Part shown: piece after piece, positions 1-64,000 of the stretch
How positions within the stretch are numbered: the stretch's first letter is position 1
Layout of the letters: each line of letters starts with the position of its first letter
From: Oceanispirochaeta sp.
GTDB taxonomy: Bacteria > Spirochaetota > Spirochaetia > DSM-2461
Assembly: GCA_963666275.2 (NCBI GenBank)
Contig: CAXXOA010000001.1
Coordinates: 704,001 to 768,000 of the forward strand
Reading direction: 5' to 3'
Length of the DNA: 64,000 nt
Position numbers and translations under genes: made by a program
Notes under the pieces: model-generated
What the model saw: only the letters and a program-made list of their open reading frames with translations
Database searches by the model: none
Told to the model about the DNA's origin: nothing

Positions 1-530
1 AATCAAAGAAACGAAAATTCAAAAAGGATATCGGAAAGAAAGAAAACATGATTTATGATCCTTCAACCGATCATTTCATTTGTGCGAAGGGAAAGAAGCT
101 AAAACTGAAATATGTTCGATCCAGGAAGAATCAATACGGTTATGAAACGACAACACATACATATCGTTGTGAAAGAGGGTGTAAGAGCTGCTCTCTCCGT
201 TCTTCCTGTATAAAACGAAGTAAGGCAGACTATAAACAGGTACAGATCAACCACAAGCTGTCATCTTATCAAAGAAGAGCTACTGCTTTGATATCCAGTC
301 CGGAAGGTAAAGAAATCCGTGTTAATAGAAGTATTCAGGCAGAAGGAGTATTTGCTCAGATCAAAGCCAACTGGTCATTCAGGAGATTTTTACGGGCAGG
401 AAAAACAGGTATCTATACAGAATGGCTATTAGTTTGTCTGGCTATGAATGCTGTTCATTTGGGAAATAGATTATCCCGAGATGAAGTTGGTAATCCCTTC
501 TATTATCAGATAAAGGATGAATCAGCATAG
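1..530 (+). mobile_element. IS1182-family transposase, C-terminal part (5' end lies outside the window)
   Basis: Frame is open from the window edge. Cys-rich segment YRCERGCKSCSLRSSC followed by RSIQAEGVFAQIKANWSFRRFLRAG, typical of the IS1182 DDE C-terminus. AT-rich. Confidence 0.8.
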
Positions 531-692
531 CTCTAAATCCATTTTTTAATAGATAATGTATAGTCTCAGGTGCATCACATAGGATAAGTGTCAGTAAATT
601 ACTAAACAAAATGGGAAATTATCAGAATTTTTATTACCAGAACAGAAGTTGTGATCTAAATAGTGATCAAAATAAAAAGAATTTGATTAATG

Positions 693-741
693 AAAAAAAG
701 AGGCTGTCGCATTTTTACTTTTGCAACAGCCCCTTTTTTTT
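693..741. terminator. Hairpin AAAAAAAGAGGCTGTCGCA...TGCAACAGCCCCTTTTTTTT; probable IS right end doubling as an intrinsic terminator
   Basis: Inverted repeat flanked by A and T tracts. The two mismatches become G.U pairs on the minus strand. It abuts the stop codon of 740..2011. Confidence 0.65.
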
Positions 742-2011
742 ACTGATCCAGAGGGATCGGATCCCCTTCGTTTTTGTACATACCTTTAAATTCAACATAA
801 TCTGCTGTGGAAAAAGTACTATCATTTACAGCGATATTAAAATAACAAGGTTCGTAGGGAAGGTCAGACCAGGCTAGATATTTATTAAATCTTAATTCCA
901 GAAACCCATCACCCGCACCACCGGTGTGTCCGCTACTATCTTGAGATGCATTGTAATTGACTTGAAAAGTACTTGTTAACCAGTCAGAACCATCATATTC
1001 CGCGTAAAAATTGTGTGAATAGGCTCCATTTTCCTGATCTACGTAAATATCAACGGAAGTTATGGCTCCTATGGAGCCGGAATCATAAAAAGTCAGCAGA
1101 AAGTAGATATAATCATCGTCTTGTTTTATATACACTTTATCAATGTCAGTATTGACTTCTCCAGAGTTATCGTCAGTCAAGACGAAATCCTGATACCAGT
1201 AGCCATATTCTTCCCATGCGGTTATATCAGCCAATGAATTATCATCACATGTGGGGGTTATTCCTCTGTAAAACTGCACAATAGGAGAGTCCATGCTCGG
1301 TTGGGTATCAGAAGAGCTTTTCAGGAGAATATTGAACGTATTTTCATCATTGGAATTATCTATATTCCCATCACCATACAGATTTTCATGATACTGGTAC
1401 CACGAACCAATATGAAAATTCATTCCTGAATCAGATGGTATATAGTTCCAATACGTTGCCTTGGATATCCCAAGCTCAATTGCATTTTCAGATTCATTAA
1501 TCCCTGCAAACCTGATTCCTGCATTATTCAGATCGTAATCTCCCGTGTCATCATAATACCTTGACCAGAAACCAATTGTTCCGTCACTTGTTATTCCGCC
1601 ATCTGGAGAATTGTGGGTTAAATTGAAAAGATTTATCCCATAATTTGATTCATTCAGATCAAAACTAACACTTATACTGGGTTCTGTTAAAGGATTTCCA
1701 TTATAGGATTCAATAAAAAAATAGAGAGTATCATTATCCTGAGCAGCTTTTAACTGGTACAGGTCTCCCCCTGCTATCATGGGGTAGCCGTTCTGAGCTG
1801 TATCTGAAGAGTCATCTGTATACAGAGGCTCTACGTTATCCCAATCCAACAGATCGCCGTCAATAGCAATATCATCCCTGTATTCCAGAGTAATCCCATC
1901 CTGGCCAGTCGGGTCATAGGGGTTGTCGAATACCATATCTTCATACATAAAGCATGCGGATAATAGAAGAGCGGCTCCTGCTGTAATGAAAAAAAGGCCC
2001 GTTTTTCTCAT
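740..2011 (-). CDS. Lipoprotein with two repeated DOMON/CBM9-like domains
   Basis: Lipobox LLLSAC; IAIDGDLLDW motif; internal repeat DLYQLKAAQDNDTLYFFI / DIDKVYIKQDDDYIYFLL; acidic and aromatic-rich. Confidence 0.6.
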   Translation of the reverse strand: MRKTGLFFITAGAALLLSACFMYEDMVFDNPYDPTGQDGITLEYRDDIAIDGDLLDWDNVEPLYTDDSSDTAQNGYPMIAGGDLYQLKAAQDNDTLYFFIESYNGNPLTEPSISVSFDLNESNYGINLFNLTHNSPDGGITSDGTIGFWSRYYDDTGDYDLNNAGIRFAGINESENAIELGISKATYWNYIPSDSGMNFHIGSWYQYHENLYGDGNIDNSNDENTFNILLKSSSDTQPSMDSPIVQFYRGITPTCDDNSLADITAWEEYGYWYQDFVLTDDNSGEVNTDIDKVYIKQDDDYIYFLLTFYDSGSIGAITSVDIYVDQENGAYSHNFYAEYDGSDWLTSTFQVNYNASQDSSGHTGGAGDGFLELRFNKYLAWSDLPYEPCYFNIAVNDSTFSTADYVEFKGMYKNEGDPIPLDQ

Positions 2012-2204
2012 AAAACTAAGTATAACAGAAATATAATAACCCCTCTATGGAAAAATGCATTCTTATAGGGAAACAGCTCTGTTAAGGTTCCATTAATTCC
2101 GTATGAGAAATAGGTTATGTCTTTTAGGATGATTTAAATACCTGAATATAAACAAAATAGATGTTTTTTAAGCCAGCAGGTCGGTCCCGCGTATGGTCAA
2201 CTCC

Positions 2205-2271
2205 TGTTAAGGTTTCTTAACATAAGCTAATTTACTTTGACAGACCGGAAATCTCTTTCTAATGTGTTTCT
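2205..2271 (+). promoter_or_regulatory. Sigma70-like promoter of the cys/sulfonolipid operon with an upstream palindrome; probably leaderless
   Basis: TTGACA (2237-2242), 17 bp, TAATGT (2260-2265), 6 bp, ATG, with no Shine-Dalgarno. Palindrome TGTTAAG-GTTT-CTTAACA at 2205-2222. Confidence 0.6.
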
Positions 2272-3153
2272 ATGGACCAACTGGATCAATTAGAAAGCAT
2301 CGGCATAAGAATCCTCCGGGAAGCTTATGCGAATTTTAAAAACCTGTGCATGCTCTGGTCAATCGGCAAGGACAGCACGGTTCTGTTATGGCTTGCCCGT
2401 AAAGCTTTTTACGGGCATGTTCCCTTTCCTCTGGTACACATCGACACACACTACAAGATTCCCGAAATGATCGAGTACAGAGACCGGCTGACCCGGGAAT
2501 GGAAACTGCCCATGGTCTACGGGGAGAACTCCGAAGCCCTGGCGGCCCATCAGACCTTTCCCGAAGGCAATGTGGACAGACTGACCTGCTGCCGCCTCCT
2601 GAAGGCCGAAGCCCTGAAGAATACCCTGAACGGAAGCTGGAAGCGTTACCGGTTCAATCATTCCACCGACCAGTATGAACTGGACAAGGATACGGAAATG
2701 TACACCGGAGTCATCGTGGGTGTACGGGCCGACGAAGAGGGGTCCCGTTCCAAGGAACGCTACTTCAGCCCCCGGGACAAGGAGAATATCTGGGACGTGG
2801 GAGATCAGCCCCCCGAGTTCTGGAACCAGTTTAAAACTGATTTTGCTCCGGGAACCCATGTGAGGATTCATCCTCTCCTGGACTGGACCGAGCTGAATAT
2901 CTGGGAGTACATCGAACGGGAGCAGATTCCCACGGTCTCCCTCTACTACGATCAGGGTTCAGGTCAGCGCTACCGTTCCCTGGGATGCGGTCCCTGTACC
3001 AATCCTGTGGAATCCACCGCAAAAAATGTGGGGGATATCATCACCGAGCTGAAAACAGGCAAGTTCGCCCATATCGCCGAGCGGTCCGGTAGGGCCCAGG
3101 ACAAGGATGACGGAGGCGGACTGGAAACTCTCAGAAGGGACGGGTACATGTGA
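2272..3153 (+). CDS. cysD: Sulfate adenylyltransferase subunit 2
   Basis: [12 protein letters not shown]-loop, [39 protein letters not shown]-terminal RRDGYM. Confidence 0.95.
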
Positions 3154-4961
3154 TGAGCAGAGATCAGATGAATATCGTCTTTACAGGACATGTGGACCAT
3201 GGCAAGAGTACGGTGGTCGGACGCCTTCTGGCCGATACGGACTCCCTTCCCGAAGGAAAGCTGGAACAGGTCAAACGGGAGTGTGAGCGCAACTCCAAAC
3301 CCTTCGAATACGCCTTTCTGCTGGATGCCCTGAAAGATGAGCAGTCCCAGGGCATCACCATCGATTCGGCCCGTGTCTTTTTCAATACTGAAAAGCGCGA
3401 CTACATCATCATCGACGCACCGGGTCATATCGAGTTTCTGAAAAATATGATAACCGGGGCAGCCCGGGCGGAAGCGGCTTTTCTTGTGATTGACGCCGAT
3501 GAGGGGGTTCAGGAAAACTCACGGCGCCACGGATACCTCCTCTCCATGCTGGGGATCCGTCAGCTCTGTGTCCTTGTCAATAAAATGGACCTGGTAGGTT
3601 ACAACAGGCAGGTCTATAACAAAATTGTGCGGAAGTACTCCCGGTTTCTGAAAAATATCAATCTCACCGATGTCAACTTCATTCCCGTCAGCGGCCGGGA
3701 AGGGGACAATATCTTCCACAGGGGCGGGAACATGCCCTGGTGGGAGGGCGGTACCGTTCTGGAGCTGCTGGATGCGTTTAAAAAAGAAAAACCTCTGGAC
3801 GATCTTCCCATGAGGATGCCTGTGACGGATATCTACAAGTTCACCAACTATGATGATTCCAGAAGGATCATTGCGGGGACTGTGGAAACCGGTAAATTCA
3901 AGCCGGGAGATGAGTTGATCTTCTATCCCTCCGGAAAGAAAAGTAAAATCAGAACAGTAGAAAGCTTCAATGCGGAAGTTCCTGCGGCTGTGACTGCCGG
4001 AATGGCTACAGGTGTCACTCTGGAGGAGCAGATCTATCTCTCCCGGGGGGCCGTGGCCTGCCGTTCCGACCAGCTGCCTCCCAAAGTGGGGAGCTATCTG
4101 AAAACAAGCCTTTTCTGGCTGGGCAAAGAGCCCCTTGTCAAAGGGAAAGAGTACATGCTGAAAAACGGAACCTCCAAGGTCCGGGCTCAGCTGGCCGAAA
4201 TTACCCGAGTCATCGATGCCTCCTCTCTGGATACGGAAAACACCCAGGAGCAGGTCAACAGGCATGAAGTGGCCGAATGTGTGTTCAGTCTCCAGAAAGC
4301 CATTGCCTTCGATCTGGTGGAGGAACTGCCCCAGACCAGCCGGTTTGTTCTCGTGGACGGGTATGAAATCGCCGGAGGAGGAATTATCCGTGACGTTCAT
4401 GACCACGGGCAGACCGAATACGGCGAGCAGTTGATCCGAAGAACCCTGGAGTGGGAAAACGGTATCGTCACCGAACTGGACAGGATGCAGACCTATGGTC
4501 AGAGACCCGCGCTGATCCTTGTCTCGGGTGAGCTGAACGGCGGAAAGAAAGCCTTTGCGGAAAAGCTTGAAAAGGAGCTCTTTTCCCTGGGAAAAAAGGT
4601 CTACTATCTGGGATACAAGAGCATCAAATTCGGACTGGACTCGGACCTCAGGGACGGCCGGGCCGAACGGCGTCAGCAGGCTGCCCGGGAAGAGCATATC
4701 CGCAGGATTGCCGAGATCGCCCATATCATGCTGGATGCGGGGCTCTTTTTTATAGTTAAAATCGATAATCTGACCTACGAGGAGAGGGATCTTATTCAGC
4801 TCCTCATGGGATCCTCCCGCCTGAAAACTGTCTGGGTGGGAGAAAAAATAGCGACGGACATTCAGCCTGACTGGCATGTAAAACGGCCTCTTGCTGTGGA
4901 CGAACATATGAAAGAAGTTCAGCAGATTCTGGTGGACTGGGAACTGGTGGAGGTACGTTGA
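3153..4961 (+). CDS. cysN: Sulfate adenylyltransferase subunit 1 (GTPase) fused to a degenerate APS-kinase-like domain
   Basis: [20 protein letters not shown] and NKMD motifs. C-terminal CysC-like domain with an altered P-loop ([10 protein letters not shown]). TGATG overlap with cysD. Confidence 0.9.
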
Positions 4962-6253
4962 TGAAGCAGTTCGAACCGACAAAATATAAAGTGCAGGCCC
5001 TTTGCTGCGGAAAAGTCTTCAGTGATCAGGGGCAGCCCCTGTCCTGTCCCGACTGCTCGGATCCGCATTTTCTGAGGGCTGATTATGAGAAGAAACAGCT
5101 GGACGTCAAAGAGGATGCCCTGGGGCTCTACAGATTCAGTGACTGGCTCCCTGTGGAAAAGACCCTGGAAGGCTCGGGAGCGCCTGTGACCTTCAGGAGC
5201 GAAAAACTGGCCGGGAAACTGGGCCTGAGCAATCTGTGGATCACCTTTAACGGCTGGTGGCCCGAAAAAGGCGCCTTTATGAAAACAGGAACCTTCAAAG
5301 AGTGCGAAGCCTACTCGGTCTGTGCCAGAATTCCAAAAGGAAAAAAGGGCATTCTGGTCGTGGCTTCCGCGGGAAATACAGCCAGGGCATTTGCCCGGGT
5401 GTGCTCTGAAAACAACATTCCCCTGGTCATCACCATCCCCGAAGACAATCTGGGTGCCATGTGGTCGGACAAACCTCTGGCGGACTGTGTCAAAATCATT
5501 GCCGCCTCCTCGGGGTCGGACTACTTCGATGCCATCGATCTGTCGAACAAAATCTGTCAGGGCGAAGATTTCTTTCCCGAAGGGGGCGCGAAAAACATAG
5601 CCCGGAGAGACGGAATGGGAACAACGGTCCTTTCCGCTGTGACAGCCATCGGTGAGATTCCCGACTACTATTTTCAGGCTGTCGGGAGCGGTACAGGCGC
5701 TATCGCCGCCTGGGAAGCCAATCTGAGATTCCTGAAAGACGGAAGGTTCGGCAATAAAAAGATGAAACTGATGGTCTCCCAGAATGCCCCGTTCAAAATT
5801 ATCTATGACTCCTGGAGGGCCGACAGCAGAGCCCTGGTGGCTCTGGATGATGATGAAGCCAGGCAGCAGGTGATTGCCATGAACGCCAAGGTGCTTTCCA
5901 ACCGGAAACCTCCCTATTCTTTGCCGAACGGTCTTTACGATGCCCTCAAGGATACAGGGGGAGATGTCCTTTTGGCGGACAATGAGGAAGCTGCCGAAGC
6001 GGGGCGCCTTTTCAGGGAGACCGAAGGAAATGATATCTCACCGGCTGCCTCGGTTGCCTTGGCATCTTTGATAAAAGCTGTTAACAATGATACGGTGAAG
6101 GCCGGCGAAACGGTGATGCTCAACATAACCGGAGGCGGCATGGGGCGATTTGCCTCTGAAAATACAGTAACAATTGCCAAAGCGGACCTTGTGTTTTCTC
6201 CCCGGGTGGATACACAGGAGCTGATAGAAGCGGTAAGAGATTTATTTAAATAA
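4961..6253 (+). CDS. Cysteate synthase (threonine-synthase-like PLP enzyme, Methanosarcinales type)
   Basis: TGTFKECEA (PLP Lys), VASAGNTARAF, EGGAKNIARRDGMGT, YFQAVGSGTGAIAAWEA, VLSNRKPPY; N-terminal Cys pairs. TGATG overlap with cysN. Confidence 0.85.
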   Translation: MKQFEPTKYKVQALCCGKVFSDQGQPLSCPDCSDPHFLRADYEKKQLDVKEDALGLYRFSDWLPVEKTLEGSGAPVTFRSEKLAGKLGLSNLWITFNGWWPEKGAFMKTGTFKECEAYSVCARIPKGKKGILVVASAGNTARAFARVCSENNIPLVITIPEDNLGAMWSDKPLADCVKIIAASSGSDYFDAIDLSNKICQGEDFFPEGGAKNIARRDGMGTTVLSAVTAIGEIPDYYFQAVGSGTGAIAAWEANLRFLKDGRFGNKKMKLMVSQNAPFKIIYDSWRADSRALVALDDDEARQQVIAMNAKVLSNRKPPYSLPNGLYDALKDTGGDVLLADNEEAAEAGRLFRETEGNDISPAASVALASLIKAVNNDTVKAGETVMLNITGGGMGRFASENTVTIAKADLVFSPRVDTQELIEAVRDLFK

Positions 6254-6293
6254 AAAGGTTTATTCAAACAACTCGATTAAGTAGGAGAAAACT

Positions 6294-7580
6294 ATGAGTG
6301 TAGATATTTTTGACAAGTGTAAAACAGACGGTGGATATTTCGGTAAATACAGAGCCGCCGGCGATAGAGACCTGACACGGCCCACCATGGATCCGATCCC
6401 CGGGAAAACCATGCAGTACAAGGGAGAAGAGTACGTGATGTGGTCTGTGAACAACTACATCGGACTGGCTGAAAACCAGGAAGTCAAAGCCGCTGCGGCC
6501 GAGGCTCTTGCGTCTTTCGGAACAAGTGCTCCCATGGGTTCCAGGATGATGAGCGGTAATACCCAGCACCATCAGGACCTTGAAAAACGCCTGGCTGATT
6601 TTTCCCAGAAAGAAGCGGCCTATCTGTTTAACTACGGCTATATGGGTGTTCTCGGTATTGTTTCTTCCCTCTGCGGCCCCAAAGATACGGTTGTGGTGGA
6701 CAAACTGGCTCATGCGTGTATCCTCGATGCCGCCGCCATGGCAAAAGCCGCAGGAGCGACTATCCGCTATTTTAAACACAACAATATGGAAGATCTGGAA
6801 AAGGTTCTTCAGAGTGTGAATAAAGGCAGGGAAGGGGGCGTCATGATCCTCATCGAGGGGGTTTACGGTATGACCGGAGACCTGGCTGACCTCCCCGGAA
6901 TCTGCGAACTGAAAGAAAAATACAACGCCCGCCTTTTCATCGATGATGCCCATGGTATCGGAGTTATGGGAGAAACAGGCCGCGGTACCGGCGACTTCTT
7001 CGGTGTTCAGGACAAGATCGATATCTACTTCGGAACCTTCGCCAAGGCTTTCGCGTCCATCGGCGGTTACTGTGCGGCCGATCAGGATGTGATCGACTGG
7101 ATTGCCTACAATGCCCGGACGCAGGTCTTTGCCAAGAGCCTCCCCATGGTCTATGTGAAAGCTCTGGACAGAACTCTGGACTTTGTGATTGAGGGAAATG
7201 ACAGGCGTCAGAAAATGTGGGACAACTCCCATAAACTGAGAGACGGACTGAGGGAACTGGGGTACTACATCGGCCCCGGTGAATCTCCCATCTGTTCCGT
7301 TTTTACCCCCACCGGGAGCGATGATCCCAACGGCATGGGTGTGAGAATGGTAAAATTCCTGAGAGAGAACAACATCTTTGTCACAGCTGTTGTCTATCCT
7401 GTTATTCCTCCCGGGCTGTGTATGTTCAGAATGATCCCCACCACATCCCATACAGATGCGGAAATCAACAGAACCATTGAGGTATTTGCCAGGATGAAAG
7501 AGGCCCTGGAGCTGGCAGACTCGGTCACCGATGACGATATCAGCAAGATTAAAAGAGTCTACAGGGAAAGAAAATCCTGA
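6294..7580 (+). CDS. PLP-dependent alpha-oxoamine synthase, SulA/CapB-like cysteate:acyl C-acyltransferase
   Basis: WSVNNYIGL, APMGSRMMSG, HACILD, EGVYGMTGD, DDAHG, GTFAK251, QVFAK281SLP. Lies directly after the cysteate synthase; SD AGGAG. Confidence 0.8.
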   Translation: MSVDIFDKCKTDGGYFGKYRAAGDRDLTRPTMDPIPGKTMQYKGEEYVMWSVNNYIGLAENQEVKAAAAEALASFGTSAPMGSRMMSGNTQHHQDLEKRLADFSQKEAAYLFNYGYMGVLGIVSSLCGPKDTVVVDKLAHACILDAAAMAKAAGATIRYFKHNNMEDLEKVLQSVNKGREGGVMILIEGVYGMTGDLADLPGICELKEKYNARLFIDDAHGIGVMGETGRGTGDFFGVQDKIDIYFGTFAKAFASIGGYCAADQDVIDWIAYNARTQVFAKSLPMVYVKALDRTLDFVIEGNDRRQKMWDNSHKLRDGLRELGYYIGPGESPICSVFTPTGSDDPNGMGVRMVKFLRENNIFVTAVVYPVIPPGLCMFRMIPTTSHTDAEINRTIEVFARMKEALELADSVTDDDISKIKRVYRERKS

Positions 7581-8287
7581 TGCAGAAAGATCTGGTTGCA
7601 CAGTATCAGAAAGAACTGGCCGGCGCTTCCCCCGGGGAGGTCCTGGCCTGGGCTCACAATACCTTTGATCTTTCCGGGATTGCCCTGTCCAACAGTCTGG
7701 GGCTGGAAGATATGGTCCTGACCGACATGCTTATGAAGATTGACCGGAATTTTCCGGTGTTCACCCTGGATACGGGGCGCCTCTTTCAGGAGACCTATGA
7801 TCTCATGGAAGAAGCCCGTACCCGGTGGAAGCTGTCTATGAAGGTTCTGTTTCCCGATCGGGAAGAAGTGGAGAGTCTGATGGTCCGGAAGGGCCCCAAC
7901 TCGTTCTACTACAGTCTGGATAACCGGAAAGAGTGCTGCCGGATCAGAAAGATCGAACCCCTGAAAAAAGAGCTGTCTACTCTGGATGCCTGGATCACCG
8001 GGCTCAGAAGAGAACAGTCTGTCACAAGGAATGAAGTTCAGTGCGTGGAATGGGATGAAGCCTTCGGTCTGATAAAGATCAATCCCCTTGTGGACTGGAG
8101 CGAAAAACAGTGCTGGGATTATGTAAAAGAGCATCATGTCCCGGTTCACAGTCTCCATAAAAAAGGCTTCCCCTCTATAGGCTGTGCTCCCTGTACCCGG
8201 GCTGTGAAACCCGGAGAAGATATCCGGGCCGGCCGCTGGTGGTGGGAAAATCCTGAAAGCAAAGAGTGCGGACTGCACAGAAAATAG
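7580..8287 (+). CDS. cysH: Thioredoxin-dependent APS reductase (Fe-S type CysH)
   Basis: LDTGRLF, ECCRIRK (CC), SIGCAPCT (CxxC), RAGRWWWE, KECGLH. TGATG overlap with the upstream gene. Confidence 0.93.
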   Translation: MQKDLVAQYQKELAGASPGEVLAWAHNTFDLSGIALSNSLGLEDMVLTDMLMKIDRNFPVFTLDTGRLFQETYDLMEEARTRWKLSMKVLFPDREEVESLMVRKGPNSFYYSLDNRKECCRIRKIEPLKKELSTLDAWITGLRREQSVTRNEVQCVEWDEAFGLIKINPLVDWSEKQCWDYVKEHHVPVHSLHKKGFPSIGCAPCTRAVKPGEDIRAGRWWWENPESKECGLHRK

Positions 8288-8307
8288 ATTTATCCGTTCC
8301 CCAGTAC

Positions 8308-8338
8308 AGGGACAGTTCTCAGGAACTGTCCCTTTTTT
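8308..8338 (+). terminator. Intrinsic terminator of the cys/sulfonolipid operon
   Basis: AGGGACAGTTC-TCAG-GAACTGTCCCT followed by a T tract. Confidence 0.85.
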
Positions 8339-9986
8339 AATGGAAAGGAGGGAGGAGCGACACTCTTCCGCTGTTTACCGCATCCTTGAAGGTTTCATAA
8401 ATATCCTGCTCAGCCAGGATTTCAAGAATTCCTGACTTCTCCAATGTTTCCCTGACATCATGGTTCAGTCCGGAAAGAAGAACTTTGATCCCCCTTTTTC
8501 TGAGAAAGCGCAGAGCATCAAACAGGGCTTTCTGACCGGTCTGATCAATAAAGGACACATGACGCATCCTTATGATAATAGCCCTGTTTGTGATTCCCAC
8601 TTCCTTCACAACCTCCGCATACTGTCTGGCCGAGGCAAAAAACAGAGGGCCGCTGATCTCATAAATACCAAGATCAGAAGGCAGATCGGAATAGTCCTCG
8701 ATCACATCGGTATCCACAATATGATCGATCCTCTTTTCTGCGAACTCGGACATACGGATCATAAACAGAAGGCTGGAGAGCACAATCCCTATCTCTATGG
8801 CAGCAACGAGATCGACGACAACTGTCAGGATAAATGTAACCAGGAGAACAATCCTGTCGTTCCTGTTGCTTCTCAGAATGGCCGCAAAAGACCGCCATTC
8901 ACTCATATTGTAAGCCACTATAATCAGGATTCCCGCCAGACAGGGCATGGGTATGTAGGAGGCAAAGCGGCCGAAGAAAAGCATAATGCACAGAAGGGTA
9001 ACAGAGTGAGTCATTCCGGCAATAGGAGTGCGACCTCCGTTTTTGACATTCGTAGCGGTTCTGGCAATTGCACCGGTTGCGGGGATTCCTCCGAACAGAG
9101 GGGTCACAATATTGGCAATTCCCTGGGCTATCATTTCAGTGTTGGATCGGTGATTTCCGCTGATCATACCGTCTGAAACCGTGGCGGAGAGCAGGGATTC
9201 AATGCCTCCCAGAAGGGCGAGAACCAGTCCCGACTGGAGGTAGAAGGGAATATCCGAATGAACGAATCCCGGTATGGTCAGGGAGATACCCCGGGGAATC
9301 TCTCCGAAAAGAGATCCGATCGTTGACACGGGTATGTCAAGGAGCCTGACAACCAGGCTCACAAGGAGGATGGCTATAAACGACCCGGGGATCCTTTTAA
9401 AGACCCTTCCCGAAAGTAGGACAATCCCGATGGTCACAGCTGTAACCGCCGGAGCGGCAGGGTTCATATCGGAAAAGGCTCCTCCGTAGGCCTGCCATTT
9501 CTGAAAAAACTCTCCCGGGACCTTATCCAGAGGAAGGCCCAGGGCGTCCTTGACCTGGGTGGTGAATATGACCAGAGCTATCCCGCTGGTAAATCCGACA
9601 ATCAGGGAGTGGGGTATGAATTTCAGAAGTTTGCCCAGTTTCAGAACTCCGAAAAATACAAGTATGATTCCGGCCAGCAGGGTGGAATAGAAAAGCCCCT
9701 GGTATCCTTTGAGCTGAACGATTTCAAATATAAGGATTACAAAAGCCCCGGTGGGGCCGCCAATCTGAACCCGGCTTCCTCCGAGCAGGGCAATAAGAAA
9801 TCCGGCCAGGATTCCTGTGATCAGTCCCCTTTCGGGAGAGACTCCCGAAGCAACAGCAAAGGCTATGGAAAGGGGGAGGGCCACAATGCCCACCACAACG
9901 CCGGCCATAAGATCGCTGAGTATCTGCTGTTTCTCAAACCCGGATCGCAGCAGGGTAAAAAATTTGGGTGTAAACGGGTCTTTCAT
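8337..9986 (-). CDS. SulP/SLC26 anion transporter with STAS domain
   Basis: DLMAGVVVGIVALPLSIAFA, GGSRVQIGGPTGA, GGIPATGAIART; C-terminal STAS domain (GPLFFAS...FIDQTG). Confidence 0.92.
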   Translation of the reverse strand: MKDPFTPKFFTLLRSGFEKQQILSDLMAGVVVGIVALPLSIAFAVASGVSPERGLITGILAGFLIALLGGSRVQIGGPTGAFVILIFEIVQLKGYQGLFYSTLLAGIILVFFGVLKLGKLLKFIPHSLIVGFTSGIALVIFTTQVKDALGLPLDKVPGEFFQKWQAYGGAFSDMNPAAPAVTAVTIGIVLLSGRVFKRIPGSFIAILLVSLVVRLLDIPVSTIGSLFGEIPRGISLTIPGFVHSDIPFYLQSGLVLALLGGIESLLSATVSDGMISGNHRSNTEMIAQGIANIVTPLFGGIPATGAIARTATNVKNGGRTPIAGMTHSVTLLCIMLFFGRFASYIPMPCLAGILIIVAYNMSEWRSFAAILRSNRNDRIVLLVTFILTVVVDLVAAIEIGIVLSSLLFMIRMSEFAEKRIDHIVDTDVIEDYSDLPSDLGIYEISGPLFFASARQYAEVVKEVGITNRAIIIRMRHVSFIDQTGQKALFDALRFLRKRGIKVLLSGLNHDVRETLEKSGILEILAEQDIYETFKDAVNSGRVSLLPPFH

Positions 9987-10271
9987 ATATGCTCCTGATT
10001 ATCTGACAATCTCTTTGTACACCTTCTATTTCTTCCTTTACAATCCCTTCCCCTGATAAAGCAGAGGACGGGAGGATATTTTCTGCGATTTTCTGAGCCC
10101 TCCGGAACCGGCTTCTTCTAGTGTTTTCGTACTATTTTCCCCTTTCCCCCCTTTTCTTATAAGGAAAAACCCGCTATGGTATAGATATTAAAATGACAAA
10201 AATACTTAAAGTGTCAAAATAAAGATTTCCCTCGCACCCAACGGGTCGGGATTTCTGTATCAAAACAGGAG

Positions 10272-13200
10272 ATGGGAATGGATCTACAGACTTTAAGAGA
10301 ATACTTCAAACACATGGTTACCGCCCGTGAAATGGATCTGCTTGAGCAGAGTTACACAGGGCGTGGAGAAGCCTTCTTTCATGTATCCGGAGCAGGGCAT
10401 GAAGGAACCTGTTTTCTGAATGCCGTACTGGGCGAACAGGACTGGCTCCACTGTCACTACAGGGATAAAGCCCTCATGCTGGCGAGAGGCATCGATTCAA
10501 AGATGTTCTTTATGTCCCTTTTCAATAAAGATCAGTCCCATTCCAGGGGACGTCAGATGAATGCCCACATGAGTGATCCTGAGAGAAAGGTCCTCAGCAT
10601 TGTCGGTCCGGTAGGAAACAGCGCACTCCAGGCTGTGGGTGTCGCCGAAGCGGTTAAAGATGAAAAGGACAACCCCGTTGTCCTCTGCGGTCTTGGTGAC
10701 GGAATGAGTCAGCAGGGAGAGGTTCTGGAAGCTGTCGCTCATGCGGTAAGAAAAGAACTTCCTGTACTGTTTTTTATTCAGGATAACAGTTTTGCCATAT
10801 CGACCAAAACAAAAGGGAAAACCTTTTTCTCCCATCCTGAGGGAGATGCGGAAGAATTCTACGGAATCCCCATTGTCCGCATGGACGGACGGTATCCTCA
10901 GAATCTTTATAAACCTATGGAAGAGGTCGTACAGGGAATCCGGGATACCCGGAAACCGGCGATCGTCGTCTTCTCGGTTGACCGTCTTCACAGCCATACC
11001 AATGCGGATGATCACAGGGTCTACAGAACCGAGGAGGAGATTAAAGCTCTTCATAAATCGGGAGATCCCATAGATCAGATGCATGCCTGGCTGCTGGATC
11101 AGGGTGTCGATGAGAAAGAGCTGGAACAGGAGAGAGAGCAGATAGTTGCGGAGCTCAAAGAAAAAGCCCGGGCGGCTCAGATGTCTCCCGAACCGGAACC
11201 CTTTTTCTCTGCGAAAAAAGAAATCCCCCCTCATCTGACAGATCCGAAACAGGAGTACAGAGGAACCCCGGGAAAAGAAGAGCTTACAATGCTGGAAGCG
11301 ATCAGGGAAACCCTCCGTTTTCATCTGGAAAGGAACCCTGCCGTAGAGCTCCTGGGAGAAGATCTGGAAGATCCCAAAGGGGATGTTTTCGGAATTACAA
11401 AAACACTGACACAGGAATTTTCCCGGCGTGTGGAAAACAGCCCTCTTACCGAGTCCACCATTGTGGGGCTTTCTGTAGGAAGGGCTCTGGCTGGAAAACG
11501 TCCTGTCGCATTCCTGCAGTTTGCGGATTTTCTTCCCATTGCGTTTAACCAGCTATGGGCGGAGATGGGCAGTATGTTCTGGAGAACCGACGGCGGCTGG
11601 CAGTGCCCCATGATCGTCATGGTTTCCTGCGGAGGATACAAGCCGGGACTCGGCCCCTTCCATGCCTCCAGTATGGAATCGGTGGCTGCCCATATCCCCG
11701 GAGTCGATGTGGTTATGCCCTCCACCGCAGGGGATGCCGCAGGCCTTCTGAATGCCGCTATGGAGTCGGAAAGGCCTACCATATTCTTCTACCCCAAAGT
11801 CTGTCTGAACGAATCCCTGGGTAAAACCAGTCCCGATGTGTCCAGGCAGCTTGTTCCCCTGGGAGTGGCCAGAAAGCTCAGCGAAGGTGAGCATCTGACC
11901 ATGGTCTCCTACGGGAATACCATCAAGCTCTGCCAGAAAGCGGCGGATGTTCTGAAAAATCAGGGTGTTCACTGTGATATTCTGGACCTGCGATCCATCT
12001 CCCCCTGGGATCAGAAGGCCGTTCTGGAATCTGCTGAAAAAACAGGAAAGCTGATCATTGTCCAGGAGGAGAACGGTACAGCTTCCTTTGCTTCCGAAGT
12101 GGCGGCCTATGTGGCGGAACATGCCGGGACAGCTGTGAAAATCCGCCGTCTTACCAGAGAGGACACATTTGTTCCCTGTAATTTCGATTGTCAGCTGGCT
12201 GTACTGCCTTCCTATCAGAGGATCCTTGAAACAGCTGTTGATCTGTTCGGCGGATCCATCTCCTGGAAGAAGGATGAGTCCGCAGAAGCGGGAATCTTTT
12301 CCGTGGAGATCATCGGAACCAGTCCCGCAGACGAAACTGCCACAGTCATTGAGTGGAAGGTTGAGCCGGGTGACGTTATAGAAGAGGGGGATCTGCTGGC
12401 AGAGATCGAAGCGGATAAAGCCGCAGCGGAAATGAAATCTCCCGTATCCGGTACGGTAGAGGAACTCCTTCTGGATGAGGGAGAAGCTGTTGAGATCGGT
12501 ACTCCCGCACTGAAGGTTAAAACCGGTGAAAATGCGGAAATCTCCCTGAAACCCAAAACAAAAGAAGATCCCGGTGAACCTGTCATTTCAGGGCTTCAGC
12601 TGGAAACTTCATCAACCGACGCGGCACCGGCGGTTTCCGGTGACAGACGCCCCTACCTTGTGGATGTGGCAGGCACCCTGGGAAGCCGGGTTGTAGATAA
12701 CGATGAGATCATGAAGTCCTGTCCCGGATGGGAAGAGGGCGAAATCCTGAAAATGACAGGAATAGAAAAACGCTGCTGGATTGATGAAGGGGAGAATATT
12801 CTTACCCTTTCCCGCACAGCCTCTCAGACTGTGCTCGAAAGAAACGGACTGTCCCTGGACGACCTGAGTCTTATCATCGTTTCAAGCGGCACCCCTGATA
12901 TGATCACCCCCTCCATGGCCACTAGGCTGCAGTATGCGCTGATGCCCGGGGGAAAACGGAAAATGAGCTGTCCCGCTTTTGATATCAACGCCGCCTGTTC
13001 GGGATACCTGTACGGACTGCAGTCCGCCTGGGATTTTCTCAATACCAAGCCCGACGGACTTGTTCTTCTGGTAACAGCGGAAGTCCTTTCTCCTCTGGTG
13101 GATCTGACTGACAAGTCCACTTCCCCCATTTTCGGAGACGGCGCCACAGCCACACTGATAGCCGGTGTCAATCATAAACTGAAAGCACAGGGCAAAGCCC

Positions 13201-13616
13201 GGCTTTTCCGTCCCGTCACAGCTGCTGCCGGAGAACCGGGAGAGATCCTGACCGTTCCCGCCAACCCGGTGGAGCCTATTTTCATGCACGGTCCCAAGGT
13301 TTACCTGGAAGCGGTACAGAGCATGATCGAACTGCTGGGCAGTGCCATGGAACAGGATGGGAAGACTCTGCAGGATGTCTCTCTGATTGTCCCCCATCAG
13401 GCTAACCAGAGGATCATCAATGCAGTACGTCAGAGGCTTAAAATCAGAGAAGAGCAGATCTACAGCGAGATCAGATACAGAGGAAATACATCCTCCTGTA
13501 CGATCCCCCTCTGTCTTGAAACCCTGGTGAATGAGAGAAAATCCGGAGATATTCTGGGTATGACAGCATTCGGCGGCGGATTCACCTCTGCCGGCGGTCT
13601 TCTGGAAATTCTGTAA
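10272..13616 (+). CDS. Fusion protein: 2-oxoacid dehydrogenase E1alpha + E1beta + lipoyl domain + beta-ketoacyl-ACP synthase III (FabH-like)
   Basis: HYRD and GDG...QDN TPP motif; E1beta GEDL..KGDVFG and NSPLTES; lipoyl EADK716A; KASIII triad AAC909SG, PH1042QAN, GN1072TSS, plus FGGG. SD CAGGAG. Confidence 0.9.
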   Translation: MGMDLQTLREYFKHMVTAREMDLLEQSYTGRGEAFFHVSGAGHEGTCFLNAVLGEQDWLHCHYRDKALMLARGIDSKMFFMSLFNKDQSHSRGRQMNAHMSDPERKVLSIVGPVGNSALQAVGVAEAVKDEKDNPVVLCGLGDGMSQQGEVLEAVAHAVRKELPVLFFIQDNSFAISTKTKGKTFFSHPEGDAEEFYGIPIVRMDGRYPQNLYKPMEEVVQGIRDTRKPAIVVFSVDRLHSHTNADDHRVYRTEEEIKALHKSGDPIDQMHAWLLDQGVDEKELEQEREQIVAELKEKARAAQMSPEPEPFFSAKKEIPPHLTDPKQEYRGTPGKEELTMLEAIRETLRFHLERNPAVELLGEDLEDPKGDVFGITKTLTQEFSRRVENSPLTESTIVGLSVGRALAGKRPVAFLQFADFLPIAFNQLWAEMGSMFWRTDGGWQCPMIVMVSCGGYKPGLGPFHASSMESVAAHIPGVDVVMPSTAGDAAGLLNAAMESERPTIFFYPKVCLNESLGKTSPDVSRQLVPLGVARKLSEGEHLTMVSYGNTIKLCQKAADVLKNQGVHCDILDLRSISPWDQKAVLESAEKTGKLIIVQEENGTASFASEVAAYVAEHAGTAVKIRRLTREDTFVPCNFDCQLAVLPSYQRILETAVDLFGGSISWKKDESAEAGIFSVEIIGTSPADETATVIEWKVEPGDVIEEGDLLAEIEADKAAAEMKSPVSGTVEELLLDEGEAVEIGTPALKVKTGENAEISLKPKTKEDPGEPVISGLQLETSSTDAAPAVSGDRRPYLVDVAGTLGSRVVDNDEIMKSCPGWEEGEILKMTGIEKRCWIDEGENILTLSRTASQTVLERNGLSLDDLSLIIVSSGTPDMITPSMATRLQYALMPGGKRKMSCPAFDINAACSGYLYGLQSAWDFLNTKPDGLVLLVTAEVLSPLVDLTDKSTSPIFGDGATATLIAGVNHKLKAQGKARLFRPVTAAAGEPGEILTVPANPVEPIFMHGPKVYLEAVQSMIELLGSAMEQDGKTLQDVSLIVPHQANQRIINAVRQRLKIREEQIYSEIRYRGNTSSCTIPLCLETLVNERKSGDILGMTAFGGGFTSAGGLLEIL

Positions 13617-13672
13617 AGCAGGGAAAAGTTACCATGCTATTCCATTAGTGTTATAAAAGCACTGTGTTAATT

Positions 13673-13712
13673 AGCCCCTTCTACTAAAGTTCTGCCCGGT
13701 AGAAGGGGTTTT
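13673..13712. terminator. Hairpin terminator between convergent genes
   Basis: GCCCCTTCTAC...GTAGAAGGGGTTTT. Confidence 0.6.
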
Positions 13713-13732
13713 GTAATAAAAGCTTGAAGGGA

Positions 13733-14917
13733 TTAATACTGGCCGATATGGATCTGGACTGGCTGGAAATCCTGCAGATCCTCATCTATCATAAAGAATT
13801 TTTTGATCTCAACAGGTACGTTCTGGTTAATGGTTGTGTAATTTCCCAATTCTCCATAGTCGTTTTTTCCAAATCCCCAGAGAGTTCCGTCCTCTTTCAG
13901 AACAATGGTATGGTCTCCTCCGTTATGGCTGATAGCGGAAACGTCATTCATGACTTCTTTGAAGACGGCAGCATTGGTATTTGTACCGTCTCCAAGCTGC
14001 CCCTGATCATTGCGTCCCGTCGTCCATAAGGTTCCATCGATTTTGAGTGCTACGGTGTGAAAACGACCTGTGGAAATATCGACAACATCGGAGAGAACCT
14101 GTTCAAAAGCTAGTCTGTCAGCGGTATCACCCGTTCCTAACTGGCCGTAGGTATTGCCACCCGAGGCCCAGAGGGTGCCGTTTGTTTTCAGGACCATAGA
14201 ATGGGCAGTCCCTGCAGAAACACTTAAGACTCCCGTTATTATTTGAGTAAAATCGGCTATATCAGATGTATCGCCGCTTCCAAGCTGTCCCCGGGAGTTT
14301 CCGCCGCTAACCAGTAGGTCTCCGGAAGTGTCCACCACCAGAGAAAAGTTATTTCCCGTATCCATAGTTTTTACGCTGCTGAGCACTTTTTCCGGTGTTG
14401 CCATACCAGTGGTTGAAGTTGTACTGTTACCAAATTGTCCATCTTTATTCAAACCTGCTGCCCAGAGGGTCCCGTCGTTTTTTAACATAAGAGAAAAATC
14501 AGTTCCTGCAGAGGCTTTTTTGGCATTGTCCATAATTTTAACAGGTGAGGCAACTTTAGCAGAAGCACTTCCTGTTCCCAGTTCGCCTTCCGTGTTGTCT
14601 CCCATCGCCCATAGAGTCTTGTCTGACTTAAGAAGGAAACTGTGATTCTCTCCTGCAAAAATACCAATTACATCCTCCAGTATCTTCTGGTAGTAGTTGT
14701 ATTGGTCGTTTGATAATTTACCAAGCTGACCTTTGTCATTTTTTCCTGTACCGTAAAGGCTACCGTTGCTGTTGAGGAAAAATGAGTGATCCCCTCCGGC
14801 GGACAAAGTTGTATCAATTGATACCTTGTCTCTGTTACTGCTGCTGAACATGCCGTTGTCGCATCCAGACAGTAGCAGTATTAAAATTGTGAATCCTGTG
14901 AAAATAGTTTTTTTCAT
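13733..14917 (-). CDS. RCC1-repeat beta-propeller lipoprotein
   Basis: Lipobox LLLSGC; repeated SAGxxHSxxLKxxGTLWxxGxNxxGQLG units. Confidence 0.9.
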   Translation of the reverse strand: MKKTIFTGFTILILLLSGCDNGMFSSSNRDKVSIDTTLSAGGDHSFFLNSNGSLYGTGKNDKGQLGKLSNDQYNYYQKILEDVIGIFAGENHSFLLKSDKTLWAMGDNTEGELGTGSASAKVASPVKIMDNAKKASAGTDFSLMLKNDGTLWAAGLNKDGQFGNSTTSTTGMATPEKVLSSVKTMDTGNNFSLVVDTSGDLLVSGGNSRGQLGSGDTSDIADFTQIITGVLSVSAGTAHSMVLKTNGTLWASGGNTYGQLGTGDTADRLAFEQVLSDVVDISTGRFHTVALKIDGTLWTTGRNDQGQLGDGTNTNAAVFKEVMNDVSAISHNGGDHTIVLKEDGTLWGFGKNDYGELGNYTTINQNVPVEIKKFFMIDEDLQDFQPVQIHIGQY

Positions 14918-15001
14918 TATTTCATTCTCCTGTAAAATAAGTATTCCGGCTGGTTATCCAGCCTAAAAGCCGTCGTTCCCGGCGGTTTTTTCTTTTTTCA
15001 A

Positions 15002-15121
15002 AGAGATCTAGTGATCTCTATAGATTGCAAGATTAAAGAGATCGTATGATCTCTATTTGCCCAAAGGAAACCGAGTCCAGAGAAACGGATCCAGAAATTA
15101 AGAGATCGGATGATCTCTTAA
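15002..15121. promoter_or_regulatory. Three palindromic operators AGAGATC-N4-GATCTCT
   Basis: Copies at 15002-15019, 15037-15054 and 15101-15118, between tetR and the RCC1 gene. Confidence 0.8.
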
Positions 15122-15131
15122 AACTAAAAAA

Positions 15132-15704
15132 TTATTCCATTTTCAGTATTCCTACCGCCAGCATCCCGGAAATATGGTAGCGTAGATAAGTTTGGACAAT
15201 CTCCTTGAACTGGGTTATATCTTCAAATTTTCCAGCAAAACGTATGAAGGCATTTATCAGGTTATCTGTCAACACGTCTGAAAGGAGATCGCTCTGGGAC
15301 GTAACATAAATCCTCTGTTTCAAGGATTCCATCAGATCAACTTTTAACTGATAAAGTTTAGATTCTTCCATACCTGTAAGGAAAATCATAAATTTGACCG
15401 GACTCTTTTCGTATAGGGCGACTAGGGCGTTAACCATGAGTTCAACATGGTGATCATCGGGATTCTGATGAAGCGACTTTTCCATAATATCCCGGAAGTT
15501 TTTCAGAACCCCCTTGGCGTATTCCCCAATGACGGCTTCAAGGAGCTCATCCTTGTTCTGAAAATACTTATACATATTCCCGTAACTTACCTGGGCCCGT
15601 TTTGCCAACTGCCTTGTGGTGGTTCCCGAAAAACCCTTGCTGGAAAACTCCAGTTCCGCCGCTTTCAGGATTCTGTTTTTTATTTCGTCACTTTTTTGTC
15701 TCAT
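15132..15704 (-). CDS. TetR/AcrR family transcriptional regulator
   Basis: N-terminal HTH: ILKAAELEFSSKGFSGTTTRQLAKRAQVSYGNMYKYFQNKDELL. Confidence 0.93.
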   Translation of the reverse strand: MRQKSDEIKNRILKAAELEFSSKGFSGTTTRQLAKRAQVSYGNMYKYFQNKDELLEAVIGEYAKGVLKNFRDIMEKSLHQNPDDHHVELMVNALVALYEKSPVKFMIFLTGMEESKLYQLKVDLMESLKQRIYVTSQSDLLSDVLTDNLINAFIRFAGKFEDITQFKEIVQTYLRYHISGMLAVGILKME

Positions 15705-15705
15705 A

Positions 15706-15753
15706 GGGGATCACTTGATCTCTAAAGTATTCCTAATAGTTTCTTTTTGTCAA
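15706..15753 (-). promoter_or_regulatory. tetR promoter with a fourth operator copy (autoregulation)
   Basis: GGGGATC-ACTT-GATCTCT at 15706-15723, next to the start codon; minus-strand TTGACA, 16 bp, AATACT just upstream. Confidence 0.65.
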
Positions 15754-15911
15754 GTTGCAGGTTTCAAAAAAGGAATAATTCAATAAGAAACCCTTCCTTT
15801 TTTTGAAAAAATCCTGCTATACCAAAGCTCCGCCGGAAAATAGCAGGGACGTCTTCCATAAGAAAGCGTATTGCGAATACAGACCTCCCCGGGAGAGGGG
15901 GCCGTATCAGC

Positions 15912-16964
15912 CTAGTCTCTGACCCGGCCCAGGCCCAGGAGTTTCAGCAACCACTTGGCCAGAGGTTTGGCGGGGTTCCTTTTTTTCAGATTCAGATACC
16001 AGTTCCATTTTTTCACGATGGGGATTTTATGGGTTTCCACGAATTCGATCAGCGTTCCATCCGGATCTTCACAGTAGGAAAACCGGCCAGCCGCCTCTCC
16101 CATGTCAAAGGAGTTTCCCGTATCCACGGTAAAAGGAAAGCCTTTTTCCCTGAGAGTTTCTCCCAGTTCATCCATGCCGTTCACATCGAAGCAGAGATGG
16201 ATAAAACCGGCATCTCCCCAGTAACGGTCTTTGAAGATTTTTTCAGGTTTCCGTTCCAGGCACTGGATCAGCTCTATGCTTCCGTAGCCGAACATCTCCG
16301 CAAACGCTCCCTGTCTCGGTTCCATATGGGTCAGCAGAACTCTTCTGAATGAACCGTCTCCTCCGGGCAGGGCGGAAAGGTCTTCAAAACTTCCGGTCTG
16401 ATCATAAGCTGTGGTGGAGTATCCCAGAATATCACGGTACAGGGGGAGGGCTTTGTCTATATCGCTGACGCCGATCACAGCTCCGCAGGGGCCTGCAGTC
16501 AGACCGGGTCTGCTGAAGAAATCCTCAGCCGTCAGAATCTCAAAAATATTACCGTAAGGATCCCTGGCATAAAAGTGGTCTCTTCCGACAGGATCCTTTT
16601 CCACTTTTCCCAGGATATCCACGCCCTGATCTCTGTAATGATCAAAAACGGCTTTTACATCAGGAGCTTTTATTTTGCCTATCTGTATTCCCAGGTCACC
16701 TATCTTCAATGGGGCGTCGGGGAATACTGTCTCCCTGGTGGTGTACTGCCAGATTTCAAATCCGCTGCCTCCGCCAAGGTTCAGAGCCAGAACCGCATCC
16801 CGTCCCTGGACTTTGTCTCCTGTGTAGCGGGTCATGAAGGGGGCATCTGCCGCTTCCTGAAATACAGGGACATCCATGCCGAAATATTTTCTGTACCAGG
16901 CCCAGGCTTTGTTCCTGTCGGCTACGCCTATACCTAACTGCTGAATTCCGCTGATGATTGTCAT
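15912..16964 (-). CDS. Two-domain VOC (glyoxalase-like) family protein
   Basis: IQQLGIGVAD, FYARDPYGNIFEI, IHLCFDV, YCEDPDGTLIEFVE; basic amphipathic C-terminus. Confidence 0.85.
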   Translation of the reverse strand: MTIISGIQQLGIGVADRNKAWAWYRKYFGMDVPVFQEAADAPFMTRYTGDKVQGRDAVLALNLGGGSGFEIWQYTTRETVFPDAPLKIGDLGIQIGKIKAPDVKAVFDHYRDQGVDILGKVEKDPVGRDHFYARDPYGNIFEILTAEDFFSRPGLTAGPCGAVIGVSDIDKALPLYRDILGYSTTAYDQTGSFEDLSALPGGDGSFRRVLLTHMEPRQGAFAEMFGYGSIELIQCLERKPEKIFKDRYWGDAGFIHLCFDVNGMDELGETLREKGFPFTVDTGNSFDMGEAAGRFSYCEDPDGTLIEFVETHKIPIVKKWNWYLNLKKRNPAKPLAKWLLKLLGLGRVRD

Positions 16965-17064
16965 AATGAGTTCCTTTTCCGGTATTTTTTTTAGGATTCG
17001 TTCATGCAGATTTTATTGTATTATTAAAATACCAAAAAAGGAATAGAAAACACGGGGAGGGGTT

Positions 17065-18078
17065 TTAAACTTCCTGCCAGTCCCGTCTCTCTTTGAGGCT
17101 TTCAATATAGTCGTTGAAGATGGCCTTATAGTCATCGTAGCTGTCCGAATGAACCAGACGGTTCCGGATTTCCGAAGATCCGGGAAGACCTTTTGTGTAG
17201 GCGCACATCTGCTTTTTCATCTCTTTGACGGCAACTTCAGCGTTCTTGTAGTTCACAGCCAGGGCCAGCTGATGAAAAGCGGTTTCCATTTTTTCATAAG
17301 GCGTCGGGGGAGGGAGGACCTCTCCTGTTTCAAGGAGGGAACGGATCTCTCTGAAAATAAAGGGATTACCAATGGCGCCCCTGGCGATCATCACCCCGTC
17401 AATACCTGTTTCGGTGAGCATTTTTTCCACTGCCTGGGGAGAAAACAGATCTCCTGATCCCAGAACGGGAATATTCCCCATATTTTCTTTCAGTATTTTC
17501 AGATGCTCCCAGGCGGCAGTACCGCCGTAGGCCTGGCTTCTGGTTCTGGCATGCATACAGACCAGTTTTGCCCCGGCTCTGACAGCTTTTTCCGCCACTT
17601 CCAGGTAGTTCAGAGACAGAGCATCCCATCCTGTCCGGATTTTTACAGTCACAGGACAGTCGGAATTGTCTGTCATGGCTCTGACTATTTCAGCTACTTT
17701 GTCGGGTGTCTGCATCAGGGCGGAACCAGCGCCGGATTTTATGATTTTGGGAACAGGGCATCCGCAGTTGAGATCTATCAGGAGCGGTTTGTATCTGTTG
17801 ACCATACTGACGGCTCTGCCTGCTGTGTCGGCATTACCCGCAAAGAGCTGTACAGCATAGACTTTTTCAGCGTCAGCCTGGGCCAGCAGACTCTCTGTTT
17901 TTTCACTGTGTCTTGTAAGGGCTTCGCAGGAAACCATCTCCGTATAGGTCAGGTCGGCTCCCATCTCAACACTCACCGAGCGGAACGCCCGGTCAGTATA
18001 GCCTGCCAGGGGGGCAAGGAAAATATTCCCCCCGGTTTCGGCATTTCCAATTTTTAGAGAATGATAAAGAGATCCCAT
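17065..18078 (-). CDS. dusB: tRNA-dihydrouridine synthase
   Basis: LAPLAGYTD, IDLNCGCPVPK, GSALM, VTVKIRTGW, GVMIARGAIGNP. Confidence 0.92.
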   Translation of the reverse strand: MGSLYHSLKIGNAETGGNIFLAPLAGYTDRAFRSVSVEMGADLTYTEMVSCEALTRHSEKTESLLAQADAEKVYAVQLFAGNADTAGRAVSMVNRYKPLLIDLNCGCPVPKIIKSGAGSALMQTPDKVAEIVRAMTDNSDCPVTVKIRTGWDALSLNYLEVAEKAVRAGAKLVCMHARTRSQAYGGTAAWEHLKILKENMGNIPVLGSGDLFSPQAVEKMLTETGIDGVMIARGAIGNPFIFREIRSLLETGEVLPPPTPYEKMETAFHQLALAVNYKNAEVAVKEMKKQMCAYTKGLPGSSEIRNRLVHSDSYDDYKAIFNDYIESLKERRDWQEV

Positions 18079-18851
18079 TACAGTCCGAAAAGTGTCCTCG
18101 CGTTGTCAAAAAGTGTCTGATAGACTTCTTCTTCCGGTTCTTCCCGCAAAGAGGCAATGAACTGGGCTGTAGAAGGCAGATACATGGGTTTGTTTCTTTT
18201 CCCCCTGTAGGCCGCAGGAACCATAAAAGGACTTTCGCTCTCTATGACAATCCTGTCCAGAGGCAGATAACGCACGGTGTCGTGCAGATTTCTGGCATTT
18301 CTATAGGTTACATTCCCGGCAAAGGAAAAGTACATATTGTCATGCTGGTCCAGAATCTTTCTGGCATATTCCCAGTCTTCTGAATAGCAGTGCAGAACAC
18401 CTCCGCTGGAGGGCATTCTTGTGGAGAGAATCTCCTGTATATCCTTGCCGGCATTCCTGTTATGGATGATAACAGGCTTATTGTTCTGGTCAGCGATCTC
18501 AAGCTGGGCAATAAAAAGTTCCACCTGGGAGCTTTTATCCCCGAATTTCCTGTAGTAGTCCAGGCCTGTTTCTCCCAGTGCCACTACCTTATCCATCTGA
18601 AGACCTTCTGATATCTTCTGTTCCCAGTCGGGGCCGGGATTCTGCACTTCCGAGGGGGAAACCCCAATGGCAAACACCACATTTGATGCGGAAGAGAGAT
18701 TGTTGTACAAATCGTTAAAGTCGTACAGGTTGTTGCAGATACTCATAATGTACGCAACGTTTTCCTGCCGGGCTTCCTGTGTTATAATCAGCTGCTCAAT
18801 AGGATCTTCATGAATCAGACCTATATGGGCGTGAGTATCAAAATACTGCAT
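18078..18851 (-). CDS. TatD family hydrolase
   Basis: FDTHAH, GETGLDY, IIHNR, VLHCYS, ESESPF. Confidence 0.93.
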   Translation of the reverse strand: MQYFDTHAHIGLIHEDPIEQLIITQEARQENVAYIMSICNNLYDFNDLYNNLSSASNVVFAIGVSPSEVQNPGPDWEQKISEGLQMDKVVALGETGLDYYRKFGDKSSQVELFIAQLEIADQNNKPVIIHNRNAGKDIQEILSTRMPSSGGVLHCYSEDWEYARKILDQHDNMYFSFAGNVTYRNARNLHDTVRYLPLDRIVIESESPFMVPAAYRGKRNKPMYLPSTAQFIASLREEPEEEVYQTLFDNARTLFGL

Positions 18852-19248
18852 GTGGTTACCGCTTTAAAATTTAGGATTAGAAAGATTGTAATAATCTTCT
18901 ACATGTTTATCATAACTAACATGTCAAGTCAATTCTATTCACCGGATCACCATAAGCGGTGAAACAGCTGCGAGTTCGGATCACAACCTTTCTCTTATTA
19001 TTACTTCATTTCACCGGCAAAACAAGATTAATTGATGAAAAGAACAAAAAAGGGGAATACAAACCGGTATTTTTCTATAGTATTTCCCTGTTTATAATTT
19101 GAGAAAATCTTTTTACAGGTGTATAATGAATCTGTTTTTGGAGAGTCTAACCCACCTATTTCGGCATTTCGGCATATTCATCTTGTCTTATCCTTTAGAA
19201 ATAGTGTAGATTGTACGAAAATATAATATTAGAGACCAAGGAGTTTTC

Positions 19249-20280
19249 GTGGCGAGCAGGAAAGGGCGCCGTACCCTCAAAGGTGACAGATCCACTTCCG
19301 GTAAAACAGGTTTTCTGGGAAGGTTTGTCCAATCAGGCCGGCAAAAAATCACCATAATGCTGATTCCTCATTCAGAAAAAAGGGTCTTCAATTTTCAAAT
19401 TTCCCTTTTTGCTCTTTCATTTGTCAGCGTTCTCCTTATCTCACTTGTTGTAACGTTCATATGGCTTACAGCTGATTTTTCAGGCACAAACGATATGCTG
19501 GCTTCCCGGTCCCAGGATCTGGAATACAGTGAAGCCAGTCTGGAAGTACTGCGTAATGAAGTAAGCGAACTCATAAATTCCACAGACAATTTTCAGAATA
19601 CCCTGGCCAGAACCATGGGGACCCTGGGGCTTGAAACTGCCGTAAGGGAGGGAATGGTGAATGAAGGGGGAGACCTCTCCTCTTTTTTCAACGTGGAACA
19701 GTCTGAAAGCGGCTCCATGAGTGAAACCATTGAGCTGCAGAAGCTGAAAACCACTCTGGACAGTTCCATATCCTCACTGGATGAAATCGGACAGATCCTC
19801 AATTCCCAGAAGGAACTTCTTTCGGATATTCCCTCTCTGTGGCCTTTGAAGGGTGTACAGGGCCATGTGACTGCTGTTTTCGGTCCTTCCATTCATCCCT
19901 TTACAGGACAGTGGTATCTGCACAAAGGGCTGGACATCGCCTACGGATACGGCGTTCCGATTGTTGCAACGGCCAATGGTAAGGTCATTGAACGGGATAA
20001 CGATGAAAAAGGGTTCGGAAACTATGTGGTTATCCGCCATAAGTACGGATTCTATACAAAATATGCCCATATGCAGAGAGTTTATGTTTCAGCCGGTCAG
20101 GACATTTCCCAGGGAGATGTCATAGGAACCATGGGAAATACGGGACTGTCGACGGGGCCGCATGTGCACTATGAAGTGCGGATCGGTTCTCAGGTCGTAG
20201 ATCCCACCAAGTATCTCAATATGACTGACAAGAGCGATATATTTACCCGGGTGACACGGAATCTGCAAAAATATAAATAA
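19249..20280 (+). CDS. M23 family metallopeptidase with N-terminal TM segment and coiled coil
   Basis: HKGLD, YAHM, GNTGLSTGPHVHYEV. Confidence 0.92.
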   Translation: MASRKGRRTLKGDRSTSGKTGFLGRFVQSGRQKITIMLIPHSEKRVFNFQISLFALSFVSVLLISLVVTFIWLTADFSGTNDMLASRSQDLEYSEASLEVLRNEVSELINSTDNFQNTLARTMGTLGLETAVREGMVNEGGDLSSFFNVEQSESGSMSETIELQKLKTTLDSSISSLDEIGQILNSQKELLSDIPSLWPLKGVQGHVTAVFGPSIHPFTGQWYLHKGLDIAYGYGVPIVATANGKVIERDNDEKGFGNYVVIRHKYGFYTKYAHMQRVYVSAGQDISQGDVIGTMGNTGLSTGPHVHYEVRIGSQVVDPTKYLNMTDKSDIFTRVTRNLQKYK

Positions 20281-20298
20281 CAAATACAGGTACATCTC

Positions 20299-20715
20299 AT
20301 GAGCGATTATTTAAAAAGCCATTCTTTTATAAACTCCATTATCGGGGAGGGAACCCGTTTTAACGGAGAACTTGTACTGGATGGGCTTTTAAGAATAGAC
20401 GGCGATTTTTCAGGAAGTATTGAAACGACAGGTAAAGTTCTTGTCGGGAAAACCGGAAGAGCCGAATGCAATATCATTGCCGGCACTGTTGTCATCGGCG
20501 GAGCCGTAAGAGGGAATATCTACTCTTCCGGTAAAGTTGTCATTCTTTCTACAGGTATGGTGATCGGGAATATCCAGGCTCCCCGGCTGGTTGTGGAGGA
20601 AGGTGTCCTTCTGCATGGAACCTGCCGGATTATCAGCAGTGATGATTCCACTGAGAAAAAAGCTGTCGCAGCCGGCAGCGGGACCTACTCTGTCGAGTGG
20701 GACAATAAGGGCTGA
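20299..20715 (+). CDS. Bactofilin (polymer-forming cytoskeletal protein)
   Basis: SIIGEGTRFNGEL, LRIDGDFSG, VIGNIQAPRLVVEEG beta-helix pattern. Confidence 0.9.
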   Translation: MSDYLKSHSFINSIIGEGTRFNGELVLDGLLRIDGDFSGSIETTGKVLVGKTGRAECNIIAGTVVIGGAVRGNIYSSGKVVILSTGMVIGNIQAPRLVVEEGVLLHGTCRIISSDDSTEKKAVAAGSGTYSVEWDNKG

Positions 20716-20725
20716 CAGGCGTTCT

Positions 20726-21223
20726 ATGGATAAGCTGGGGATAGTAGGCAGCAGTTTTGTTCCCCACCCGGACAAACGGTCCGGAAAAAAGGTTGATAAG
20801 GAAAAAACCAAGGGTGTATCCTTTCGGAAAAGTCTTGACGGGACCCGGGAGGAGCATCAGACTATAGCGGAAAACCTGCATAGCAGTCTGGATGGGACAG
20901 AGACGGCGGAGGAACTCCTCGACGAGGTCTATCAGCTGGGGGAAGCTCTGAAGAAAGACGGCTCCCTGGGGGCTCTGAAGCGCTACAGGGATTCGGTAAA
21001 GCATTTTTATCAGTTTATCGTGTCCAACAGTCTGGAAACCGAAAAAGTGAACGGCCGTCTGAATCCCCGAACCATGTCGCGAAAACAGTACACTCTGATT
21101 TCAGTTGTCAATGAAAAACTGGAAAGACTGGGAGCGGCAGTTCTGAAAAACCAGAAAGATCAGATGGATATCCTGAAAAAGGTGGATGAAATTTACGGGA
21201 TCCTGATAGATCTTCAGCGGTAA
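20726..21223 (+). CDS. YaaR/DUF327 family protein
   Basis: LKRYRDSVKHF and ILKKVDEIYGILIDL. Start reassigned to ATG 20726 to avoid overlap with the upstream gene. Confidence 0.8.
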   Translation: MDKLGIVGSSFVPHPDKRSGKKVDKEKTKGVSFRKSLDGTREEHQTIAENLHSSLDGTETAEELLDEVYQLGEALKKDGSLGALKRYRDSVKHFYQFIVSNSLETEKVNGRLNPRTMSRKQYTLISVVNEKLERLGAAVLKNQKDQMDILKKVDEIYGILIDLQR

Positions 21224-21276
21224 AAGGTATTGAAAGGTGTTAGAGCACCAGAGTAAAAAACAAGGAGTACATCAGT

Positions 21277-22179
21277 ATGAGTGCTGATAGACATAAAGAG
21301 CATAATAAATCGGGGGGAGGCCCGGTAGATCCGGAAAAGTATCCGGAAGGACTCTATCGTGTAAAAATCCTTCATTCCAGTGAAACGGAAGTCATTACGC
21401 CTCCGGAAGGAGAATCCTTTGAGGCCGGCGAACTTGTCATTATAAAAACACGATACGGAAATGACATGACAAAAGTTCTGGGTCGCATTACCGATCTGTC
21501 TCATGTCAAGAAAGGGGAGATCCGGCAGTTGATCCGCCGTGTTACTGATGAGGATCGGAAAAAAGCCGATTCCCTGCGGGACAAAGAAGAAGATGCCTAC
21601 CGGATCTGCCGGGAGAAAATAGATAAGCATAAACTGGATATGGCTCTGGTTTCCGCCCATTATCTGCTGGATGAACCCAAGGTCATGTTCTTTTTTACGG
21701 CCGAGAACCGGATCGATTTCCGTGAGCTTGTGAAAGATCTTGTGGCCATATTCAAAATGCGGATAGAACTCCGTCAGATCGGTGTCAGGGACGAATCGAG
21801 GGTTCTGGGGGGGCTGGGGGTCTGCGGGAGAGATTACTGCTGTCACGGCCTCACAGATCATCTGAGCCCTGTTTCCATCAAGATGGCTAAAGAGCAGAAC
21901 CTGTCTCTTAATTCCATGAAGATTTCAGGACCCTGCGGCAGGCTCCTGTGCTGCCTCTCTTATGAGTATGACTACTATCAGACAGAAAAAAGAAAACTGC
22001 CTTCCGAAGGCAGCCGGATCCAGTGGGACGGGACGTCCTTCAAGGTGACGGAGGTTAATATATTTTCCAGACGGATAAAACTCTCCGGGGGAGACGGTCG
22101 TCAGTTGGAAATCTCCACGGCTGAGGTGGAATTTGTGAAAGAAACAAAATCATGGAAGATAAATCCTGTAGAAATTTAG
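21277..22179 (+). CDS. PSP1-domain protein (RicT/YaaT-like)
   Basis: RIDFRELVKDL, RIELRQIGVRDE, GVCGRDYCC, KISGPCGRLLCCLSYE. Confidence 0.92.
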   Translation: MSADRHKEHNKSGGGPVDPEKYPEGLYRVKILHSSETEVITPPEGESFEAGELVIIKTRYGNDMTKVLGRITDLSHVKKGEIRQLIRRVTDEDRKKADSLRDKEEDAYRICREKIDKHKLDMALVSAHYLLDEPKVMFFFTAENRIDFRELVKDLVAIFKMRIELRQIGVRDESRVLGGLGVCGRDYCCHGLTDHLSPVSIKMAKEQNLSLNSMKISGPCGRLLCCLSYEYDYYQTEKRKLPSEGSRIQWDGTSFKVTEVNIFSRRIKLSGGDGRQLEISTAEVEFVKETKSWKINPVEI

Positions 22180-22248
22180 ACTTGTCTTGTTGACAGTGTC
22201 TTTGTATGTTTGTTAATATCCATCTGCTAATGAAATAAGGAGTCGAAT

Positions 22249-22422
22249 ATGGCAGGAGTTAGTAAGAATGCCCGTATCGGTTCAGGAACACATAAATTTT
22301 TCTGTTCTGACTGTGGAGGCGAAGTAAAAATGCGTTCCATTTTTTCAAACGGACGGATGAAACATCTGTGCGAATGTGAAAAATGTAAACGCCAGGAAAG
22401 AAGACCCAGCGATTTTAAATAA
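22249..22422 (+). CDS. 57-aa basic zinc-ribbon protein (absent from the ORF track)
   Basis: MAGVSKNARIGSGTHKFFCSDCGGEVKMRSIFSNGRMKHLCECEKCKRQERRPSDFK. SD TAAGGAG; promoter TTGACA (22190), 18 bp, TAATAT. Confidence 0.8.
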   Translation: MAGVSKNARIGSGTHKFFCSDCGGEVKMRSIFSNGRMKHLCECEKCKRQERRPSDFK

Positions 22423-22547
22423 TCTCCTGGGATTCTTTTATTTTTTTAAGATACCTTTATAAGGTGTCAGGTAAGTCTTGACACTGCTGAAGGTTATCTG
22501 TTAATTTCATTAAACTTGATTTTGATTATTATCGGGAGGTAACGACA

Positions 22548-22811
22548 GTGCCCAATTCCAATGATGCTGCTAAAAGACATCGTCAGAGTCTGAGAGCCAG
22601 AGCGCATAACCGCTCCATCAGAAGTACTGTCCGAACCAGTATTAAATCTTTTGAAGCGGCTGTAAAAAAACACGATAAAGCCGAAGCCGAAGCATCTTAT
22701 GCTCAGGTTGTGAAACTGATTGATACTGCTGCGGGCAAAGGATTGTATCACAAAAATATGGCAGCCAGAAAGAAGTCCAGGCTTCATAAAGTTCTCGCCG
22801 CAATGGCATAA
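22548..22811 (+). CDS. rpsT: 30S ribosomal protein S20
   Basis: AAKRHRQS..NRSIRSTVRTSIK..IDTAAGKGLYHKNMAARKKSRL; SD GGGAGG, GTG start. Confidence 0.96.
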   Translation: MPNSNDAAKRHRQSLRARAHNRSIRSTVRTSIKSFEAAVKKHDKAEAEASYAQVVKLIDTAAGKGLYHKNMAARKKSRLHKVLAAMA

Positions 22812-22845
22812 ACGACGTGAAAATTTCTATCCACAGAGAAGAGAT

Positions 22846-23148
22846 ATGACAGAGAATAAGCTAACTAAGGCTGAGATCATCGAACATATATATGATGAAT
22901 CGGGAATCAGCCGGAAAGATATTCACAGTGTGATCGATTCTTTCTTTGAAGAAGTAAAACAAGCTCTGGAAGATGATAGGGTTGTTGAGCTGAGAGGCTT
23001 CGGGACTTTTGAAATCCGGACAAGAAAAGGCCGCGAAAAGGCACGTAATCCTAAAACAGGAGAAATTGTTCCTGTTGAAAGTCATGGAGTCACCGTTTTC
23101 AGGCCTGGAAAGGAACTGAAAAAGCTGGCATGGCCGCTGAGGAAATAG
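22846..23148 (+). CDS. HU/IHF family DNA-binding protein (Hbb-like)
   Basis: LTKAEII, VELRGFGTFE, ARNPKTGE, FRPGKELK; start at ATG 22846. Confidence 0.92.
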   Translation: MTENKLTKAEIIEHIYDESGISRKDIHSVIDSFFEEVKQALEDDRVVELRGFGTFEIRTRKGREKARNPKTGEIVPVESHGVTVFRPGKELKKLAWPLRK

Positions 23149-24800
23149 TTTCAGCAGTCAGGATAGAGGGCCGGAAAGAAGAAGGAAAATTATCCCTTCG
23201 GAATATTTTCCTTACAATTCTTTCGGCTTTTCTTTTTTCCCTGGCTTTTCCGGGATTGTTCAGTGAAAAGGGGATGCCAATAATGGCATTCCTTTTTTTT
23301 ATTCCCCTTGTACAGGTCCTGCGGACCTGCCGCTGGAGAGCAGTAGTTCCCCTGGGAATGATTCATGGATACGTGAGTTATGCCCTCTTCAATTACTGGC
23401 TCGCCGATTTTCATCCCCTCACAATTCTTATTGTTCCTCTTATATACGTTGTTATCTATGCCGTTCTGTTTCCTGTGCTGAAAGCCGGGACATCACTATT
23501 TCCCCGCTGGGGTTTTCTTGTGCTTGCCCTGATCTGGACATCCTTTGAATTCCTGAAATCCAAAGGATTCCTGGGCTATCCCTACGGAACGATCGGTTCT
23601 GTTTTTTATCAGTGGCCTTTGATGGTTCGTGTCACGTCCCTGACGGGAATCTGGGGGCTTTCCTTCTTTATCATATTGACTGGTGCCTGGCTGGGCTATG
23701 TTCTGAATCTGAAATCTCTCTGCCGTTCTCTGGGAAACTGGATCTTCTTTCAGCGTGCCGGGCTGGCCATTGGGGGATTGGCTTTTATTCTTATCTGTTA
23801 CGGCTGGTTTTCGAAGGTTGATCTAGAGGAATCCCCCGGATATACAATTGCACTGACCCAGCATAATGCGGATTCCTGGAAGGGAGGATACGAAGCCTTC
23901 CGGGATAATTTCTACAAACTGAGAGATTTGAGTCTCCAGTCCCGGACAGAGGGGAATCCTGAACTGATAGTCTGGCCCGAAACGGCCTTTGTTCCCACTA
24001 TTCATTATCATAAAACCTACAAAACCAACAGACGGTCTCTCTCTCTTGTGGAGGAACTGGAAGAGTTTCTGGCTACCCAGGATATTCCCTATCTTCTGGG
24101 GAATGATGATGCCAGAAAAGAGCCTGTGGGAGAAGACGGCGCATGGGAGAGGGTGGATTACAATGCCGCTGTTCTCTATCTGGGCAACCAGTGGAAAGGG
24201 TTGTACCGGAAACGTCAACTGGTTCCTTTTACAGAATATTTCCCCTACACAGAGCAGTTCCCCCGGATCTATCAGTGGCTTCTGGATGCGGATACCCACT
24301 TCTGGAAGAAAGGGGAGGCTTTCAATCTTATAGATACGGGAAAATTCAGGATAGGAACCCCCATCTGTTTTGAAGATACTTTCGGATTTATAAGCCGTGA
24401 GTTTGTCCGTTCCGGCGCAGATCTCATTGTGAATCTGAGTAATGATGCCTGGTCCGGTTCTGTTGTGGCGGAGCGTCAGCACTTTATGCTCAGCGTGTTC
24501 AGGGCCGGTGAAAACCGGAGGACCATGGTAAGAAGTACCAACTCGGGCATTACTGGATGGGTGGATCCCAACGGGGTGATCCGGGAGGAACTGGCGCCTT
24601 TTACAGAGGATGTGCTGATTGCGGATGTTCCCGTTTATACGGCTTCAAATACCCTCTATACGCTCTGGGGCGACTGGTTTGCCTGGATGTGCCTTTCGGC
24701 ATGTTTTATTCTCCTGGTCGGGGCTGTTATCATAAGATTGACAATACGCCTCAGAAGTAGGAGAATAAGGGGTGAGAATAGGGGGAAAAATGATTTCTGA
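23130..24800 (+). CDS. lnt: Apolipoprotein N-acyltransferase
   Basis: Multiple TM segments; VWPETA, YRKRQLVPFTEY, PICFED, NLSNDAW, RSTNSG. Confidence 0.92.
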   Translation: MAAEEIVSAVRIEGRKEEGKLSLRNIFLTILSAFLFSLAFPGLFSEKGMPIMAFLFFIPLVQVLRTCRWRAVVPLGMIHGYVSYALFNYWLADFHPLTILIVPLIYVVIYAVLFPVLKAGTSLFPRWGFLVLALIWTSFEFLKSKGFLGYPYGTIGSVFYQWPLMVRVTSLTGIWGLSFFIILTGAWLGYVLNLKSLCRSLGNWIFFQRAGLAIGGLAFILICYGWFSKVDLEESPGYTIALTQHNADSWKGGYEAFRDNFYKLRDLSLQSRTEGNPELIVWPETAFVPTIHYHKTYKTNRRSLSLVEELEEFLATQDIPYLLGNDDARKEPVGEDGAWERVDYNAAVLYLGNQWKGLYRKRQLVPFTEYFPYTEQFPRIYQWLLDADTHFWKKGEAFNLIDTGKFRIGTPICFEDTFGFISREFVRSGADLIVNLSNDAWSGSVVAERQHFMLSVFRAGENRRTMVRSTNSGITGWVDPNGVIREELAPFTEDVLIADVPVYTASNTLYTLWGDWFAWMCLSACFILLVGAVIIRLTIRLRSRRIRGENRGKNDF

Positions 24801-25011
24801 AGATAAAAGAAAGGTTCTCCAGTTATTTTCTGAAGGAAGAGAACTCTATAAAGAGAGAAGTTTCTCCGATGCCATGAAGAAATTTGCGGAAGCTCTGAAA
24901 GTGGACAGGGAAGACGGACCTTCCAAGGTCTATTATGCCAGATGCCGCATGTACATGGAAAATCCCCCGCCTCCTGAATGGGACGGCGTATTCACAATGA
25001 CAACAAAATAA
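24790..25011 (+). CDS. Small TPR-like protein
   Basis: FSEGRELYKER.F..A...F..AL, DGPSKVYYARC, PPPEWDGVFTMTTK. Confidence 0.75.
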   Translation: MISEDKRKVLQLFSEGRELYKERSFSDAMKKFAEALKVDREDGPSKVYYARCRMYMENPPPPEWDGVFTMTTK

Positions 25012-25026
25012 ATCACAGGTTTAAAA

Positions 25027-25434
25027 ATGACATTACCAAAAGATATCCAATCTATTTCTACAATTCTTGGAAATGAAACTGTATTTAAAGGAACCATGAG
25101 GTTCAATAAGCCCCTTAAAATCGATGGAAAATACGAGGGAAAAATTGAATCCGACGGGTTTCTCTACATTGAAGACGGCGCGGAAGTGCGTGCCGATATA
25201 AAAGTAGCCTCCATCGTAGTCGGAGGTATTGTCTACGGAGACATCGAAGCCTACGAAAAACTTGAAATGCTTGAAACCGGTCAGGTGGTGGGTAACATCA
25301 GGACAGCCAGGCTTAAAATCGCCGATGGTGTCCGCTTTGAAGGCAAATGCGATATGATCAGCGATCACGAAGCGATTGATGTGTTCTCTGCTTCTGTTTC
25401 CCAGCTGAAACAGGATTACAATGAGCCGGGATAA
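25027..25434 (+). CDS. Bactofilin
   Basis: TILGNETVFKG, LKIDGKYEG, VVGNIRTARLKIADG. Confidence 0.9.
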   Translation: MTLPKDIQSISTILGNETVFKGTMRFNKPLKIDGKYEGKIESDGFLYIEDGAEVRADIKVASIVVGGIVYGDIEAYEKLEMLETGQVVGNIRTARLKIADGVRFEGKCDMISDHEAIDVFSASVSQLKQDYNEPG

Positions 25435-25921
25435 GGCGGAATCTCTTATCCGTCTCTGCAGAGAGAACAATATAACCATGGTGACCGCCGAATCCTGTAC
25501 CGGAGGACTTATCGGCGGGGCCTTGACTGATATTTCCGGAAGTTCCGATGTTTTCTGGGGCGGTTTCATTACCTATGCCAATCAGGCCAAAATGTCCGCT
25601 CTGGGAGTCTCCGGGGAGACTCTCGAGCAGAATGGAGCCGTTTCAGAACCCGTTGTGTCCCAGATGCTTTCGGGGGCCCTTGAAAAAAGCGGGGCCTCTC
25701 TGGCCATGGCGGTTTCCGGTGTTGCCGGGCCGGGCGGGGGGACTCCCGACAAGCCCGTAGGGACAGTCTGGATTGGAGTTTCTCTCAAAGGAGCTGCTCC
25801 GGTGAAGGAAAAATTCCTTTTTTCGGGGAATCGGGAGGAAATTCGGAATAAAACGGTCATAAATGCTCTTGAAATGGCAGAAAAAGTTATTTTAAACAGA
25901 TCCTTACTTGACAGTGAATAG
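25421..25921 (+). CDS. CinA C-terminal / PncC nicotinamide-nucleotide amidohydrolase
   Basis: TAESCTGG, SGSS, YAN.AK, GAVSE, SGVAGPGGGT, KPVGTVWI. Confidence 0.92.
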   Translation: MSRDKAESLIRLCRENNITMVTAESCTGGLIGGALTDISGSSDVFWGGFITYANQAKMSALGVSGETLEQNGAVSEPVVSQMLSGALEKSGASLAMAVSGVAGPGGGTPDKPVGTVWIGVSLKGAAPVKEKFLFSGNREEIRNKTVINALEMAEKVILNRSLLDSE

Positions 25922-25936
25922 ACCGCATCATATATT
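25908..25936 (+). promoter_or_regulatory. Sigma70-like promoter for rho
   Basis: TTGACA, 17 bp, TATATT, about 120 nt upstream of the rho start. Confidence 0.6.
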
Positions 25937-26058
25937 GACCTTGTAGTATCCCCCAGATAGCTAATCTGATTCTTCATTTCACGAATTCATACAATTTGTA
26001 AACGTTTTGAAGAGTTTTATATAGAAATTAAATCAAATTATATTTTATTGGAGAAATT

Positions 26059-27885
26059 ATGGCGATTATCCGGAAAAATTCGGCTGATCTCCAGGACGAT
26101 CCTGCAGCGGTCACGGAAGGTGACGCACAAAAAGAATTGGACCTGGATCCTGTATCTGAAGTAAACACAGATGATACGGAAGAGAAAGAACCACGTACCG
26201 TTAAAGTTAAAAAAGCAACTGTAAAAAAGAAAGCTGCCGTAAAAAAATCAGAAACCTCAGAAAGTGATGCTTCCGATGAGAGCATTTCAGAAAACTCTGA
26301 TAACAGTGAGGCTCCTCAGGCCGAGGAAGTCAAGGTCGTTGTTCCCCGCAAACGGTTGAGGAAAAAGAAAGAATCCGAAGATCAGATCACTGAAGACTTT
26401 TCCGGACCCGCAGAAACTCCTGCAGACGAAGAGAATGAAGACAATCCCGAGGACATGGATTCTCAGGATGATTTCAGAGATTCCGACAAAAAGGACACTG
26501 CCGGTCGAAACGGCTCTGCCAAAAGATCCGGCAGTTCCTACAACCGGAGAAAAAACGGCAAATCCCGCCGGGATCATAACAAGGTTACCCAGCGTCAGGC
26601 TTCTCTTCCCACAGATGACCAGCCCCGTATAACCATCAATGACCTGTCTATCATGACAATGCCCGGCCTGCGTCAGTACGCCCAGGATATGGAGCTCGGC
26701 CGGGATGATCTGATTACGCTTAAAAAGCAGGAGATCATCTTTGCCATCCTGAAAACACATATTGAGAGGAACGGGGTTATTTTCGCCTATGGCGCCCTTG
26801 AAATACTTCCCGACGGATATGGTTTTCTCCGGTCTCCCCAGAACTCCTATCTGCCCGGTAGTGATGATATCTACATTTCCCCCTCCCAGATCAGACTTTT
26901 CAATCTGAAAACAGGTGATACTGTCTACGGACAGATCCGGTCTCCCAAGGAAGGGGAACGGTTCTTTGCCATGCTCAGGGTTGTCAGTGTCAACTTCGAT
27001 GATCCCGGTGTGGCTCAGACAAGAATCTCTTTTGAGAACCTTACACCTCTGTATCCCAAGCAGAGACTGGATATGGAGTCTAAAGTTCCCGATCCTTCAA
27101 CAAGAATGATCAATCTTTTCTGTCCCATCGGTAAAGGTCAGAGGGGACTGATCGTATCACCGCCCCGTTCGGGAAAAACAGTGATACTCCAGAAAATAGC
27201 CAATGCCATTACCGAGAATCATCCGGAAGTTCAGCTCATCGTTCTGCTGATTGATGAAAGACCTGAAGAAGTTACCGATATGAGACGGAGTGTTCAGGGA
27301 GAGGTTATCGCATCAACCTTCGACGAACAGGCCAGCAGGCATGTACAGGTCGCTGAAATGGTTCTTGAAAAAGCCCGGAGACTGGTGGAGCATAAAAAAG
27401 ATGTTGTAATCCTTCTGGATTCCATTACACGTCTTGCCAGAGCCTACAATCAGACTGTTCCCACATCGGGAAAGATCCTGTCCGGTGGTGTAGACTCCAA
27501 CGCTCTGCACCGACCTAAACGATTTTTCGGTGCCGCCCGTAATATCGAAGACGGAGGCAGCCTGACCATCGTAGCCACAGCTCTGATCGAAACAGGCAGC
27601 CGTATGGATGAAGTTATCTTTGAAGAGTTCAAAGGTACCGGTAATATGGAGCTTGTGCTGGACAGAAGACTGGCGGACAAAAGGGTTTTTCCTGCCATCA
27701 ACATTAAGAAATCGGGAACAAGAAAAGAAGATCTCCTTCTTACAAGCGAAGAGCTGAATAAGATGTGGATCCTCAGAAAAGTTCTGAGCCCCATGGATGA
27801 TATGGAAGTTACCGAGATGATTGTTGACAAAATGCGGAAAACCAAGAATAATGAGGCGTTCCTGAAATCTATGAATACAACATAG
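26059..27885 (+). CDS. rho: Transcription termination factor Rho with a long charged N-terminal extension
   Basis: [61 protein letters not shown]. Confidence 0.97.
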
Positions 27886-27944
27886 GTTCGAATAAGCAAT
27901 TAACGGGGTCTTTGAAGCGGAGATCTCTTGGAGGATAGAAGATT

Positions 27945-28154
27945 ATGAAAGAAGGAATACATCCTAACTATGTGGATGCAAAAGTAACTTGTGCCTGTGG
28001 TAACGTCATTGAGACTCGTTCTACACAGGGTGATATGGAAGTTGAAATCTGCAGTTCCTGCCACCCCTTTTATACAGGGAAGCAGAAACTGGTTGATACT
28101 GCCGGTCGTGTTGAAAGATTCAACAGAAAATACGGTATTAAAAGCAAAGACTGA
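27945..28154 (+). CDS. rpmE: 50S ribosomal protein L31 (Zn-binding type)
   Basis: [33 protein letters not shown]. Confidence 0.97.
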
Positions 28155-28179
28155 TAGAGAATATCAGCCTTTTAGAAGG

Positions 28180-28209
28180 AGCTGTCACGGTTGTGACAGC
28201 TTTTTTTTT
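28180..28209 (+). terminator. Intrinsic terminator after rpmE
   Basis: AGCTGTCAC-GGTT-GTGACAGCT followed by a T tract. Confidence 0.9.
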
Positions 28210-28315
28210 GCTCTGGGGGCTCTAATTTCTTTCTATGGTAATTTTTATTGAAATATTAGTTAACATGTCTTACTATAAAAGTGGGTTTTTCACATCAGTG
28301 TTACAGGACTAGATA

Positions 28316-29458
28316 ATGGATGAGATTCACAGTCTCCATAAGACGGCCCATGGGAATGCTCCTCAAATAACTGTAAAGGTTCCCGGTAAAATAGATCTTA
28401 TGGGGGAGCATACGGAATATTATGGGGGACTCGTTCTTTCATTTGCCGTAAACAAATACCTATACGTCTCTTTGTCCGAGCGGCAGGATAATTCACTTCG
28501 CTGTTTTTCACGGAATTACAATGAGAGAAAGAAATCCTCTCTCTCTGGATTGAAATACAAGAGAGAAGACCGCTGGGCCAACTATGTCAAAGGGGCTGTG
28601 GCTGTAATGATGCAGCTCGGATGCCCCGTGAAAGGGCTGGATATCACCATTGACAGTGAAATACCCGAACAGGTGGGGCTGGGATCTTCTTCGGCACTGA
28701 CCCTGGCGGTTGTCTGCGCTCTCAGAGATTTCTACAGTTTTGAAATATCTGATATTCAGCTTGTCGAAGCCGCCCGGCTTGCGGAACTCAAATTTATGAA
28801 AAAGGATCCGGGGCTGACGGCCTGTTCTGTCGCTTATTACAGCGAAGAGGGACGGGCTCTTCTGATCGATACAAAAACTATGGATATGGGTTATATCGAT
28901 CTGGAGTTTGATCCCATTGTTATTCTGATTACAGATTCCCATGTGCCCAACGGCGCCGGTTACGATGAAACAGAGGACCTGGGGAAAAATAATGAAGAAT
29001 GCCTGACCGCTTTGAACCAGCTGCGGAAGAATCAGCCCATCAGAGAGCTTTCGGCCAAGGATTTGAGGGTCGGGCTTGAGAGCTATCCCGAGCTTGTAAG
29101 ACGCCGCTGTCTTCATGTGGTTCAGGAGTATCACCGGGTGGAAGAGGTCAGAGAGGCCCTGGCTGCTAAAGACCTGGCAGGTGTAGGGAAGCTGATGACC
29201 AGGTCTCATGAAAGTCTGCGGGATCTCCTTGAAATATCCTGTCCCGAGCTGGACTGGCTTGTTAAAAGAGCCAATGAAACCAACGGTGTCTTCGGAGCCC
29301 GGATGATCGGCAATGGATTCGGCGGGTGTACAATAAACCTGATAAATGTTAATAATATTTCATTGTACGATGAACATCTGGAAGAGTATGACCGGATTTT
29401 CGGCTTCAAAGCAGACCATTTTATCTGTCGGCCCGTATCAGGTGTGAAGTTTCAATAA
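28316..29458 (+). CDS. Galactokinase-like GHMP protein with a divergent active site
   Basis: PGKIDLMGEHTEY, WANYVKG, IPEQVGLGSSSAL, SHESLRD, GARMIGNGFGGC. Confidence 0.8.
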   Translation: MDEIHSLHKTAHGNAPQITVKVPGKIDLMGEHTEYYGGLVLSFAVNKYLYVSLSERQDNSLRCFSRNYNERKKSSLSGLKYKREDRWANYVKGAVAVMMQLGCPVKGLDITIDSEIPEQVGLGSSSALTLAVVCALRDFYSFEISDIQLVEAARLAELKFMKKDPGLTACSVAYYSEEGRALLIDTKTMDMGYIDLEFDPIVILITDSHVPNGAGYDETEDLGKNNEECLTALNQLRKNQPIRELSAKDLRVGLESYPELVRRRCLHVVQEYHRVEEVREALAAKDLAGVGKLMTRSHESLRDLLEISCPELDWLVKRANETNGVFGARMIGNGFGGCTINLINVNNISLYDEHLEEYDRIFGFKADHFICRPVSGVKFQ

Positions 29459-29481
29459 TTCAAACCGAGAGAAATGCTTTC

Positions 29482-30231
29482 ATGAAAATACTTATTACCA
29501 ACGATGACGGAGTAAACAGCCCGGGGCTTCAGGTCCTGAAAGAGGTTGTCTCGCGGAAGCATGAGGTCTGGGTTATGGCTCCCAGTGGAGACCAGAGCGG
29601 CGTCTCCCAATCCATTACGCTGCGGGATCCTGTTAAGATTCAAAATGTGGAAGAGAATGTCTGGTCCTGCGGCGGTACTCCAACGGACTGCGTCGTCTAT
29701 GGTTCCGGCGGTTTTCTGCCAGTCTCATTTGATATGGTTCTTTCGGGGATCAATATCGGTTCCAATGTAGGAACAGATCTTATCTATTCGGGGACAGCCG
29801 CAGCAGCAAGGCAGGCGGCTCTTCATGACATCCCTGCAATAGCCATCTCTCTGGACAAGTTTCAGGGGCCTTTTCCTTTTACAGAAATCGCGGAGTTTGT
29901 TCTGGAAAGACTGGAGGATCTTCACAGTCAGTGGGACAGTTCCTTTTTTTACAATATGAATTTCCCACCGGAAATTACGGCGGATACGCCCATGGTCTGG
30001 ACAAGACCGGGGCGGCGGAAATACCATGATGAAGTGGTTCAGATGAAATCACCCCGGGGTGAGGGCGTCTACTGTTTTCTGAAAGGCAATATTGTTTCCA
30101 GCGAGCAGACCGAGGGGACAGATGTTTTTGAAGTCAAACGGGGAAGAGTCACCCTGTCGGCTGTGTCAATCTTACCGGTCGTGGTCAGTCATATGGGTGA
30201 CGTACCGGAGAAAGCGGAGGCAGGTCACTGA
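29482..30231 (+). CDS. surE: 5'/3'-nucleotidase SurE
   Basis: ILITNDDG, QSGVS, GTPTDCV, SGINIG, YSGTAAAA. Confidence 0.95.
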   Translation: MKILITNDDGVNSPGLQVLKEVVSRKHEVWVMAPSGDQSGVSQSITLRDPVKIQNVEENVWSCGGTPTDCVVYGSGGFLPVSFDMVLSGINIGSNVGTDLIYSGTAAAARQAALHDIPAIAISLDKFQGPFPFTEIAEFVLERLEDLHSQWDSSFFYNMNFPPEITADTPMVWTRPGRRKYHDEVVQMKSPRGEGVYCFLKGNIVSSEQTEGTDVFEVKRGRVTLSAVSILPVVVSHMGDVPEKAEAGH

Positions 30232-30902
30232 TGTCAAACAGGGATGATGGACTGAAATTGTATGAGAACGGCCTCTACGAAGATGCCCTTGATGCTCTTA
30301 TGTCAGAGGATATCGACCCGGTTGAAGATGCGGAGCTCTCCTATCTGATCGGTCTCTGCTATACCCGTACAGGGGAGTTCAATGCAGCAGTCTTTTATCT
30401 TGAAAAATCTCTGGAGCTGGACAATTCCTTTCTACGGGCCTATCAGATCCGTATGGTCCTCTCCTATATCTACAATGTGACAGCCAATTATCCTGCTGCG
30501 GAAATGCAGCTTCGGCAGGTACTGAAGGACGGTTTTGAATCCTCCCAGATCTACTCCTCTCTGGGGTATACCCTCTGGAATAAAGGGAGTATTCCCGAAG
30601 CAATTGACAGTTTAACCAAAGCATTGGAACTGGATCCGGAGAATCCCAACACACTGAATTCTCTGGGGTATATAATGGCGGAAGAGAGTCTTAATCCTGA
30701 AAAAGCCGTAGAGTACTGCCGTCAGGCCGTGGGGATGAATCCCGGAAACGGAAATTATCTTGATTCTCTGGGTTGGGCTCTTTTCAAGAACGGAGAGGTT
30801 GAAGAAGCCCGGTACAATCTTGAAAAAGCCGTGGGCATCAATCAGGACAGCCCTGAAATTCGGGAGCATTTGAATGTGCTGGAGAGGTATGAAAAATTCT
30901 AG
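30231..30902 (+). CDS. TPR repeat protein
   Basis: Repeated TPR units, e.g. NTLNSLGY and YLDSLGWALFK. Confidence 0.9.
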   Translation: MSNRDDGLKLYENGLYEDALDALMSEDIDPVEDAELSYLIGLCYTRTGEFNAAVFYLEKSLELDNSFLRAYQIRMVLSYIYNVTANYPAAEMQLRQVLKDGFESSQIYSSLGYTLWNKGSIPEAIDSLTKALELDPENPNTLNSLGYIMAEESLNPEKAVEYCRQAVGMNPGNGNYLDSLGWALFKNGEVEEARYNLEKAVGINQDSPEIREHLNVLERYEKF

Positions 30903-32937
30903 AGTTATTGCTGGGGTAGGTATTCTTCTTTTATTCCTTTCCCTGCCGGCGGTCCTTTCCGCTCAGCAGGAGAGTCTGGATTCGGTTTCCATCAAAGCCG
31001 CCGAGGAGTTCCGCTGGGGAGTTGTTTCCTTTCACGAAGGGCTTTTCAATAAAGCCATTCTCTCTCTGGAGAAATCTCTGGCAATGGATCCGGATAATAC
31101 TCTGACACGGTTCTGGCTGGGACGCAGCTACTATCAGTCGGGCTACGAGGAAGCGGCTCTGAATGAGTGGCAGAACCTTATGGATACGGGAAATGCCGGT
31201 TCCACACTGATGAGTTTTGCTGAAATAATCACAGACAGAAGAGGGCTTTCCCGTGAGTTAAAGTCCAGTGACCGCCTTGTTGAACTCTATGATATCCCCC
31301 GGGAGCAGGAGGGATTTACTTTTTATAACCGTCCTGTTTCTGTGAATGCCTCTCCCGCTGGAGACGGCAGTTTCTATCTTCTCTCCTATCTCAATGGAGA
31401 TCTCCTTCAGATCAGTACTACCGGTCGGGTTTCTCATGTGCTCTCCGGAGGTGTCCTGGGTTTCGACAGGCCCTTTGATATGGACTTCCTGACAGACGGA
31501 GAACTTGTGGTTTCGGAATACGGAGCTGACAGAATTTCCATCTGCTCCCGTCAGGGATTCAGGATCAGGACCATAGGCTCCACCGGAACCGGCGAGGGAG
31601 AGCTTCTGGGGCCCCAGTATCTGCGGGTTTCCGATGACGGTTACATCTATGTCTCAGAATGGGGAAACCGCCGGGTCAGCAAGTTTAATCTGGATGGAGA
31701 GTTTATCCTCTCCTTTGGAAGACCCCGGGCGGACTTCGCAGGCCTCAGAGGTCCCAGCGGACTGGAACTGCGAAACGGTTTTGTTTATATCGCCGATTCT
31801 ATGACTGGAAAAATTGAGGTCTTCGACCAGAGCGGAAACTATATTCGGACTCTTATCCGGGAGGGCCTTCAGGCTCCGGAGGATCTTCTTTTTACAGATG
31901 ACAACTCCCTCCTCATTGCTGACGAGGGACAGGTTCTGGTTTACGATCTGGAGAATGACATCCTTTCTGTGGCTTCTGACCTGGCCGGAGCGGGGAAGCG
32001 GATCCTCAGTATCACACAGGATGGCAACGGCAACATTGTGGCGGCGGATTTTGATGGCAATTCCGTGTCTGTCATGACGGATATGGCGACCCTCTATGCC
32101 GGGCTGTTTCTGAGAATCAACAGAGTTGCAACAGGGGAATACCCTCTGGTTCATGTTGACTTTACCGTAGAGGACCGCTGGGGAAAACCAGTGGTGGGAC
32201 TGGGGCAGAGAAATTTCTTTCTGCGGGAAAACAGCCTTTCCATCGGAGATTTCGATCTGACCTACACCGGGTATGATAACCGGGAACTGGATGTGGCGGT
32301 TCTTGTTGACAACAGCAGTGCCATGAGAAGCCGACAGGGATTGATTCAGGACGGCGTGAGGAGCCTGTTTCAGAATCTTCAGACCGGAGATGAAGCCCAC
32401 CTCCTCGCCGTCAGAGACACCCCCCAGGTTCTGCTGGAACCGGGAGATGATCTGCTGGATATTCTTCCGGAACTGACTTCAAGCTGGTCAGATACAACCG
32501 ATGTGGCATCGGGAATCCGTCTGGGAGCATCCCAGCTGATCCCCGATAGAAAACGGAAGGCCCTTTTCTTTTTTACAGACGGCCGGATCCATCCCGATAC
32601 ATTCGTAAATTACGGTCTTCAGGACATGGCTCAGTATCTGAATAACAACGGAATCAGTTTTTTTCCTGTCTATATGGACCCGGATTTCAGAAATTCCGAG
32701 CTTGATTATATTGCCAAGGAAACCGGCGGCGAAGGGGTCTATCTTCTGCAGCCCCGGGGGATTCTTCCTCTTCTGGATAAGGTGCGCAGAGCTGCCAGCG
32801 GTTTCTATACACTCAGCTACAACGCTGTGAACCCTACGGACTTCGGTCAGGCCTATATTCCCGTTTCTCTTGAGGTAAACTACATCAGCAAGAGCGGCAG
32901 AGATGAGCTGGGCTATTTCGGACCTCTGGAATATTGA
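30889..32937 (+). CDS. Secreted TPR + NHL beta-propeller + vWA-like protein
   Basis: Signal peptide; TPR; NHL repeats (YVSEWGNRRVSKF, YIADSMTGKIEVFD); C-terminal VLVDNSSAM and FFTDG (MIDAS-like). Confidence 0.8.
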   Translation: MKNSRVIAGVGILLLFLSLPAVLSAQQESLDSVSIKAAEEFRWGVVSFHEGLFNKAILSLEKSLAMDPDNTLTRFWLGRSYYQSGYEEAALNEWQNLMDTGNAGSTLMSFAEIITDRRGLSRELKSSDRLVELYDIPREQEGFTFYNRPVSVNASPAGDGSFYLLSYLNGDLLQISTTGRVSHVLSGGVLGFDRPFDMDFLTDGELVVSEYGADRISICSRQGFRIRTIGSTGTGEGELLGPQYLRVSDDGYIYVSEWGNRRVSKFNLDGEFILSFGRPRADFAGLRGPSGLELRNGFVYIADSMTGKIEVFDQSGNYIRTLIREGLQAPEDLLFTDDNSLLIADEGQVLVYDLENDILSVASDLAGAGKRILSITQDGNGNIVAADFDGNSVSVMTDMATLYAGLFLRINRVATGEYPLVHVDFTVEDRWGKPVVGLGQRNFFLRENSLSIGDFDLTYTGYDNRELDVAVLVDNSSAMRSRQGLIQDGVRSLFQNLQTGDEAHLLAVRDTPQVLLEPGDDLLDILPELTSSWSDTTDVASGIRLGASQLIPDRKRKALFFFTDGRIHPDTFVNYGLQDMAQYLNNNGISFFPVYMDPDFRNSELDYIAKETGGEGVYLLQPRGILPLLDKVRRAASGFYTLSYNAVNPTDFGQAYIPVSLEVNYISKSGRDELGYFGPLEY

Positions 32938-33275
32938 TGGGATTGATCAGAAGAGGGTTAAAAGACCGCTGGACCGGAAAATGGGAGAGTTACTGTCACT
33001 GCTGCGGGAAATGCTGTTACGAAAAAGAGTATATTCCCGGAGGTATTCTTATTACCGATTATAATAAACCCTGCCGATTCCTGGATGAGGAATCAAAACG
33101 CTGCCGGGTCTATGTAAACCGCTTCAATGCCTGTAAGGAGTGCCGGAAGGTGACTCTCTGGACAGCTCTGTTCTCTCCGGCCCTTCCGCCGGACTGCGGG
33201 TATGTGGTTCATGTCAGGAAGGTTCTGAAAACGGGGAACCTGAAAAAGTGGTTTCATAAATGGAAAACCCTGTAG
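32937..33275 (+). CDS. CxxCxxCC cysteine-cluster protein (YcgN/YkgJ-like)
   Basis: WESYCHCCGKCCYEK, CRFLD...RCRVY.NRF, LPPDCGYV. Confidence 0.75.
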   Translation: MGLIRRGLKDRWTGKWESYCHCCGKCCYEKEYIPGGILITDYNKPCRFLDEESKRCRVYVNRFNACKECRKVTLWTALFSPALPPDCGYVVHVRKVLKTGNLKKWFHKWKTL

Positions 33276-33295
33276 GAATCCCTGCAGGGTTTTTT
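33264..33295. terminator. Bidirectional terminator
   Basis: AAAACCCTGTAGG-AATC-CCTGCAGGGTTTTTT between convergent genes. Confidence 0.75.
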
Positions 33296-33319
33296 CAATT
33301 CTTAAGGAGATCTTAACTG

Positions 33320-34012
33320 TTATTCCGCATTGATGGCGATAAGCCGCCAGCCTTCTCTGTACTCCCGGAAATAGAAAATGTGGGAAGCTCCGGGAAGCCC
33401 TGTTTTCTCGAAAAACAGTTCAGATCCCAGTTCGGTCATATTGAGTCTGACTGTCCAGGATGAGCCCTCTTTTTTGATAAAGTAACGATTGAAATCATAC
33501 AGGAGGGAAGGATCCGTGGATTCAAGAGGATATTTTTCAAAGGCATATACAAGATATTCCGATACTTCCTCCTTTGTGACTCCCTGATCGTATCCGGGCA
33601 GATAGAGCCTTGTGGATATCAGCGACATCACACCGCTCAGGTCTTCGGCAAAGACGGCTCTCATCAGCTTCGAAAAGAAATACCGGACTGCCGAAGCTTC
33701 CTTGCCGCTCGGTCTGGCCGGGGCGGCTGTCTGGATCTGAGCCGGCTCTGCAGGTGCTGTCACCACGGCGGATCCGGTCTTGCCTGCCTCTCTGGCCGCC
33801 TCGATGTCGGGGTAGACCGCAAGGGCGATGGCCTTGAAGCTTTCGGCTTTATCGTTCTCTCCCAGACGGGCATAATTTTCTGATACGGCAAGATAGGCAT
33901 CAGCAATCATCAGCCGTTCGGTGGCGGGATAGGATTCGTAAAAATTTTCTGCTCCCGCTGCAGATAGCAGACAGCTGAATAGAATGAGTGTTATTAGCAG
34001 TTTCCTGATCAT
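33320..34012 (-). CDS. Exported hypothetical protein (possibly NTF2-like C-terminal domain)
   Basis: Signal peptide; Ala/Pro linker; C-terminal FYFREYREGWRLIAI. Confidence 0.7.
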   Translation of the reverse strand: MIRKLLITLILFSCLLSAAGAENFYESYPATERLMIADAYLAVSENYARLGENDKAESFKAIALAVYPDIEAAREAGKTGSAVVTAPAEPAQIQTAAPARPSGKEASAVRYFFSKLMRAVFAEDLSGVMSLISTRLYLPGYDQGVTKEEVSEYLVYAFEKYPLESTDPSLLYDFNRYFIKKEGSSWTVRLNMTELGSELFFEKTGLPGASHIFYFREYREGWRLIAINAE

Positions 34013-34139
34013 CTTCTTCTCCCGTTAATAGGCGTTCTTTTATGTCTCTCTTTACTATAATCCTCCTGTGCTGAAAAGTAAATCATCATAATATCAAGCT
34101 GAGATTGATAGTCCCTTAAAAAATCAGTACATTAATAGT

Positions 34140-34454
34140 ATGGCAGAGAGACAAAATCACTTTGACGGTGAAATACTTGAGAAAGTGGAAGAAGGATTGA
34201 AAGAACCCGGCATGTACAGGGTTCTTCTTTTGAATGATGATTATACGACACAGGACTTCGTTGTGGAGATCCTGATAACGGTTTTTCATAAGGCCCCGGT
34301 GGACGCCACCAGAATTATGCTGGACGTGCATAAGAAGGGCCGCGGTATTGTGGGGCTTTACCCCTTTGACATTGCCTCCACCAAGGTAAAACAGGTGAAG
34401 GATATGTCCAGGCAGAGGGAATTCCCCCTCAAATGCGTCATGGAGAAGGCCTGA
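34140..34454 (+). CDS. clpS: Clp protease adaptor ClpS
   Basis: YRVLLLNDDYTTQDFVV, MLDVHKKG, FPLKCVME. Confidence 0.96.
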   Translation: MAERQNHFDGEILEKVEEGLKEPGMYRVLLLNDDYTTQDFVVEILITVFHKAPVDATRIMLDVHKKGRGIVGLYPFDIASTKVKQVKDMSRQREFPLKCVMEKA

Positions 34455-34458
34455 GGTT

Positions 34459-36765
34459 ATGAATATAAGTCAGGAATTGCAGATTATTGTAAATACAGCG
34501 TATCAGGAAGCCAGAAGCCGGAATCATGAGTTCTTTACTCCCGAGCATCTTCTGTATACCTCCCTGGATTTCTCCGATCCCAGAGAGATCATGGAATCCT
34601 GCGGAGCCGATCCGGATGAGATTAAAATAGATCTGGAAGAGTATTTCGCCCGGTATCTGACAACCGTAACAGGCATGGAACCGGTACAGACTGAAGGGCT
34701 CCAGAATGTGATTGAGAGGACCATGCTCCAGATGAGCTCCGCCGGAAAGGAATGGATCGATATCGGCGACATCCTGGTCTCTATTCTGGAGGAGCCTGAG
34801 AGCTTCGCCGCCTATTATATGAAAAAATCCGGTGTTACACGGCTGGATCTGCTGACAGCGGTTTCCCATCTGGTTGCCTCCAATCCTGATCTGGATGAAA
34901 TGGATGAGGATGAGTATATGGGGCAGGATGATGAGATGGATGAGGATTTTCATGAATATCAGACCTCTCAGACTGCGGGCAGAAGCAAAAAGAAGAAAAA
35001 GAGCGCCCTGGATGCGTATACGACGAATCTCACTGCTCTGGCGGAGCAGGGCAAACTGGAACCCCTTATCGGCCGGGAGGAAATCCTGGAAAGAACCATA
35101 CAGGTCCTTTCAAGAAGGCTGAAAAACAACCCTGTCCATGTAGGGGATCCCGGTGTGGGAAAAACAGCCATCACCGAAGGTCTGGCCTGGCGGATCCATC
35201 AGGAGGAGGTTCCTGCCTTCCTTAAGGGGGCGAAGATCTTTTCCCTTGACATGGGAAGTCTCCTGGCGGGAACCAGGTTCAGAGGGGATTTCGAAGAGAG
35301 GATCAAGCTGGTTCTGAAAGAGCTGGAAGCCATAGACAATGTTATCCTGTTTATCGATGAAATCCATACGATTATCGGGGCCGGATCCGTTTCCGGCGGC
35401 AGTATGGATGCGGGAAATCTTCTGAAGCCGGCTCTGGTGAGAGGATCCCTCCGCTGTATCGGCTCCACAACCTACGATGAATTCAAGAAACATTTTGAAA
35501 AGGACCATGCTCTGGCAAGGCGTTTTCAGAAAATAGATGTTCCCGAGACAAGCCTTGATGAAACTAGACAGATCCTGAAAGGGCTGCAGAGCGTTTATGA
35601 AGAGCATCACGGTGTGATCTTCACTCCCGAAGCCATAGAGGCCGCGGTGACCCTTTCGGATCAGTATATCAATGAAAAGCATCTTCCCGACAAGGCGATC
35701 GACCTGATTGATGAAGCCGGTGCCTGGAAGAGGCTGAAAGCCGAAAAAGAGGGCACCGCCGGAACAAATCAGACCGTTACGGAACAGGATGTGGAGAAGG
35801 TTGTCGCAACCATAGCCCGGATTCCCGAGAAGAGTGTGTCCGTCAATGAAACGGATAAGCTTAAAACTCTGGATACGGCACTCAAAGCGAACCTTTACGG
35901 TCAGGATGAAGCGGTTGATGCTGTCACCATGGCAATCAGACGGTCCCGTGCGGGATTCCGTCAGCCCGGGAAGCCCATCGCATCCTTTCTGTTTGTTGGA
36001 CCCACCGGAGTGGGGAAAACAGAGCTGGCCCGTCTTCTGGCGGAAGAGCTGGGAGTATCTCTTCACCGGATCGATATGAGTGAGTATCAGGAGAAACATA
36101 CGGTCTCCCGTCTGATAGGATCTCCTCCCGGTTACGTGGGGTATGAAGAGGGAGGCCTGCTGACCGATACCATCCGGAAAAACCCCCATGCGGTGCTTCT
36201 CCTCGATGAAATTGAAAAGGCCCATGCCGATGTATTCAATATTCTCCTGCAGATGATGGATTATGCCACGGTAACGGATAATATGGGACGGAAAGCCGAT
36301 TTCAGGCACGCCGTTATCATTATGACATCCAATGCGGGCGCCCGGGATATGGGCCGGTCTGTCATCGGCTTCGGAGGGGAAACCATCTCTACCGAAGCTG
36401 TGGACGGTGCGGTCAACAGGATCTTCACTCCCGAATTTCGGAACCGGCTTGATAAGATCATTACCTTTCACGGTCTTCCCGATGAGGTGGTTCAGTCCAT
36501 TGTGAGGAAGGAAATCAAAGGTTTCGAGAAACAGCTGAACGAAAAGAATGTCACCCTGGAGGTCAGCGATGAGTGTATCCGCTGGCTGGCCGAGAAGGGG
36601 TACTCCCGGGAGTACGGAGCCAGGAATATTTCCCGGCTTGTGGATGATAAGATCAAGACTTTCTTTGTGGATCAGGTGCTCTTCGGGAATCTCTCCTCAG
36701 GAGGAAAAGCCCGGGCGGATATCAGAGAGGATGATGTTGTCATCGAGGTCCTGAGCAGTGAGTGA
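34459..36765 (+). CDS. clpA: ATP-dependent Clp protease ATPase ClpA
   Basis: Two AAA+ modules (GDPGVGKT, GPTGVGKT), LPDKAIDLIDEA, no ClpB middle domain; follows clpS. Confidence 0.95.
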   Translation: MNISQELQIIVNTAYQEARSRNHEFFTPEHLLYTSLDFSDPREIMESCGADPDEIKIDLEEYFARYLTTVTGMEPVQTEGLQNVIERTMLQMSSAGKEWIDIGDILVSILEEPESFAAYYMKKSGVTRLDLLTAVSHLVASNPDLDEMDEDEYMGQDDEMDEDFHEYQTSQTAGRSKKKKKSALDAYTTNLTALAEQGKLEPLIGREEILERTIQVLSRRLKNNPVHVGDPGVGKTAITEGLAWRIHQEEVPAFLKGAKIFSLDMGSLLAGTRFRGDFEERIKLVLKELEAIDNVILFIDEIHTIIGAGSVSGGSMDAGNLLKPALVRGSLRCIGSTTYDEFKKHFEKDHALARRFQKIDVPETSLDETRQILKGLQSVYEEHHGVIFTPEAIEAAVTLSDQYINEKHLPDKAIDLIDEAGAWKRLKAEKEGTAGTNQTVTEQDVEKVVATIARIPEKSVSVNETDKLKTLDTALKANLYGQDEAVDAVTMAIRRSRAGFRQPGKPIASFLFVGPTGVGKTELARLLAEELGVSLHRIDMSEYQEKHTVSRLIGSPPGYVGYEEGGLLTDTIRKNPHAVLLLDEIEKAHADVFNILLQMMDYATVTDNMGRKADFRHAVIIMTSNAGARDMGRSVIGFGGETISTEAVDGAVNRIFTPEFRNRLDKIITFHGLPDEVVQSIVRKEIKGFEKQLNEKNVTLEVSDECIRWLAEKGYSREYGARNISRLVDDKIKTFFVDQVLFGNLSSGGKARADIREDDVVIEVLSSE

Positions 36766-37507
36766 TCCCGGCTTTCCCTGGCTGGAAGTTCATGATTTTT
36801 TTCCTTTTCCTCCTCCGGAAACATGGGAAGATGATATTGTCGGAGTGGGAGGTAATCTCTCTCCGGGAATGCTTATCTCCGCCTATGCCCAGGGGATCTT
36901 TCCCTGGTTTAACGAGGGGGAGGATATCCTCTGGTGGAGTCTGGATCCCCGGTTTATCCTTTATCCAGAAAATCTGAAGGTCTCCAAAAGTATGAGGAAA
37001 CTCATAAAAGCCGGTCATTTCTCTGTGGTCGTTGACAGGGACTTTGCCGGGATAATGGACGGCTGCGCCTCTATCGTCCGCAAAGGAGAGGAGGGAACCT
37101 GGATCAGCGGTGATATGAAAGAGGCCTACTGCCGCCTCCATGATCTGGGATTTGCCCATTCCGTCGAGGTGTACAGGGAACAGGAGCTGGTGGGGGGCCT
37201 CTACGGCATATCCCTGGGGAGCTGCTTTATAGGAGAATCCATGTTTGCCCGGGAGTCCAATGCCTCCAAAACGGCTCTGATTGCCCTGACCTGGTATCTG
37301 CAGGAAAAAGGGTTTGCCTTTGTAGACTGTCAGCAGCATACGCCGCACCTTGAAACCATGGGAGCGGTGGATGTTTCCCGGGATACCTTTCTGCAGGAGC
37401 TCAAAGCCAGTCTGCGGACACCCACCTACAGAGGAAACTGGGGAGACCTGTTTAAGGATTTTCCCCATTCAGCCAAATGGAAGGCTCTGAGAGGGGCGTC
37501 TCATTGA
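36758..37507 (+). CDS. aat: Leucyl/phenylalanyl-tRNA-protein transferase
   Basis: AYAQGIFPW, WWSLDPR, AHSVEV, LVGGLYG, GESMF, NASK. Confidence 0.95.
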   Translation: MSDPGFPWLEVHDFFPFPPPETWEDDIVGVGGNLSPGMLISAYAQGIFPWFNEGEDILWWSLDPRFILYPENLKVSKSMRKLIKAGHFSVVVDRDFAGIMDGCASIVRKGEEGTWISGDMKEAYCRLHDLGFAHSVEVYREQELVGGLYGISLGSCFIGESMFARESNASKTALIALTWYLQEKGFAFVDCQQHTPHLETMGAVDVSRDTFLQELKASLRTPTYRGNWGDLFKDFPHSAKWKALRGASH

Positions 37508-38571
37508 AAAAGGGATTTTTGAAGATCCTGTTCCTTCTCCTGTTTTTTCCCCTGTCCGCCCAGATCTCTGAGGGCCCTGCGGATGATCCTCTGGAGAGGC
37601 AGTATCATCTGGATCTGCTCAAGTCCCAGGCGCTGGATGCCATGAGCCGGGGAGATATCGAACAGGCCATAAGGATCCTTGATACAGCCATCGCTATGGC
37701 ACCGGCTAACAGCCAGCTGCTGGATATGAGGAGTTCTCTTATGGAACTGCAGCTCATAAGCCGTGAAAAACTTCCCCCTGAAGATGAAAGCGATACGGAT
37801 AAACCGGAGTTTTATAATCCCGAGGAACCTTCGCCCTCTGTTCCGGAGGAAGAGGAGAATCTGGACGCTCCGGATTTTGAAGAGGAACACTTTGCGGGAA
37901 AGCAGTTTGAAACACCGGCGCTCTACAGGGATTACCTTTCTCTCTCCGCCGGCACGGCTCTCGGCTACTCTCTGCCTGTTTTCCTGGATAATCAGGAGTT
38001 TTATCAGCATCAGAGCAGTGATGAACGCTCTCCTTTCTATAGTGTCTTCGGCGACTTTCAGTACTATTTCCAGGGGGTGGACCGGGCTCTGGGGGTCAAC
38101 ATCCGGTATTACGGGAACCTTGTGAATCCGGACCGGGCGGATCTTCTGGACCACCAGGTGGACCTGGCTCTGCAGATGCGCGGATTTTTCCGGGAATCCG
38201 TGGAAGCCCGGTCGGTCATCGGTGTCAGATTCGGCGTGTCCCTGCTTTTTATGGATGAGTATGTCCGCGAAGATCCCCGTCCGGCCCTGGCCAATGCCCT
38301 GACTTTCGGCGTTTTCTATCATGATGCGCTTTTCCGCCATATCTTCAGCAATTCGGTATTTTTTCAGAAACTTGTCTTCGATGCGGGAGTGAACTACTAC
38401 TATCTGACCCTTACGGAGAACAGCTCCATGATCAGGTACAACGGGGGGATCTCCTATGAGTTTTTCCCCGATGTCCGTATAGGGGTGGTGAGCCGGTTTG
38501 CCAGTACCGACCAGGATATTCAGAGTCTCACTTCCTGGGATACGGGCCTGCAGATCACATACAATCTGTGA
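37504..38571 (+). CDS. Exported protein with a TPR-like N-terminus and a possible beta-barrel C-terminus
   Basis: TTG start overlaps the aat stop; signal peptide; alternating beta-strand pattern ending in GLQITYNL. Confidence 0.6.
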   Translation: MKKGFLKILFLLLFFPLSAQISEGPADDPLERQYHLDLLKSQALDAMSRGDIEQAIRILDTAIAMAPANSQLLDMRSSLMELQLISREKLPPEDESDTDKPEFYNPEEPSPSVPEEEENLDAPDFEEEHFAGKQFETPALYRDYLSLSAGTALGYSLPVFLDNQEFYQHQSSDERSPFYSVFGDFQYYFQGVDRALGVNIRYYGNLVNPDRADLLDHQVDLALQMRGFFRESVEARSVIGVRFGVSLLFMDEYVREDPRPALANALTFGVFYHDALFRHIFSNSVFFQKLVFDAGVNYYYLTLTENSSMIRYNGGISYEFFPDVRIGVVSRFASTDQDIQSLTSWDTGLQITYNL

Positions 38572-38592
38572 GATCTTTCCTACAGGACTTTC

Positions 38593-40161
38593 TCAGGCGA
38601 TATCCATAAACACTTTTATTCTCCCCGGCTGCGCCCAGTTACAGGTTCCCTGCATTCTCTGTTTCTGAAGAAGGGAGTTTATCAGGGGGTTCTGCAGCTC
38701 TTCCAGTATTTTCAGGGCATCCTCCTTTTTCTGAAAGGAGCAGTAGGCCTGAAGCGCCTGATTGGGGATCCATGGTTTCTCTCTGTATCGGGAAAACATC
38801 CGGGGGAGGAAGTCTTTTTTGCCGTAGGATTCCCATACGATCTTCCAGGGGGCAAAGGTATAGGGCCCGATACCCAGTAGACCCCAGTAGGTCCCGTTTT
38901 TCATCCGGGACTGCATGAGGATTCCCTTCCGGCTTTCCAGGAGCTCTCTGTTTCTCTCTACATAAGCGAAAGCCAGAGGGTAGGCGGCCAGTTCCTCTCT
39001 GCTGAGAATTCTCCCCTCATCTGAGTAGGGCAGGAAGATAAATTTATCCGGAACCGGGGTCTCTTTGAACTGATTTCTGCCTATCAGAGGATAGATGAGC
39101 TCTTCCGGCAGATCGACTGTCCCCTCCCTGTTGCCGACCCGGACGATTCCCGGTTTCAGAGGAAGGCAACTGCTGAAAATGTAGAAACTGTTCCGTCCTC
39201 CCGTATTGATGCCCTGCCGGGGCTGGGAGGATTTCTCTATCTGTATCCGGGGGATTTCCCGGGGGATTTCGCTGCGGTCGGTTTCTACAATATAGGCGCT
39301 GCCGGGAGAGGATATCGGCCGGGCCCACTGCTTTTCCCATCGGGAATTTTCCAGCGTGTAGTAGGGGATCGGTGCTTCGGGTTTCCGGTCCGTCTCGATG
39401 GAGAGGAAACCGCACCTTGTGGAGACATCCTGAAAAATTTCCTGTCCGTTGAAATCCCGGATCTCCCGGATGCGGAAATCTCTCTTTCCCAGGGAACCTT
39501 TTCTGAACCGGTTGTGGGCTCCTTCGTTGAGAATGACCGAAAGGGGGGTGAAGAAGTAGGCCTTCCCCCGGGGATGCAGATTCTCCGACAGGGTTTTCAT
39601 CATTACCAGGGCGGCCAGATCTATGCGGGAGTTTCCCAGGAGCAGCTCCCCCGGGGCGCCCGCCAGTCCATAATGAAGAAAAAGGGGTTTCGCCTTCTCT
39701 TTCTGGGATTCTTCCATGTCGGTAAAGTTCAGCCAGGGGGGATTTCCGAAAAGGATATCGGCCTTACAGGATGCCTGATCATCCAGGATGTCTCCCTGTC
39801 TGATCGTATACTCCGGCAGCCGCAGCCTGTAGCGGCTGCGGATCCTTTCAGTAAAGTCCCGGAAAAACGCGGGTTCCAGTTCAATGCCCCCCAGGGATGA
39901 AAGCATTTTTTCCGTTATGGGGATTTCCTCGTTTAAAGTGGTCCGGATAAGGGATTCCAGAAGGGCTCCGTTCCCGGCTGTCGGGTCGAGAATGACCGCC
40001 CCGTCTGCCCAGTCCCTGTGGATCTGATAGGTACGCACCATGAAATCCGCCTGGTCGGCAGGAGTAAAGAAGGCACCCAGGTTTTTTCGCCTTACTCTTG
40101 TTAGACCCTGTTCTTCCCGGCTGAGGTCTCCTGATGTTTTCTGAAGCTTTTCTGCTCCCAT
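38593..40161 (-). CDS. Orphan amino (N6-adenine type) DNA methyltransferase
   Basis: GAFFTP, ILDPTAGNGALL (SAM binding), ILFGNPPW (catalytic); start at ATG 40161 after an AGGA-type SD. Confidence 0.8.
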   Translation of the reverse strand: MGAEKLQKTSGDLSREEQGLTRVRRKNLGAFFTPADQADFMVRTYQIHRDWADGAVILDPTAGNGALLESLIRTTLNEEIPITEKMLSSLGGIELEPAFFRDFTERIRSRYRLRLPEYTIRQGDILDDQASCKADILFGNPPWLNFTDMEESQKEKAKPLFLHYGLAGAPGELLLGNSRIDLAALVMMKTLSENLHPRGKAYFFTPLSVILNEGAHNRFRKGSLGKRDFRIREIRDFNGQEIFQDVSTRCGFLSIETDRKPEAPIPYYTLENSRWEKQWARPISSPGSAYIVETDRSEIPREIPRIQIEKSSQPRQGINTGGRNSFYIFSSCLPLKPGIVRVGNREGTVDLPEELIYPLIGRNQFKETPVPDKFIFLPYSDEGRILSREELAAYPLAFAYVERNRELLESRKGILMQSRMKNGTYWGLLGIGPYTFAPWKIVWESYGKKDFLPRMFSRYREKPWIPNQALQAYCSFQKKEDALKILEELQNPLINSLLQKQRMQGTCNWAQPGRIKVFMDIA

Positions 40162-40264
40162 ACCTGTCCTTTCCCCGGAGGGCTCCAAAGGGGTGGAGTT
40201 GATTATAGGACAGGTTGGGAGGGAAAACAAGCAAGGTTTCAGATCTTGGGGCTCCCTATGGGGG

Positions 40265-41299
40265 TCAGGGAGGGGTTATCTCTCCGTTGATGTCCCAGAG
40301 GTCCTCCCAGGTCTGATTCTCTTTCCAGAGAAAAACCTGCCCTTTGATCAGACGGCAGTCCTTGTCAATTTTTGAAAGTTCTTCCATTTCGGCGTCACTG
40401 AGGGGATCTTCCACAATGGTTTTCAGATTACTCAGGATGTTCCGTCTTTTCGTGGAAAAGGGGATAGGCACCTGTCCGTGCTGAACCCCCCATTTCAGGC
40501 AGACTGAAACAGGATGGATATTATGGGCTTCCGCGATCTTTCTGACAACGGGATCTTCTATATCCACTGTATCCGTAGACGTTCTGTCCCTTTCGGGGCG
40601 GTTGGGGGATCCTATGGGAGAGAATCCAATGGGCTGAATACCCTGTTCCACTACATAGGCAAAGAGTTCGGGCTGCTGAAAATGGGGATGCAGTTCCATT
40701 TCATTGGCCGCCGGCTTTATCCGGCATTCCTGCAGGACTCCCTTAAGCTTGGGAATCGTCATATTGGACGTTCCAATCTGTTTTACAAGACCCCGATCCA
40801 CCAGTTCTTCCATCTGTTTCCATGTTTTCGTGAAATTTTCGAGAATGAAAGGTTTGGCATCGGGGCTCCGGGAATCCACACTGCATCCGGGGGGATGGTA
40901 GTTGGGGAAGGGCCAGTGGACCAGGTAGAGATCCAGATAGTCCAGCTGCAGATCCTTCAGGGTCTGTTCGCAGGATTCGATGACCCTGTCATGCATATCA
41001 TTCCATACTTTTGAAGTCACCCAGAGTTCTTCCCGGGGAATTCCTCCTTTCAGTATGGTCTGGAAAGCCTGACCGATCTCTTTTTCATTGCCGTAAACCG
41101 AGGCACAGTCAAAATGCCTGTATCCCAGTTCTGCTGCTTCGATGACTGCATTGGCGATTTCCACAGCCGAAACGCTGTCTGAACCGAAGGTTCCCAGCCC
41201 CACTGCCGGTATCCGGGCGCCTGTATACAGTTTTTTCCGGGGAACCCGGCCGGGATCTATGCCATCTTCCGCCGGGGAAAAGGTTGTTTTTATATCCAT
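40265..41299 (-). CDS. Aldo/keto reductase
   Basis: GLGTFG, FDCASVYGNE, VTSKVWN, LDLYLVHWP, IGTSN. Confidence 0.93.
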   Translation of the reverse strand: MDIKTTFSPAEDGIDPGRVPRKKLYTGARIPAVGLGTFGSDSVSAVEIANAVIEAAELGYRHFDCASVYGNEKEIGQAFQTILKGGIPREELWVTSKVWNDMHDRVIESCEQTLKDLQLDYLDLYLVHWPFPNYHPPGCSVDSRSPDAKPFILENFTKTWKQMEELVDRGLVKQIGTSNMTIPKLKGVLQECRIKPAANEMELHPHFQQPELFAYVVEQGIQPIGFSPIGSPNRPERDRTSTDTVDIEDPVVRKIAEAHNIHPVSVCLKWGVQHGQVPIPFSTKRRNILSNLKTIVEDPLSDAEMEELSKIDKDCRLIKGQVFLWKENQTWEDLWDINGEITPP

Positions 41300-41522
41300 G
41301 GTTTTATCCTCTCCTTTGGAGTTTTAGTGTGTTAGAACACTTAGGTTTTCATCCATTTATACTATGGTTTTGTCACTTTGGCAATGGAATTTCGAGGTAT
41401 TTCCCGCCGAATCCGGATTTTGCTGTAAAATAGAAGGGAGATTTCCTCCCCCTTATTGTAAAGGACAGGGGCATCTGATAATAATTAAAAAATAGGGATC
41501 CGTTAACTATTCGAGGTTTTAA

Positions 41523-43238
41523 ATGAACTGGGACTATTCCATTGTAGATGCTGTACAGCTGATGATACCTGCAGCCTGCTCTCTCCTGCTTCTGGCAGTG
41601 ATTATCGCCTATATTTTTCTATATGCCCGCTTCCGGGAAAAGCTCTATCAGGCCGGTTTGATCATTAGCGTCTGTGCGGCGCTGTATGTCCTTTTTGAGT
41701 TCCTTGTCATTGTTACGGGCTGGACAGGGAATGTTCAGACCGGAAGGATCTTCCACCGACTGGGACAGCTGACAGGGGCTTTTTTCCTCTACGGCGTCAT
41801 GAACTTCACTTCCTGTGTGGTTCCCGAAGGGAGCCGGCTTGAGAGACTGAGCCGGGGTATGGCCCGTTTCGGCCTGGCCGCAGCGGTGGTTATTTCTGTA
41901 CTCGCGTTTGTCCTGCCCGATTCATTTATCTCCGTGACAAACGGGATTGTAAGACCGGCAATTTCCCCCGGAGATCTGGGGCGGGGAAGAGTCGGGATTC
42001 TCTACTCCCTGAGGGATGCCATGCTGGGTGTCTATCTGAGCTGCATGATTATTTTTTCAACGATTTCTCTGTTAAAGAATCACAGGGATCCCAAATATTT
42101 CATTATTGTGACCGGGACCATACTTGCGGCGGTTTCAGCAATCGATGATATCCTTTTCTACCAGTTCGGCCATAATCTCTTTCTCAATGCCTTCCGTTAT
42201 TCCCGCCTGTCCGTGGGACTCTCACTGATGATCCTTTTTATCATGACGGCTATTGTGAATGAGTTTTTCAGAACCCATGAAGAGCTGAATAAAACCCACA
42301 GGAAACTCTCGGATACCTACGGGGAGCTTCAGGATACCTACAGGAAGCTGAAAACCTCTGAAAGGAAGTACAGACACCTGTCAGAGGGGGCGGACCAGGC
42401 GATTTTCTCTCTCTCTCCGGGAATGCGCTTCATGTCTATGAATCAGAAAGCCCGGTCCTATTTCGCCCTTTCAAGAGAGAGTGAAAACAAACATTTCATC
42501 GATGTAATAAACCACTCCCACGGCGGAGACTCCCGGGTTTCCCGGCAGATTATGAACGAAAATCTGAGGCAGCTCAGCAATGATAAAGAGTCTGTTACTT
42601 TTCATACCATTGTGGATGATCCCCGGACGGGAGAGCCCGAAGAGTATGAGTTTCACTTCGATTATCTGGAAACAGATGAGCAGGAAGTGGAATATATCGG
42701 ACGGGCCACAAAGATGAAGACCTCCAGGCTGATGCGGAGCATCGAATATGAAAAGCTGAAACTCACAATTGAAAACTATATCATTGCCATCGATGATGTC
42801 GCCACCAGGCTGACTCAGACTCTGAATAAGTATATTGATCAGGGAACGGTCCTGATGGTGAAGATGGGACTTCAGGAGATCATTATCAATGCGATTGAAC
42901 ACGGAAATCTGAACATTACTTTTGATGAGAAAACCAGGGCCATGTCAGAGGGAAGGTATCTGGATTTCATCAGGGAGCGTCAGCAGGATCCCCGCTACAG
43001 GGACAGAAGGGTCTGTATCGACTATGTTCTGACAGAAGAGAGTGTTCAGTATATGGTGACCGACCAGGGATGCGGGTTTGACTTTGAATCCACCATGAAC
43101 AAGGTGGACAAAACAGTTGAAAAGGACATGCTTACCCATGGACGGGGAATCAATATGACAAGGGTTCTTTTTGATCAGGTGAAATACAATAAAAAGGGCA
43201 ATCAGGTTCTTCTTGTGAAGAATCTCAAAACTGCTTGA
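41523..43238 (+). CDS. Multi-TM sensor with coiled coil, PAS-like domain and RsbW-type HATPase domain
   Basis: About 7 TM segments; heptad repeats; LQEIIINAIEHGNL, VTDQGCGFD, HGRGI, YNKKGNQV. Confidence 0.8.
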   Translation: MNWDYSIVDAVQLMIPAACSLLLLAVIIAYIFLYARFREKLYQAGLIISVCAALYVLFEFLVIVTGWTGNVQTGRIFHRLGQLTGAFFLYGVMNFTSCVVPEGSRLERLSRGMARFGLAAAVVISVLAFVLPDSFISVTNGIVRPAISPGDLGRGRVGILYSLRDAMLGVYLSCMIIFSTISLLKNHRDPKYFIIVTGTILAAVSAIDDILFYQFGHNLFLNAFRYSRLSVGLSLMILFIMTAIVNEFFRTHEELNKTHRKLSDTYGELQDTYRKLKTSERKYRHLSEGADQAIFSLSPGMRFMSMNQKARSYFALSRESENKHFIDVINHSHGGDSRVSRQIMNENLRQLSNDKESVTFHTIVDDPRTGEPEEYEFHFDYLETDEQEVEYIGRATKMKTSRLMRSIEYEKLKLTIENYIIAIDDVATRLTQTLNKYIDQGTVLMVKMGLQEIIINAIEHGNLNITFDEKTRAMSEGRYLDFIRERQQDPRYRDRRVCIDYVLTEESVQYMVTDQGCGFDFESTMNKVDKTVEKDMLTHGRGINMTRVLFDQVKYNKKGNQVLLVKNLKTA

Positions 43239-43302
43239 GTTTTCTGTCCCTTGAAAAAGATAGACCTCTCCCGGGACAGGTCCCGTTTCTGGTGCTACCG
43301 GG

Positions 43303-43536
43303 TCAGGCCAGCAGATCCACTTTCACTCCCATGTAATAGGGAATATCCGCTCTGTCCGATTCCCTGTATGCCTTCTTTTCTCTCTCTTTCTCCAGCCGGT
43401 TTTTCTCCTGCTCTCTTTCCTTTTCCAGCCGGCGTCCTTCATACAGCTCTTTCCGGTAGCGTTCCGCTTCCAGTTCTTCCAGGGGCCTGTTCTGTTGAAT
43501 TTCCTGAACTGGAAGCACAGTGCTTACAGCCATCAT
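43303..43536 (-). CDS. Small charged hypothetical protein
   Basis: GAGG SD; Glu/Arg/Lys-rich coiled coil; ends in MGVKVDLLA. Confidence 0.55.
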   Translation of the reverse strand: MMAVSTVLPVQEIQQNRPLEELEAERYRKELYEGRRLEKEREQEKNRLEKEREKKAYRESDRADIPYYMGVKVDLLA

Positions 43537-43654
43537 AACAGACCTCTATACTGGGAATTTTAATGCTTCCGATGGGAAATTGCAAAGGGGAAGGACCCGG
43601 TCCGGATCCCAGGACGGGGGAGCCTGTATCACAGCCCCGGTATGGAAATGGTTC

Positions 43655-44830
43655 TCAGCGGATTTTAAAACCGAAATTTTCCGGTATCATCCTGCGGCGG
43701 AAATCCTCATTGAAATAGCGGTCGGTCATATTGGCAATATAGTCTACGGCAATCCTTTCCGGAGGGGTCTGCTGTCTGTATTCAAGGCTCATCTTTTCTG
43801 TGGTCCACCGGTAGATATAGCTTGAGCTGTTTCTGGAATTCAGTTCATTCAGATAGGTCCGGAAAAGATAGCGGAACATATTTTCAATCTTCTCATCTTC
43901 AGATTTTTTATCCGGGTTCTGATAGATCATCCTGTAGTTGAACTCCATCTGGGATTTCAGGGCTTTGAAGATGCGGGAAGAGAAACTGAGAAAAGGCTTT
44001 GCGAAGCTCTGTTCTATCAGGTCGTATGCCAGAGTCTGAATGATATGGTCGTTCCGGTCACCCAGGACGGACTTTGTCTCTCCGGGAAGATCCTCCCGTC
44101 TTATCATGCCGATTGTGATGGCGTCTTCGATGTCTCGGCCTATATAGGCTATGATATCGGATATCCTGACGACACAGCCCTCCAGAGTCATGGGACGGAT
44201 TTTCCGGGAAGCCTTCTCGATTGTAAAGCAGCTGTTATACTCTTCCAGCAGCTGTTCCCGGGTTTTGTTTCTGTCCGGAGCGTATTCCTGCTCCAGAAGT
44301 TCTCCGTTGTGGCTGAGTATTCCGTCGAGTACCTGGATCGTCAGATTCAGCCCTCTGCCGTGGTTTTCCAGAGCGATCAGGGTTCTCATGCTCTGGGCGT
44401 TGTGGACAAAAAGACCGCAGCCCGCCTCCCGGCAGATACTGTTCAGATATTTTTCTCCGTCATGCCCATAGGGAACATGGCCCAGATCGTGACCCAGGGC
44501 GATGGCTTCTATAAGATCTTCGTTCAGCTGAAGCGACCTTCCAATCATCCTGGCAATTTTTGAAACCAGCTGGACATGGAGAACCCTGTGGGTGATGTGG
44601 TCGTTCTGAAACAGGGAAAAAACCTGAGTCTTATCGATGTAACGGGTATAGGAGTGGGAGTGGATGATCCGGTCCGTATCCCGGGAGAAGGAGGAACGGA
44701 TATCCGGAAGGGCCTTTTTTTCCGGATTCAGGCGGATTCCCCTGCTGCTGGGACAGGCCTGGGGGGAGAGGGTCATCTCCTCCCTCCTTTTATTGTGAGC
44801 TACTATGTCGGATATCAGTTTCGCCTTCAT
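43655..44830 (-). CDS. dGTP triphosphohydrolase-like HD protein
   Basis: RDTDRIIHS, KTQVF, THRVLH, HDLGHVPYGHDGE, TLEGCVVRISDIIAY. Start at ATG 44830, an ATGA overlap with the upstream gene. Confidence 0.88.
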   Translation of the reverse strand: MKAKLISDIVAHNKRREEMTLSPQACPSSRGIRLNPEKKALPDIRSSFSRDTDRIIHSHSYTRYIDKTQVFSLFQNDHITHRVLHVQLVSKIARMIGRSLQLNEDLIEAIALGHDLGHVPYGHDGEKYLNSICREAGCGLFVHNAQSMRTLIALENHGRGLNLTIQVLDGILSHNGELLEQEYAPDRNKTREQLLEEYNSCFTIEKASRKIRPMTLEGCVVRISDIIAYIGRDIEDAITIGMIRREDLPGETKSVLGDRNDHIIQTLAYDLIEQSFAKPFLSFSSRIFKALKSQMEFNYRMIYQNPDKKSEDEKIENMFRYLFRTYLNELNSRNSSSYIYRWTTEKMSLEYRQQTPPERIAVDYIANMTDRYFNEDFRRRMIPENFGFKIR

Positions 44831-45543
44831 CGGCCGCCTCTCGCCTTGTTGATTTCTTCCCGGTAGAGTGTAAGGAATTCTTCCTTCCGCTTCAATCGGT
44901 ACTGCATGATCCACCGGGGGTGGGGAAGGGGGCGTATCTCTTTGAAAAAATGATGCTCCCTGTTGAGCTCCTGCAGGATCCTGTAGTTTTTTCCCTGCCC
45001 CAGACAGAAGGCTGTATTCCGGTCGGCTCCCAGTGCCAGCTGCTGCCGGAAGGTTTCCAGGATCCAGGGTTTCAGGGTATTCCACAGGCCGGGCGTATCG
45101 TAATAGTTGCGGTTCTTTCCCTTCCATGTGAACCCCAGAGGGGAAAAGGCAGTCAGGAAAACATGGCTGTAGAACAGATCCGCCCCACCGTAGCTTTCTA
45201 TCATCTCATAAATAAAACGCGAGGAGAGCTCATGAGTCTTGGGAAAGGGATTGGCAATGCCGCAGCTTTCCTCCAGATAGACCGGATCTGTAAAGGCCAG
45301 GCCTGTGACTCCTCCGCCGAATCGTCCCGGATTGATTCCTATCAGGAAAATCCGGGGATTGTTATCCCTGAAATATTTGTCAAAAAAACTGTGGATCATC
45401 TTCTGTACGGTTTCATCTGCGTAGGGATAGATGACTTCCGTTTCGTCAGGCAGATTCTTCAGAGGGGGAAGATCCCGGAGGAAGCGATAGTACCGTTCCG
45501 AGAAAAAGTCCTCCCGGCTTTCATTGGAAATTTCATTGACCAT
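44827..45543 (-). CDS. SMUG2/DUF4918-like uracil-DNA glycosylase family protein
   Basis: GINPGRFGGGVTGLAFTDP, ELSSRFIY, NRNYYD, LPHPRWIMQY; SD GGAGG before ATG 45543. Confidence 0.85.
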   Translation of the reverse strand: MVNEISNESREDFFSERYYRFLRDLPPLKNLPDETEVIYPYADETVQKMIHSFFDKYFRDNNPRIFLIGINPGRFGGGVTGLAFTDPVYLEESCGIANPFPKTHELSSRFIYEMIESYGGADLFYSHVFLTAFSPLGFTWKGKNRNYYDTPGLWNTLKPWILETFRQQLALGADRNTAFCLGQGKNYRILQELNREHHFFKEIRPLPHPRWIMQYRLKRKEEFLTLYREEINKARGGR

Positions 45544-45640
45544 GTAACAACCTCCCGGGGAAGTCCCCCTTTTGAATTTACTCCCAAAAAAAAGGAGAAT
45601 GATAGACATTCTCCTTATGATTCAGAAACAGCGGATGAAC

Positions 45641-46762
45641 TCAGCTGTTCAGATATTCAAGGGTTATCTGAAGCATCCGGCGCACCGGTTCTGCGGCTCC
45701 CCACAGAAGCTGGTCGCCCACAGTAAAGGCCGTCAGATATTCAGGGCCCATATTCAGTTTTCTGACACGGCCCACAGGGACATTCATTGTTCCCGAAACA
45801 GCGGCGGGGGCAAGTTCCTTCAGTGTGATCTCTTTGCTGTTGGGGACGAACTTCGCCCAGTCTGTACTGGAGGCGATGATATCCTCCACTTCGCTGAGGG
45901 CGACATCTTTTGTCAGCTTGATCGTCAAAGCCTGGCTGTGGCAGCGCATGGCGCCGATTCTCACACAAAGTCCGTCTATGGGAACCATCGGATCGTTCAT
46001 CAGAATCTTGTTGGTTTCTGCAAATCCTTTCCACTCTTCCTTGGTCATGCCGTTATCCATGGGTTTATCAATCCAGGGAATCAGGGACCCTGCCAGGGGA
46101 GCACCGAACTGCTGTGTCGGATAGCTGTCCGACCGGAGGGTTTCGGTTATTTTTCGGTCAAGGTCCAGTATGGCACTGGAAGGATCCATCAATCCCTTTC
46201 CGGCCTGTCCGAGAACTCCCATCTGGGAAATAAGTTCCCGCATATTCTGAGCTCCCGCACCGGAAGCAGCCTGATAGGTCATGGAGGTCATCCATTCCAC
46301 CAGATTTTCTCTGAACAGTCCTCCCAGACCCATAAGCATCAGGCTGACAGTGCAGTTTCCGCCGGCAAAGGTTTTGATCCCTTTCGCCAGGCCCTGATCA
46401 ATCACGTTTCTGTTGACCGGATCAAGAACAATAAGACTGTCATCTGCCATTCTCAGTGTGGAAGCGGCATCGATCCAGTAGCCTTTCCATCCGGATTTTT
46501 TCAGTTCAGGATAGACTTTTTCTGTATAAGAACCGCCCTGGCATGTGAGGATTATATCCTGTCCCATCAGGGTTTCCAGGTTATAGGCATCTGCCAGAGG
46601 AGGCAGCTCTCTTCCGACTTCCGGAGCTTTCTGTCCGGCCTGGGATGTGGAGAAAAACAGAGGCTCCATATCTTTTGATTTCAGGTCACCTTCGGCAATC
46701 ATCCTCTCCATAAGGACCGAACCAACCATACCTCTCCATCCGATAATCCCGACTTTTTTCAC
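45641..46762 (-). CDS. asd: Aspartate-semialdehyde dehydrogenase (proteobacterial-type clade)
   Basis: [60 protein letters not shown]. Confidence 0.95.
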
Positions 46763-46976
46763 GGTTCTCTCCTAGTTCTTTCCATGGCTTGAAGCCATTT
46801 TATGTTTTAAAAAATATAGCGGAATATAAGGGCTCTGTAAATGCAGTGAAACATTCACTAGTGTAAAAATAGTCCTCTCTTCATTATGAAAACACAGGGA
46901 ATACAGATAAAATTCTTTGACGAACAGAGGAAATTAAGGCATTATTAGGAAGGTATCACATGTAAAAACAGGAGAA

Positions 46977-48653
46977 ATGAAAATGTCTGATATACTTCAG
47001 AAGCTGACACTGGCCGAAGGATGGAACAGGAGTCGTAATCTTTATGGAGAGAAAGCTTTCCTGGGATATGCCGACGGGCAATCAGTCAGTTATGAAGAAT
47101 CCGGTAGGATCATTAGTCTTATACAGCAGTTCCTTGATGAAAAAGGGATAAGACCGGGAGATAAAGTCAGCCTTATCAGCGAAAGCCGCCCCGAGTGGGG
47201 ACTTGTTTATCTGGCACTGACGACCATGGGAGTCGTCGCTGTCCCTGTCATGGTGGATTTCTCAGCAGAACAGATACAGAATATACTCGATCATTCGGAA
47301 GCTTCCTTCCTTTTTGTTTCAGAAAAAGTTCTTGCCAGGATGGGGGAGTCTCCTCTGGTGAAGGATAAAAAGTATGTTCTTCTGAAAGAGCTGTCCCTCC
47401 TTTTCGAACCTGAGTCCAGGGATTTTATCCAGGAGATCCTGGGCGGAGATTCCTCCGGTGTCTCCCGTCTTGATAATCTGGAATTCCCCGAAGAAGATAC
47501 CATGGCGGCAATCCTGTATACTTCAGGGACAACCGGATCCTCCAAAGGGGTCATGCTGTCTCATAAAAATATTACCCATAATGCCATGGTCGGCATTGAT
47601 GTCGGTCACATTCGTCCGGGAGACAGTTTCCTTTCGGTTCTGCCCCTGGCCCATACCTATGAATGTACCATCGGTCTGATCCTTCCCATGCTGTCGGGAG
47701 CAGAAATCCGTTATCTCAAAGGGGCTCCCACACCCCGGATTATGCTCTCCGCCCTTTCTGTTGTCAGACCGACCCATATGCTGACTGTTCCTCTTCTGAT
47801 AGAGAAAATATACCGTTCCAGTATCCTTCCGAAGCTGACCGCTTCTCCGGTGCTGAAAACTCTCTATAATATTCCCTTCACCCGTTTCCTCCTTCACAGA
47901 TTTGTTGCGGGAAAGAAACTGAAAGAGCTTTTCGGAGGAAATATCCGGTTCTTCGGAATCGGCGGGGCTCCCCTGGGGCCGGATGTGGAGAAATTCCTCA
48001 GAGATGCGAAATTTCCCTACTCCATCGGTTACGGCCTGACGGAAACAGCTCCCTGTCTTGCAGGCGCCAAACCGGAAGAAACAGTCTACAGGTCTATCGG
48101 TCCCGCTTTCAGGGATGTGGAACTGAGGATTGCCGATATCAATCCTGAAACAGGTCATGGTGAGGTTCAGGCCAAAGGTCCCAATATCATGTTGGGGTAC
48201 TACAAAGAGCCGAAGAAAACCGCTCAGGTTTTCACGGAAGACGGATGGTTTAAAACAGGAGACCTCGGTTTTCTCAGTAAGCAGGGCGTTCTGTTTATCA
48301 AGGGAAGGCTGAAAAATATGATCCTCGGTCCCAACGGAGAGAATATCTACCCCGAAGAGATCGAAGCTGTGATCAACAGAGATCCTTTTGTTCTGGAATC
48401 GCTCGTGGTCCGAATGGGCAACAGCCTTGTCGCAAGGGTTCAGCTGAACAGTGAAAGGATTGATGAGTTTGTCAATAATCTCAAAGGATCTCCGGAAGAG
48501 CTCATGAGAATGAAGAAGGAAATTCTGGAGTCTATCCGCAAAAAAGCCAATGAAAGTCTGAGTGTTCTTTCCAGGCTGAGCGAGCTGATTGAGCAGGTGG
48601 AACCCTTTGAAAAAACACCATCTTTGAAAATTAAGCGCTTTCTCTACACCTGA
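46977..48653 (+). CDS. Long-chain acyl-CoA synthetase (AMP-binding)
   Basis: YTSGTTGSSKG, GYGLTETAP, WFKTGDLG, GRLKNMI..NGENIYPEEIE. Confidence 0.92.
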   Translation: MKMSDILQKLTLAEGWNRSRNLYGEKAFLGYADGQSVSYEESGRIISLIQQFLDEKGIRPGDKVSLISESRPEWGLVYLALTTMGVVAVPVMVDFSAEQIQNILDHSEASFLFVSEKVLARMGESPLVKDKKYVLLKELSLLFEPESRDFIQEILGGDSSGVSRLDNLEFPEEDTMAAILYTSGTTGSSKGVMLSHKNITHNAMVGIDVGHIRPGDSFLSVLPLAHTYECTIGLILPMLSGAEIRYLKGAPTPRIMLSALSVVRPTHMLTVPLLIEKIYRSSILPKLTASPVLKTLYNIPFTRFLLHRFVAGKKLKELFGGNIRFFGIGGAPLGPDVEKFLRDAKFPYSIGYGLTETAPCLAGAKPEETVYRSIGPAFRDVELRIADINPETGHGEVQAKGPNIMLGYYKEPKKTAQVFTEDGWFKTGDLGFLSKQGVLFIKGRLKNMILGPNGENIYPEEIEAVINRDPFVLESLVVRMGNSLVARVQLNSERIDEFVNNLKGSPEELMRMKKEILESIRKKANESLSVLSRLSELIEQVEPFEKTPSLKIKRFLYT

Positions 48654-48674
48654 TGCCTATGATAGAATACGCTT

Positions 48675-49064
48675 ATGATCGATATAAGTCCCTTTGAAAT
48701 AGCGAATGATACTCTCGCTGATCTCAGATTAAGTGCCCGGATTGAGGAGGTTTCCTCCCGGGAACGTATTATCATTTCTATGGAGGGAGTCCTCAGTCAC
48801 ACCAACACGGCGGAATTTACAGACTGCATTATAGGATTCTTCCAGACCGACTGGAAGGGCGCTGTTATCGTTCTGGAACTGTCCGGGCTTCAGTATATCT
48901 CTTCTAGCGGTATCGGGGCATTTACGACTATCCGCATGCAGGCAGATCTGAAGGACAGCGATCTCTACCTTCTGAATATGAATGCCAAAGTCCGAAAAGT
49001 CTTTGATCAGCTCGGATTTACGGCTTTTTTCAAACTCATCGACAGTTTTGAGGATATTCCGTGA
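48675..49064 (+). CDS. STAS-domain anti-sigma factor antagonist
   Basis: LELSGLQYISSSGIG (phosphorylatable Ser), VRKVFDQLGF. Confidence 0.88.
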   Translation: MIDISPFEIANDTLADLRLSARIEEVSSRERIIISMEGVLSHTNTAEFTDCIIGFFQTDWKGAVIVLELSGLQYISSSGIGAFTTIRMQADLKDSDLYLLNMNAKVRKVFDQLGFTAFFKLIDSFEDIP

Positions 49065-49065
49065 T

Positions 49066-49680
49066 ATGAGTGATTCAGGCGTACCTGAAAGCAAAAACTG
49101 GCGTCATGATATGAGGTCCTCCCTGAACGGGATCATCTGTATGGGGAGTTTGCTTGAAGATACGGATCTGAATGGAGAGCAGCTGGATCTGCTCCGGTAT
49201 ATGATGGAATCCGCCCGGAAAGCTCTGGGAATCCTGGAGGACAAATCCGGTACTGAAACGCTCTCCCAAGGACCTGCGGAAGAAAATTTAACGTCTCTTC
49301 TATCCCCTGAAAAATTTCATGTTCTTGTCGCGGAAGACGATGAAATCAACCGACTCTATCTCACCACAATTCTCAAACGCCAGAACTGGGAGATCTCTCA
49401 GGCTGTCGATGGGTTTCAGGCTGTTGAATCCTGCCGGAGACACTCTTTTAATATTATACTGATGGATGTGAGCATGCCCGGGCTGGATGGCATTCAGGCT
49501 GCCCAGAGAATCCGTGAGGCCGGGATAGAATGCCCGATCATTGTCATTACAGCCCATAGTATACTGGATTTTCAGGAGGATTTTGTGCAGTCCTCCATAG
49601 ATGCGGTCCTCAGGAAACCCTTTGATGAAGAACAGCTTATACAGACCATCGGCAGGCTGACGGATCAGGAAGTCTCCTGA
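49066..49680 (+). CDS. HisKA-like helix pair + receiver domain, with no ATPase domain
   Basis: RHDMRSSLNGII H-box; VLVAEDDEINR, ILMDVSMPGLDG, ITAH, LRKPF. Confidence 0.8.
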   Translation: MSDSGVPESKNWRHDMRSSLNGIICMGSLLEDTDLNGEQLDLLRYMMESARKALGILEDKSGTETLSQGPAEENLTSLLSPEKFHVLVAEDDEINRLYLTTILKRQNWEISQAVDGFQAVESCRRHSFNIILMDVSMPGLDGIQAAQRIREAGIECPIIVITAHSILDFQEDFVQSSIDAVLRKPFDEEQLIQTIGRLTDQEVS

Positions 49681-49682
49681 AT

Positions 49683-49716
49683 AAAAAAAAGGCTCTCACA
49701 ACGTAAGAGCCTTTTT
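49683..49716. terminator. Bidirectional terminator
   Basis: AAAAAAAAGGCTCT-CACAACGTA-AGAGCCTTTTT. Confidence 0.75.
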
Positions 49717-49930
49717 AAAAATGGAGAAAGTAAAATGAAAAATCTTCAACCAGTAATAATCTGTCTTAAAACTTCTGAAGCTTTTAATTAACAAACATCA
49801 GCAACTGGCCTATGTTACAAAAATAATTTGGAAGTGTGTCAATTTCTTGTTTCAGGAATGAATACTTTGTATTTGTTTTTGCCATTCCTGTGTGGACAAG
49901 TTGCTGGAACCTCCAGATCCACCTGTTTTG

Positions 49931-50698
49931 TCAGTACTTCCGGGGGATGAATCTCTGATGTTCCAGGGGGGGGCGTTTGTAATTCCCCTTTGTTTTCGGG
50001 GGGAGTTCAATCTTTTCCCGGGGTATCTCTTCATAGGGGATCAGGGAGAGCAGATGGCTGATACAGTTCAGCCTGGCTTCCTTTTTGCTGTCAGCGGGAA
50101 CGACATACCAGGGAGAGTCCTCGGTGTCGCAAAAGCTGAACATGATGTCCTTGGCCCGGGAGTATTCCTCCCAGAGCTCCCTGGATTTCAGATCCATGGG
50201 ACTTATTTTCCATCTTTTGGTGGGATTATCAATCCGGCTCTGAAATCGCTTTTCCTGCTCCCTGTCAGAGACGGAAAACCAGTATTTTACAAGGATGATT
50301 CCGGACCGGATGAGCATCCTTTCAAACTCCGGACAGGATATGTAGAATTCCTCCCACTGATCGGGAGTTGTGAATCCCATGACTCTGTCCACACCCACAC
50401 AGTTGTACCAGCTTCTGTCAAACAGTACCATTTCACCTTCTGCCGGTAGGTAGGGCACATAACGCTGGAAGTACCACTGGCTTTCCTCTCTGTCGGTCGG
50501 TTTTCCCAGGGCTGCAATATGGCAGAAACGGGGATTCAAAGATTCTGTTATTCTTTTTATAACCCCGCCCTTTCCCGCGGCATCTCTTCCCTCAAACAGA
50601 ACGACAACTTTAAGTTTCCTGTATTTGATCCACTCCTGAAGTTTAACCAGTTCTATCTGCAGACCGGCCAGTTCCTTTTCATAGAGTTTTCTGTTCAT
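49931..50698 (-). CDS. ppk2: Polyphosphate kinase 2
   Basis: FEGRDAAGKGG, LFDRSWYN, KRWKISPMD, PWYVV. Confidence 0.95.
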   Translation of the reverse strand: MNRKLYEKELAGLQIELVKLQEWIKYRKLKVVVLFEGRDAAGKGGVIKRITESLNPRFCHIAALGKPTDREESQWYFQRYVPYLPAEGEMVLFDRSWYNCVGVDRVMGFTTPDQWEEFYISCPEFERMLIRSGIILVKYWFSVSDREQEKRFQSRIDNPTKRWKISPMDLKSRELWEEYSRAKDIMFSFCDTEDSPWYVVPADSKKEARLNCISHLLSLIPYEEIPREKIELPPKTKGNYKRPPLEHQRFIPRKY

Positions 50699-50714
50699 AC
50701 AGTTTCACCTCATT

Positions 50715-51317
50715 TTATAGATTGCGGCCAAGCAGGACCGTTTTAACGAGTCGTCCGGCCAGTTCCCTTGTCTGATTGAGTGTTTCTTTCTGTTCTTTCA
50801 CTTCTCCGGCTTTAAAAGCATGAAGTACCTTCTGATTAAAAACAATCCGGTAACCCAGGGAGGAGAAAGCCGCCTGCATGGCATCTGCTGTAAAACCAAG
50901 GTTGTCTTCAGTGGTCTGCTCGCAGATGGAGATGAGGCCCGCATAACGGGCCGGGCTTCCCTCCAGTTCGCTGACCCAGGCGGATCTGTCGGTTCTGTCA
51001 AAGGACGTGAAGCAGTAGCAGCGGTCTATGAAGCGTTTCATGTCACTGCTCATATTGTAAAAGTAGGTGGGAGAGCCTGCCAGAAGAACTTCTGATTCCC
51101 GTATAAAGCGGTAGGCATCCTGCATGTCGTCCTGAATAATACAGCGGTTGGTTTTCGCACAGCCTTCGCAGCCGCGGCAGCCTTCAAAGTCCATATCCCC
51201 CAGGTAGAGAATCTGCGTTTCAAAGCCTTCGTCTGAGAAAACCTGAAGGGCTTCTTTCAGGAGGTACGCGGTATTCCCGGTTTTCCTCCTGCTGCCGCAG
51301 ACTGCCAGGGCTTTCAT
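50715..51317 (-). CDS. Iron-sulfur flavoprotein / flavodoxin family protein
   Basis: GSRRKTGNT, CRGCEGCAKTNRC, GSPTYF, MKRFIDR. Confidence 0.88.
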   Translation of the reverse strand: MKALAVCGSRRKTGNTAYLLKEALQVFSDEGFETQILYLGDMDFEGCRGCEGCAKTNRCIIQDDMQDAYRFIRESEVLLAGSPTYFYNMSSDMKRFIDRCYCFTSFDRTDRSAWVSELEGSPARYAGLISICEQTTEDNLGFTADAMQAAFSSLGYRIVFNQKVLHAFKAGEVKEQKETLNQTRELAGRLVKTVLLGRNL

Positions 51318-51857
51318 TTATTTGTCCTTTTTACCGTAGAGGACATCTTCCGTCAGATAGCTGTGTTCATGCTGATAGGGCGATTCAATAGTCCCGCTGA
51401 CAAGGACCGGATGAACCGGTATGGACTCAGCTTTCATCAATTCGGCAAGGCGTTTGAGAGAGGATAGGATCATATACTTTTCCCATTCCTGGAGTTTTCC
51501 CAGTTGATCGGTAAACTCCTCCTGCAGAAATGAGGGGTTGGTGGCAAGGATCGTTTCAGCTTTCTCGGTAAGAGTAATATGAACTTTTCTTTTGTCTACG
51601 GAACTTCTTTTCCGGGAGGCGAAGCCCTGCTGTTCCAGCCTGTCCAGAATACTTGTGACAGTGGCCTGTGAGAGGCTGACCTGCTGGGAAATCTTCGATA
51701 TGGGTTTATCGGGATATTTTTTTATCTCTTTCAGAACGATGAGCTGCGGACCTGTGAGGCCGAACTTCTTGGTCAGTTTTTTCGACTGGAGGTCTATGGC
51801 TCTGATTATCTGTCTGAGTGTTGATATTATTTCATCTGCTGTTTCGTTTTTATCCAT
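51318..51857 (-). CDS. MarR family regulator, EctR/CosR-like
   Basis: LRQIIRAIDLQSKKL..FGLTGPQL, SLSQATVTSILDRLE, DKRKV; divergent from a compatible-solute ABC operon. Confidence 0.85.
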   Translation of the reverse strand: MDKNETADEIISTLRQIIRAIDLQSKKLTKKFGLTGPQLIVLKEIKKYPDKPISKISQQVSLSQATVTSILDRLEQQGFASRKRSSVDKRKVHITLTEKAETILATNPSFLQEEFTDQLGKLQEWEKYMILSSLKRLAELMKAESIPVHPVLVSGTIESPYQHEHSYLTEDVLYGKKDK

Positions 51858-52059
51858 GCCCTGTCTCCTATGGGAGAATTTTCCTTACAATAACATTTTT
51901 TCTTCCATAAAGTAAAGAATTCTAATCATTATGGCACTAATTATTATGGCAGGAATGGAAATATACCAGAAAAAATGAAAAAATCTTTTTTAGAACAATC
52001 ATAAAAGAATATGCATGAGAATAGAAGATTAGTGAGAGATTGGAAATGCTTTAATTAAT

Positions 52060-52094
52060 TTGACATAATCCGTTATAAAGATTAGAGTACTAAT
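52060..52094 (+). promoter_or_regulatory. Promoter of the betaine ABC operon with a palindromic operator over the -10
   Basis: TTGACA (52060), 17 bp, TAGAGT; ATTAG-AGTA-CTAAT at 52081-52094. Confidence 0.65.
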
Positions 52095-52123
52095 AAAAGT
52101 ATTCCAAATAAAAAGAGGTTAGT

Positions 52124-53073
52124 ATGCGCAAAATTTTCGTTCTATTAATGGTTATGCTTATGTCCTTGAGTTTTTCCATTTCTGCAGAGGGACAGCAGGA
52201 TAGTGAAGTCACAACAATTGTCTTCGGAGATGTGTCCTGGGACAGTGTTCAGGTCCATAACAGGATTATGGCATTTATCATTGAAAACGGCCTGGAAGGC
52301 TATAAGGCTGACTTTATCGCTGGTGATACCCTGCCCATTGCCAATGGTCTTATCCAGGGGGATGTGGATGTGGATATGGAATCCTGGCACTCAAACTGGC
52401 AGGAAGTTTACGATAAAGCTATCGCTTCGGGAGACATGATCGACCTGGGAAAAAACCTCCCCGACGGTCCACAGGGCTGGTGGATACCCCGTTATGTAGT
52501 AGAAGGACCCGATGCTATGGCTCCGGGACTGAAAACTGTGGCTGATCTTCCAAGTACGCTCATCTTTTCAAAGATCCGGAAGACCCCGATAAGGGTGTTG
52601 TCTACGGTGGAGTGGCCGGCTGGTCACAGATGAAGATTTCTGAAGCCATTTTTGAAGAGAACGGACTCGGTGATACTTTCAATCTTGGCATTGCCGGTTC
52701 CGGTGCAGCTCTTGCCGGTACTATGGTGGGAGCCTATCAGAAGGGCGAAGCCTGGTGCGGCTACTACTGGGCACCTACTGCGGTTCTGGGAAAACTGGAT
52801 ATGATCCGTCTGAAAGGCAGCGAGTATGAACCTGCGGATGTGAACATTCTGATCAACAAAGGGATGCTTGAAAAAGCCCCGGATGTAGTTGAAATCCTGA
52901 AAAAGTATGAGACTTCCGTCGATGATAACAACGAATTCCTTGCCAAAATGGATTCTGAAGACTGGGATACGACTCAGGCTGCCGAATGGTTTCTGAAAAA
53001 CAAAGAACAGGTCTGGACCAAATGGGTCAGCCCCGAAGTTGCCGAGAAAGTCAAAGCGGCTCTACAGGGTTAG
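52124..53073 (+). pseudogene. Glycine betaine/proline ABC substrate-binding protein, frameshifted near 52550 (or a sequencing error)
   Basis: Frame 1 reads ...LKTVADLP; the shifted frame continues KYAHLFKDPEDPDKGVVYGGVAGW...YYWAPT. One base is missing at CTTCCAAG. Confidence 0.8.
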
Positions 53074-53076
53074 TCA

Positions 53077-54336
53077 ATGGCAGAATTAAACCATGAAAAT
53101 GGCCCCTCCGGGGGCCTTTCTGAGTCTGCTGCGGGACCCCAGATTGTTATAAAAGATCTATGGAAAGTCTACGGCAGGGATCCTAAGAGGGTTCTGAAAA
53201 AAGATCTCAGAGAAAAAAGCAAAGAAGAGATCCAGAAAAAAACCGGCTGCATCGTGGGAATGAGAAATATCAATCTCACAGTGGAAAAAGGGCAGTTCTA
53301 TATCCTTATGGGACTTTCAGGGAGCGGAAAGTCCACACTGGTCAGAAATCTGATCCGACTTGTGAATCCCACCTCCGGTACGATAACCATCAATAATGAA
53401 AATATTACCAAAATGAGTCATGACCAGCTGCTGCAGTTCAGACGAAAGACCTTCGGAATGGTTTTTCAGCACTATGGTCTGCTCCCTCATTTAACAGTAT
53501 TGGACAATGCCGCCTATGGTTTGAAAGTCAAAGGCCTGCCCAAGGGGGAGCGCTATGCCAAGGCGATGCAGACTCTGGAAACTGTAGGCCTCAAAGGCTG
53601 GGAGGATTACTATCCGGGATCTCTCAGCGGGGGGATGCAGCAGAGAGTGGGGCTTGCAAGAGCTCTGGCCAATGACCCTGAAATCCTTCTGATGGATGAG
53701 CCCTTCAGCGGGCTGGACCCTCTTATCCGGCGGCAGATGCAGGATGAGCTCGTAGAGCTGCAGGATAAACTTCAGAAAACCATTATTTTTGTTACCCATG
53801 ACCTTCATGAGGCCCTTAAACTGGGTGACAGAATCGCCATCATGCGAAACGGAGAGGTGGTACAGGAGGGAACTCCTGAAGAAATCGTAACCCAGCCGGC
53901 GGATGATTATGTTCAGGAGTTTGTCCGGGATGCCTCTCCGGCTAAAGTTCTGACCGCAGGCAGCATCATGGAACCCCCGAAAGTTCTTCTTTACGGATGG
54001 GAAGGTCCCAAAACAGCATTGACCCTTCTGCGGTCCAATAAACGTAACGCCGCATTTGTGGTAACCAAAGGGCATAAACTTCTGGGGGTCGCCCAGGACA
54101 AGAAACTTGAAAATCTTCTTGAAAAAGGGGAGGCTTCCGGAGGAATCCCTGAGAGTATTCTCAGGAAAGTTCCCACCGTATCGGAAGATACCATTCTGGA
54201 GGATATGTTTTCCATTATTTCCGAGAATCCCTATCCTGTCCCTGTGGTGGATGATACGGGAAAGCTGAAAGGGGTTGTGACTACCGACCATATTTTTGAG
54301 TCCATTTCCCCACTGGAAGGAGATGAGAATGATTGA
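53077..54336 (+). CDS. Glycine betaine/proline ABC ATP-binding protein with CBS domains (ProV/OpuAA-like)
   Basis: [39 protein letters not shown]-terminal CBS pair. Confidence 0.93.
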
Positions 54337-55174
54337 ATTTCCTGAAATATTAAATATCCCTCTGGCGGACTGGATCGATGGTGCCATGACCTGGCTTCTG
54401 CAGAATCTGGACGCTTTCTTTGATGCCATAGGGTTTATCATTCTGCAGGTAGTGAACGGCTTCGAGGCTTTTTTCCTCTTTCTGCCCTGGTTCATTCTGA
54501 TTCCCCTGGTAGGGCTTGCAGGATGGAAGCTCATAGGAAAAATCAGGACGGGAATTGTCTTTATGATCCTTATGGTGATCATAGGTTCCTTCGGATACTG
54601 GGAACTGGCTATGAGAACTCTCAGCCTTGTGATCGCTTCGGTTTTCTTCTCTCTGCTTATAGGAATTCCCATGGGAATCAATATGGCGCGGAATGACAGA
54701 ACCCAGATGATCCTGAAACCTGTTCTGGATATGATGCAGACCATGCCGAGTTTTGTCTATCTCATACCGGCTCTTATGTTTTTCGGAATGGGAAAGGTTC
54801 CTGCCATGTTTGCAACAATTATCTATGCTGTTCCTCCTGTGATCCGTCTGACCAATGTGGGGATCAGAACAGTAGATATAGAAGCCGTGGAAGCCTCCAA
54901 AGCCTTTGGAGCCACTCCCCGGCAGGTGCTCTTTGATGTGCAGCTGCCCCTGGCAAAGCCGTCTATCATGGTGGGGATCAACCAGACCACAATGATGGCT
55001 CTGGCTATGGTGGTTATCGGTTCCATGATCGGAGCCAAGGGGCTGGGAATGGAAGTCCTTCTTGCCATCAGCCGAATCGAGGTTGGTCAGGGATTCGAAG
55101 CGGGGATTTCCATTGTTTTCCTGGCGATCATCATTGACCGTATTACCTACTCTTTTTCTGAAAAACACAAATAA
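54329..55174 (+). CDS. Glycine betaine/proline ABC permease (ProW/OpuAB-like)
   Basis: PVLDMMQTMPSFVYLIP, EASKAFGAT, VQLPLA, GINQTTMMALAMVV. Confidence 0.93.
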   Translation: MIEFPEILNIPLADWIDGAMTWLLQNLDAFFDAIGFIILQVVNGFEAFFLFLPWFILIPLVGLAGWKLIGKIRTGIVFMILMVIIGSFGYWELAMRTLSLVIASVFFSLLIGIPMGINMARNDRTQMILKPVLDMMQTMPSFVYLIPALMFFGMGKVPAMFATIIYAVPPVIRLTNVGIRTVDIEAVEASKAFGATPRQVLFDVQLPLAKPSIMVGINQTTMMALAMVVIGSMIGAKGLGMEVLLAISRIEVGQGFEAGISIVFLAIIIDRITYSFSEKHK

Positions 55175-55185
55175 AACAGCAACAT

Positions 55186-55214
55186 TCCCCGGCAGCTGCC
55201 GGGGATCTTTTTTT
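55186..55214 (+). terminator. Intrinsic terminator
   Basis: TCCCCGGCA-GC-TGCCGGGGA followed by TCTTTTTTT. Confidence 0.8.
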
Positions 55215-55264
55215 CTTCTTACCACCGGCATGACAAAATCCTTTTAAGCGAATACAATACTCTG

Positions 55265-56629
55265 ATGCACCTGGGGTTTTCTTTCAGAGGCAGGGAAACA
55301 TTGAAACCGCTGACGCTTATCGCCTTCCCTGTAATGCTTGCCAATATCGTAGAAACTCTTTATAACCTGACGGATACCTGGTTCCTTGGAAAACTGGGGC
55401 CCCGGGAACTGGCGGCACCCTCGGTCTCTTTCAATTTTATTATGCTCATAATGCTGATGGGGACAGGACTTTCCTCTGCGGGGACTACCCTGATTGCCAG
55501 GGCTGTGGGACGCCGGGATCAGGGGAGAGTCAATTTCTATCTGGGACAGCTGACTCTTCTGCTCCTGTTTTTTTCTCTTCTCACAGGCAGTCTGGGGTAC
55601 TTTCTCTCAGACTTTTTTCTGAATCTTATCAATACCCCCGGGGATATGATGGTTCAGACCGGGGACTATCTGAGGATTATCAGCCTGGGGGTTCCCTTTA
55701 TGTATGGTTTTTTTATCCTCCAGGCGACCATGCAGGGGGTGGGAGATACAGCGGTGCCTCTCAGAATTCAGCTTTTTGCCACTGCTGTGAATATTCCCCT
55801 GGATGCCCTGCTCATATTCGGTGCCGGGCCGGTTCCCTCCATGGGGGTTCACGGGGCGGCACTGGCAACGGTGAGCGCCAGGGCCCTGGCCTGTGCCGCC
55901 GGTTTTGTCATTCTTATCAGAGGGAGAAAGGGGGTCCGCCTTCAAAAGCGCTACCTTAGGATTTCCCTCGGGGGGATGAAAAATATACTGAAGATCGGAT
56001 TGCCCTCGGCGGTGAGCCATATGGGATCCTCCCTGGGGTTTACGGTCATGCATGGCATGGTGAATCTCTACGGGACATCTGTTATCGCGGCGTTCGGGGT
56101 TGTCAATAAAGTTCATGCCGTCTTCTATATGCCAGTACAGGGGCTGGCCAAAGGGGTGACCACCATGGTGGGGCAGTCTCTGGGAGCGGAAAACAGGAAC
56201 CGCGCAGTCCAGAGCGTCCATACGGGGATTTTCCTGGCTCTGATATTTATAATCCCCTCAATGGCTTTCTGCTACTGGGGAGGAGAGGGGCTGATAAGAT
56301 TGTTTATTACTGAGCCGGATGTTATTATTCAGGGGGCATATATTTTTAGAATCATATCGCCTTCGGTAGTCATATTTGCTATTTTTATGATATATGTGGG
56401 AGCCTTTCAGGGGGCTGGTGATACCCGTTCCATTATGATCATGCATATGGGGCGTCTCTGGGCTATCCGTCTTCCGATAGCCTGGTTTCTGACGACCCGG
56501 GCCCGGATGGGATCCGAAGGGATATGGTATGCCATGTTCCTGTCCAATCTTATGATAACTCTGATTGGGCATATCCGCTTTCTGCGGGGAAAATGGGTTG
56601 ATGCTCTCAATAACGATAAGGATTTATAG
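55265..56629 (+). CDS. MATE family efflux transporter
   Basis: LYNLTDTWFLGKLG, QGVGDT, NIPLDALLIFG, GVHGAALAT, GAGDT; about 12 TM segments. Confidence 0.92.
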   Translation: MHLGFSFRGRETLKPLTLIAFPVMLANIVETLYNLTDTWFLGKLGPRELAAPSVSFNFIMLIMLMGTGLSSAGTTLIARAVGRRDQGRVNFYLGQLTLLLLFFSLLTGSLGYFLSDFFLNLINTPGDMMVQTGDYLRIISLGVPFMYGFFILQATMQGVGDTAVPLRIQLFATAVNIPLDALLIFGAGPVPSMGVHGAALATVSARALACAAGFVILIRGRKGVRLQKRYLRISLGGMKNILKIGLPSAVSHMGSSLGFTVMHGMVNLYGTSVIAAFGVVNKVHAVFYMPVQGLAKGVTTMVGQSLGAENRNRAVQSVHTGIFLALIFIIPSMAFCYWGGEGLIRLFITEPDVIIQGAYIFRIISPSVVIFAIFMIYVGAFQGAGDTRSIMIMHMGRLWAIRLPIAWFLTTRARMGSEGIWYAMFLSNLMITLIGHIRFLRGKWVDALNNDKDL

Positions 56630-56638
56630 GACCGCTAA

Positions 56639-59600
56639 GTGAAGATTCTCCCCGAGAACCTGTGGGAACAGAAACAATTTCAGTCTCATCTGCCCGAAGC
56701 CCGTGCCTTTCTGAAAGAGAACCGTGTTTATAATCTCAAAGTCAGAGAGGGGGAGCTGCGGGGGTATGTTCTGGGAGATGAACCCCTTCCCCGGGAAGTT
56801 CTGCTTCAGTACAGGGAGGAGAATAAAGGGGAGAACCGTATCTTCTGGAGCTGCGAATGCGGGGATGAAGAGTTCTGTGTTCACCTGGCGGCTCTGGTGC
56901 TGCGTATTGAGGGGCCGGGGCAGGAATTCGGTCCCTGGAAAACCAGACTGGCCTGTCCCGAGGGAGCCGCTGCTGTTTCGGGCAAGCCCTCCTATTCAGA
57001 CGATGGGGACGCCGATCTTTTCGGAGGAGATCTTTTTTCCGCCCCCGCTGTGACAGAGCGGGCTTCTTCCGCTCCTGCCGCGTCGGCTGACTATCAGGAT
57101 GATATCCCTCTCTTTCGGGATTTGAGCGAAGAGGACCTGCTCCTTCACCACGATCCTCCCCGGTATGATCTTATTTTTACTCTTTCCGTCTCCCGGGGGG
57201 AGGGAATTCTTGTCAGGCCGGCCCTTATCCGCCTGAGAGAGGGGGTTCGAAGCGGTAGTCTGGCCAGGTATAAAAGGGAGCGGCCGGTTTCTGTTCTGAG
57301 ACCCGAACAGCAGGATCTGCTGAACAGTCTCATGTCCACGGAAGAGGAAAGTCTTCCTCTGGAGGAGTGTCTCGGTGATGTGCTGAAACAGTCGGAGCTC
57401 TTTACCACAGCAAAAAGTATCCTTGAGGTCTACCATTCCTCCCGGGTTGAAATCTCTTTCCATTTTCAGGAACTCCTGGGAGATGACAGACCCTTATACT
57501 ATCCTGAGTACAGGTTTTTTCACGATCGGGGGGATGAAGCCATCACAGGCATGTCCGGAGGGCTCATTATCCGAGGAGGAAAGGTCTTCTATCTGGATGA
57601 GAAGAAAGCGATTCTGATCCTTCTGAAAGAGGACTCGAATGCCTCCTTTTTTCTGAACCTCCTTCAGTCCAAGAATCAGGGTTTTCTTGCCGCCGATATC
57701 AGAGGACTTCTGCGGCTGGGAAAGAGCCTTTCCGGTTCGGTTGTGGATATCTGTGAAGACTATCCCCCTGTTTCCATCAGAAAAGCGGATCCTGACATTG
57801 TCCTTAAAATGCGCAGCCGCCAGGACAGAACGGAGCTTTTTTTCTTTTTCCGGTACGGAAGTTCAGATGTGGCTTATCAGGATCCGGTCTACTGGCTGCC
57901 TCCGGGCGAACCGGAGGGGGCGGGCGTCCTGATCATTGAGAAGAGGAACAGGGAAAAAGAGTCGGAACTTGTCAAACAGGTTGTAGAAAAGTTTTCGGAT
58001 AATCTGAGTTTTGAAAAAGGCTATTACGCTCGGCTTGTCAATGAAAACAGGGACGGAGATCTCAGGCTGGATATGACTCTGGAAGAGTTTCTGGCCTCCT
58101 ATGCGCGCTCTCTCAAAGAGATCGGCGTGGAGCTGCAGCTGGAGGAGAGGAAGATCAGCTCTGCCGGAAACATCAGATTCAATGTGAAAGGAAAGACAGA
58201 CTGGCTGGAAGTGGATGCCATGATGGAAGATCCCGATACCCAGGAGCTGAAGTCCCTCTTTCTGGATGATCACTATCAGACTCTGGGACTTATCAGCACG
58301 GGAAGCAGCTACATTAAGCTCAACGAGCTCCAGCTGCGGCAGCTGGAGTATCTGCAGCGTCAGGGGATGGATGAAGAGGGGAAAATAAAAGTTTCTCCCT
58401 CAAATTTTTCTCTGGTTGACAGTATCTATGAACAGGTCATAGAAAAGGAGGGCTCTCCTATTGAGGATGCGGCTCTTCAGGCCAGGGAATTCCGGAATGC
58501 CTTCAACAGTGAAAATCTTTCTCCACCCGAAAGGATTAATGCCACTCTGCGTCCCTATCAGCTGAGCGGATATAACTGGCTCAGGACCCTTCACAACCTG
58601 GGCTACGCGGGCTGTCTGGCCGATGATATGGGGCTGGGAAAAACCCTGCAGACCCTCAGTCTGCTTCAGTCTCTTAAAGAGTCCGGAGATCTGCAGACCT
58701 CTCTCCTGGTCGCTCCCGTCGTGACTCTGGCCAACTGGGAAAGGGAAATGGACAAGTTTACTCCCGAACTCTCCTACTACAGACACGCCGGCAGTGAGCG
58801 CCACGATGATGCGGATCTGTTTGGCAGGTATGACCTTGTCATTGTCAGTTATCATACCCTCAGGAATGATGTGGATCTATTCCTGGACCGGGTATTTGAC
58901 TATATCATTCTGGATGAGGCCCATTATATAAAAAATGCCTCCTCCATTATTTTCAAGTCCATACGATCCCTGAAAAGCCGCCATAGACTCTCTCTGACGG
59001 GGACTCCCATCGAGAACAATACAATGGAGCTCTGGTCGCAGTTCAATTTTCTGAATTCAGGTCTGCTGGGTTCTCAGAAGGACTTTATAAGCCGCTTTGC
59101 CAATCCTATTGAGAAAAAGCAGGACAGGGTCGCTCTGGATCTTCTGAAGGAACGGGTTTCTCCCTTTATCCTGCGCCGGAAAAAAGAGGATGTCCTGGAT
59201 GACCTTCCTCCCAAGGAGATCATTGTCAATTATTGTGAAATGGGTGAGACCCAGTCGGCTCTCTATAACAAGTACAGAGATTACTACCGGGCCCGTGTGA
59301 AAGGGCTTCTCGATGAGAAGGGTGTCGCCGGATCCTCTATGGAAATCTTCCAGTTTATTCTTAAGCTCAGGCAGATCGCCATATTCCCGCCCATGTCGGG
59401 GAATGAAGGAAAATCTGTGGCTTCCTGTAAGATGGATGCTCTGTTCTCCCTGCTGGATGAAGTTCTGGAAGAGGACCACAAAATCCTGATTTTCTCCCAG
59501 TTCCTGGGGTCTCTCCGGGCTATGGAGGAGCACTGCCGGGTTCAGCACTGGGACTATTCTTTTATTACGGGACAGACTTCTGACCGGGAAGAGCAGATAA

Positions 59601-59929
59601 GACGGTTTCAGGAAGAGGAAGATGTGAAAGTCTTTCTCCTCAGCCTGAAAGCCGGAGGTGTGGGAATCAATCTCACGGCTGCGGATTACGTGGTCCTCTT
59701 TGATCCCTGGTGGAATCCGGCAGCAGAAAGACAGGCCATAGACAGGGCTCATAGAATGGGGCAGAAAAGGAAGGTCCTCTCCTATAAAATGATTGCCCGG
59801 GATACCATAGAAGAGAAGATCCTGAAAATGCAGGAAGAGAAAACAGCTCTGCTGGAGGGTGTTATATCTGAAGATTCCGGTTTCTTCGGATCTCTTCAGG
59901 AAGATGAGATCGTAGACTTATTCAATTAG
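56639..59929 (+). CDS. SWIM-domain SNF2 family helicase
   Basis: SCECGDEEFCVH (SWIM); LRPYQ, LADDMGLGKT, LDEAH, LTGTPIEN, QAIDRAHRMGQ. Confidence 0.93.
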   Translation: MKILPENLWEQKQFQSHLPEARAFLKENRVYNLKVREGELRGYVLGDEPLPREVLLQYREENKGENRIFWSCECGDEEFCVHLAALVLRIEGPGQEFGPWKTRLACPEGAAAVSGKPSYSDDGDADLFGGDLFSAPAVTERASSAPAASADYQDDIPLFRDLSEEDLLLHHDPPRYDLIFTLSVSRGEGILVRPALIRLREGVRSGSLARYKRERPVSVLRPEQQDLLNSLMSTEEESLPLEECLGDVLKQSELFTTAKSILEVYHSSRVEISFHFQELLGDDRPLYYPEYRFFHDRGDEAITGMSGGLIIRGGKVFYLDEKKAILILLKEDSNASFFLNLLQSKNQGFLAADIRGLLRLGKSLSGSVVDICEDYPPVSIRKADPDIVLKMRSRQDRTELFFFFRYGSSDVAYQDPVYWLPPGEPEGAGVLIIEKRNREKESELVKQVVEKFSDNLSFEKGYYARLVNENRDGDLRLDMTLEEFLASYARSLKEIGVELQLEERKISSAGNIRFNVKGKTDWLEVDAMMEDPDTQELKSLFLDDHYQTLGLISTGSSYIKLNELQLRQLEYLQRQGMDEEGKIKVSPSNFSLVDSIYEQVIEKEGSPIEDAALQAREFRNAFNSENLSPPERINATLRPYQLSGYNWLRTLHNLGYAGCLADDMGLGKTLQTLSLLQSLKESGDLQTSLLVAPVVTLANWEREMDKFTPELSYYRHAGSERHDDADLFGRYDLVIVSYHTLRNDVDLFLDRVFDYIILDEAHYIKNASSIIFKSIRSLKSRHRLSLTGTPIENNTMELWSQFNFLNSGLLGSQKDFISRFANPIEKKQDRVALDLLKERVSPFILRRKKEDVLDDLPPKEIIVNYCEMGETQSALYNKYRDYYRARVKGLLDEKGVAGSSMEIFQFILKLRQIAIFPPMSGNEGKSVASCKMDALFSLLDEVLEEDHKILIFSQFLGSLRAMEEHCRVQHWDYSFITGQTSDREEQIRRFQEEEDVKVFLLSLKAGGVGINLTAADYVVLFDPWWNPAAERQAIDRAHRMGQKRKVLSYKMIARDTIEEKILKMQEEKTALLEGVISEDSGFFGSLQEDEIVDLFN

Positions 59930-60009
59930 TGTGGATTGTTTCCCCAGTTCTCACAGAAAAAAAAAGCACCCTCCGGAGAGGATGCTGCTTTTATAAGTGA
60001 AAATGTCTC

Positions 60010-60399
60010 TTAGTTGTATTTGATGACAACACCGGAAACATGAGCTGTCGCGGGAGCATAGAGTCCCCAGGTCAGTCCGTTCAGGATCAGATCCACAACA
60101 GAGGCTTCATAACGGATCTCAACATTTACTGCTGCATCACCGGTATATTTCTGAATCTCTCTCTGGATCGCATCGTAAATTTCAGTATCCATGGCATCGG
60201 CACTGACATTAAGCAGGTTGGCACCGCCGGCTGATCCAAGAAATTCGTTCACTTTGATGGAAATATCAAAGTCTCCCACAGCTGAGTAGGAGGGGATCTC
60301 TTTGGTTACCTGAGCACCGGACATCTGAAATGTGGTACAGGATGTCAGAGCAACGGCAACAAGAAGCAGAAGCGCTGCAATTTTGACAGTATTTTTCAT
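60010..60399 (-). CDS. Small lipoprotein
   Basis: Lipobox ALTSC; SD GGAGAG. Confidence 0.75.
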   Translation of the reverse strand: MKNTVKIAALLLLVAVALTSCTTFQMSGAQVTKEIPSYSAVGDFDISIKVNEFLGSAGGANLLNVSADAMDTEIYDAIQREIQKYTGDAAVNVEIRYEASVVDLILNGLTWGLYAPATAHVSGVVIKYN

Positions 60400-60513
60400 T
60401 TTTTTCTCTCCATAAAATAAAATTCAATAAGATAAAATATAGGCTTATTTTCCGGGAATCACAAATAAAAAGCAATATCAATTCCAGAAAAAATAAACAT
60501 GTATATACGAAAT

Positions 60514-61008
60514 TTACATGTGTCTGCTTATGAATTTGACTATTATGGGCATCAGGACCACAACACAGATAATTCTGAGGGTATGCATAAGCGCCACGAT
60601 ATGGGCCTGTGCCCCGTAGGCTTCGGAAATGATGACAATGTTGGATAAACCACCGGGAGAAGAACTGAACAGCGCCGTCAGGAGGTCCATACCTGTCAAC
60701 CGGGAGATCAGCCAGCCCATAAGAAGGCTGAAAACCATCAGACCTGCCACCATAATAACCGCAGATACCATGACAGACCCCAGCCCTTTGATATTGGCCA
60801 TATTAAAGTTCAATCCGATCGCCGTGCCTATGGCAATCTGCAGGATGGTATTGACCTGGGGAGGAACATACCCAGCATCCGTAACCAGATTATATACAGC
60901 AGAAAAAAGCATCGCTCCGAAAAGGGAGCCCGCCGGGATTTTGAGTTTCATTCCCAGTATTCCGCCCAGTGTACCAATCAGTATTGTGGTGATAAATTTT
61001 ACCAGCAT
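60514..61008 (-). CDS. AbrB-family membrane protein (single repeat)
   Basis: KIPAGSLFGAM, QIAIGTAIG, TALFSSSPGGLS, MHTLRI. Confidence 0.82.
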   Translation of the reverse strand: MLVKFITTILIGTLGGILGMKLKIPAGSLFGAMLFSAVYNLVTDAGYVPPQVNTILQIAIGTAIGLNFNMANIKGLGSVMVSAVIMVAGLMVFSLLMGWLISRLTGMDLLTALFSSSPGGLSNIVIISEAYGAQAHIVALMHTLRIICVVVLMPIIVKFISRHM

Positions 61009-61092
61009 AGAGCAACCTCCGGTTTTTATGAGAGATAGATTTAAATCTCCCCTTTTTGGACCCGGGGAGAAAGGGGTAGGGATATCTTCGTG

Positions 61093-61476
61093 TTATCTGC
61101 TGATATGTTCCCGGACTTTCCTGAGAATGTCATCATTCCGGAAAGGTTTTTTTATAAACCCGATATGATCGGATTTCTCCAGTCCCTGCATATACTGCTC
61201 CTGAAAATATCCGGACATGAAAAGGATGTTAATATCAGGACAAATACTCTTTATCGCTTCATAACTGTTGATTCCGGACATTTCAGGCATGACCATATCC
61301 ATAATAATAAGGTTGAACAGGTCCGGATTCTTTTTGATCATAAACAGGGCTTCTTTTCCGTTTTCCACAGTGGTTACCTGGTAATCCTCTTTTGAAAGCA
61401 GTTCAAAAAGGAGGTCTCTCAGGATCGGTTCATCATCAACTAGGAGAATATTGAATGTATTATTTTTATCTGACAT
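61093..61476 (-). CDS. Stand-alone response regulator receiver protein
   Basis: ILLVDDE, IIMDMVMPEMSG, FMSGY, FIKKPF. Confidence 0.88.
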   Translation of the reverse strand: MSDKNNTFNILLVDDEPILRDLLFELLSKEDYQVTTVENGKEALFMIKKNPDLFNLIIMDMVMPEMSGINSYEAIKSICPDINILFMSGYFQEQYMQGLEKSDHIGFIKKPFRNDDILRKVREHISR

Positions 61477-61639
61477 GAACAGGGCTACCTCAATCCAGTA
61501 CAAAATTTATCTCAAAGGACAGTCATCTGTGATTGCCTTTTACCGTTTTGATTGGAGTTTTGCAAATCAAAACACGTTTATATCTTCCTTCTATTGTAAT
61601 ACTTTCTGCTCTTCTGGGGCATCCTTTTTTTTGAAAAAA

Positions 61640-62506
61640 CTACCTTTCGACACAGATCAGGCTCATCTGGGGAACCTTCAGACTTGCGGCAACTGGTTCG
61701 CATTTGGCCATAAACAGCAGAAACACATCCCGTCGATCCACAGTATTGAGGGTTTCATAATTTCCCTGTCCTTTGGAAATGACTAGATCGGAGTTGTAGA
61801 AATGTTCCCGGAATAGGGCTGATGTGGCTGAAAGAAGAGTTCCGGGAGTACTGTCTCCGTTGGAAATGACTTCAACAATTTTATCCAGGCCGCACTGCCG
61901 GGCATCTTCCATGGTGACATCGTTGATGATGGGAACTCCTCTCACGGCATAACGGATTGTTAATCCCGGATAATTTTCTTTCAGGTATTGAATGAACACT
62001 TTATCAAAGACAATCTCACCGCAGTTATCTCCCAGGTAGAGCAGTGTTTCCGCATTTTCCAGGGCGGATTTCAGCCTGCCGCTGTCATCTAGGAGTATGG
62101 GTTTTTCTTCTACAGTGGCCACCTGATTCAGAATGATGTCTCTGCTGATCCTGTGATGTGTACCGAAATCGATTATGTTTCCCGATATTGCCAGTTTCAA
62201 GGCTGTGATGAAGCTGTCCGGTCCTTTGCTGATCATCTCAGAAAGTTCGTCTTCCAGGTCGAGTATAATTGCGTTGTATTGTTTTTTTATCTCTCTGTAG
62301 GGGTCCTGGTTATCCATCTCTCTGTAGAGCATGGCGTAAAGATCTTTTGCCACCCCCGGAGGAGTGCCGGCCCAGGATGTGTCGGCGAGAAAACTCAGCG
62401 CTTTCCGGGTAAGGAGCTCATTGCGCTCCGGCGGAAGTTTGACAAGCTCTGTTGTTTTCTGGACCTGTTTCATAAGACAGGGAATACAGTCATTTGTAAT
62501 TATCAT
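61640..62506 (-). CDS. DUF89/ARMT1-like damage-control phosphatase
   Basis: CIPCLMKQ, DPYREIK, GNIIDFG, DNCGEIVFD, PIINDVT, SKGQGNYETL. Confidence 0.9.
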   Translation of the reverse strand: MIITNDCIPCLMKQVQKTTELVKLPPERNELLTRKALSFLADTSWAGTPPGVAKDLYAMLYREMDNQDPYREIKKQYNAIILDLEDELSEMISKGPDSFITALKLAISGNIIDFGTHHRISRDIILNQVATVEEKPILLDDSGRLKSALENAETLLYLGDNCGEIVFDKVFIQYLKENYPGLTIRYAVRGVPIINDVTMEDARQCGLDKIVEVISNGDSTPGTLLSATSALFREHFYNSDLVISKGQGNYETLNTVDRRDVFLLFMAKCEPVAASLKVPQMSLICVER

Positions 62507-62608
62507 TCTCTGAGTATAAATAGAAATGTAGGAATCATAAACGGGATTCCTCAGGAAAAAACGTTACAGAGATTGAATCATAGGAAAAAATAAACATAAT
62601 TATATACT

Positions 62609-62923
62609 ATGGAGCATACAGACCTTTTAGAAATAATAGTAGATAACAATTTTTCAGAGATGGAGATGGCAATTCATCCCAACGATGGAGAGGATCTTGA
62701 TCTATATACACTGGATCATAATCTGATTTTTTATTCGGGGAGTTCTCTGGAGAAATTCAAAAGCGGGGAAGGTCAGCTGGGCGAGGGGACTCTGCGTCTA
62801 CTTAATAACTGCCAGCTGGGAACTTTATCAATTTCCAGTTATCTACTGGGCCGTCTTCAGTATTGTGAAAAAGCCCTTCTGATCCGGGATAAAAATAAAC
62901 TGTTTGTCACCTATCGGGAATAA
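62609..62923 (+). CDS. Hypothetical protein
   Basis: 104-aa ORF filling the gap between divergent and convergent genes, followed by a terminator. Confidence 0.6.
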   Translation: MEHTDLLEIIVDNNFSEMEMAIHPNDGEDLDLYTLDHNLIFYSGSSLEKFKSGEGQLGEGTLRLLNNCQLGTLSISSYLLGRLQYCEKALLIRDKNKLFVTYRE

Positions 62924-62946
62924 CCCCCTGCAGACTGACTTGAAAT

Positions 62947-63000
62947 AAAAAAAGAGTTGCCATCCAGTGGTATGCACTGAAGAGGGACAACTCTTTTTTT
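62947..63000. terminator. Bidirectional terminator
   Basis: AAAAAAAGAGTTG...CAACTCTTTTTTT between convergent genes. Confidence 0.7.
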
Positions 63001-63020
63001 ATTGTCAGGACTATTTCCTT

Positions 63021-63878
63021 CTATCCTTTTACAGCACCCAGAGTTAAACCTTTCACAAGAGATTTCTGTGTTATCCAGCCCAGGATGACCGCTGGCAGGA
63101 CAGCTACCATTGAGGAGGCTGACAGCTGGGCCACAAACATCCCCTGCTGTTCCCTGAATCTTGCCATGTACACAGCCAGTGTGGCTGTATCATTACCTGT
63201 CAGGTTGAAGGCCAGAAAGAACTCATTCCAGACAAAAATGGCGACGAGAAGACCGGAAGATATAATCCCCGTTCTGACCAGAGGTAGAGCGATGGATATG
63301 AGCTGTTTGAAACGGGAGCATCCGTCGATTTCCGATGCCTCAATGATGGACTTGGGGACATCCGTAAAGAAGGAATGAAGCATCCATACCACTATGGGAA
63401 CATGAAATCCTATATAGGCAATCAGAAGTCCCAGAGGGGATTTGATCAGGTTGAATTTCTGATACCATGTATACAGGGGAATTATGACGGCAACCGGAGG
63501 AAGCAGGATTGTCGTAATGAACCACACATAGACATTCTCACCGGTTGTTTTCTTTTTAAACTTGCCGAACACGAGAGCGAAAGAAGCGGGGACCGCAAGA
63601 ACCAGGCAGAAAAACGTGGTAAAGAAAACCTGGAACAGGGAGTTTTTCAGATACCCGAACATGTTTTTATCACTGAGCACCATTTTGATGGTTTCCATGG
63701 TAGGTTTGAAAAAAAGCTTCGGCATGACCGCCTGGTGTTCTGTTTTAAAAGCAGACAGGAACATGTAGAGAATCGGTGAAAAGTAAAAAATGGCAATCCC
63801 GAAAATAAGGATTGTCAGGATTGTTGATTTTGTTCTTCGTTTTATCTTGTGCTTCTGTTCTATCGATAAATTACTCAT
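63021..63878 (-). CDS. Carbohydrate ABC transporter permease (MalG-like)
   Basis: EAA loop IIEASEIDGCS; WNEFFLA; ends LVKGLTLGAVKG. Confidence 0.92.
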   Translation of the reverse strand: MSNLSIEQKHKIKRRTKSTILTILIFGIAIFYFSPILYMFLSAFKTEHQAVMPKLFFKPTMETIKMVLSDKNMFGYLKNSLFQVFFTTFFCLVLAVPASFALVFGKFKKKTTGENVYVWFITTILLPPVAVIIPLYTWYQKFNLIKSPLGLLIAYIGFHVPIVVWMLHSFFTDVPKSIIEASEIDGCSRFKQLISIALPLVRTGIISSGLLVAIFVWNEFFLAFNLTGNDTATLAVYMARFREQQGMFVAQLSASSMVAVLPAVILGWITQKSLVKGLTLGAVKG

Positions 63879-63892
63879 TTTTTTCCTCTTTT

Positions 63893-64000
63893 TTATTCAA
63901 AAGCCGCTTTGCGTTTCCGGATCATCCTGTAAAGAACATTGACGGAAATCAGGGTAATAATAACAGTCATGGCAGCCAGAGCACCCGCACGGCCCACCTG
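63893..64000 (-). CDS. C-terminus of the upstream sugar ABC permease (partial)
   Basis: Minus strand reads QVGRAGALAAMTVIITLISVNVLYRMIRKRKAAFE*. Confidence 0.7.
   Translation of the reverse strand, partial: QVGRAGALAAMTVIITLISVNVLYRMIRKRKAAFE

What the first reader, a model, noticed from the sequence alone, without database searches (positions are those of the whole stretch)
2272..8287. Self-contained sulfate-to-sulfonolipid operon in an apparent spirochaete
Seen: five co-oriented genes with three TGATG stop/start overlaps, one promoter and one terminator: cysD, cysN, cysteate synthase, alpha-oxoamine synthase, APS reductase. No sulfite reductase or cysteine synthase is in the operon. Established: CysDN makes APS; Fe-S CysH releases sulfite; Methanosarcinales-type cysteate synthase joins phosphoserine and sulfite; Bacteroidota CapB/SulA condenses cysteate with a fatty acyl thioester to give 3-dehydrocapnine. 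Inference: sulfate activation here feeds a sphingolipid-like capnine/sulfobacin-type sulfonolipid rather than cysteine. I know of no characterised capnoid pathway in spirochaetes, and such an anionic lipid could matter for their outer sheath.
Basis: partly seen in the sequence, partly recalled or inferred. Interest (0 to 1): 0.92.

Follow-up and report, generated by a model that had tools for sequence, protein, structure and literature searches.

The report
Spirochaete sulfate-to-sulfonolipid-base operon
A marine spirochaete carries one operon that should turn sulfate into sulfite, sulfite into cysteate, and cysteate plus a fatty acid into the backbone of a sulfonolipid, a membrane lipid that reviews still assign to Bacteroidota only.

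Summary
Five co-oriented genes (cysD, cysN, cysteate synthase, an alpha-oxoamine synthase, Fe-S APS reductase) run from 2272 to 8287, with three TGATG overlaps and a terminator hairpin.

The oxoamine synthase matches the solved cysteate fatty acyltransferases CapB and SulA far better than serine palmitoyltransferase. It keeps their diagnostic Lys281 and most pocket residues.

The 97%-complete genome has no sulfite reductase domain, no second APS kinase and no sulfopyruvate decarboxylase. Sulfite therefore has no obvious fate other than cysteate.

Across 41 related genomes, cysD, cysH, cysteate synthase and the acyltransferase occur together in 18, none with sulfite reductase. The two relatives with sulfite reductase lack the lipid genes.

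"Self-contained" is too strong. The ketoreductase and N-acyltransferase are not in the operon. A conserved two-domain VOC (glyoxalase-fold) protein at 15912-16964 was missed; it co-occurs with the acyltransferase in 20 of 20 holders.

No lipid or expression data exist. A published lipidome of one Oceanispirochaeta species lists no capnines.

This scan has already reported similar spirochaete operons on other DNA. Verdict: a new member of a known kind, of moderate-to-high interest.

The parts
2237..2265 (+). Possible promoter: TTGACA, 17-base spacer, TAATGT. It ends 7 bases before the cysD ATG, which would imply a leaderless or near-leaderless mRNA.
   Evidence: Read from the sequence. Not called by the promoter scan. 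Unverified.
2272..3153 (+). cysD, sulfate adenylyltransferase small subunit
   Evidence: NF003587, 339 bits against a cut-off of 195. PF01507. 67-95% identical copies in 21 of 40 relatives.
3153..4961 (+). cysN, the GTPase subunit of sulfate adenylyltransferase, with a degenerate C-terminal APS-kinase-like domain
   Evidence: TIGR02034, 344.5 against 336.1. The APS-kinase part reaches only 43.8 bits against 138.7. Its Walker A ends in Lys instead of Ser/Thr, and no DGD-type motif is seen in the translation (the motifs are recalled). It is the only PF01583 match in the genome.
4961..6253 (+). Cysteate synthase (O-phosphoserine + sulfite -> L-cysteate), of the archaeal / Alistipes type
   Evidence: TIGR03844 equivalog, 469.6 bits against 324.9; threonine synthase models reach at most 64 bits. 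It is the only match over the cut-off in the genome.
6294..7580 (+). Cysteate-C-fatty acyltransferase (CFAT = CapB = SulA type): cysteate + acyl-ACP/CoA -> 3-ketocapnine + CO2
   Evidence: Best PDB matches are 28eh (CFAT, 355.5 bits) and 7u7h (SulA, 331.9 bits); SPT reaches 223 bits. N53, H140, K251, K281 and R379 are present. The genome's own Kbl has N at position 281 and its own Spt-like paralogue has A.
7580..8287 (+). cysH, Fe-S APS reductase (APS -> sulfite)
   Evidence: TIGR02055, 264.3 bits against 235.3. The Cys-Cys pair, the CxxC motif and the C-terminal ECGLH are seen in the translation (the motif meanings are recalled).
8308..8333 (+). Intrinsic terminator hairpin between the convergent cysH and sulP genes
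   Evidence: 11-pair stem with 6 GC pairs, then a T run.
8337..9986 (-). SulP-family anion permease with a STAS domain; a possible sulfate importer
   Evidence: PF00916, 266 bits, and PF01740. TIGR00815, 348.7 bits, is below its cut-off of 380. It sits next to the operon in 1 of the 17 relatives' loci (L028).
10272..13616 (+). E1alpha-E1beta-lipoyl-FabH fusion (1114 aa). It probably supplies iso-branched fatty-acid primers. It follows cysH on the same strand within the genus.
   Evidence: Domains. Adjacent to cysH in 7 of 8 same-genus loci. The fusion is widespread in Spirochaetes.
15912..16964 (-). Two-domain VOC (glyoxalase-fold) protein, a conserved partner of CFAT with an unknown step
   Evidence: PF00903 and PF13669. 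46-59% identical orthologues lie beside CFAT in other loci. Its cluster is present in 49 of 98 loci, Bacteroidales included. It is found in 20 of 20 CFAT-holding genomes and 1 of 21 others. Model pLDDT is 93.9, and there is no close characterised fold match.

Best explanation
The operon is a dedicated head-group branch for a capnine-type sulfonolipid.

Proposed steps:
1. CysD/CysN adenylate sulfate to APS.
2. The Fe-S APS reductase CysH reduces APS to sulfite.
3. Cysteate synthase adds the sulfite to O-phosphoserine, giving L-cysteate.
4. The CFAT (CapB/SulA-type) enzyme condenses cysteate with a long, probably iso-branched, acyl thioester. This gives 3-ketocapnine and releases CO2.

The genome has no sulfite reductase, so the sulfite is not on the way to cysteine. 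Cysteine is made from sulfide by CysK.

Later steps are encoded elsewhere: ketoreduction by an unlinked SDR, N-acylation by an unknown enzyme, and an unknown step by the conserved VOC protein at 15912-16964.

Shown here: gene identities, diagnostic residues, synteny and phyletic pattern. Inferred: every enzymatic activity, the acyl chain, and that the end product is a membrane lipid.
For: **Family assignments.** Cysteate synthase, CysD, CysN and APS reductase all score above curated cut-offs.

**The oxoamine synthase is CFAT-like.**
- It matches the solved CFAT 28eh (E 3e-105, 355.5 bits) and SulA 7u7h (331.9 bits). The best SPT reaches 223 bits and the best Kbl 207 bits.
- SulA's distinguishing Lys281, which is Ala in Spt (PMC9304779, passages read), is Lys in this protein and in all 8 other CFAT-like rows compared.
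- The same genome's Kbl has Asn and its Spt-like paralogue has Ala at that position.
- The pocket residues whose alanine mutants lose activity in Capnocytophaga CFAT are N52, G114, Y115, H139, C141, H219, T247, K250 and K280 (PMC13692747, parts 1-3 of 5 read). All are conserved here. F113 is Tyr.

**Searches of the window's own genome.**
- No PF01077 sulfite reductase in this 97%-complete genome; the control genomes ring in 11 of 14.
- CysK is present.
- There is no APS kinase other than CysN's degenerate domain.
- No sulfopyruvate decarboxylase alpha subunit was found.

**Phyletic pattern over 41 genomes**.
- cysD, cysH, cysteate synthase, CFAT and VOC occur together in 18, and none of these 18 has PF01077.
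- The only two genomes with PF01077 (G018, G029) have cysD and cysH beside it, but no cysteate synthase, CFAT or VOC.
- 17 genomes have none of the five.

**Synteny.**
- cysD-cysN-cysteate synthase-CFAT is kept in 15 of 17 relatives' loci.
- cysH follows directly in 8 of 8 same-genus loci.
- Cysteate synthase lies directly upstream of CFAT in 30 of 80 loci from named genomes.

**Tree.** The protein sits deep in a 40-row spirochaete clade (SH-aLRT 96) inside a CFAT-like group of 84 rows. That group is separated from Kbl and the Spt-like paralogue with support 99. Operon GC (52.6%) is like that of its neighbours. The gene set therefore looks long resident rather than recently acquired.

**Acyl donors.** Oceanispirochaeta strains have iso-C13:0 and iso-C15:0 as major fatty acids (PMC11129491, section 11 and Table S45 read). 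This suits the iso-branched acyl donor of capnine.
Against: - No lipid, enzyme or transcript datum exists for this organism; no RNA run was listed.
- The published intact-polar-lipid table of Oceanispirochaeta piezotolerans M1/M2 sums to about 100% of peak area. It lists hexosyl-, PC, PG, an unknown phospho-sugar lipid and cardiolipins, but no capnine. The same group reports capnines in its Bacteroidota isolates (PMC11129491, Table S46 read).
- Caveats to that table: I could not establish whether that species carries the operon, since 2 of 10 same-genus genomes searched lack it and the supplement holds no such gene terms. The cultures were also sulfidic.
- The reductase is only a candidate. 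The best SDR, at G000:C2:594678-595493, is 40-43% identical to CFAT-adjacent SDRs of other spirochaetes. The N-acyltransferase is unknown.
- PF01077 does not cover every conceivable sulfite-reducing enzyme.
- No experimentally characterised CFAT sequence was in my tree. The link to characterised enzymes rests on the PDB sequence search.
Confidence: 0.72

Rival explanations
1. This is an ordinary assimilatory sulfate-reduction operon for cysteine and methionine. The two PLP enzymes are passengers or are misassigned, for example as a threonine-synthase-like enzyme and a Kbl/BioF-type enzyme.
For: cysD, cysN and cysH are the standard assimilatory genes. The oxoamine synthase is below every NCBIfam cut-off, with bioF, Kbl and SPT models all near 300 bits.
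Against: - No PF01077 sulfite reductase in this genome or in the 17 relatives with the same gene set.
- The two relatives that do assimilate by the canonical route keep cysD and cysH beside sulfite reductase and lack both PLP genes.
- The genome has a separate, true Kbl next to tdh.
- The ThrC-like gene scores 469.6 bits on the cysteate synthase equivalog and at most 64 bits on threonine synthase models.
Confidence: 0.04
2. Cysteate is made for a non-lipid purpose, such as coenzyme M as in Methanosarcinales, taurine, or a compatible solute. The oxoamine synthase then uses another amino acid, or makes a small soluble aminoketone signal in the manner of CqsA.
For: TIGR03844 was defined on the coenzyme M pathway enzyme; the single control genome over the cut-off is consistent with this. 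Acyl chain length cannot be read from the sequence. The published Oceanispirochaeta lipidome lists no capnine.
Against: - No sulfopyruvate decarboxylase alpha subunit in the genome.
- Cysteate synthase and CFAT co-occur in 19 of 41 genomes, and each occurs alone in only one.
- The two are adjacent in 16 of 17 relatives' loci.
- The CFAT pocket residues, including Lys281, are conserved.
- All six characterised members of the CFAT branch use cysteate and long-chain acyl donors (PMC13692747).
Confidence: 0.12
3. The pathway is real but conditionally silent or vestigial. The genes are kept, yet sulfonolipid is made only under particular conditions, such as sulfate present with sulfide or phosphate scarce, or not at all in culture.
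For: The sulfidic-culture lipidome of a congener shows no capnines. Two of 10 congeners searched lack the whole set, so it is dispensable.
Against: - All five reading frames are intact here and in 17 relatives, with no internal stops.
- The overlaps and gene order are conserved across genera.
- Loss is of the whole set, as expected for a functional module.
Confidence: 0.12

Closest known systems
Capnine / sulfobacin pathway of Bacteroidota: cysteate synthase (CapA or the archaeal-type Cys), CapB = SulA = CFAT, CapC/KCR reductase, and an unknown N-acyltransferase (PMC9304779, PMC11211663, PMC13692747, review PMC10191378)
   Same: - The same two committed enzymes are present: an archaeal-type cysteate synthase, as in Alistipes and Odoribacter, and a CFAT with Lys281 and the cysteate pocket.
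- The expected product is the same, 3-ketocapnine.
- An SDR and a VOC gene accompany CFAT in rumen Bacteroidales MAGs, as they do in some spirochaete and Bacillota-labelled loci.
   Different: - The phylum is Spirochaetota.
- The two genes are welded into one operon with sulfate activation (cysDN) and APS reduction (cysH).
- The genome has no sulfite reductase, so the sulfate-reduction branch appears to serve the lipid alone.
- In A. finegoldii the cfat, Cys and kcr genes are reported as unclustered (PMC11211663, passage read).
- No product has been shown here.
Bacterial serine palmitoyltransferase (Spt; e.g. PDB 3a2b, 2jg2) and sphingolipid synthesis
   Same: The same fold-type I alpha-oxoamine synthase scaffold, catalytic Lys, and conserved Asn53, His140 and Arg.
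   Different: The score is 223 bits, against 355 for CFAT. Position 281 is Lys rather than Ala. E188, A250 and F246 follow CFAT rather than Spt. The genome has a separate Spt-like paralogue with Ala at that position.
Canonical assimilatory sulfate reduction (CysDN, APS/PAPS reductase, sulfite reductase, CysK), as in the relatives G018 and G029
   Same: CysD, CysN and the Fe-S APS reductase are orthologous: 67-74% (cysD) and 51-56% (cysH) identical to those of G018 and G029.
   Different: There is no sulfite reductase. The acceptor of sulfite is phosphoserine, through cysteate synthase, rather than reduction to sulfide.
Methanosarcinales coenzyme M pathway (cysteate synthase, then an aminotransferase, then sulfopyruvate decarboxylase ComDE)
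   Same: The cysteate synthase belongs to the same equivalog family, TIGR03844.
   Different: No ComD was found. The gene's partner here is an acyltransferase, not an aminotransferase and decarboxylase.

Membership tests
Cysteate-C-fatty acyltransferase (CFAT / CapB / SulA) | Fold-type I alpha-oxoamine synthase with a PLP-binding Lys (SulA Lys251, CO-CFAT Lys250) | tested here: met
   PF00155, 156 bits. K251 aligns with the catalytic Lys of 28eh and 7u7h and is invariant in 14 of 14 spirochaete homologues.
Cysteate-C-fatty acyltransferase (CFAT / CapB / SulA) | Lys at SulA position 281, which is Ala in Spt. K281A is inactive (PMC9304779) and K280A retains under 10% activity (PMC13692747). | tested here: met
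   K281 is present in the window protein and in 8 of 8 other CFAT-like rows. The genome's own Kbl has N and its own Spt-like paralogue has A.
Cysteate-C-fatty acyltransferase (CFAT / CapB / SulA) | Sequence closer to characterised CFATs than to SPT, Kbl, BioF or ALAS | tested here: met
   28eh 355.5 bits and 7u7h 331.9 bits, against SPT 223, Kbl 207, BioF 159 and ALAS 161. In the tree it lies inside the CFAT-like group, apart from Kbl, but no characterised sequence was in that tree.
Cysteate-C-fatty acyltransferase (CFAT / CapB / SulA) | Cysteate pocket of CO-CFAT: N52, G81, A82, F113, G114, Y115, H139, C141, E187, D216, H219, F245, T247, A249, M277, F278 and K280 | tested here: met
   14 of these 17 are identical. 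The differences are A82->S, F113->Y and M277->V. This comes from counting along the alignment and.
Cysteate-C-fatty acyltransferase (CFAT / CapB / SulA) | Cysteate-dependent condensation with a long-chain acyl thioester, and little activity with Ser, Gly or Ala | not testable with these tools
   This needs an enzyme assay.
Cysteate synthase (TIGR03844) | Score above the curated equivalog cut-off, and distinct from threonine synthase | tested here: met
   469.6 bits against 324.9; the best ThrC model reaches 63.9 bits against 303.
Cysteate synthase (TIGR03844) | Makes L-cysteate from O-phosphoserine and sulfite | not testable with these tools
   This needs an enzyme assay.
Fe-S, thioredoxin-dependent APS reductase (CysH, TIGR02055) | Score above the cut-off, plus the Cys-Cys and CxxC cluster ligands and the C-terminal catalytic Cys | tested here: met
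   264.3 bits against 235.3. The motifs are visible in the translation. That they mark the APS-specific class is recalled, not tested.
Assimilatory sulfate reduction to sulfide | A siroheme sulfite reductase (NIR_SIR, PF01077) in the genome | tested here: not met
   0 matches in G000, which is 97% complete. Only 2 of 41 related genomes have one, and neither has the lipid genes.
Complete capnine/sulfonolipid pathway | 3-ketocapnine reductase (CapC / KCR, an SDR) | tested here: inconclusive
   There is no SDR in the operon. An SDR cluster accompanies CFAT in 33 of 98 loci. The best own-genome counterpart is C2:594678-595493, 40-43% identical; a second is C1:2375373-2376200 at about 34%. Orthology is not proven.
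Complete capnine/sulfonolipid pathway | Capnine N-acyltransferase | not testable with these tools
   In the papers I read this step is described without a named enzyme (PMC10191378, PMC9304779; passages read), so I had no query sequence for it.
Coenzyme M biosynthesis | Sulfopyruvate decarboxylase ComD (TIGR03845) | tested here: not met
   0 matches in G000.

The most novel reading that the evidence does not exclude
Many Spirochaetia, and several other non-Bacteroidota lineages, build capnine-type sulfonolipids into their envelope. In sulfide-dwelling spirochaetes that have lost sulfite reduction, the whole sulfate-activation and APS-reduction branch survives only to make this lipid head group. 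The two-domain VOC metalloenzyme that tracks CFAT in every phylum sampled is an undescribed, obligatory enzyme of sulfonolipid synthesis. It may be, for example, an isomerase or epimerase acting on the labile alpha-aminoketone 3-ketocapnine.
Probability: 0.3. Interest if true: 0.78.

Novelty: new member of a known kind. Interest (0 to 1): 0.6.

Why it matters
Sulfonolipids are outer-membrane lipids and potent signals. They are involved in gliding, choanoflagellate rosette induction and TLR4-related host effects. [quoted passage not shown]

A conserved, vertically inherited pathway in free-living Spirochaetia would extend them to a second diderm phylum with an unusual envelope. It would also give a concrete reason why strict anaerobes without sulfite reductase keep cysDN and cysH.

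The operon-level coupling shows where the sulfite comes from, which is an open point for anaerobes. The strict co-occurrence of a VOC protein with CFAT offers a testable candidate for a missing pathway step that would also apply to gut and rumen Bacteroidales.

For annotation, these cysDNH genes should not be read as evidence that the organism assimilates sulfate into cysteine.

Tried and rejected
**Expression.** The look-up of sequencing runs listed no RNA holder; the three holders are one study's DNA-type contigs. Nothing can be said on expression, and read laying was not used.

**Leader RNA.** Rfam at the gathering threshold over 1-17500 gave no match, so no riboswitch or leader was recognised upstream of cysD.

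**Second oxoamine synthase.** I first suspected that the second oxoamine synthase lying near the cluster in six spirochaete loci was a pathway member. It is Kbl (over 640 bits on the glycine C-acetyltransferase models; 62-64% identical to this genome's Kbl) and was dropped.

**The 423-aa divergent gene at 740-2011.** It has no Pfam or NCBIfam family. The Atlas gives only unnamed clusters, with a recognition value just below the guide level. It recurs beside the operon only within the genus (6 loci). Its function is left open.

**VOC protein.** The profile search of PDB sequences gave only weak single-domain glyoxalase-family hits (E >= 1e-7). The fold search gave two-domain glyoxalase-family proteins at TM 0.5-0.58 and 13-16% identity. 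The fold is confirmed but no function can be transferred. A search for papers holding both 'sulfonolipid' and 'glyoxalase' found 2, neither about this protein by title or abstract.

**O. piezotolerans supplement.** It was searched for cysteate, sulfate adenylyltransferase and reductase terms, with no occurrence. I could not tell whether the lipid-profiled species carries the operon.

**Recent transfer from Bacteroidota.** This was considered and set aside. The spirochaete sequences form their own clade that follows genus groupings, and GC is unremarkable.

Full report
**What is in the sequence.**

Five + strand ORFs occupy 2272-8287.
- Pfam and NCBIfam name them:
  - CysD: NF003587, 339 bits against a cut-off of 195.
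  - CysN: TIGR02034, 344.5 against 336.1.
  - Cysteate synthase: the TIGR03844 equivalog, 469.6 against 324.9. The best threonine synthase model reaches 64 bits.
  - An alpha-oxoamine synthase that stays below every NCBIfam cut-off.
  - A thioredoxin-dependent APS reductase: TIGR02055, 264.3 against 235.3.
- The stop/start overlaps TGATG are at 3151-3155, 4959-4963 and 7578-7582.
- The one gap, 6254-6293, ends in an AGGAG ribosome-binding site.
- An 11-pair hairpin with a T run at 8308-8333 closes the unit. It is shared with a convergent SulP permease gene at 8337-9986.
The scan calls nothing on the + strand upstream, and the region's site count is at chance level (10 against 6.8 +/- 2.9). By eye there is TTGACA at 2237-2242, then 17 bases, then a poor TAATGT.
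- No Rfam family matches upstream.

**Details of the sulfate branch.**
- CysH shows a Cys-Cys pair, a CxxC motif and a C-terminal ECGLH. From memory these mark the Fe-S, APS-specific class.
- CysN carries a conserved C-terminal APS-kinase-like domain that scores far below its family cut-off (43.8 against 138.7 bits). Its Walker A ends in Lys rather than Ser/Thr.
- That domain is the only PF01583 match in the genome. PAPS is therefore probably not made, and the route runs from APS to sulfite.

**The key enzyme.**
- Against all PDB sequences, the 6294-7580 product is closest to the Capnocytophaga ochracea cysteate-C-fatty acyltransferase (28eh, E 3e-105, 355.5 bits). Next comes Alistipes finegoldii SulA (7u7h, 331.9 bits).
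- Serine palmitoyltransferases follow at 223 bits, Kbl at 207 and BioF at 159.
- The 2026 CFAT structure paper (PMC13692747, parts 1-3 of 5 read) lists the cysteate pocket. It shows that Y115A and K250A abolish activity and that F113A, G114A, H139A and K280A cut it below 10%.
- In the window protein the equivalents N53, G115, Y116, H140, C142, E188, D217, H220, F246, T248, A250, K251, F279 and K281 are all present. The three differences are A82->S, F113->Y and M277->V.
- As an internal control, this genome's Kbl (next to tdh) has Asn at position 281. Its third oxoamine synthase, an Spt-like domain fused to a FemAB/GNAT-like domain, has Ala there.

**Whole-genome context.**
- The window lies in a 5.27-Mb, 3-contig, 97%-complete genome.
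- It has no NIR_SIR domain (PF01077) at all, while 11 of 14 control genomes ring.
- It has a good CysK.
- It has no sulfopyruvate decarboxylase alpha subunit.
- Sulfite made by CysH thus has one recognisable consumer, the cysteate synthase in the same operon.

**Relatives.**

Six searches over the same 41 genomes (G000 plus 40) give a clean pattern.
- cysD, cysH, cysteate synthase, CFAT and a VOC protein (see below) are all present in 18 genomes. None of these 18 has PF01077.
- G018 and G029 are the only genomes with PF01077. They have cysD and cysH beside it and none of the three lipid-linked genes.
- Three genomes have partial sets:
  - G015 (74% complete): cysD, cysteate synthase and VOC.
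  - G027: cysteate synthase, CFAT and VOC, but no cysD or cysH.
  - G034: CFAT and VOC only.
- G025 has cysD alone.
- 17 genomes have none of the five.
- Two of ten congeners (G006, G010) lack the whole set.
- These genomes are kin and not independent, so I give counts and no statistics.

**Synteny.**
- Around the cysteate synthase of 17 relatives, the order cysD-cysN-cysteate synthase-CFAT is kept in 15.
- The exceptions are one locus that ends at a contig edge and one with only the pair.
- cysH follows directly in all 8 same-genus loci.
- In 7 of those 8, an E1alpha-E1beta-lipoyl-FabH fusion gene comes next.
- In the window, sulP is inserted between these two.

**Taxonomy and wider range.**
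- Close homologues of the CFAT and of the fusion protein are labelled by their sources as unclassified Oceanispirochaeta, Spirochaetales, Spirochaetaceae or Spirochaetia. Oceanispirochaeta is a genus of Spirochaetaceae, Spirochaetota.
- A pattern scan of one genome per species found 561 confirmed relatives of the CFAT, of which the best 80 were kept.
- In those 80 loci a cysteate synthase lies directly upstream in 30, cysD-cysN as well in 11, and a cysH-like gene is adjacent in 9.
- Labels include Spirochaetales, Treponemataceae and Brevinematales. They also include Bacillota, Anaerofustis, WOR-3, Aminicenantes, Neomarinimicrobiota, one Fictibacillus isolate, Chitinophagales and many rumen Bacteroidales. 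MAG labels may be wrong.
- Two of the 80 loci are sequence-identical to loci already fetched from relatives and are not independent.
- A quick maximum-likelihood tree was built with LG+G4, SH-aLRT support only, and 90 rows. Cluster members outside 380-470 aa were left out.
  - It separates 84 CFAT-like rows from Kbl and the Spt-like paralogue (support 99).
  - It places the window protein deep in a 40-row spirochaete clade (96) whose inner structure follows the genus groupings.
- Operon GC is 52.6% against a genome mean of 47.8%, but it matches its neighbours. This looks like long residence, not recent import.
- No experimentally characterised CFAT was in the tree.

I clustered all ORFs of 98 loci (the window's first 20 kb plus L023-L119; greedy ORF calls, which miss some genes, including the window's own CFAT).
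- The most frequent neighbour of CFAT is a two-domain VOC/glyoxalase-fold protein of about 350 aa. It is present in 49 of 98 loci.
- It lies convergent after CFAT or cysH in spirochaetes. It forms 'VOC-SDR | CFAT' next to BamA/OmpH genes in Bacteroidales. It lies in a single cysteate synthase-CFAT-SDR-VOC row in Bacillota-labelled MAGs.
- The window's copy is at 15912-16964 on the minus strand and is 46-59% identical to the others.
- In the 41 genomes it is found in 20 of 20 CFAT holders, even where it is unlinked. Among the 21 others it is found only in the incomplete G015.
- Its model is confident (pLDDT 93.9). The nearest solved structures are uncharacterised or distant two-domain glyoxalase-family proteins (TM 0.5-0.58, 13-16% identity).
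- Invariant Gln8, Glu70 and Glu307, and near-invariant His256, recall a glyoxalase-I-type metal site. That is my recollection, not a test.
- I regard it as a probable further pathway enzyme of unknown step. A role on the labile alpha-aminoketone intermediate is speculation.
- An SDR cluster, the likely 3-ketocapnine reductase, accompanies CFAT in 33 of 98 loci. In one relative it directly precedes cysD on the same strand.
- This genome's best counterpart is unlinked, at C2:594678-595493, and is 40-43% identical.
- So the operon is not self-contained. As encoded it would end at 3-ketocapnine.

**Evidence against.**
- No lipid, enzyme or transcript data exist, and no RNA run was listed.
- The only relevant lipidome I found is that of Oceanispirochaeta piezotolerans M1/M2. 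It was grown in sulfidic medium and profiled by a group that reports capnines in its Bacteroidota isolates. It lists no capnine (PMC11129491, section 11 and Tables S45/S46 read).
- I could not determine whether that species has the operon.
- Its fatty acids are dominated by iso-C13:0, C14:0, iso-C15:0 and C16:0. This fits the neighbouring branched-chain primer enzyme and the iso-acyl donor of capnine.

**Novelty.**
- Full-text searches for sulfonolipid + spirochaet (14 papers), capnine + spirochet (6) and cysteate + spirochaet (5) were run. None of the listed titles or abstracts describes such a pathway, and the two papers I opened (PMC11129491, PMC12019592) do not either.
- Against that, a 2024 paper reports Cys, cfat and kcr homologues in 13 phyla of the human microbiota (PMC11211663, passages read). 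A wider genetic range is therefore already in print in general terms. Figures and preprint supplements were not visible to me.
- This scan has itself reported similar spirochaete operons or gene pairs on other DNA at least five times.
- New here:
  - cysH inside the operon.
  - The genome-wide lack of sulfite reductase, with the reciprocal pattern in relatives.
  - The strict co-occurrence of VOC with CFAT.

**Verdict.** It is a new member of a known pathway in a new phylum, with a dedicated sulfite-supply module. Interest is moderate to high, pending a lipid measurement.

Noticed in passing
window 10272-13616 (+): A 1114-aa single polypeptide joins 2-oxoacid dehydrogenase E1alpha, E1beta, a lipoyl domain and FabH, with no E2 catalytic domain. 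It follows cysH in 7 of 8 same-genus loci and is widespread in Spirochaetes, including Spirochaeta thermophila. Separate E2 domains exist elsewhere in the genome. The scan has noted this fusion several times on other DNA as a possible CoA-independent primer route.
   Followed up: partly
G000:C1, locus L021:1456-3864 (-): An 802-aa fusion joins a FemAB-like/GNAT acyltransferase domain to an Spt-like oxoamine synthase. Its best model is serine palmitoyltransferase NF047600, at 444 bits, below the 640 cut-off. It has Ala at the SulA-281 position. It may mean the organism also makes a ceramide-like lipid, although the review calls sphingolipids and sulfonolipids mutually exclusive in Bacteroidota.
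   Followed up: partly
window 3153-4961, residues about 433-603 of CysN: A degenerate APS-kinase-like C-terminal domain is conserved on CysN in all relatives' copies, which are about 600 aa long. It may be regulatory rather than catalytic.
   Followed up: partly
window 740-2011 (-) and 48-530 (+): A low-GC (39%) 423-aa gene with no family is divergent from the operon and recurs only within the genus. Beside it lies the C-terminal fragment of an IS1182-family transposase.
   Followed up: partly
relatives G027 and G034: G027 has cysteate synthase, CFAT and VOC but no cysD or cysH. G034 has CFAT and VOC but no TIGR03844 cysteate synthase. These genomes must obtain sulfite or cysteate in another way.
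   Followed up: no
G000:C2, locus L022:2745-3818 (-): Next to the Kbl/Tdh pair, a 357-aa protein has a C-terminus that matches the mercury-methylation ferredoxin HgcB model above its cut-off (109.9 bits against 99). It also matches an HgcAB-like fusion model weakly.
   Followed up: no
window 13733-14917 (-) and 15132-15704 (-): An RCC1-repeat protein gene and a TetR regulator gene lie between the E1-FabH gene and the VOC gene here, whereas congeners have those two adjacent. Unrelated TetR genes sit upstream of the cysteate synthase in 7 other spirochaete loci.
   Followed up: no

Follow-up and report, generated by a model that had tools for sequence, protein, structure and literature searches.

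A fused E1-lipoyl-ketosynthase of Oceanispirochaeta that probably starts some fatty-acid chains without coenzyme A

In Bacillus, Staphylococcus and Listeria, the branched-chain 2-oxoacid dehydrogenase (E1alpha2beta2/E2/E3) feeds FabH via acyl-CoA. The locus considered here, from Oceanispirochaeta sp., places the two E1 parts, a lipoyl domain and a FabH-type ketosynthase (KAS III) on one polypeptide, which raises the question of where the acyl group on the lipoyl arm would go. The present analysis of the sequence suggests that the fusion probably turns 2-oxoacids into the starting units of some fatty acids and needs no coenzyme A to do so. The gene lies in a window of 64,000 nucleotides (C1:704001-768000), in which all positions below are counted.

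Domain organization and the E1 part

The reading frame runs from ATG to TAA with no interruption, in line with the single unbroken 1114-residue ORF of the original prediction. When searched against the Pfam gathering scores, the protein has E1_dh (residues 14-310), Transket_pyr (337-509), Transketolase_C (531-639), Biotin_lipoyl (690-746), ACP_syn_III (903-966) and ACP_syn_III_C (1027-1112) above threshold. This order of domains, the GDG..N motif, K716 and the C909/H1042/N1072 triad are all found where the prediction had placed them. The features of the gene are the following:

10272..13616, plus strand: whole fusion gene, E1alpha-E1beta-lipoyl-KAS III (1114 aa; open frame, Pfam domains)
10311..11201, plus strand: E1alpha (TPP-binding) domain, residues 14-310 (PF00676, 142.9 bits; cut-off 22)
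10695-10787, plus strand: TPP motif G142-D143-G144...N172
10995-10997, plus strand: His242 codon
11280..12188, plus strand: E1beta domains, Transket_pyr and Transketolase_C, residues 337-639 (PF02779, 83.9 bits, cut-off 27; PF02780, 91.6 bits, cut-off 25.9)
12294..12521, plus strand: lipoyl domain, residues 675-750 (PF00364, 61.5 bits; beta-sandwich at 675-750 in the AF2 model)
12417-12419, plus strand: codon AAA of the predicted lipoyl-lysine, K716
12546..12596, plus strand: conserved short motif after the lipoyl domain, L759-L775 (from column conservation)
12597..12659, plus strand: variable Ala/Gly/Ser-rich flexible linker, residues 776-796
12660..13607, plus strand: KAS III (FabH-type) domain, residues 797-1112 (ACP_syn_III, PF08545, 64.8 bits, cut-off 24; ACP_syn_III_C, PF08541, 87.6 bits, cut-off 26.6)
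12741-12743, 12996-12998 and 13113-13115, plus strand: codons of E824, C909 and K948
13395-13397, 13410-13412 and 13485-13487, plus strand: codons of H1042, R1047 and N1072

The full-length AF2 model (mean pLDDT 87.2, pTM 0.67) confirms the folds and the floppy linker. Neither the E2 core (2-oxoacid_dh, PF00198) nor the E3-binding domain (E3_binding, PF02817) has a Pfam match in the fusion at E ≤ 0.01; the latter is present in the true E2s of the genome. The architectural part of the earlier proposal that KAS III replaces E2 thus stands, the E2 core being absent and an intact Cys-His-Asn KAS III being found instead. The 116-bp gap between the stop at 13616 and an RCC1-repeat gene (13733-14917) holds no annotated gene, and no ACP gene is adjacent.

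In the E1alpha part, G142, G144, N172 and H242 are invariant in an alignment of 69 sequences. H242 is aligned to the second His of the human BCKDH E1alpha 'GHHSTSDD', and we take it to be the active-site His of the E1alpha loop that is used in the reductive acylation of lipoamide. The best solved relative of the E1beta part is the T. thermophilus 2-oxo acid dehydrogenase beta (1um9_B, 185.8 bits), while E1alpha scores 121 bits with human BCKDH versus 73 bits with Geobacillus PDH. The top NCBIfam model for E1alpha is nevertheless of the PDH type, with a score under its cut-off, and the E1 part shares only 25% identity with the BKD-like E1 of the same genome. These last two results make the substrate assignment a weak one: a branched-chain 2-oxoacid such as 2-oxoisocaproate is the most likely substrate, and pyruvate or 2-oxobutyrate may be alternatives. 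In keeping with a branched-chain substrate, iso-C13:0 and iso-C15:0 are major fatty acids of related Oceanispirochaeta strains, according to the accessible text of PMC11129491.

The BKD-like E1 just mentioned (819 aa, locus L006) resembles the fusion in carrying E1alpha and E1beta on one chain, but it lacks both a lipoyl and a KAS domain, and its gene is found beside E2 and E3. A recent fusion of housekeeping genes was also considered and was rejected on the grounds of this 25% identity and of the 34% identity between the KAS domain and the genome's own FabH.

The stretch E713-A714-D715-K716-A717 is invariant in the same 69 sequences and forms a DKA-type turn, in which K716 is the predicted lipoylation site. 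In the short motif that follows the lipoyl domain, K760, T763, E765, P767, G768, P770 and I772 are conserved at 91-100%, and the model gives it a pLDDT of about 73-75 and places a strand at 769-773. The linker behind it has no column above 64% identity, varies in length from 18 to 48 residues, and falls below a pLDDT of 50 at 779-789.

The ketosynthase domain and coenzyme A

The best solved relatives of the KAS domain are the FabH structures 2ebd (148 bits) and 1zow (136 bits). Compared with E. coli FabH (1HND/1HN9), it shares the fold, the catalytic residues (C909, H1042 and N1072 mapping to C112, H244 and N274), the equivalents of Asn247 and Gly306, and Arg1047 in the place of Arg249. In E. 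coli FabH, Arg249 serves the docking of ACP. Of 121 sequences, 119-120 retain the triad, 119 retain His1042 and Asn1072, and 118 retain Arg1047.

The two enzymes differ at the residues that contact CoA, since T28, W32, R36, R151 and N210 of E. coli FabH are replaced by G819, E824, M828, K948 and P1008, respectively, and in the tethering of the fusion KAS to a lipoyl domain. The accessible text of PMC4606726 describes the adenine ring of CoA as stacked between Trp32 and Arg151 in the E. coli enzyme. None of the 121 fusion relatives has a Trp at position 32 or an Arg at 151; the stand-alone FabH of the same genome retains both.

A wider comparison was made with representatives of 50%-identity clusters, of which 133 out of 153 were kept and 20 left out because the KAS domain was not completely covered. 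Both W32 and R151 are present in 44 of the 69 KAS proteins whose chain carries no lipoyl domain, versus none of the 64 lipoyl-linked ones, where W32 alone survives in two and R151 alone in three. The loss is not exclusive to lipoyl-linked chains, as both residues are missing in 22 of the 69 lipoyl-less proteins. However, of the 25 lipoyl-less proteins without at least one of the two residues, 20 fall inside the lipoyl-linked clade, possibly as fragments or split forms. This single clade unites the KAS domains of 59 lipoyl-linked proteins and has no member with both residues (FastTree SH-like support 96). Thr879, at the position of Phe87 in E. coli, was considered as possible evidence that the primer pocket is wider, an idea that was dropped because Thr is also found in 23 of the 69 lipoyl-less proteins.

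The KAS domain also scores below the cut-offs of the NCBIfam FabH models (234 versus 249 for NF006829 and 197.7 versus 292.1 for TIGR00747), and it may therefore perform something other than classical FabH chemistry.

We propose that the fusion acts as a starter-unit enzyme complete in itself. Its E1alpha-beta part would decarboxylate a 2-oxoacid with thiamine diphosphate and reductively acylate the lipoyl arm at K716 of the same chain. The lipoyl domain, held between a short tether and the flexible linker of 18-48 residues, would then swing to KAS III, and the acyl group would pass from the S-acyl-dihydrolipoyl arm straight to Cys909. Malonyl-ACP would dock at Arg1047 and condense with the acyl group in a decarboxylative step driven by His1042 and Asn1072, and the resulting 3-ketoacyl-ACP would enter FAS II, no acyl-CoA being formed on the way. 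Because the fusion has no E3-binding domain, the dihydrolipoyl arm would have to be re-oxidized by free, undocked E3 of the cell. The chemical steps, the direct transfer to Cys909 among them, and the substrate are what we infer from the observed domains, residues and conservation. For the core of this proposal, namely self-acylation of the lipoyl arm, direct handover to Cys909 and condensation with malonyl-ACP, we estimate a probability of roughly 55%.

Like the route through the branched-chain dehydrogenase and FabH, the fusion has the E1 chemistry domains, a lipoyl-lysine carrier and a Cys-His-Asn KAS III, and its likely end product is again a branched 3-ketoacyl-ACP. It differs from that route in having no E2 core, no E3-binding domain, no separate subunits and no CoA-adenine clamp in its KAS, and the acyl-CoA intermediate is presumably skipped. 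In the literature outside subscription journals, we found neither a description of the fusion nor one of a transfer from a lipoyl group to a ketosynthase.

Variants, genome context and alternative readings

The fusion belongs to a large family that is found in several phyla, its named sources being Spirochaetota and MAGs of Planctomycetia, Opitutaceae and Francisellaceae. Existing annotations call it only 'TPP-dependent enzyme', 'transketolase' or 'KAS 3'. Of the 120 best homologues listed, which are 54-90% identical, 118 have all six Pfam domains, so the domain-architecture search that the original prediction called for shows the layout to recur. Since these homologues come from other assemblies, an assembly artefact is rejected. 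Independent contigs of public runs covering 10000-13800, one of them in a single piece, show no differences either, although they may derive from the source sample, and the conserved architecture is the stronger argument of the two.

Two variants are informative. In P0212, from an Opitutaceae MAG (353-kb contig), a lipoyl domain is followed by E3_binding (30.6 bits, cut-off 23.7) and then by KAS III, that is, the layout of an E2 with KAS III where the core would be. In P0148 (1942 aa, 63.6-kb contig), the fusion is extended by KR and PP-binding domains and by a tail of about 250 residues that matches no known family. The KR and carrier domains fit a KAS product that is a 3-ketoacyl thioester on a carrier.

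Elsewhere in the genome there are a PDH operon, the BKD-like E2-E3-E1 operon, a FAS II operon led by fabH, and LplA (TIGR00545, 424.6 bits, cut-off 280). The two matches to the E2 catalytic domain lie at C1:476679 and C2:1088667, which agrees with the observation that no E2 gene is near the fusion, and two E3 genes are present. The external E3 that the prediction required is thus available together with a lipoate ligase, and its genome check finds stand-alone E2, E3 and FabH genes. Given these operons and LplA, the fusion is not the only route of the cell and would be an extra, specialized starter, and with the BKD-like operon and FabH at hand it is dispensable in principle.

The presence of two E2 and two E3 genes, and of E2 catalytic domains in all five relatives tested, would also suit a fusion that merely co-localizes ordinary activities, with a separate E2 core making acyl-CoA and the KAS domain using it as FabH does. 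We consider this quite unlikely, since the KAS domain has lost all five CoA contacts described above and a private lipoyl domain would duplicate that of the E2. In addition, six distant fusion loci have no conserved E2 neighbor, and in P0212 KAS III replaces the E2 core itself.

A different alternative keeps the lipoyl arm as donor but makes KAS III a plain E2-like acyltransferase, which would move the acyl group to holo-ACP (or CoA) without condensation and leave elongation to a separate FabH or FabF. A thiolase fold can transfer acyl groups with the same Cys, the Arg for ACP docking is retained as R1047, and a separate, stand-alone KAS III is kept in eight of the nine fusion carriers examined. 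There is also a related system, the QncN/QncL/QncM proteins (and SclQ1-4) that form the glycolicacyl-ACP of tetrahydroisoquinoline and scleric acid biosynthesis. According to the accessible text of PMC6335953, a ThDP enzyme there loads a lipoyl domain fused to Transket_pyr and Transketolase_C, and the unit goes on to a carrier-protein pathway and not to CoA, as we propose for the fusion. QncL, however, keeps an E2-type acyltransferase domain and gives the unit to a dedicated ACP (same text), whereas in the fusion KAS III replaces that domain and no ACP gene is adjacent. The retention of His1042 and Asn1072, the pair that decarboxylates malonyl in FabH, argues against a mere acyltransferase, and the loss of the adenine clamp makes CoA an unlikely acceptor. 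The fusion is moreover the sole ACP_syn_III_C match in G345, a 99% complete relative, so that this organism has no other KAS III to use an acyl-ACP, and the KR directly after KAS in P0148 fits a 3-keto product. Overall, we regard the acyltransferase alternative as improbable.

The in-cis KR and carrier domains of P0148 with its unassigned tail, the divergence of the KAS domain below the FabH cut-offs, and the normal FabH kept by most carriers could also point to a specialized polyketide-like or 3-hydroxy-acid product instead of membrane fatty acids. This appears very unlikely: at the six distant loci the gene stands alone, no biosynthetic genes being conserved around it, and the fusion itself has no carrier, KR or release domain among its Pfam domains. 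In G345, the fusion as the only KAS III lies next to a FAS II operon (fabD, enoyl reductase, fabG, fabZ, KS, ACP, PPTase) that has no fabH. The priming of fatty-acid synthesis by the lipoyl arm remains the preferred reading.

The sulfur operon upstream and the meaning of the fusion

Upstream of the fusion lies an operon of the capnine (sulfonolipid) type, followed by a permease gene:

2272..8287, plus strand: sulfur operon with cysteate synthase and CFAT (capnine-type)
2272-3153, plus strand: cysD
3150-4961, plus strand: cysN/C
4958-6253, plus strand: cysteate synthase (TIGR03844, 469.6 bits, cut-off 324.9; PDB 9k3c, 520 bits)
6294-7580, plus strand: AONS enzyme like cysteate-C-fatty acyltransferase (PDB 28eh, 355.5 bits)
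7580-8287, plus strand: APS/PAPS reductase, cysH
8308..8333, no strand: hairpin with an 11-bp stem and then a T-run, between cysH (plus) and sulP (minus); from a consensus scan only
8337..9986, minus strand: SulP-family permease with STAS domain, divergent from the fusion (PF00916, 266 bits; PF01740)

The AONS enzyme scores 355.5 bits with 28eh, a cysteate-C-fatty acyltransferase, and 331.9 bits with 7u7h, versus 223 bits with the best serine palmitoyltransferase. The terminator-like hairpin, as seen by the consensus scan, parts the sulfur operon from the fusion gene.

Capnine has an iso chain. As a refinement of the preferred reading and not a replacement for it, the fusion might in the Oceanispirochaeta lineage prime the iso chain for CFAT and a capnine-type base, which we think unlikely. 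The cysD-cysNC-cysteate synthase-CFAT-cysH operon is directly upstream both here and in L008 (90% kin). In L009 (75% kin), where sulP is missing from the interval, the fusion and cysH have the same orientation and the fusion begins 250 nt downstream of cysH. The accessible text of PMC11129491 reports iso-C15:0 in Oceanispirochaeta but, in the same accessible text, no capnine. The arrangement is shared by only these two of the 11 related loci compared, and they also have the downstream genes glyoxalase, dus and tatD in common, so plain synteny among close kin explains the link. In the present locus, the hairpin and the divergent sulP stand between the operon and the fusion, and none of five more distant carriers has a cysteate synthase above cut-off. 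The adjacency, newly seen here, holds only in close kin, and a general tie of the whole family to sulfonolipid synthesis is rejected on these counts (2/11 loci, 0/5 distant carriers) and on the lack of conserved neighbors at the six distant loci.

It is about an even chance, on our assessment, that the fusion has a ketosynthase working in the place of the E2 core, with lipoyl-lysine replacing the CoA/phosphopantetheine arm as donor to the KAS III Cys, and so lets 2-oxoacids derived from amino acids enter fatty-acid synthesis by a channelled route free of CoA, which in Oceanispirochaeta may also supply sulfonolipid iso-chains. If the lipoyl arm does prime the ketosynthase, fatty-acid chains would be started in a new way, and the lipoyl cofactor would gain a new partner in the ketosynthase. 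The fusion would then be a one-gene module for branched or odd-chain lipids from 2-oxoacids that leaves the acyl-CoA pool untouched, useful for engineering, and it would explain how synthesis is started in some bacteria whose FAS II operon, like that of G345, has no fabH.

Architecture and spread of the fusion

The fusion gene (10272-13616, forward strand) is a single open frame of 1114 codons, and the Pfam matches of its product at E <= 0.01 include no E2 core and no E3-binding domain, which bears out the predicted uninterrupted ORF without an E2 catalytic domain. The Pfam domains above cut-off are the following.

Residues 14-310, E1_dh
Residues 337-509, Transket_pyr
Residues 531-639, Transketolase_C
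Residues 690-746, Biotin_lipoyl
Residues 903-966, ACP_syn_III
Residues 1027-1112, ACP_syn_III_C

The residues singled out in the original prediction, namely G142-D-G144...N172, K716, C909, H1042, and N1072, are all present at their places. In the 69-sequence alignment of the fusion family, the E713-A714-D715-K716-A717 segment is invariant, as are the ThDP motif residues and H242, the latter aligning to the second His of the GHHSTSDD loop of human BCKDH E1alpha; H242 would have a role in reductive acylation. The NCBIfam matches lie below the cut-offs, both for residues 797-1112 with the FabH models (234 vs 249 and 197.7 vs 292.1) and for the E1 part with the PDH-type E1 models.

On the 3' side of the lipoyl domain, a motif at residues 759-775 (window 12546-12596) has K760, T763, E765, P767, G768, P770, and I772 conserved at 91-100%; located between the lipoyl domain and a flexible linker, it may be a docking peptide. 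The linker, which leads to the KAS domain, is Ala/Gly-rich, unconserved, and 18-48 residues long. In the AF2 model of the fusion (mean pLDDT 87.2, pTM 0.67), every domain is confidently folded, and residues 779-789 fall below pLDDT 50. This arrangement, with a conserved motif followed by a variable floppy linker, is what one would expect for a swinging domain.

A word-indexed homologue search, in which 8000 candidates were scored and 1366 had E <= 0.001, showed all six Pfam domains in 118 of the 120 best homologues listed (54-90% identity), the remaining two being marked partial by their sources. Since the architecture is thus conserved in other assemblies, we rejected the possibility that the fusion is an assembly artefact. 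Among the homologues listed, those with a named source come from Spirochaetaceae, Oceanispirochaeta, and Alkalispirochaeta. Public-run contigs from Logan, possibly from the same source sample, span 10000-13800 with 0 differences. The full-length form occurs in 9 of 401 evenly sampled genomes of the phylum, the window's own genome included; the frame measures 1210 aa in genome G210. In genome G332 a stop or frame change interrupts the fusion, which may represent a pseudogene there unless the assembly is at fault; at this locus (L048, G332:C1:805000-824900) tblastn matches it in three pieces, and the match contains a TGA.

The domain-architecture search proposed with the original prediction was carried out by reading residues 668-1114 against every protein of a library of 1.84 billion representatives, giving 448 matches at E <= 1e-30, the best 150 of which were parsed into domains. 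E1, lipoyl, and KAS domains occur together in 59 of these 150, lipoyl and KAS in 13, E1 and KAS in 1, and KAS only in 77. The E1-lipoyl-KAS proteins include 38 of 1087-1942 aa; the other 21 are shorter, start inside E1, and are fragments or E1beta-lipoyl-KAS forms. The names on some clusters, an Opitutaceae MAG and a Francisellaceae MAG, widen the range, and a Planctomycetia MAG has a relative at 43% with its frame broken in that assembly. Four variants are as follows.

P0212, 534 aa, Opitutaceae MAG, 353-kb contig: lipoyl 7-79, E3_binding 142-176, KAS III
P0148, 1942 aa, 63.6-kb contig, singleton cluster: full fusion, KR, PP-binding, tail
P0176, 450 aa: lipoyl-KAS protein
P0207, 442 aa: lipoyl-KAS protein

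The E3_binding match of P0212 scores 30.6 bits (cut-off 23.7), and this protein is laid out like an E2 whose acyltransferase core has been exchanged for a ketosynthase. In P0148 the KR (203 bits) is of PKS type, the PP-binding domain scores 27.6 bits, and the ~250-aa tail matches no known family. Such a layout of KR and PP-binding domains fits a carrier-bound 3-ketoacyl thioester as the KAS product, and it speaks against the alternative that the KAS III domain is a plain transacylase to ACP, which we regard as unlikely.

The KAS III domain and its changed CoA-contact positions

The closest solved relatives of the KAS domain are ordinary FabH enzymes (2ebd, 148 bits; 4ryb, 144; 1zow, 136). It was aligned to E. 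coli FabH (from NC_000913), whose numbering is used here, and to the stand-alone FabH of the same genome. The Cys-His-Asn triad is retained in 119-120 of 121 fusion-family sequences and Arg249 in 118 of 121. In CoA-bound E. coli FabH, the part of the literature consulted describes the adenine ring as stacked between Trp32 and Arg151, with Thr28 bonding adenine and Arg36, Asn209, and Asn246 (that paper's numbering) bonding pantetheine (PMC4606726). Trp is found at position 32 in none of the 121 sequences (D in 94, E in 22), and Arg at position 151 likewise in none (P in 61, A in 21, K in 18). The replacements in the window's fusion are T28 to G819, W32 to E824, R36 to M828, R151 to K948, and N210 to P1008; the stand-alone FabH of the same genome retains both W32 and R151.

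Of the 153 representatives at 50% identity, 133 have a complete KAS domain. The 64 that are lipoyl-linked never have W32 and R151 together (W only in 2, R only in 3), while the 69 with no lipoyl domain on the chain have both in 44, neither in 22, W only in 2, and R only in 1. In the KAS tree (FastTree, rooted on E. coli FabH, SH-like support), one clade with a support of 96 unites 59 lipoyl-linked rows with 20 lipoyl-less rows that do not have the pair, and has no W32+R151 members; these 20 are probably fragments or split forms. Because the remaining 5 lipoyl-linked rows group apart (support 92), the lipoyl-KAS link may have two separate origins, or else resolution in the tree may be lacking.

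The fusion is not an E2, having neither the core nor the binding domain, and it corresponds to the definition of FabH only in part. Of the original prediction that KAS III takes the place of E2, the missing E2 core stands, the lost CoA contacts agree with it, and the direct step from the lipoyl arm to Cys909 is somewhat favored.

Companion enzymes, substrate, and gene neighborhood

The genome of the window (5.27 Mb, 97% complete) has an aceE-type PDH operon (E1 909 aa, E2 435 aa, E3 470 aa), a second 2-oxoacid dehydrogenase operon (E2 459 aa, E3 445 aa, and a fused E1alpha-beta of 819 aa), a lipoate-protein ligase above its cut-off, and a FAS II operon, fabH-fabD-fabG-fabF-fabZ-fabV, with a FabH of 335 aa. 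The suggested check for a stand-alone E2 and fabH thus turned up two E2-bearing operons and a fabH-led one, and E2 catalytic domains occur elsewhere in the genome in all five relatives tested. Such enzymes could serve a protein whose two activities are independent and joined via a separate E2 and acyl-CoA, a reading that the changed CoA contacts speak against and that we find quite improbable. The fusion shares 25% identity with the 819-aa E1 and 34% with the stand-alone FabH, and it represents an ancient lineage of its own and, in this genome, an additional enzyme.

At least one stand-alone KAS III is present in 8 of the 9 carriers examined. The exception is G345 (2.2 Mb, 99% complete), where the fusion is the sole ACP_syn_III_C match. 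Its FAS II operon (locus L056, G345:C5:1707000-1725000, 7720-12327, reverse strand) comprises fabD, fabG, fabZ, ACP, an enoyl reductase, and a KS that reaches 290.8 bits (fabF cut-off 493.75), and fabH is absent from it. The accompanying PPTase (ACPS) gene lies alongside, as does one of the BPL_LplA_LipB family.

The E1alpha part scores higher with BCKDH-type enzymes (human BCKDH, 121 bits; T. thermophilus, 115) than with PDH (Geobacillus, ~73; human, 70), and the best score of E1beta, 186 bits, is with the 2-oxo acid dehydrogenase of T. thermophilus, ahead of Geobacillus PDH (171 bits). Taken together with the nearest named relatives among the homologues listed, which are Oceanispirochaeta MAGs, and with the major fatty acids given for Oceanispirochaeta strains in the part of the source consulted (iso-C13:0, C14:0, iso-C15:0, and C16:0; PMC11129491), these scores weakly suggest a lean to branched-chain 2-oxoacids. 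A non-membrane product would be very improbable.

The features around the fusion are as follows.

740-2011, reverse strand, 423-aa ORF
2272-8287, forward strand, cysD-cysN/C-cysteate synthase-AONS-type acyltransferase-cysH operon
8337-9986, reverse strand, divergent sulP
13733-14917, reverse strand, RCC1-repeat protein, directly downstream of the fusion

The cysteate synthase scores 469.6 with its NCBIfam model (cut-off 324.9) and 520 bits with the solved enzyme 9k3c, and the acyltransferase scores 355.5 and 331.9 bits with the solved cysteate-C-fatty acyltransferases 28eh and 7u7h, compared to 223 bits with the best serine palmitoyltransferase. The operon represents the first steps of a capnine-type sulfonolipid pathway together with its own sulfite supply. 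The abstract of PMC9304779 describes such sulfonolipids as found in Bacteroidetes; the compact operon of sulfate activation/reduction, cysteate synthase, and acyltransferase sits here in a spirochaete.

A putative hairpin terminator and sulP separate this operon from the fusion. The arrangement is common to one close relative (L008, 90% identity); in another (L009, 75%), the fusion starts 250 nt past cysH with no permease between, and both loci also have the window's downstream genes. Since the neighbors are unrelated at six loci of 49-56% identity, and cysteate synthase exceeds its cut-off in none of five genomes of such more distant kin, the link to the sulfonolipid operon is local rather than family-wide, and perhaps it is synteny only. 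A dedicated role in that pathway, which would refine the main reading and not replace it, has only a small chance in our view.

Eukaryote-like repeat proteins (RCC1, ankyrin) recur in these spirochaete genomes, ankyrin-repeat proteins adjoining the PDH operon (L005, 10917-12788) and lying near the fusion at locus L045. The 423-aa ORF, with 48% identity in L008 and no Pfam or NCBIfam match, lies inside a low-GC stretch (0.379 in 1-2000, the window's usual values being 0.44-0.54).

Proposed mechanism

The best-supported reading, to which we assign a probability of roughly 55%, is that E1 would load the acyl group onto the fusion's own lipoyl arm, which would prime Cys909 directly; condensation with malonyl-ACP would follow, and free E3 would re-oxidise the arm. 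Among described systems, the one that comes closest in having a lipoyl arm supply a carrier-protein pathway is, in the part of the source consulted, QncN/QncL/QncM, which still relies on an E2-type acyltransferase domain (PMC6335953). In the full-text literature searched, which takes in few subscription journals, no description of an E1-lipoyl-KAS III fusion came up. The fusion would work like the BCKDH-plus-FabH pathway folded into one chain, and, since each fatty acid takes a single primer, a slow, undocked re-oxidation would be tolerable.
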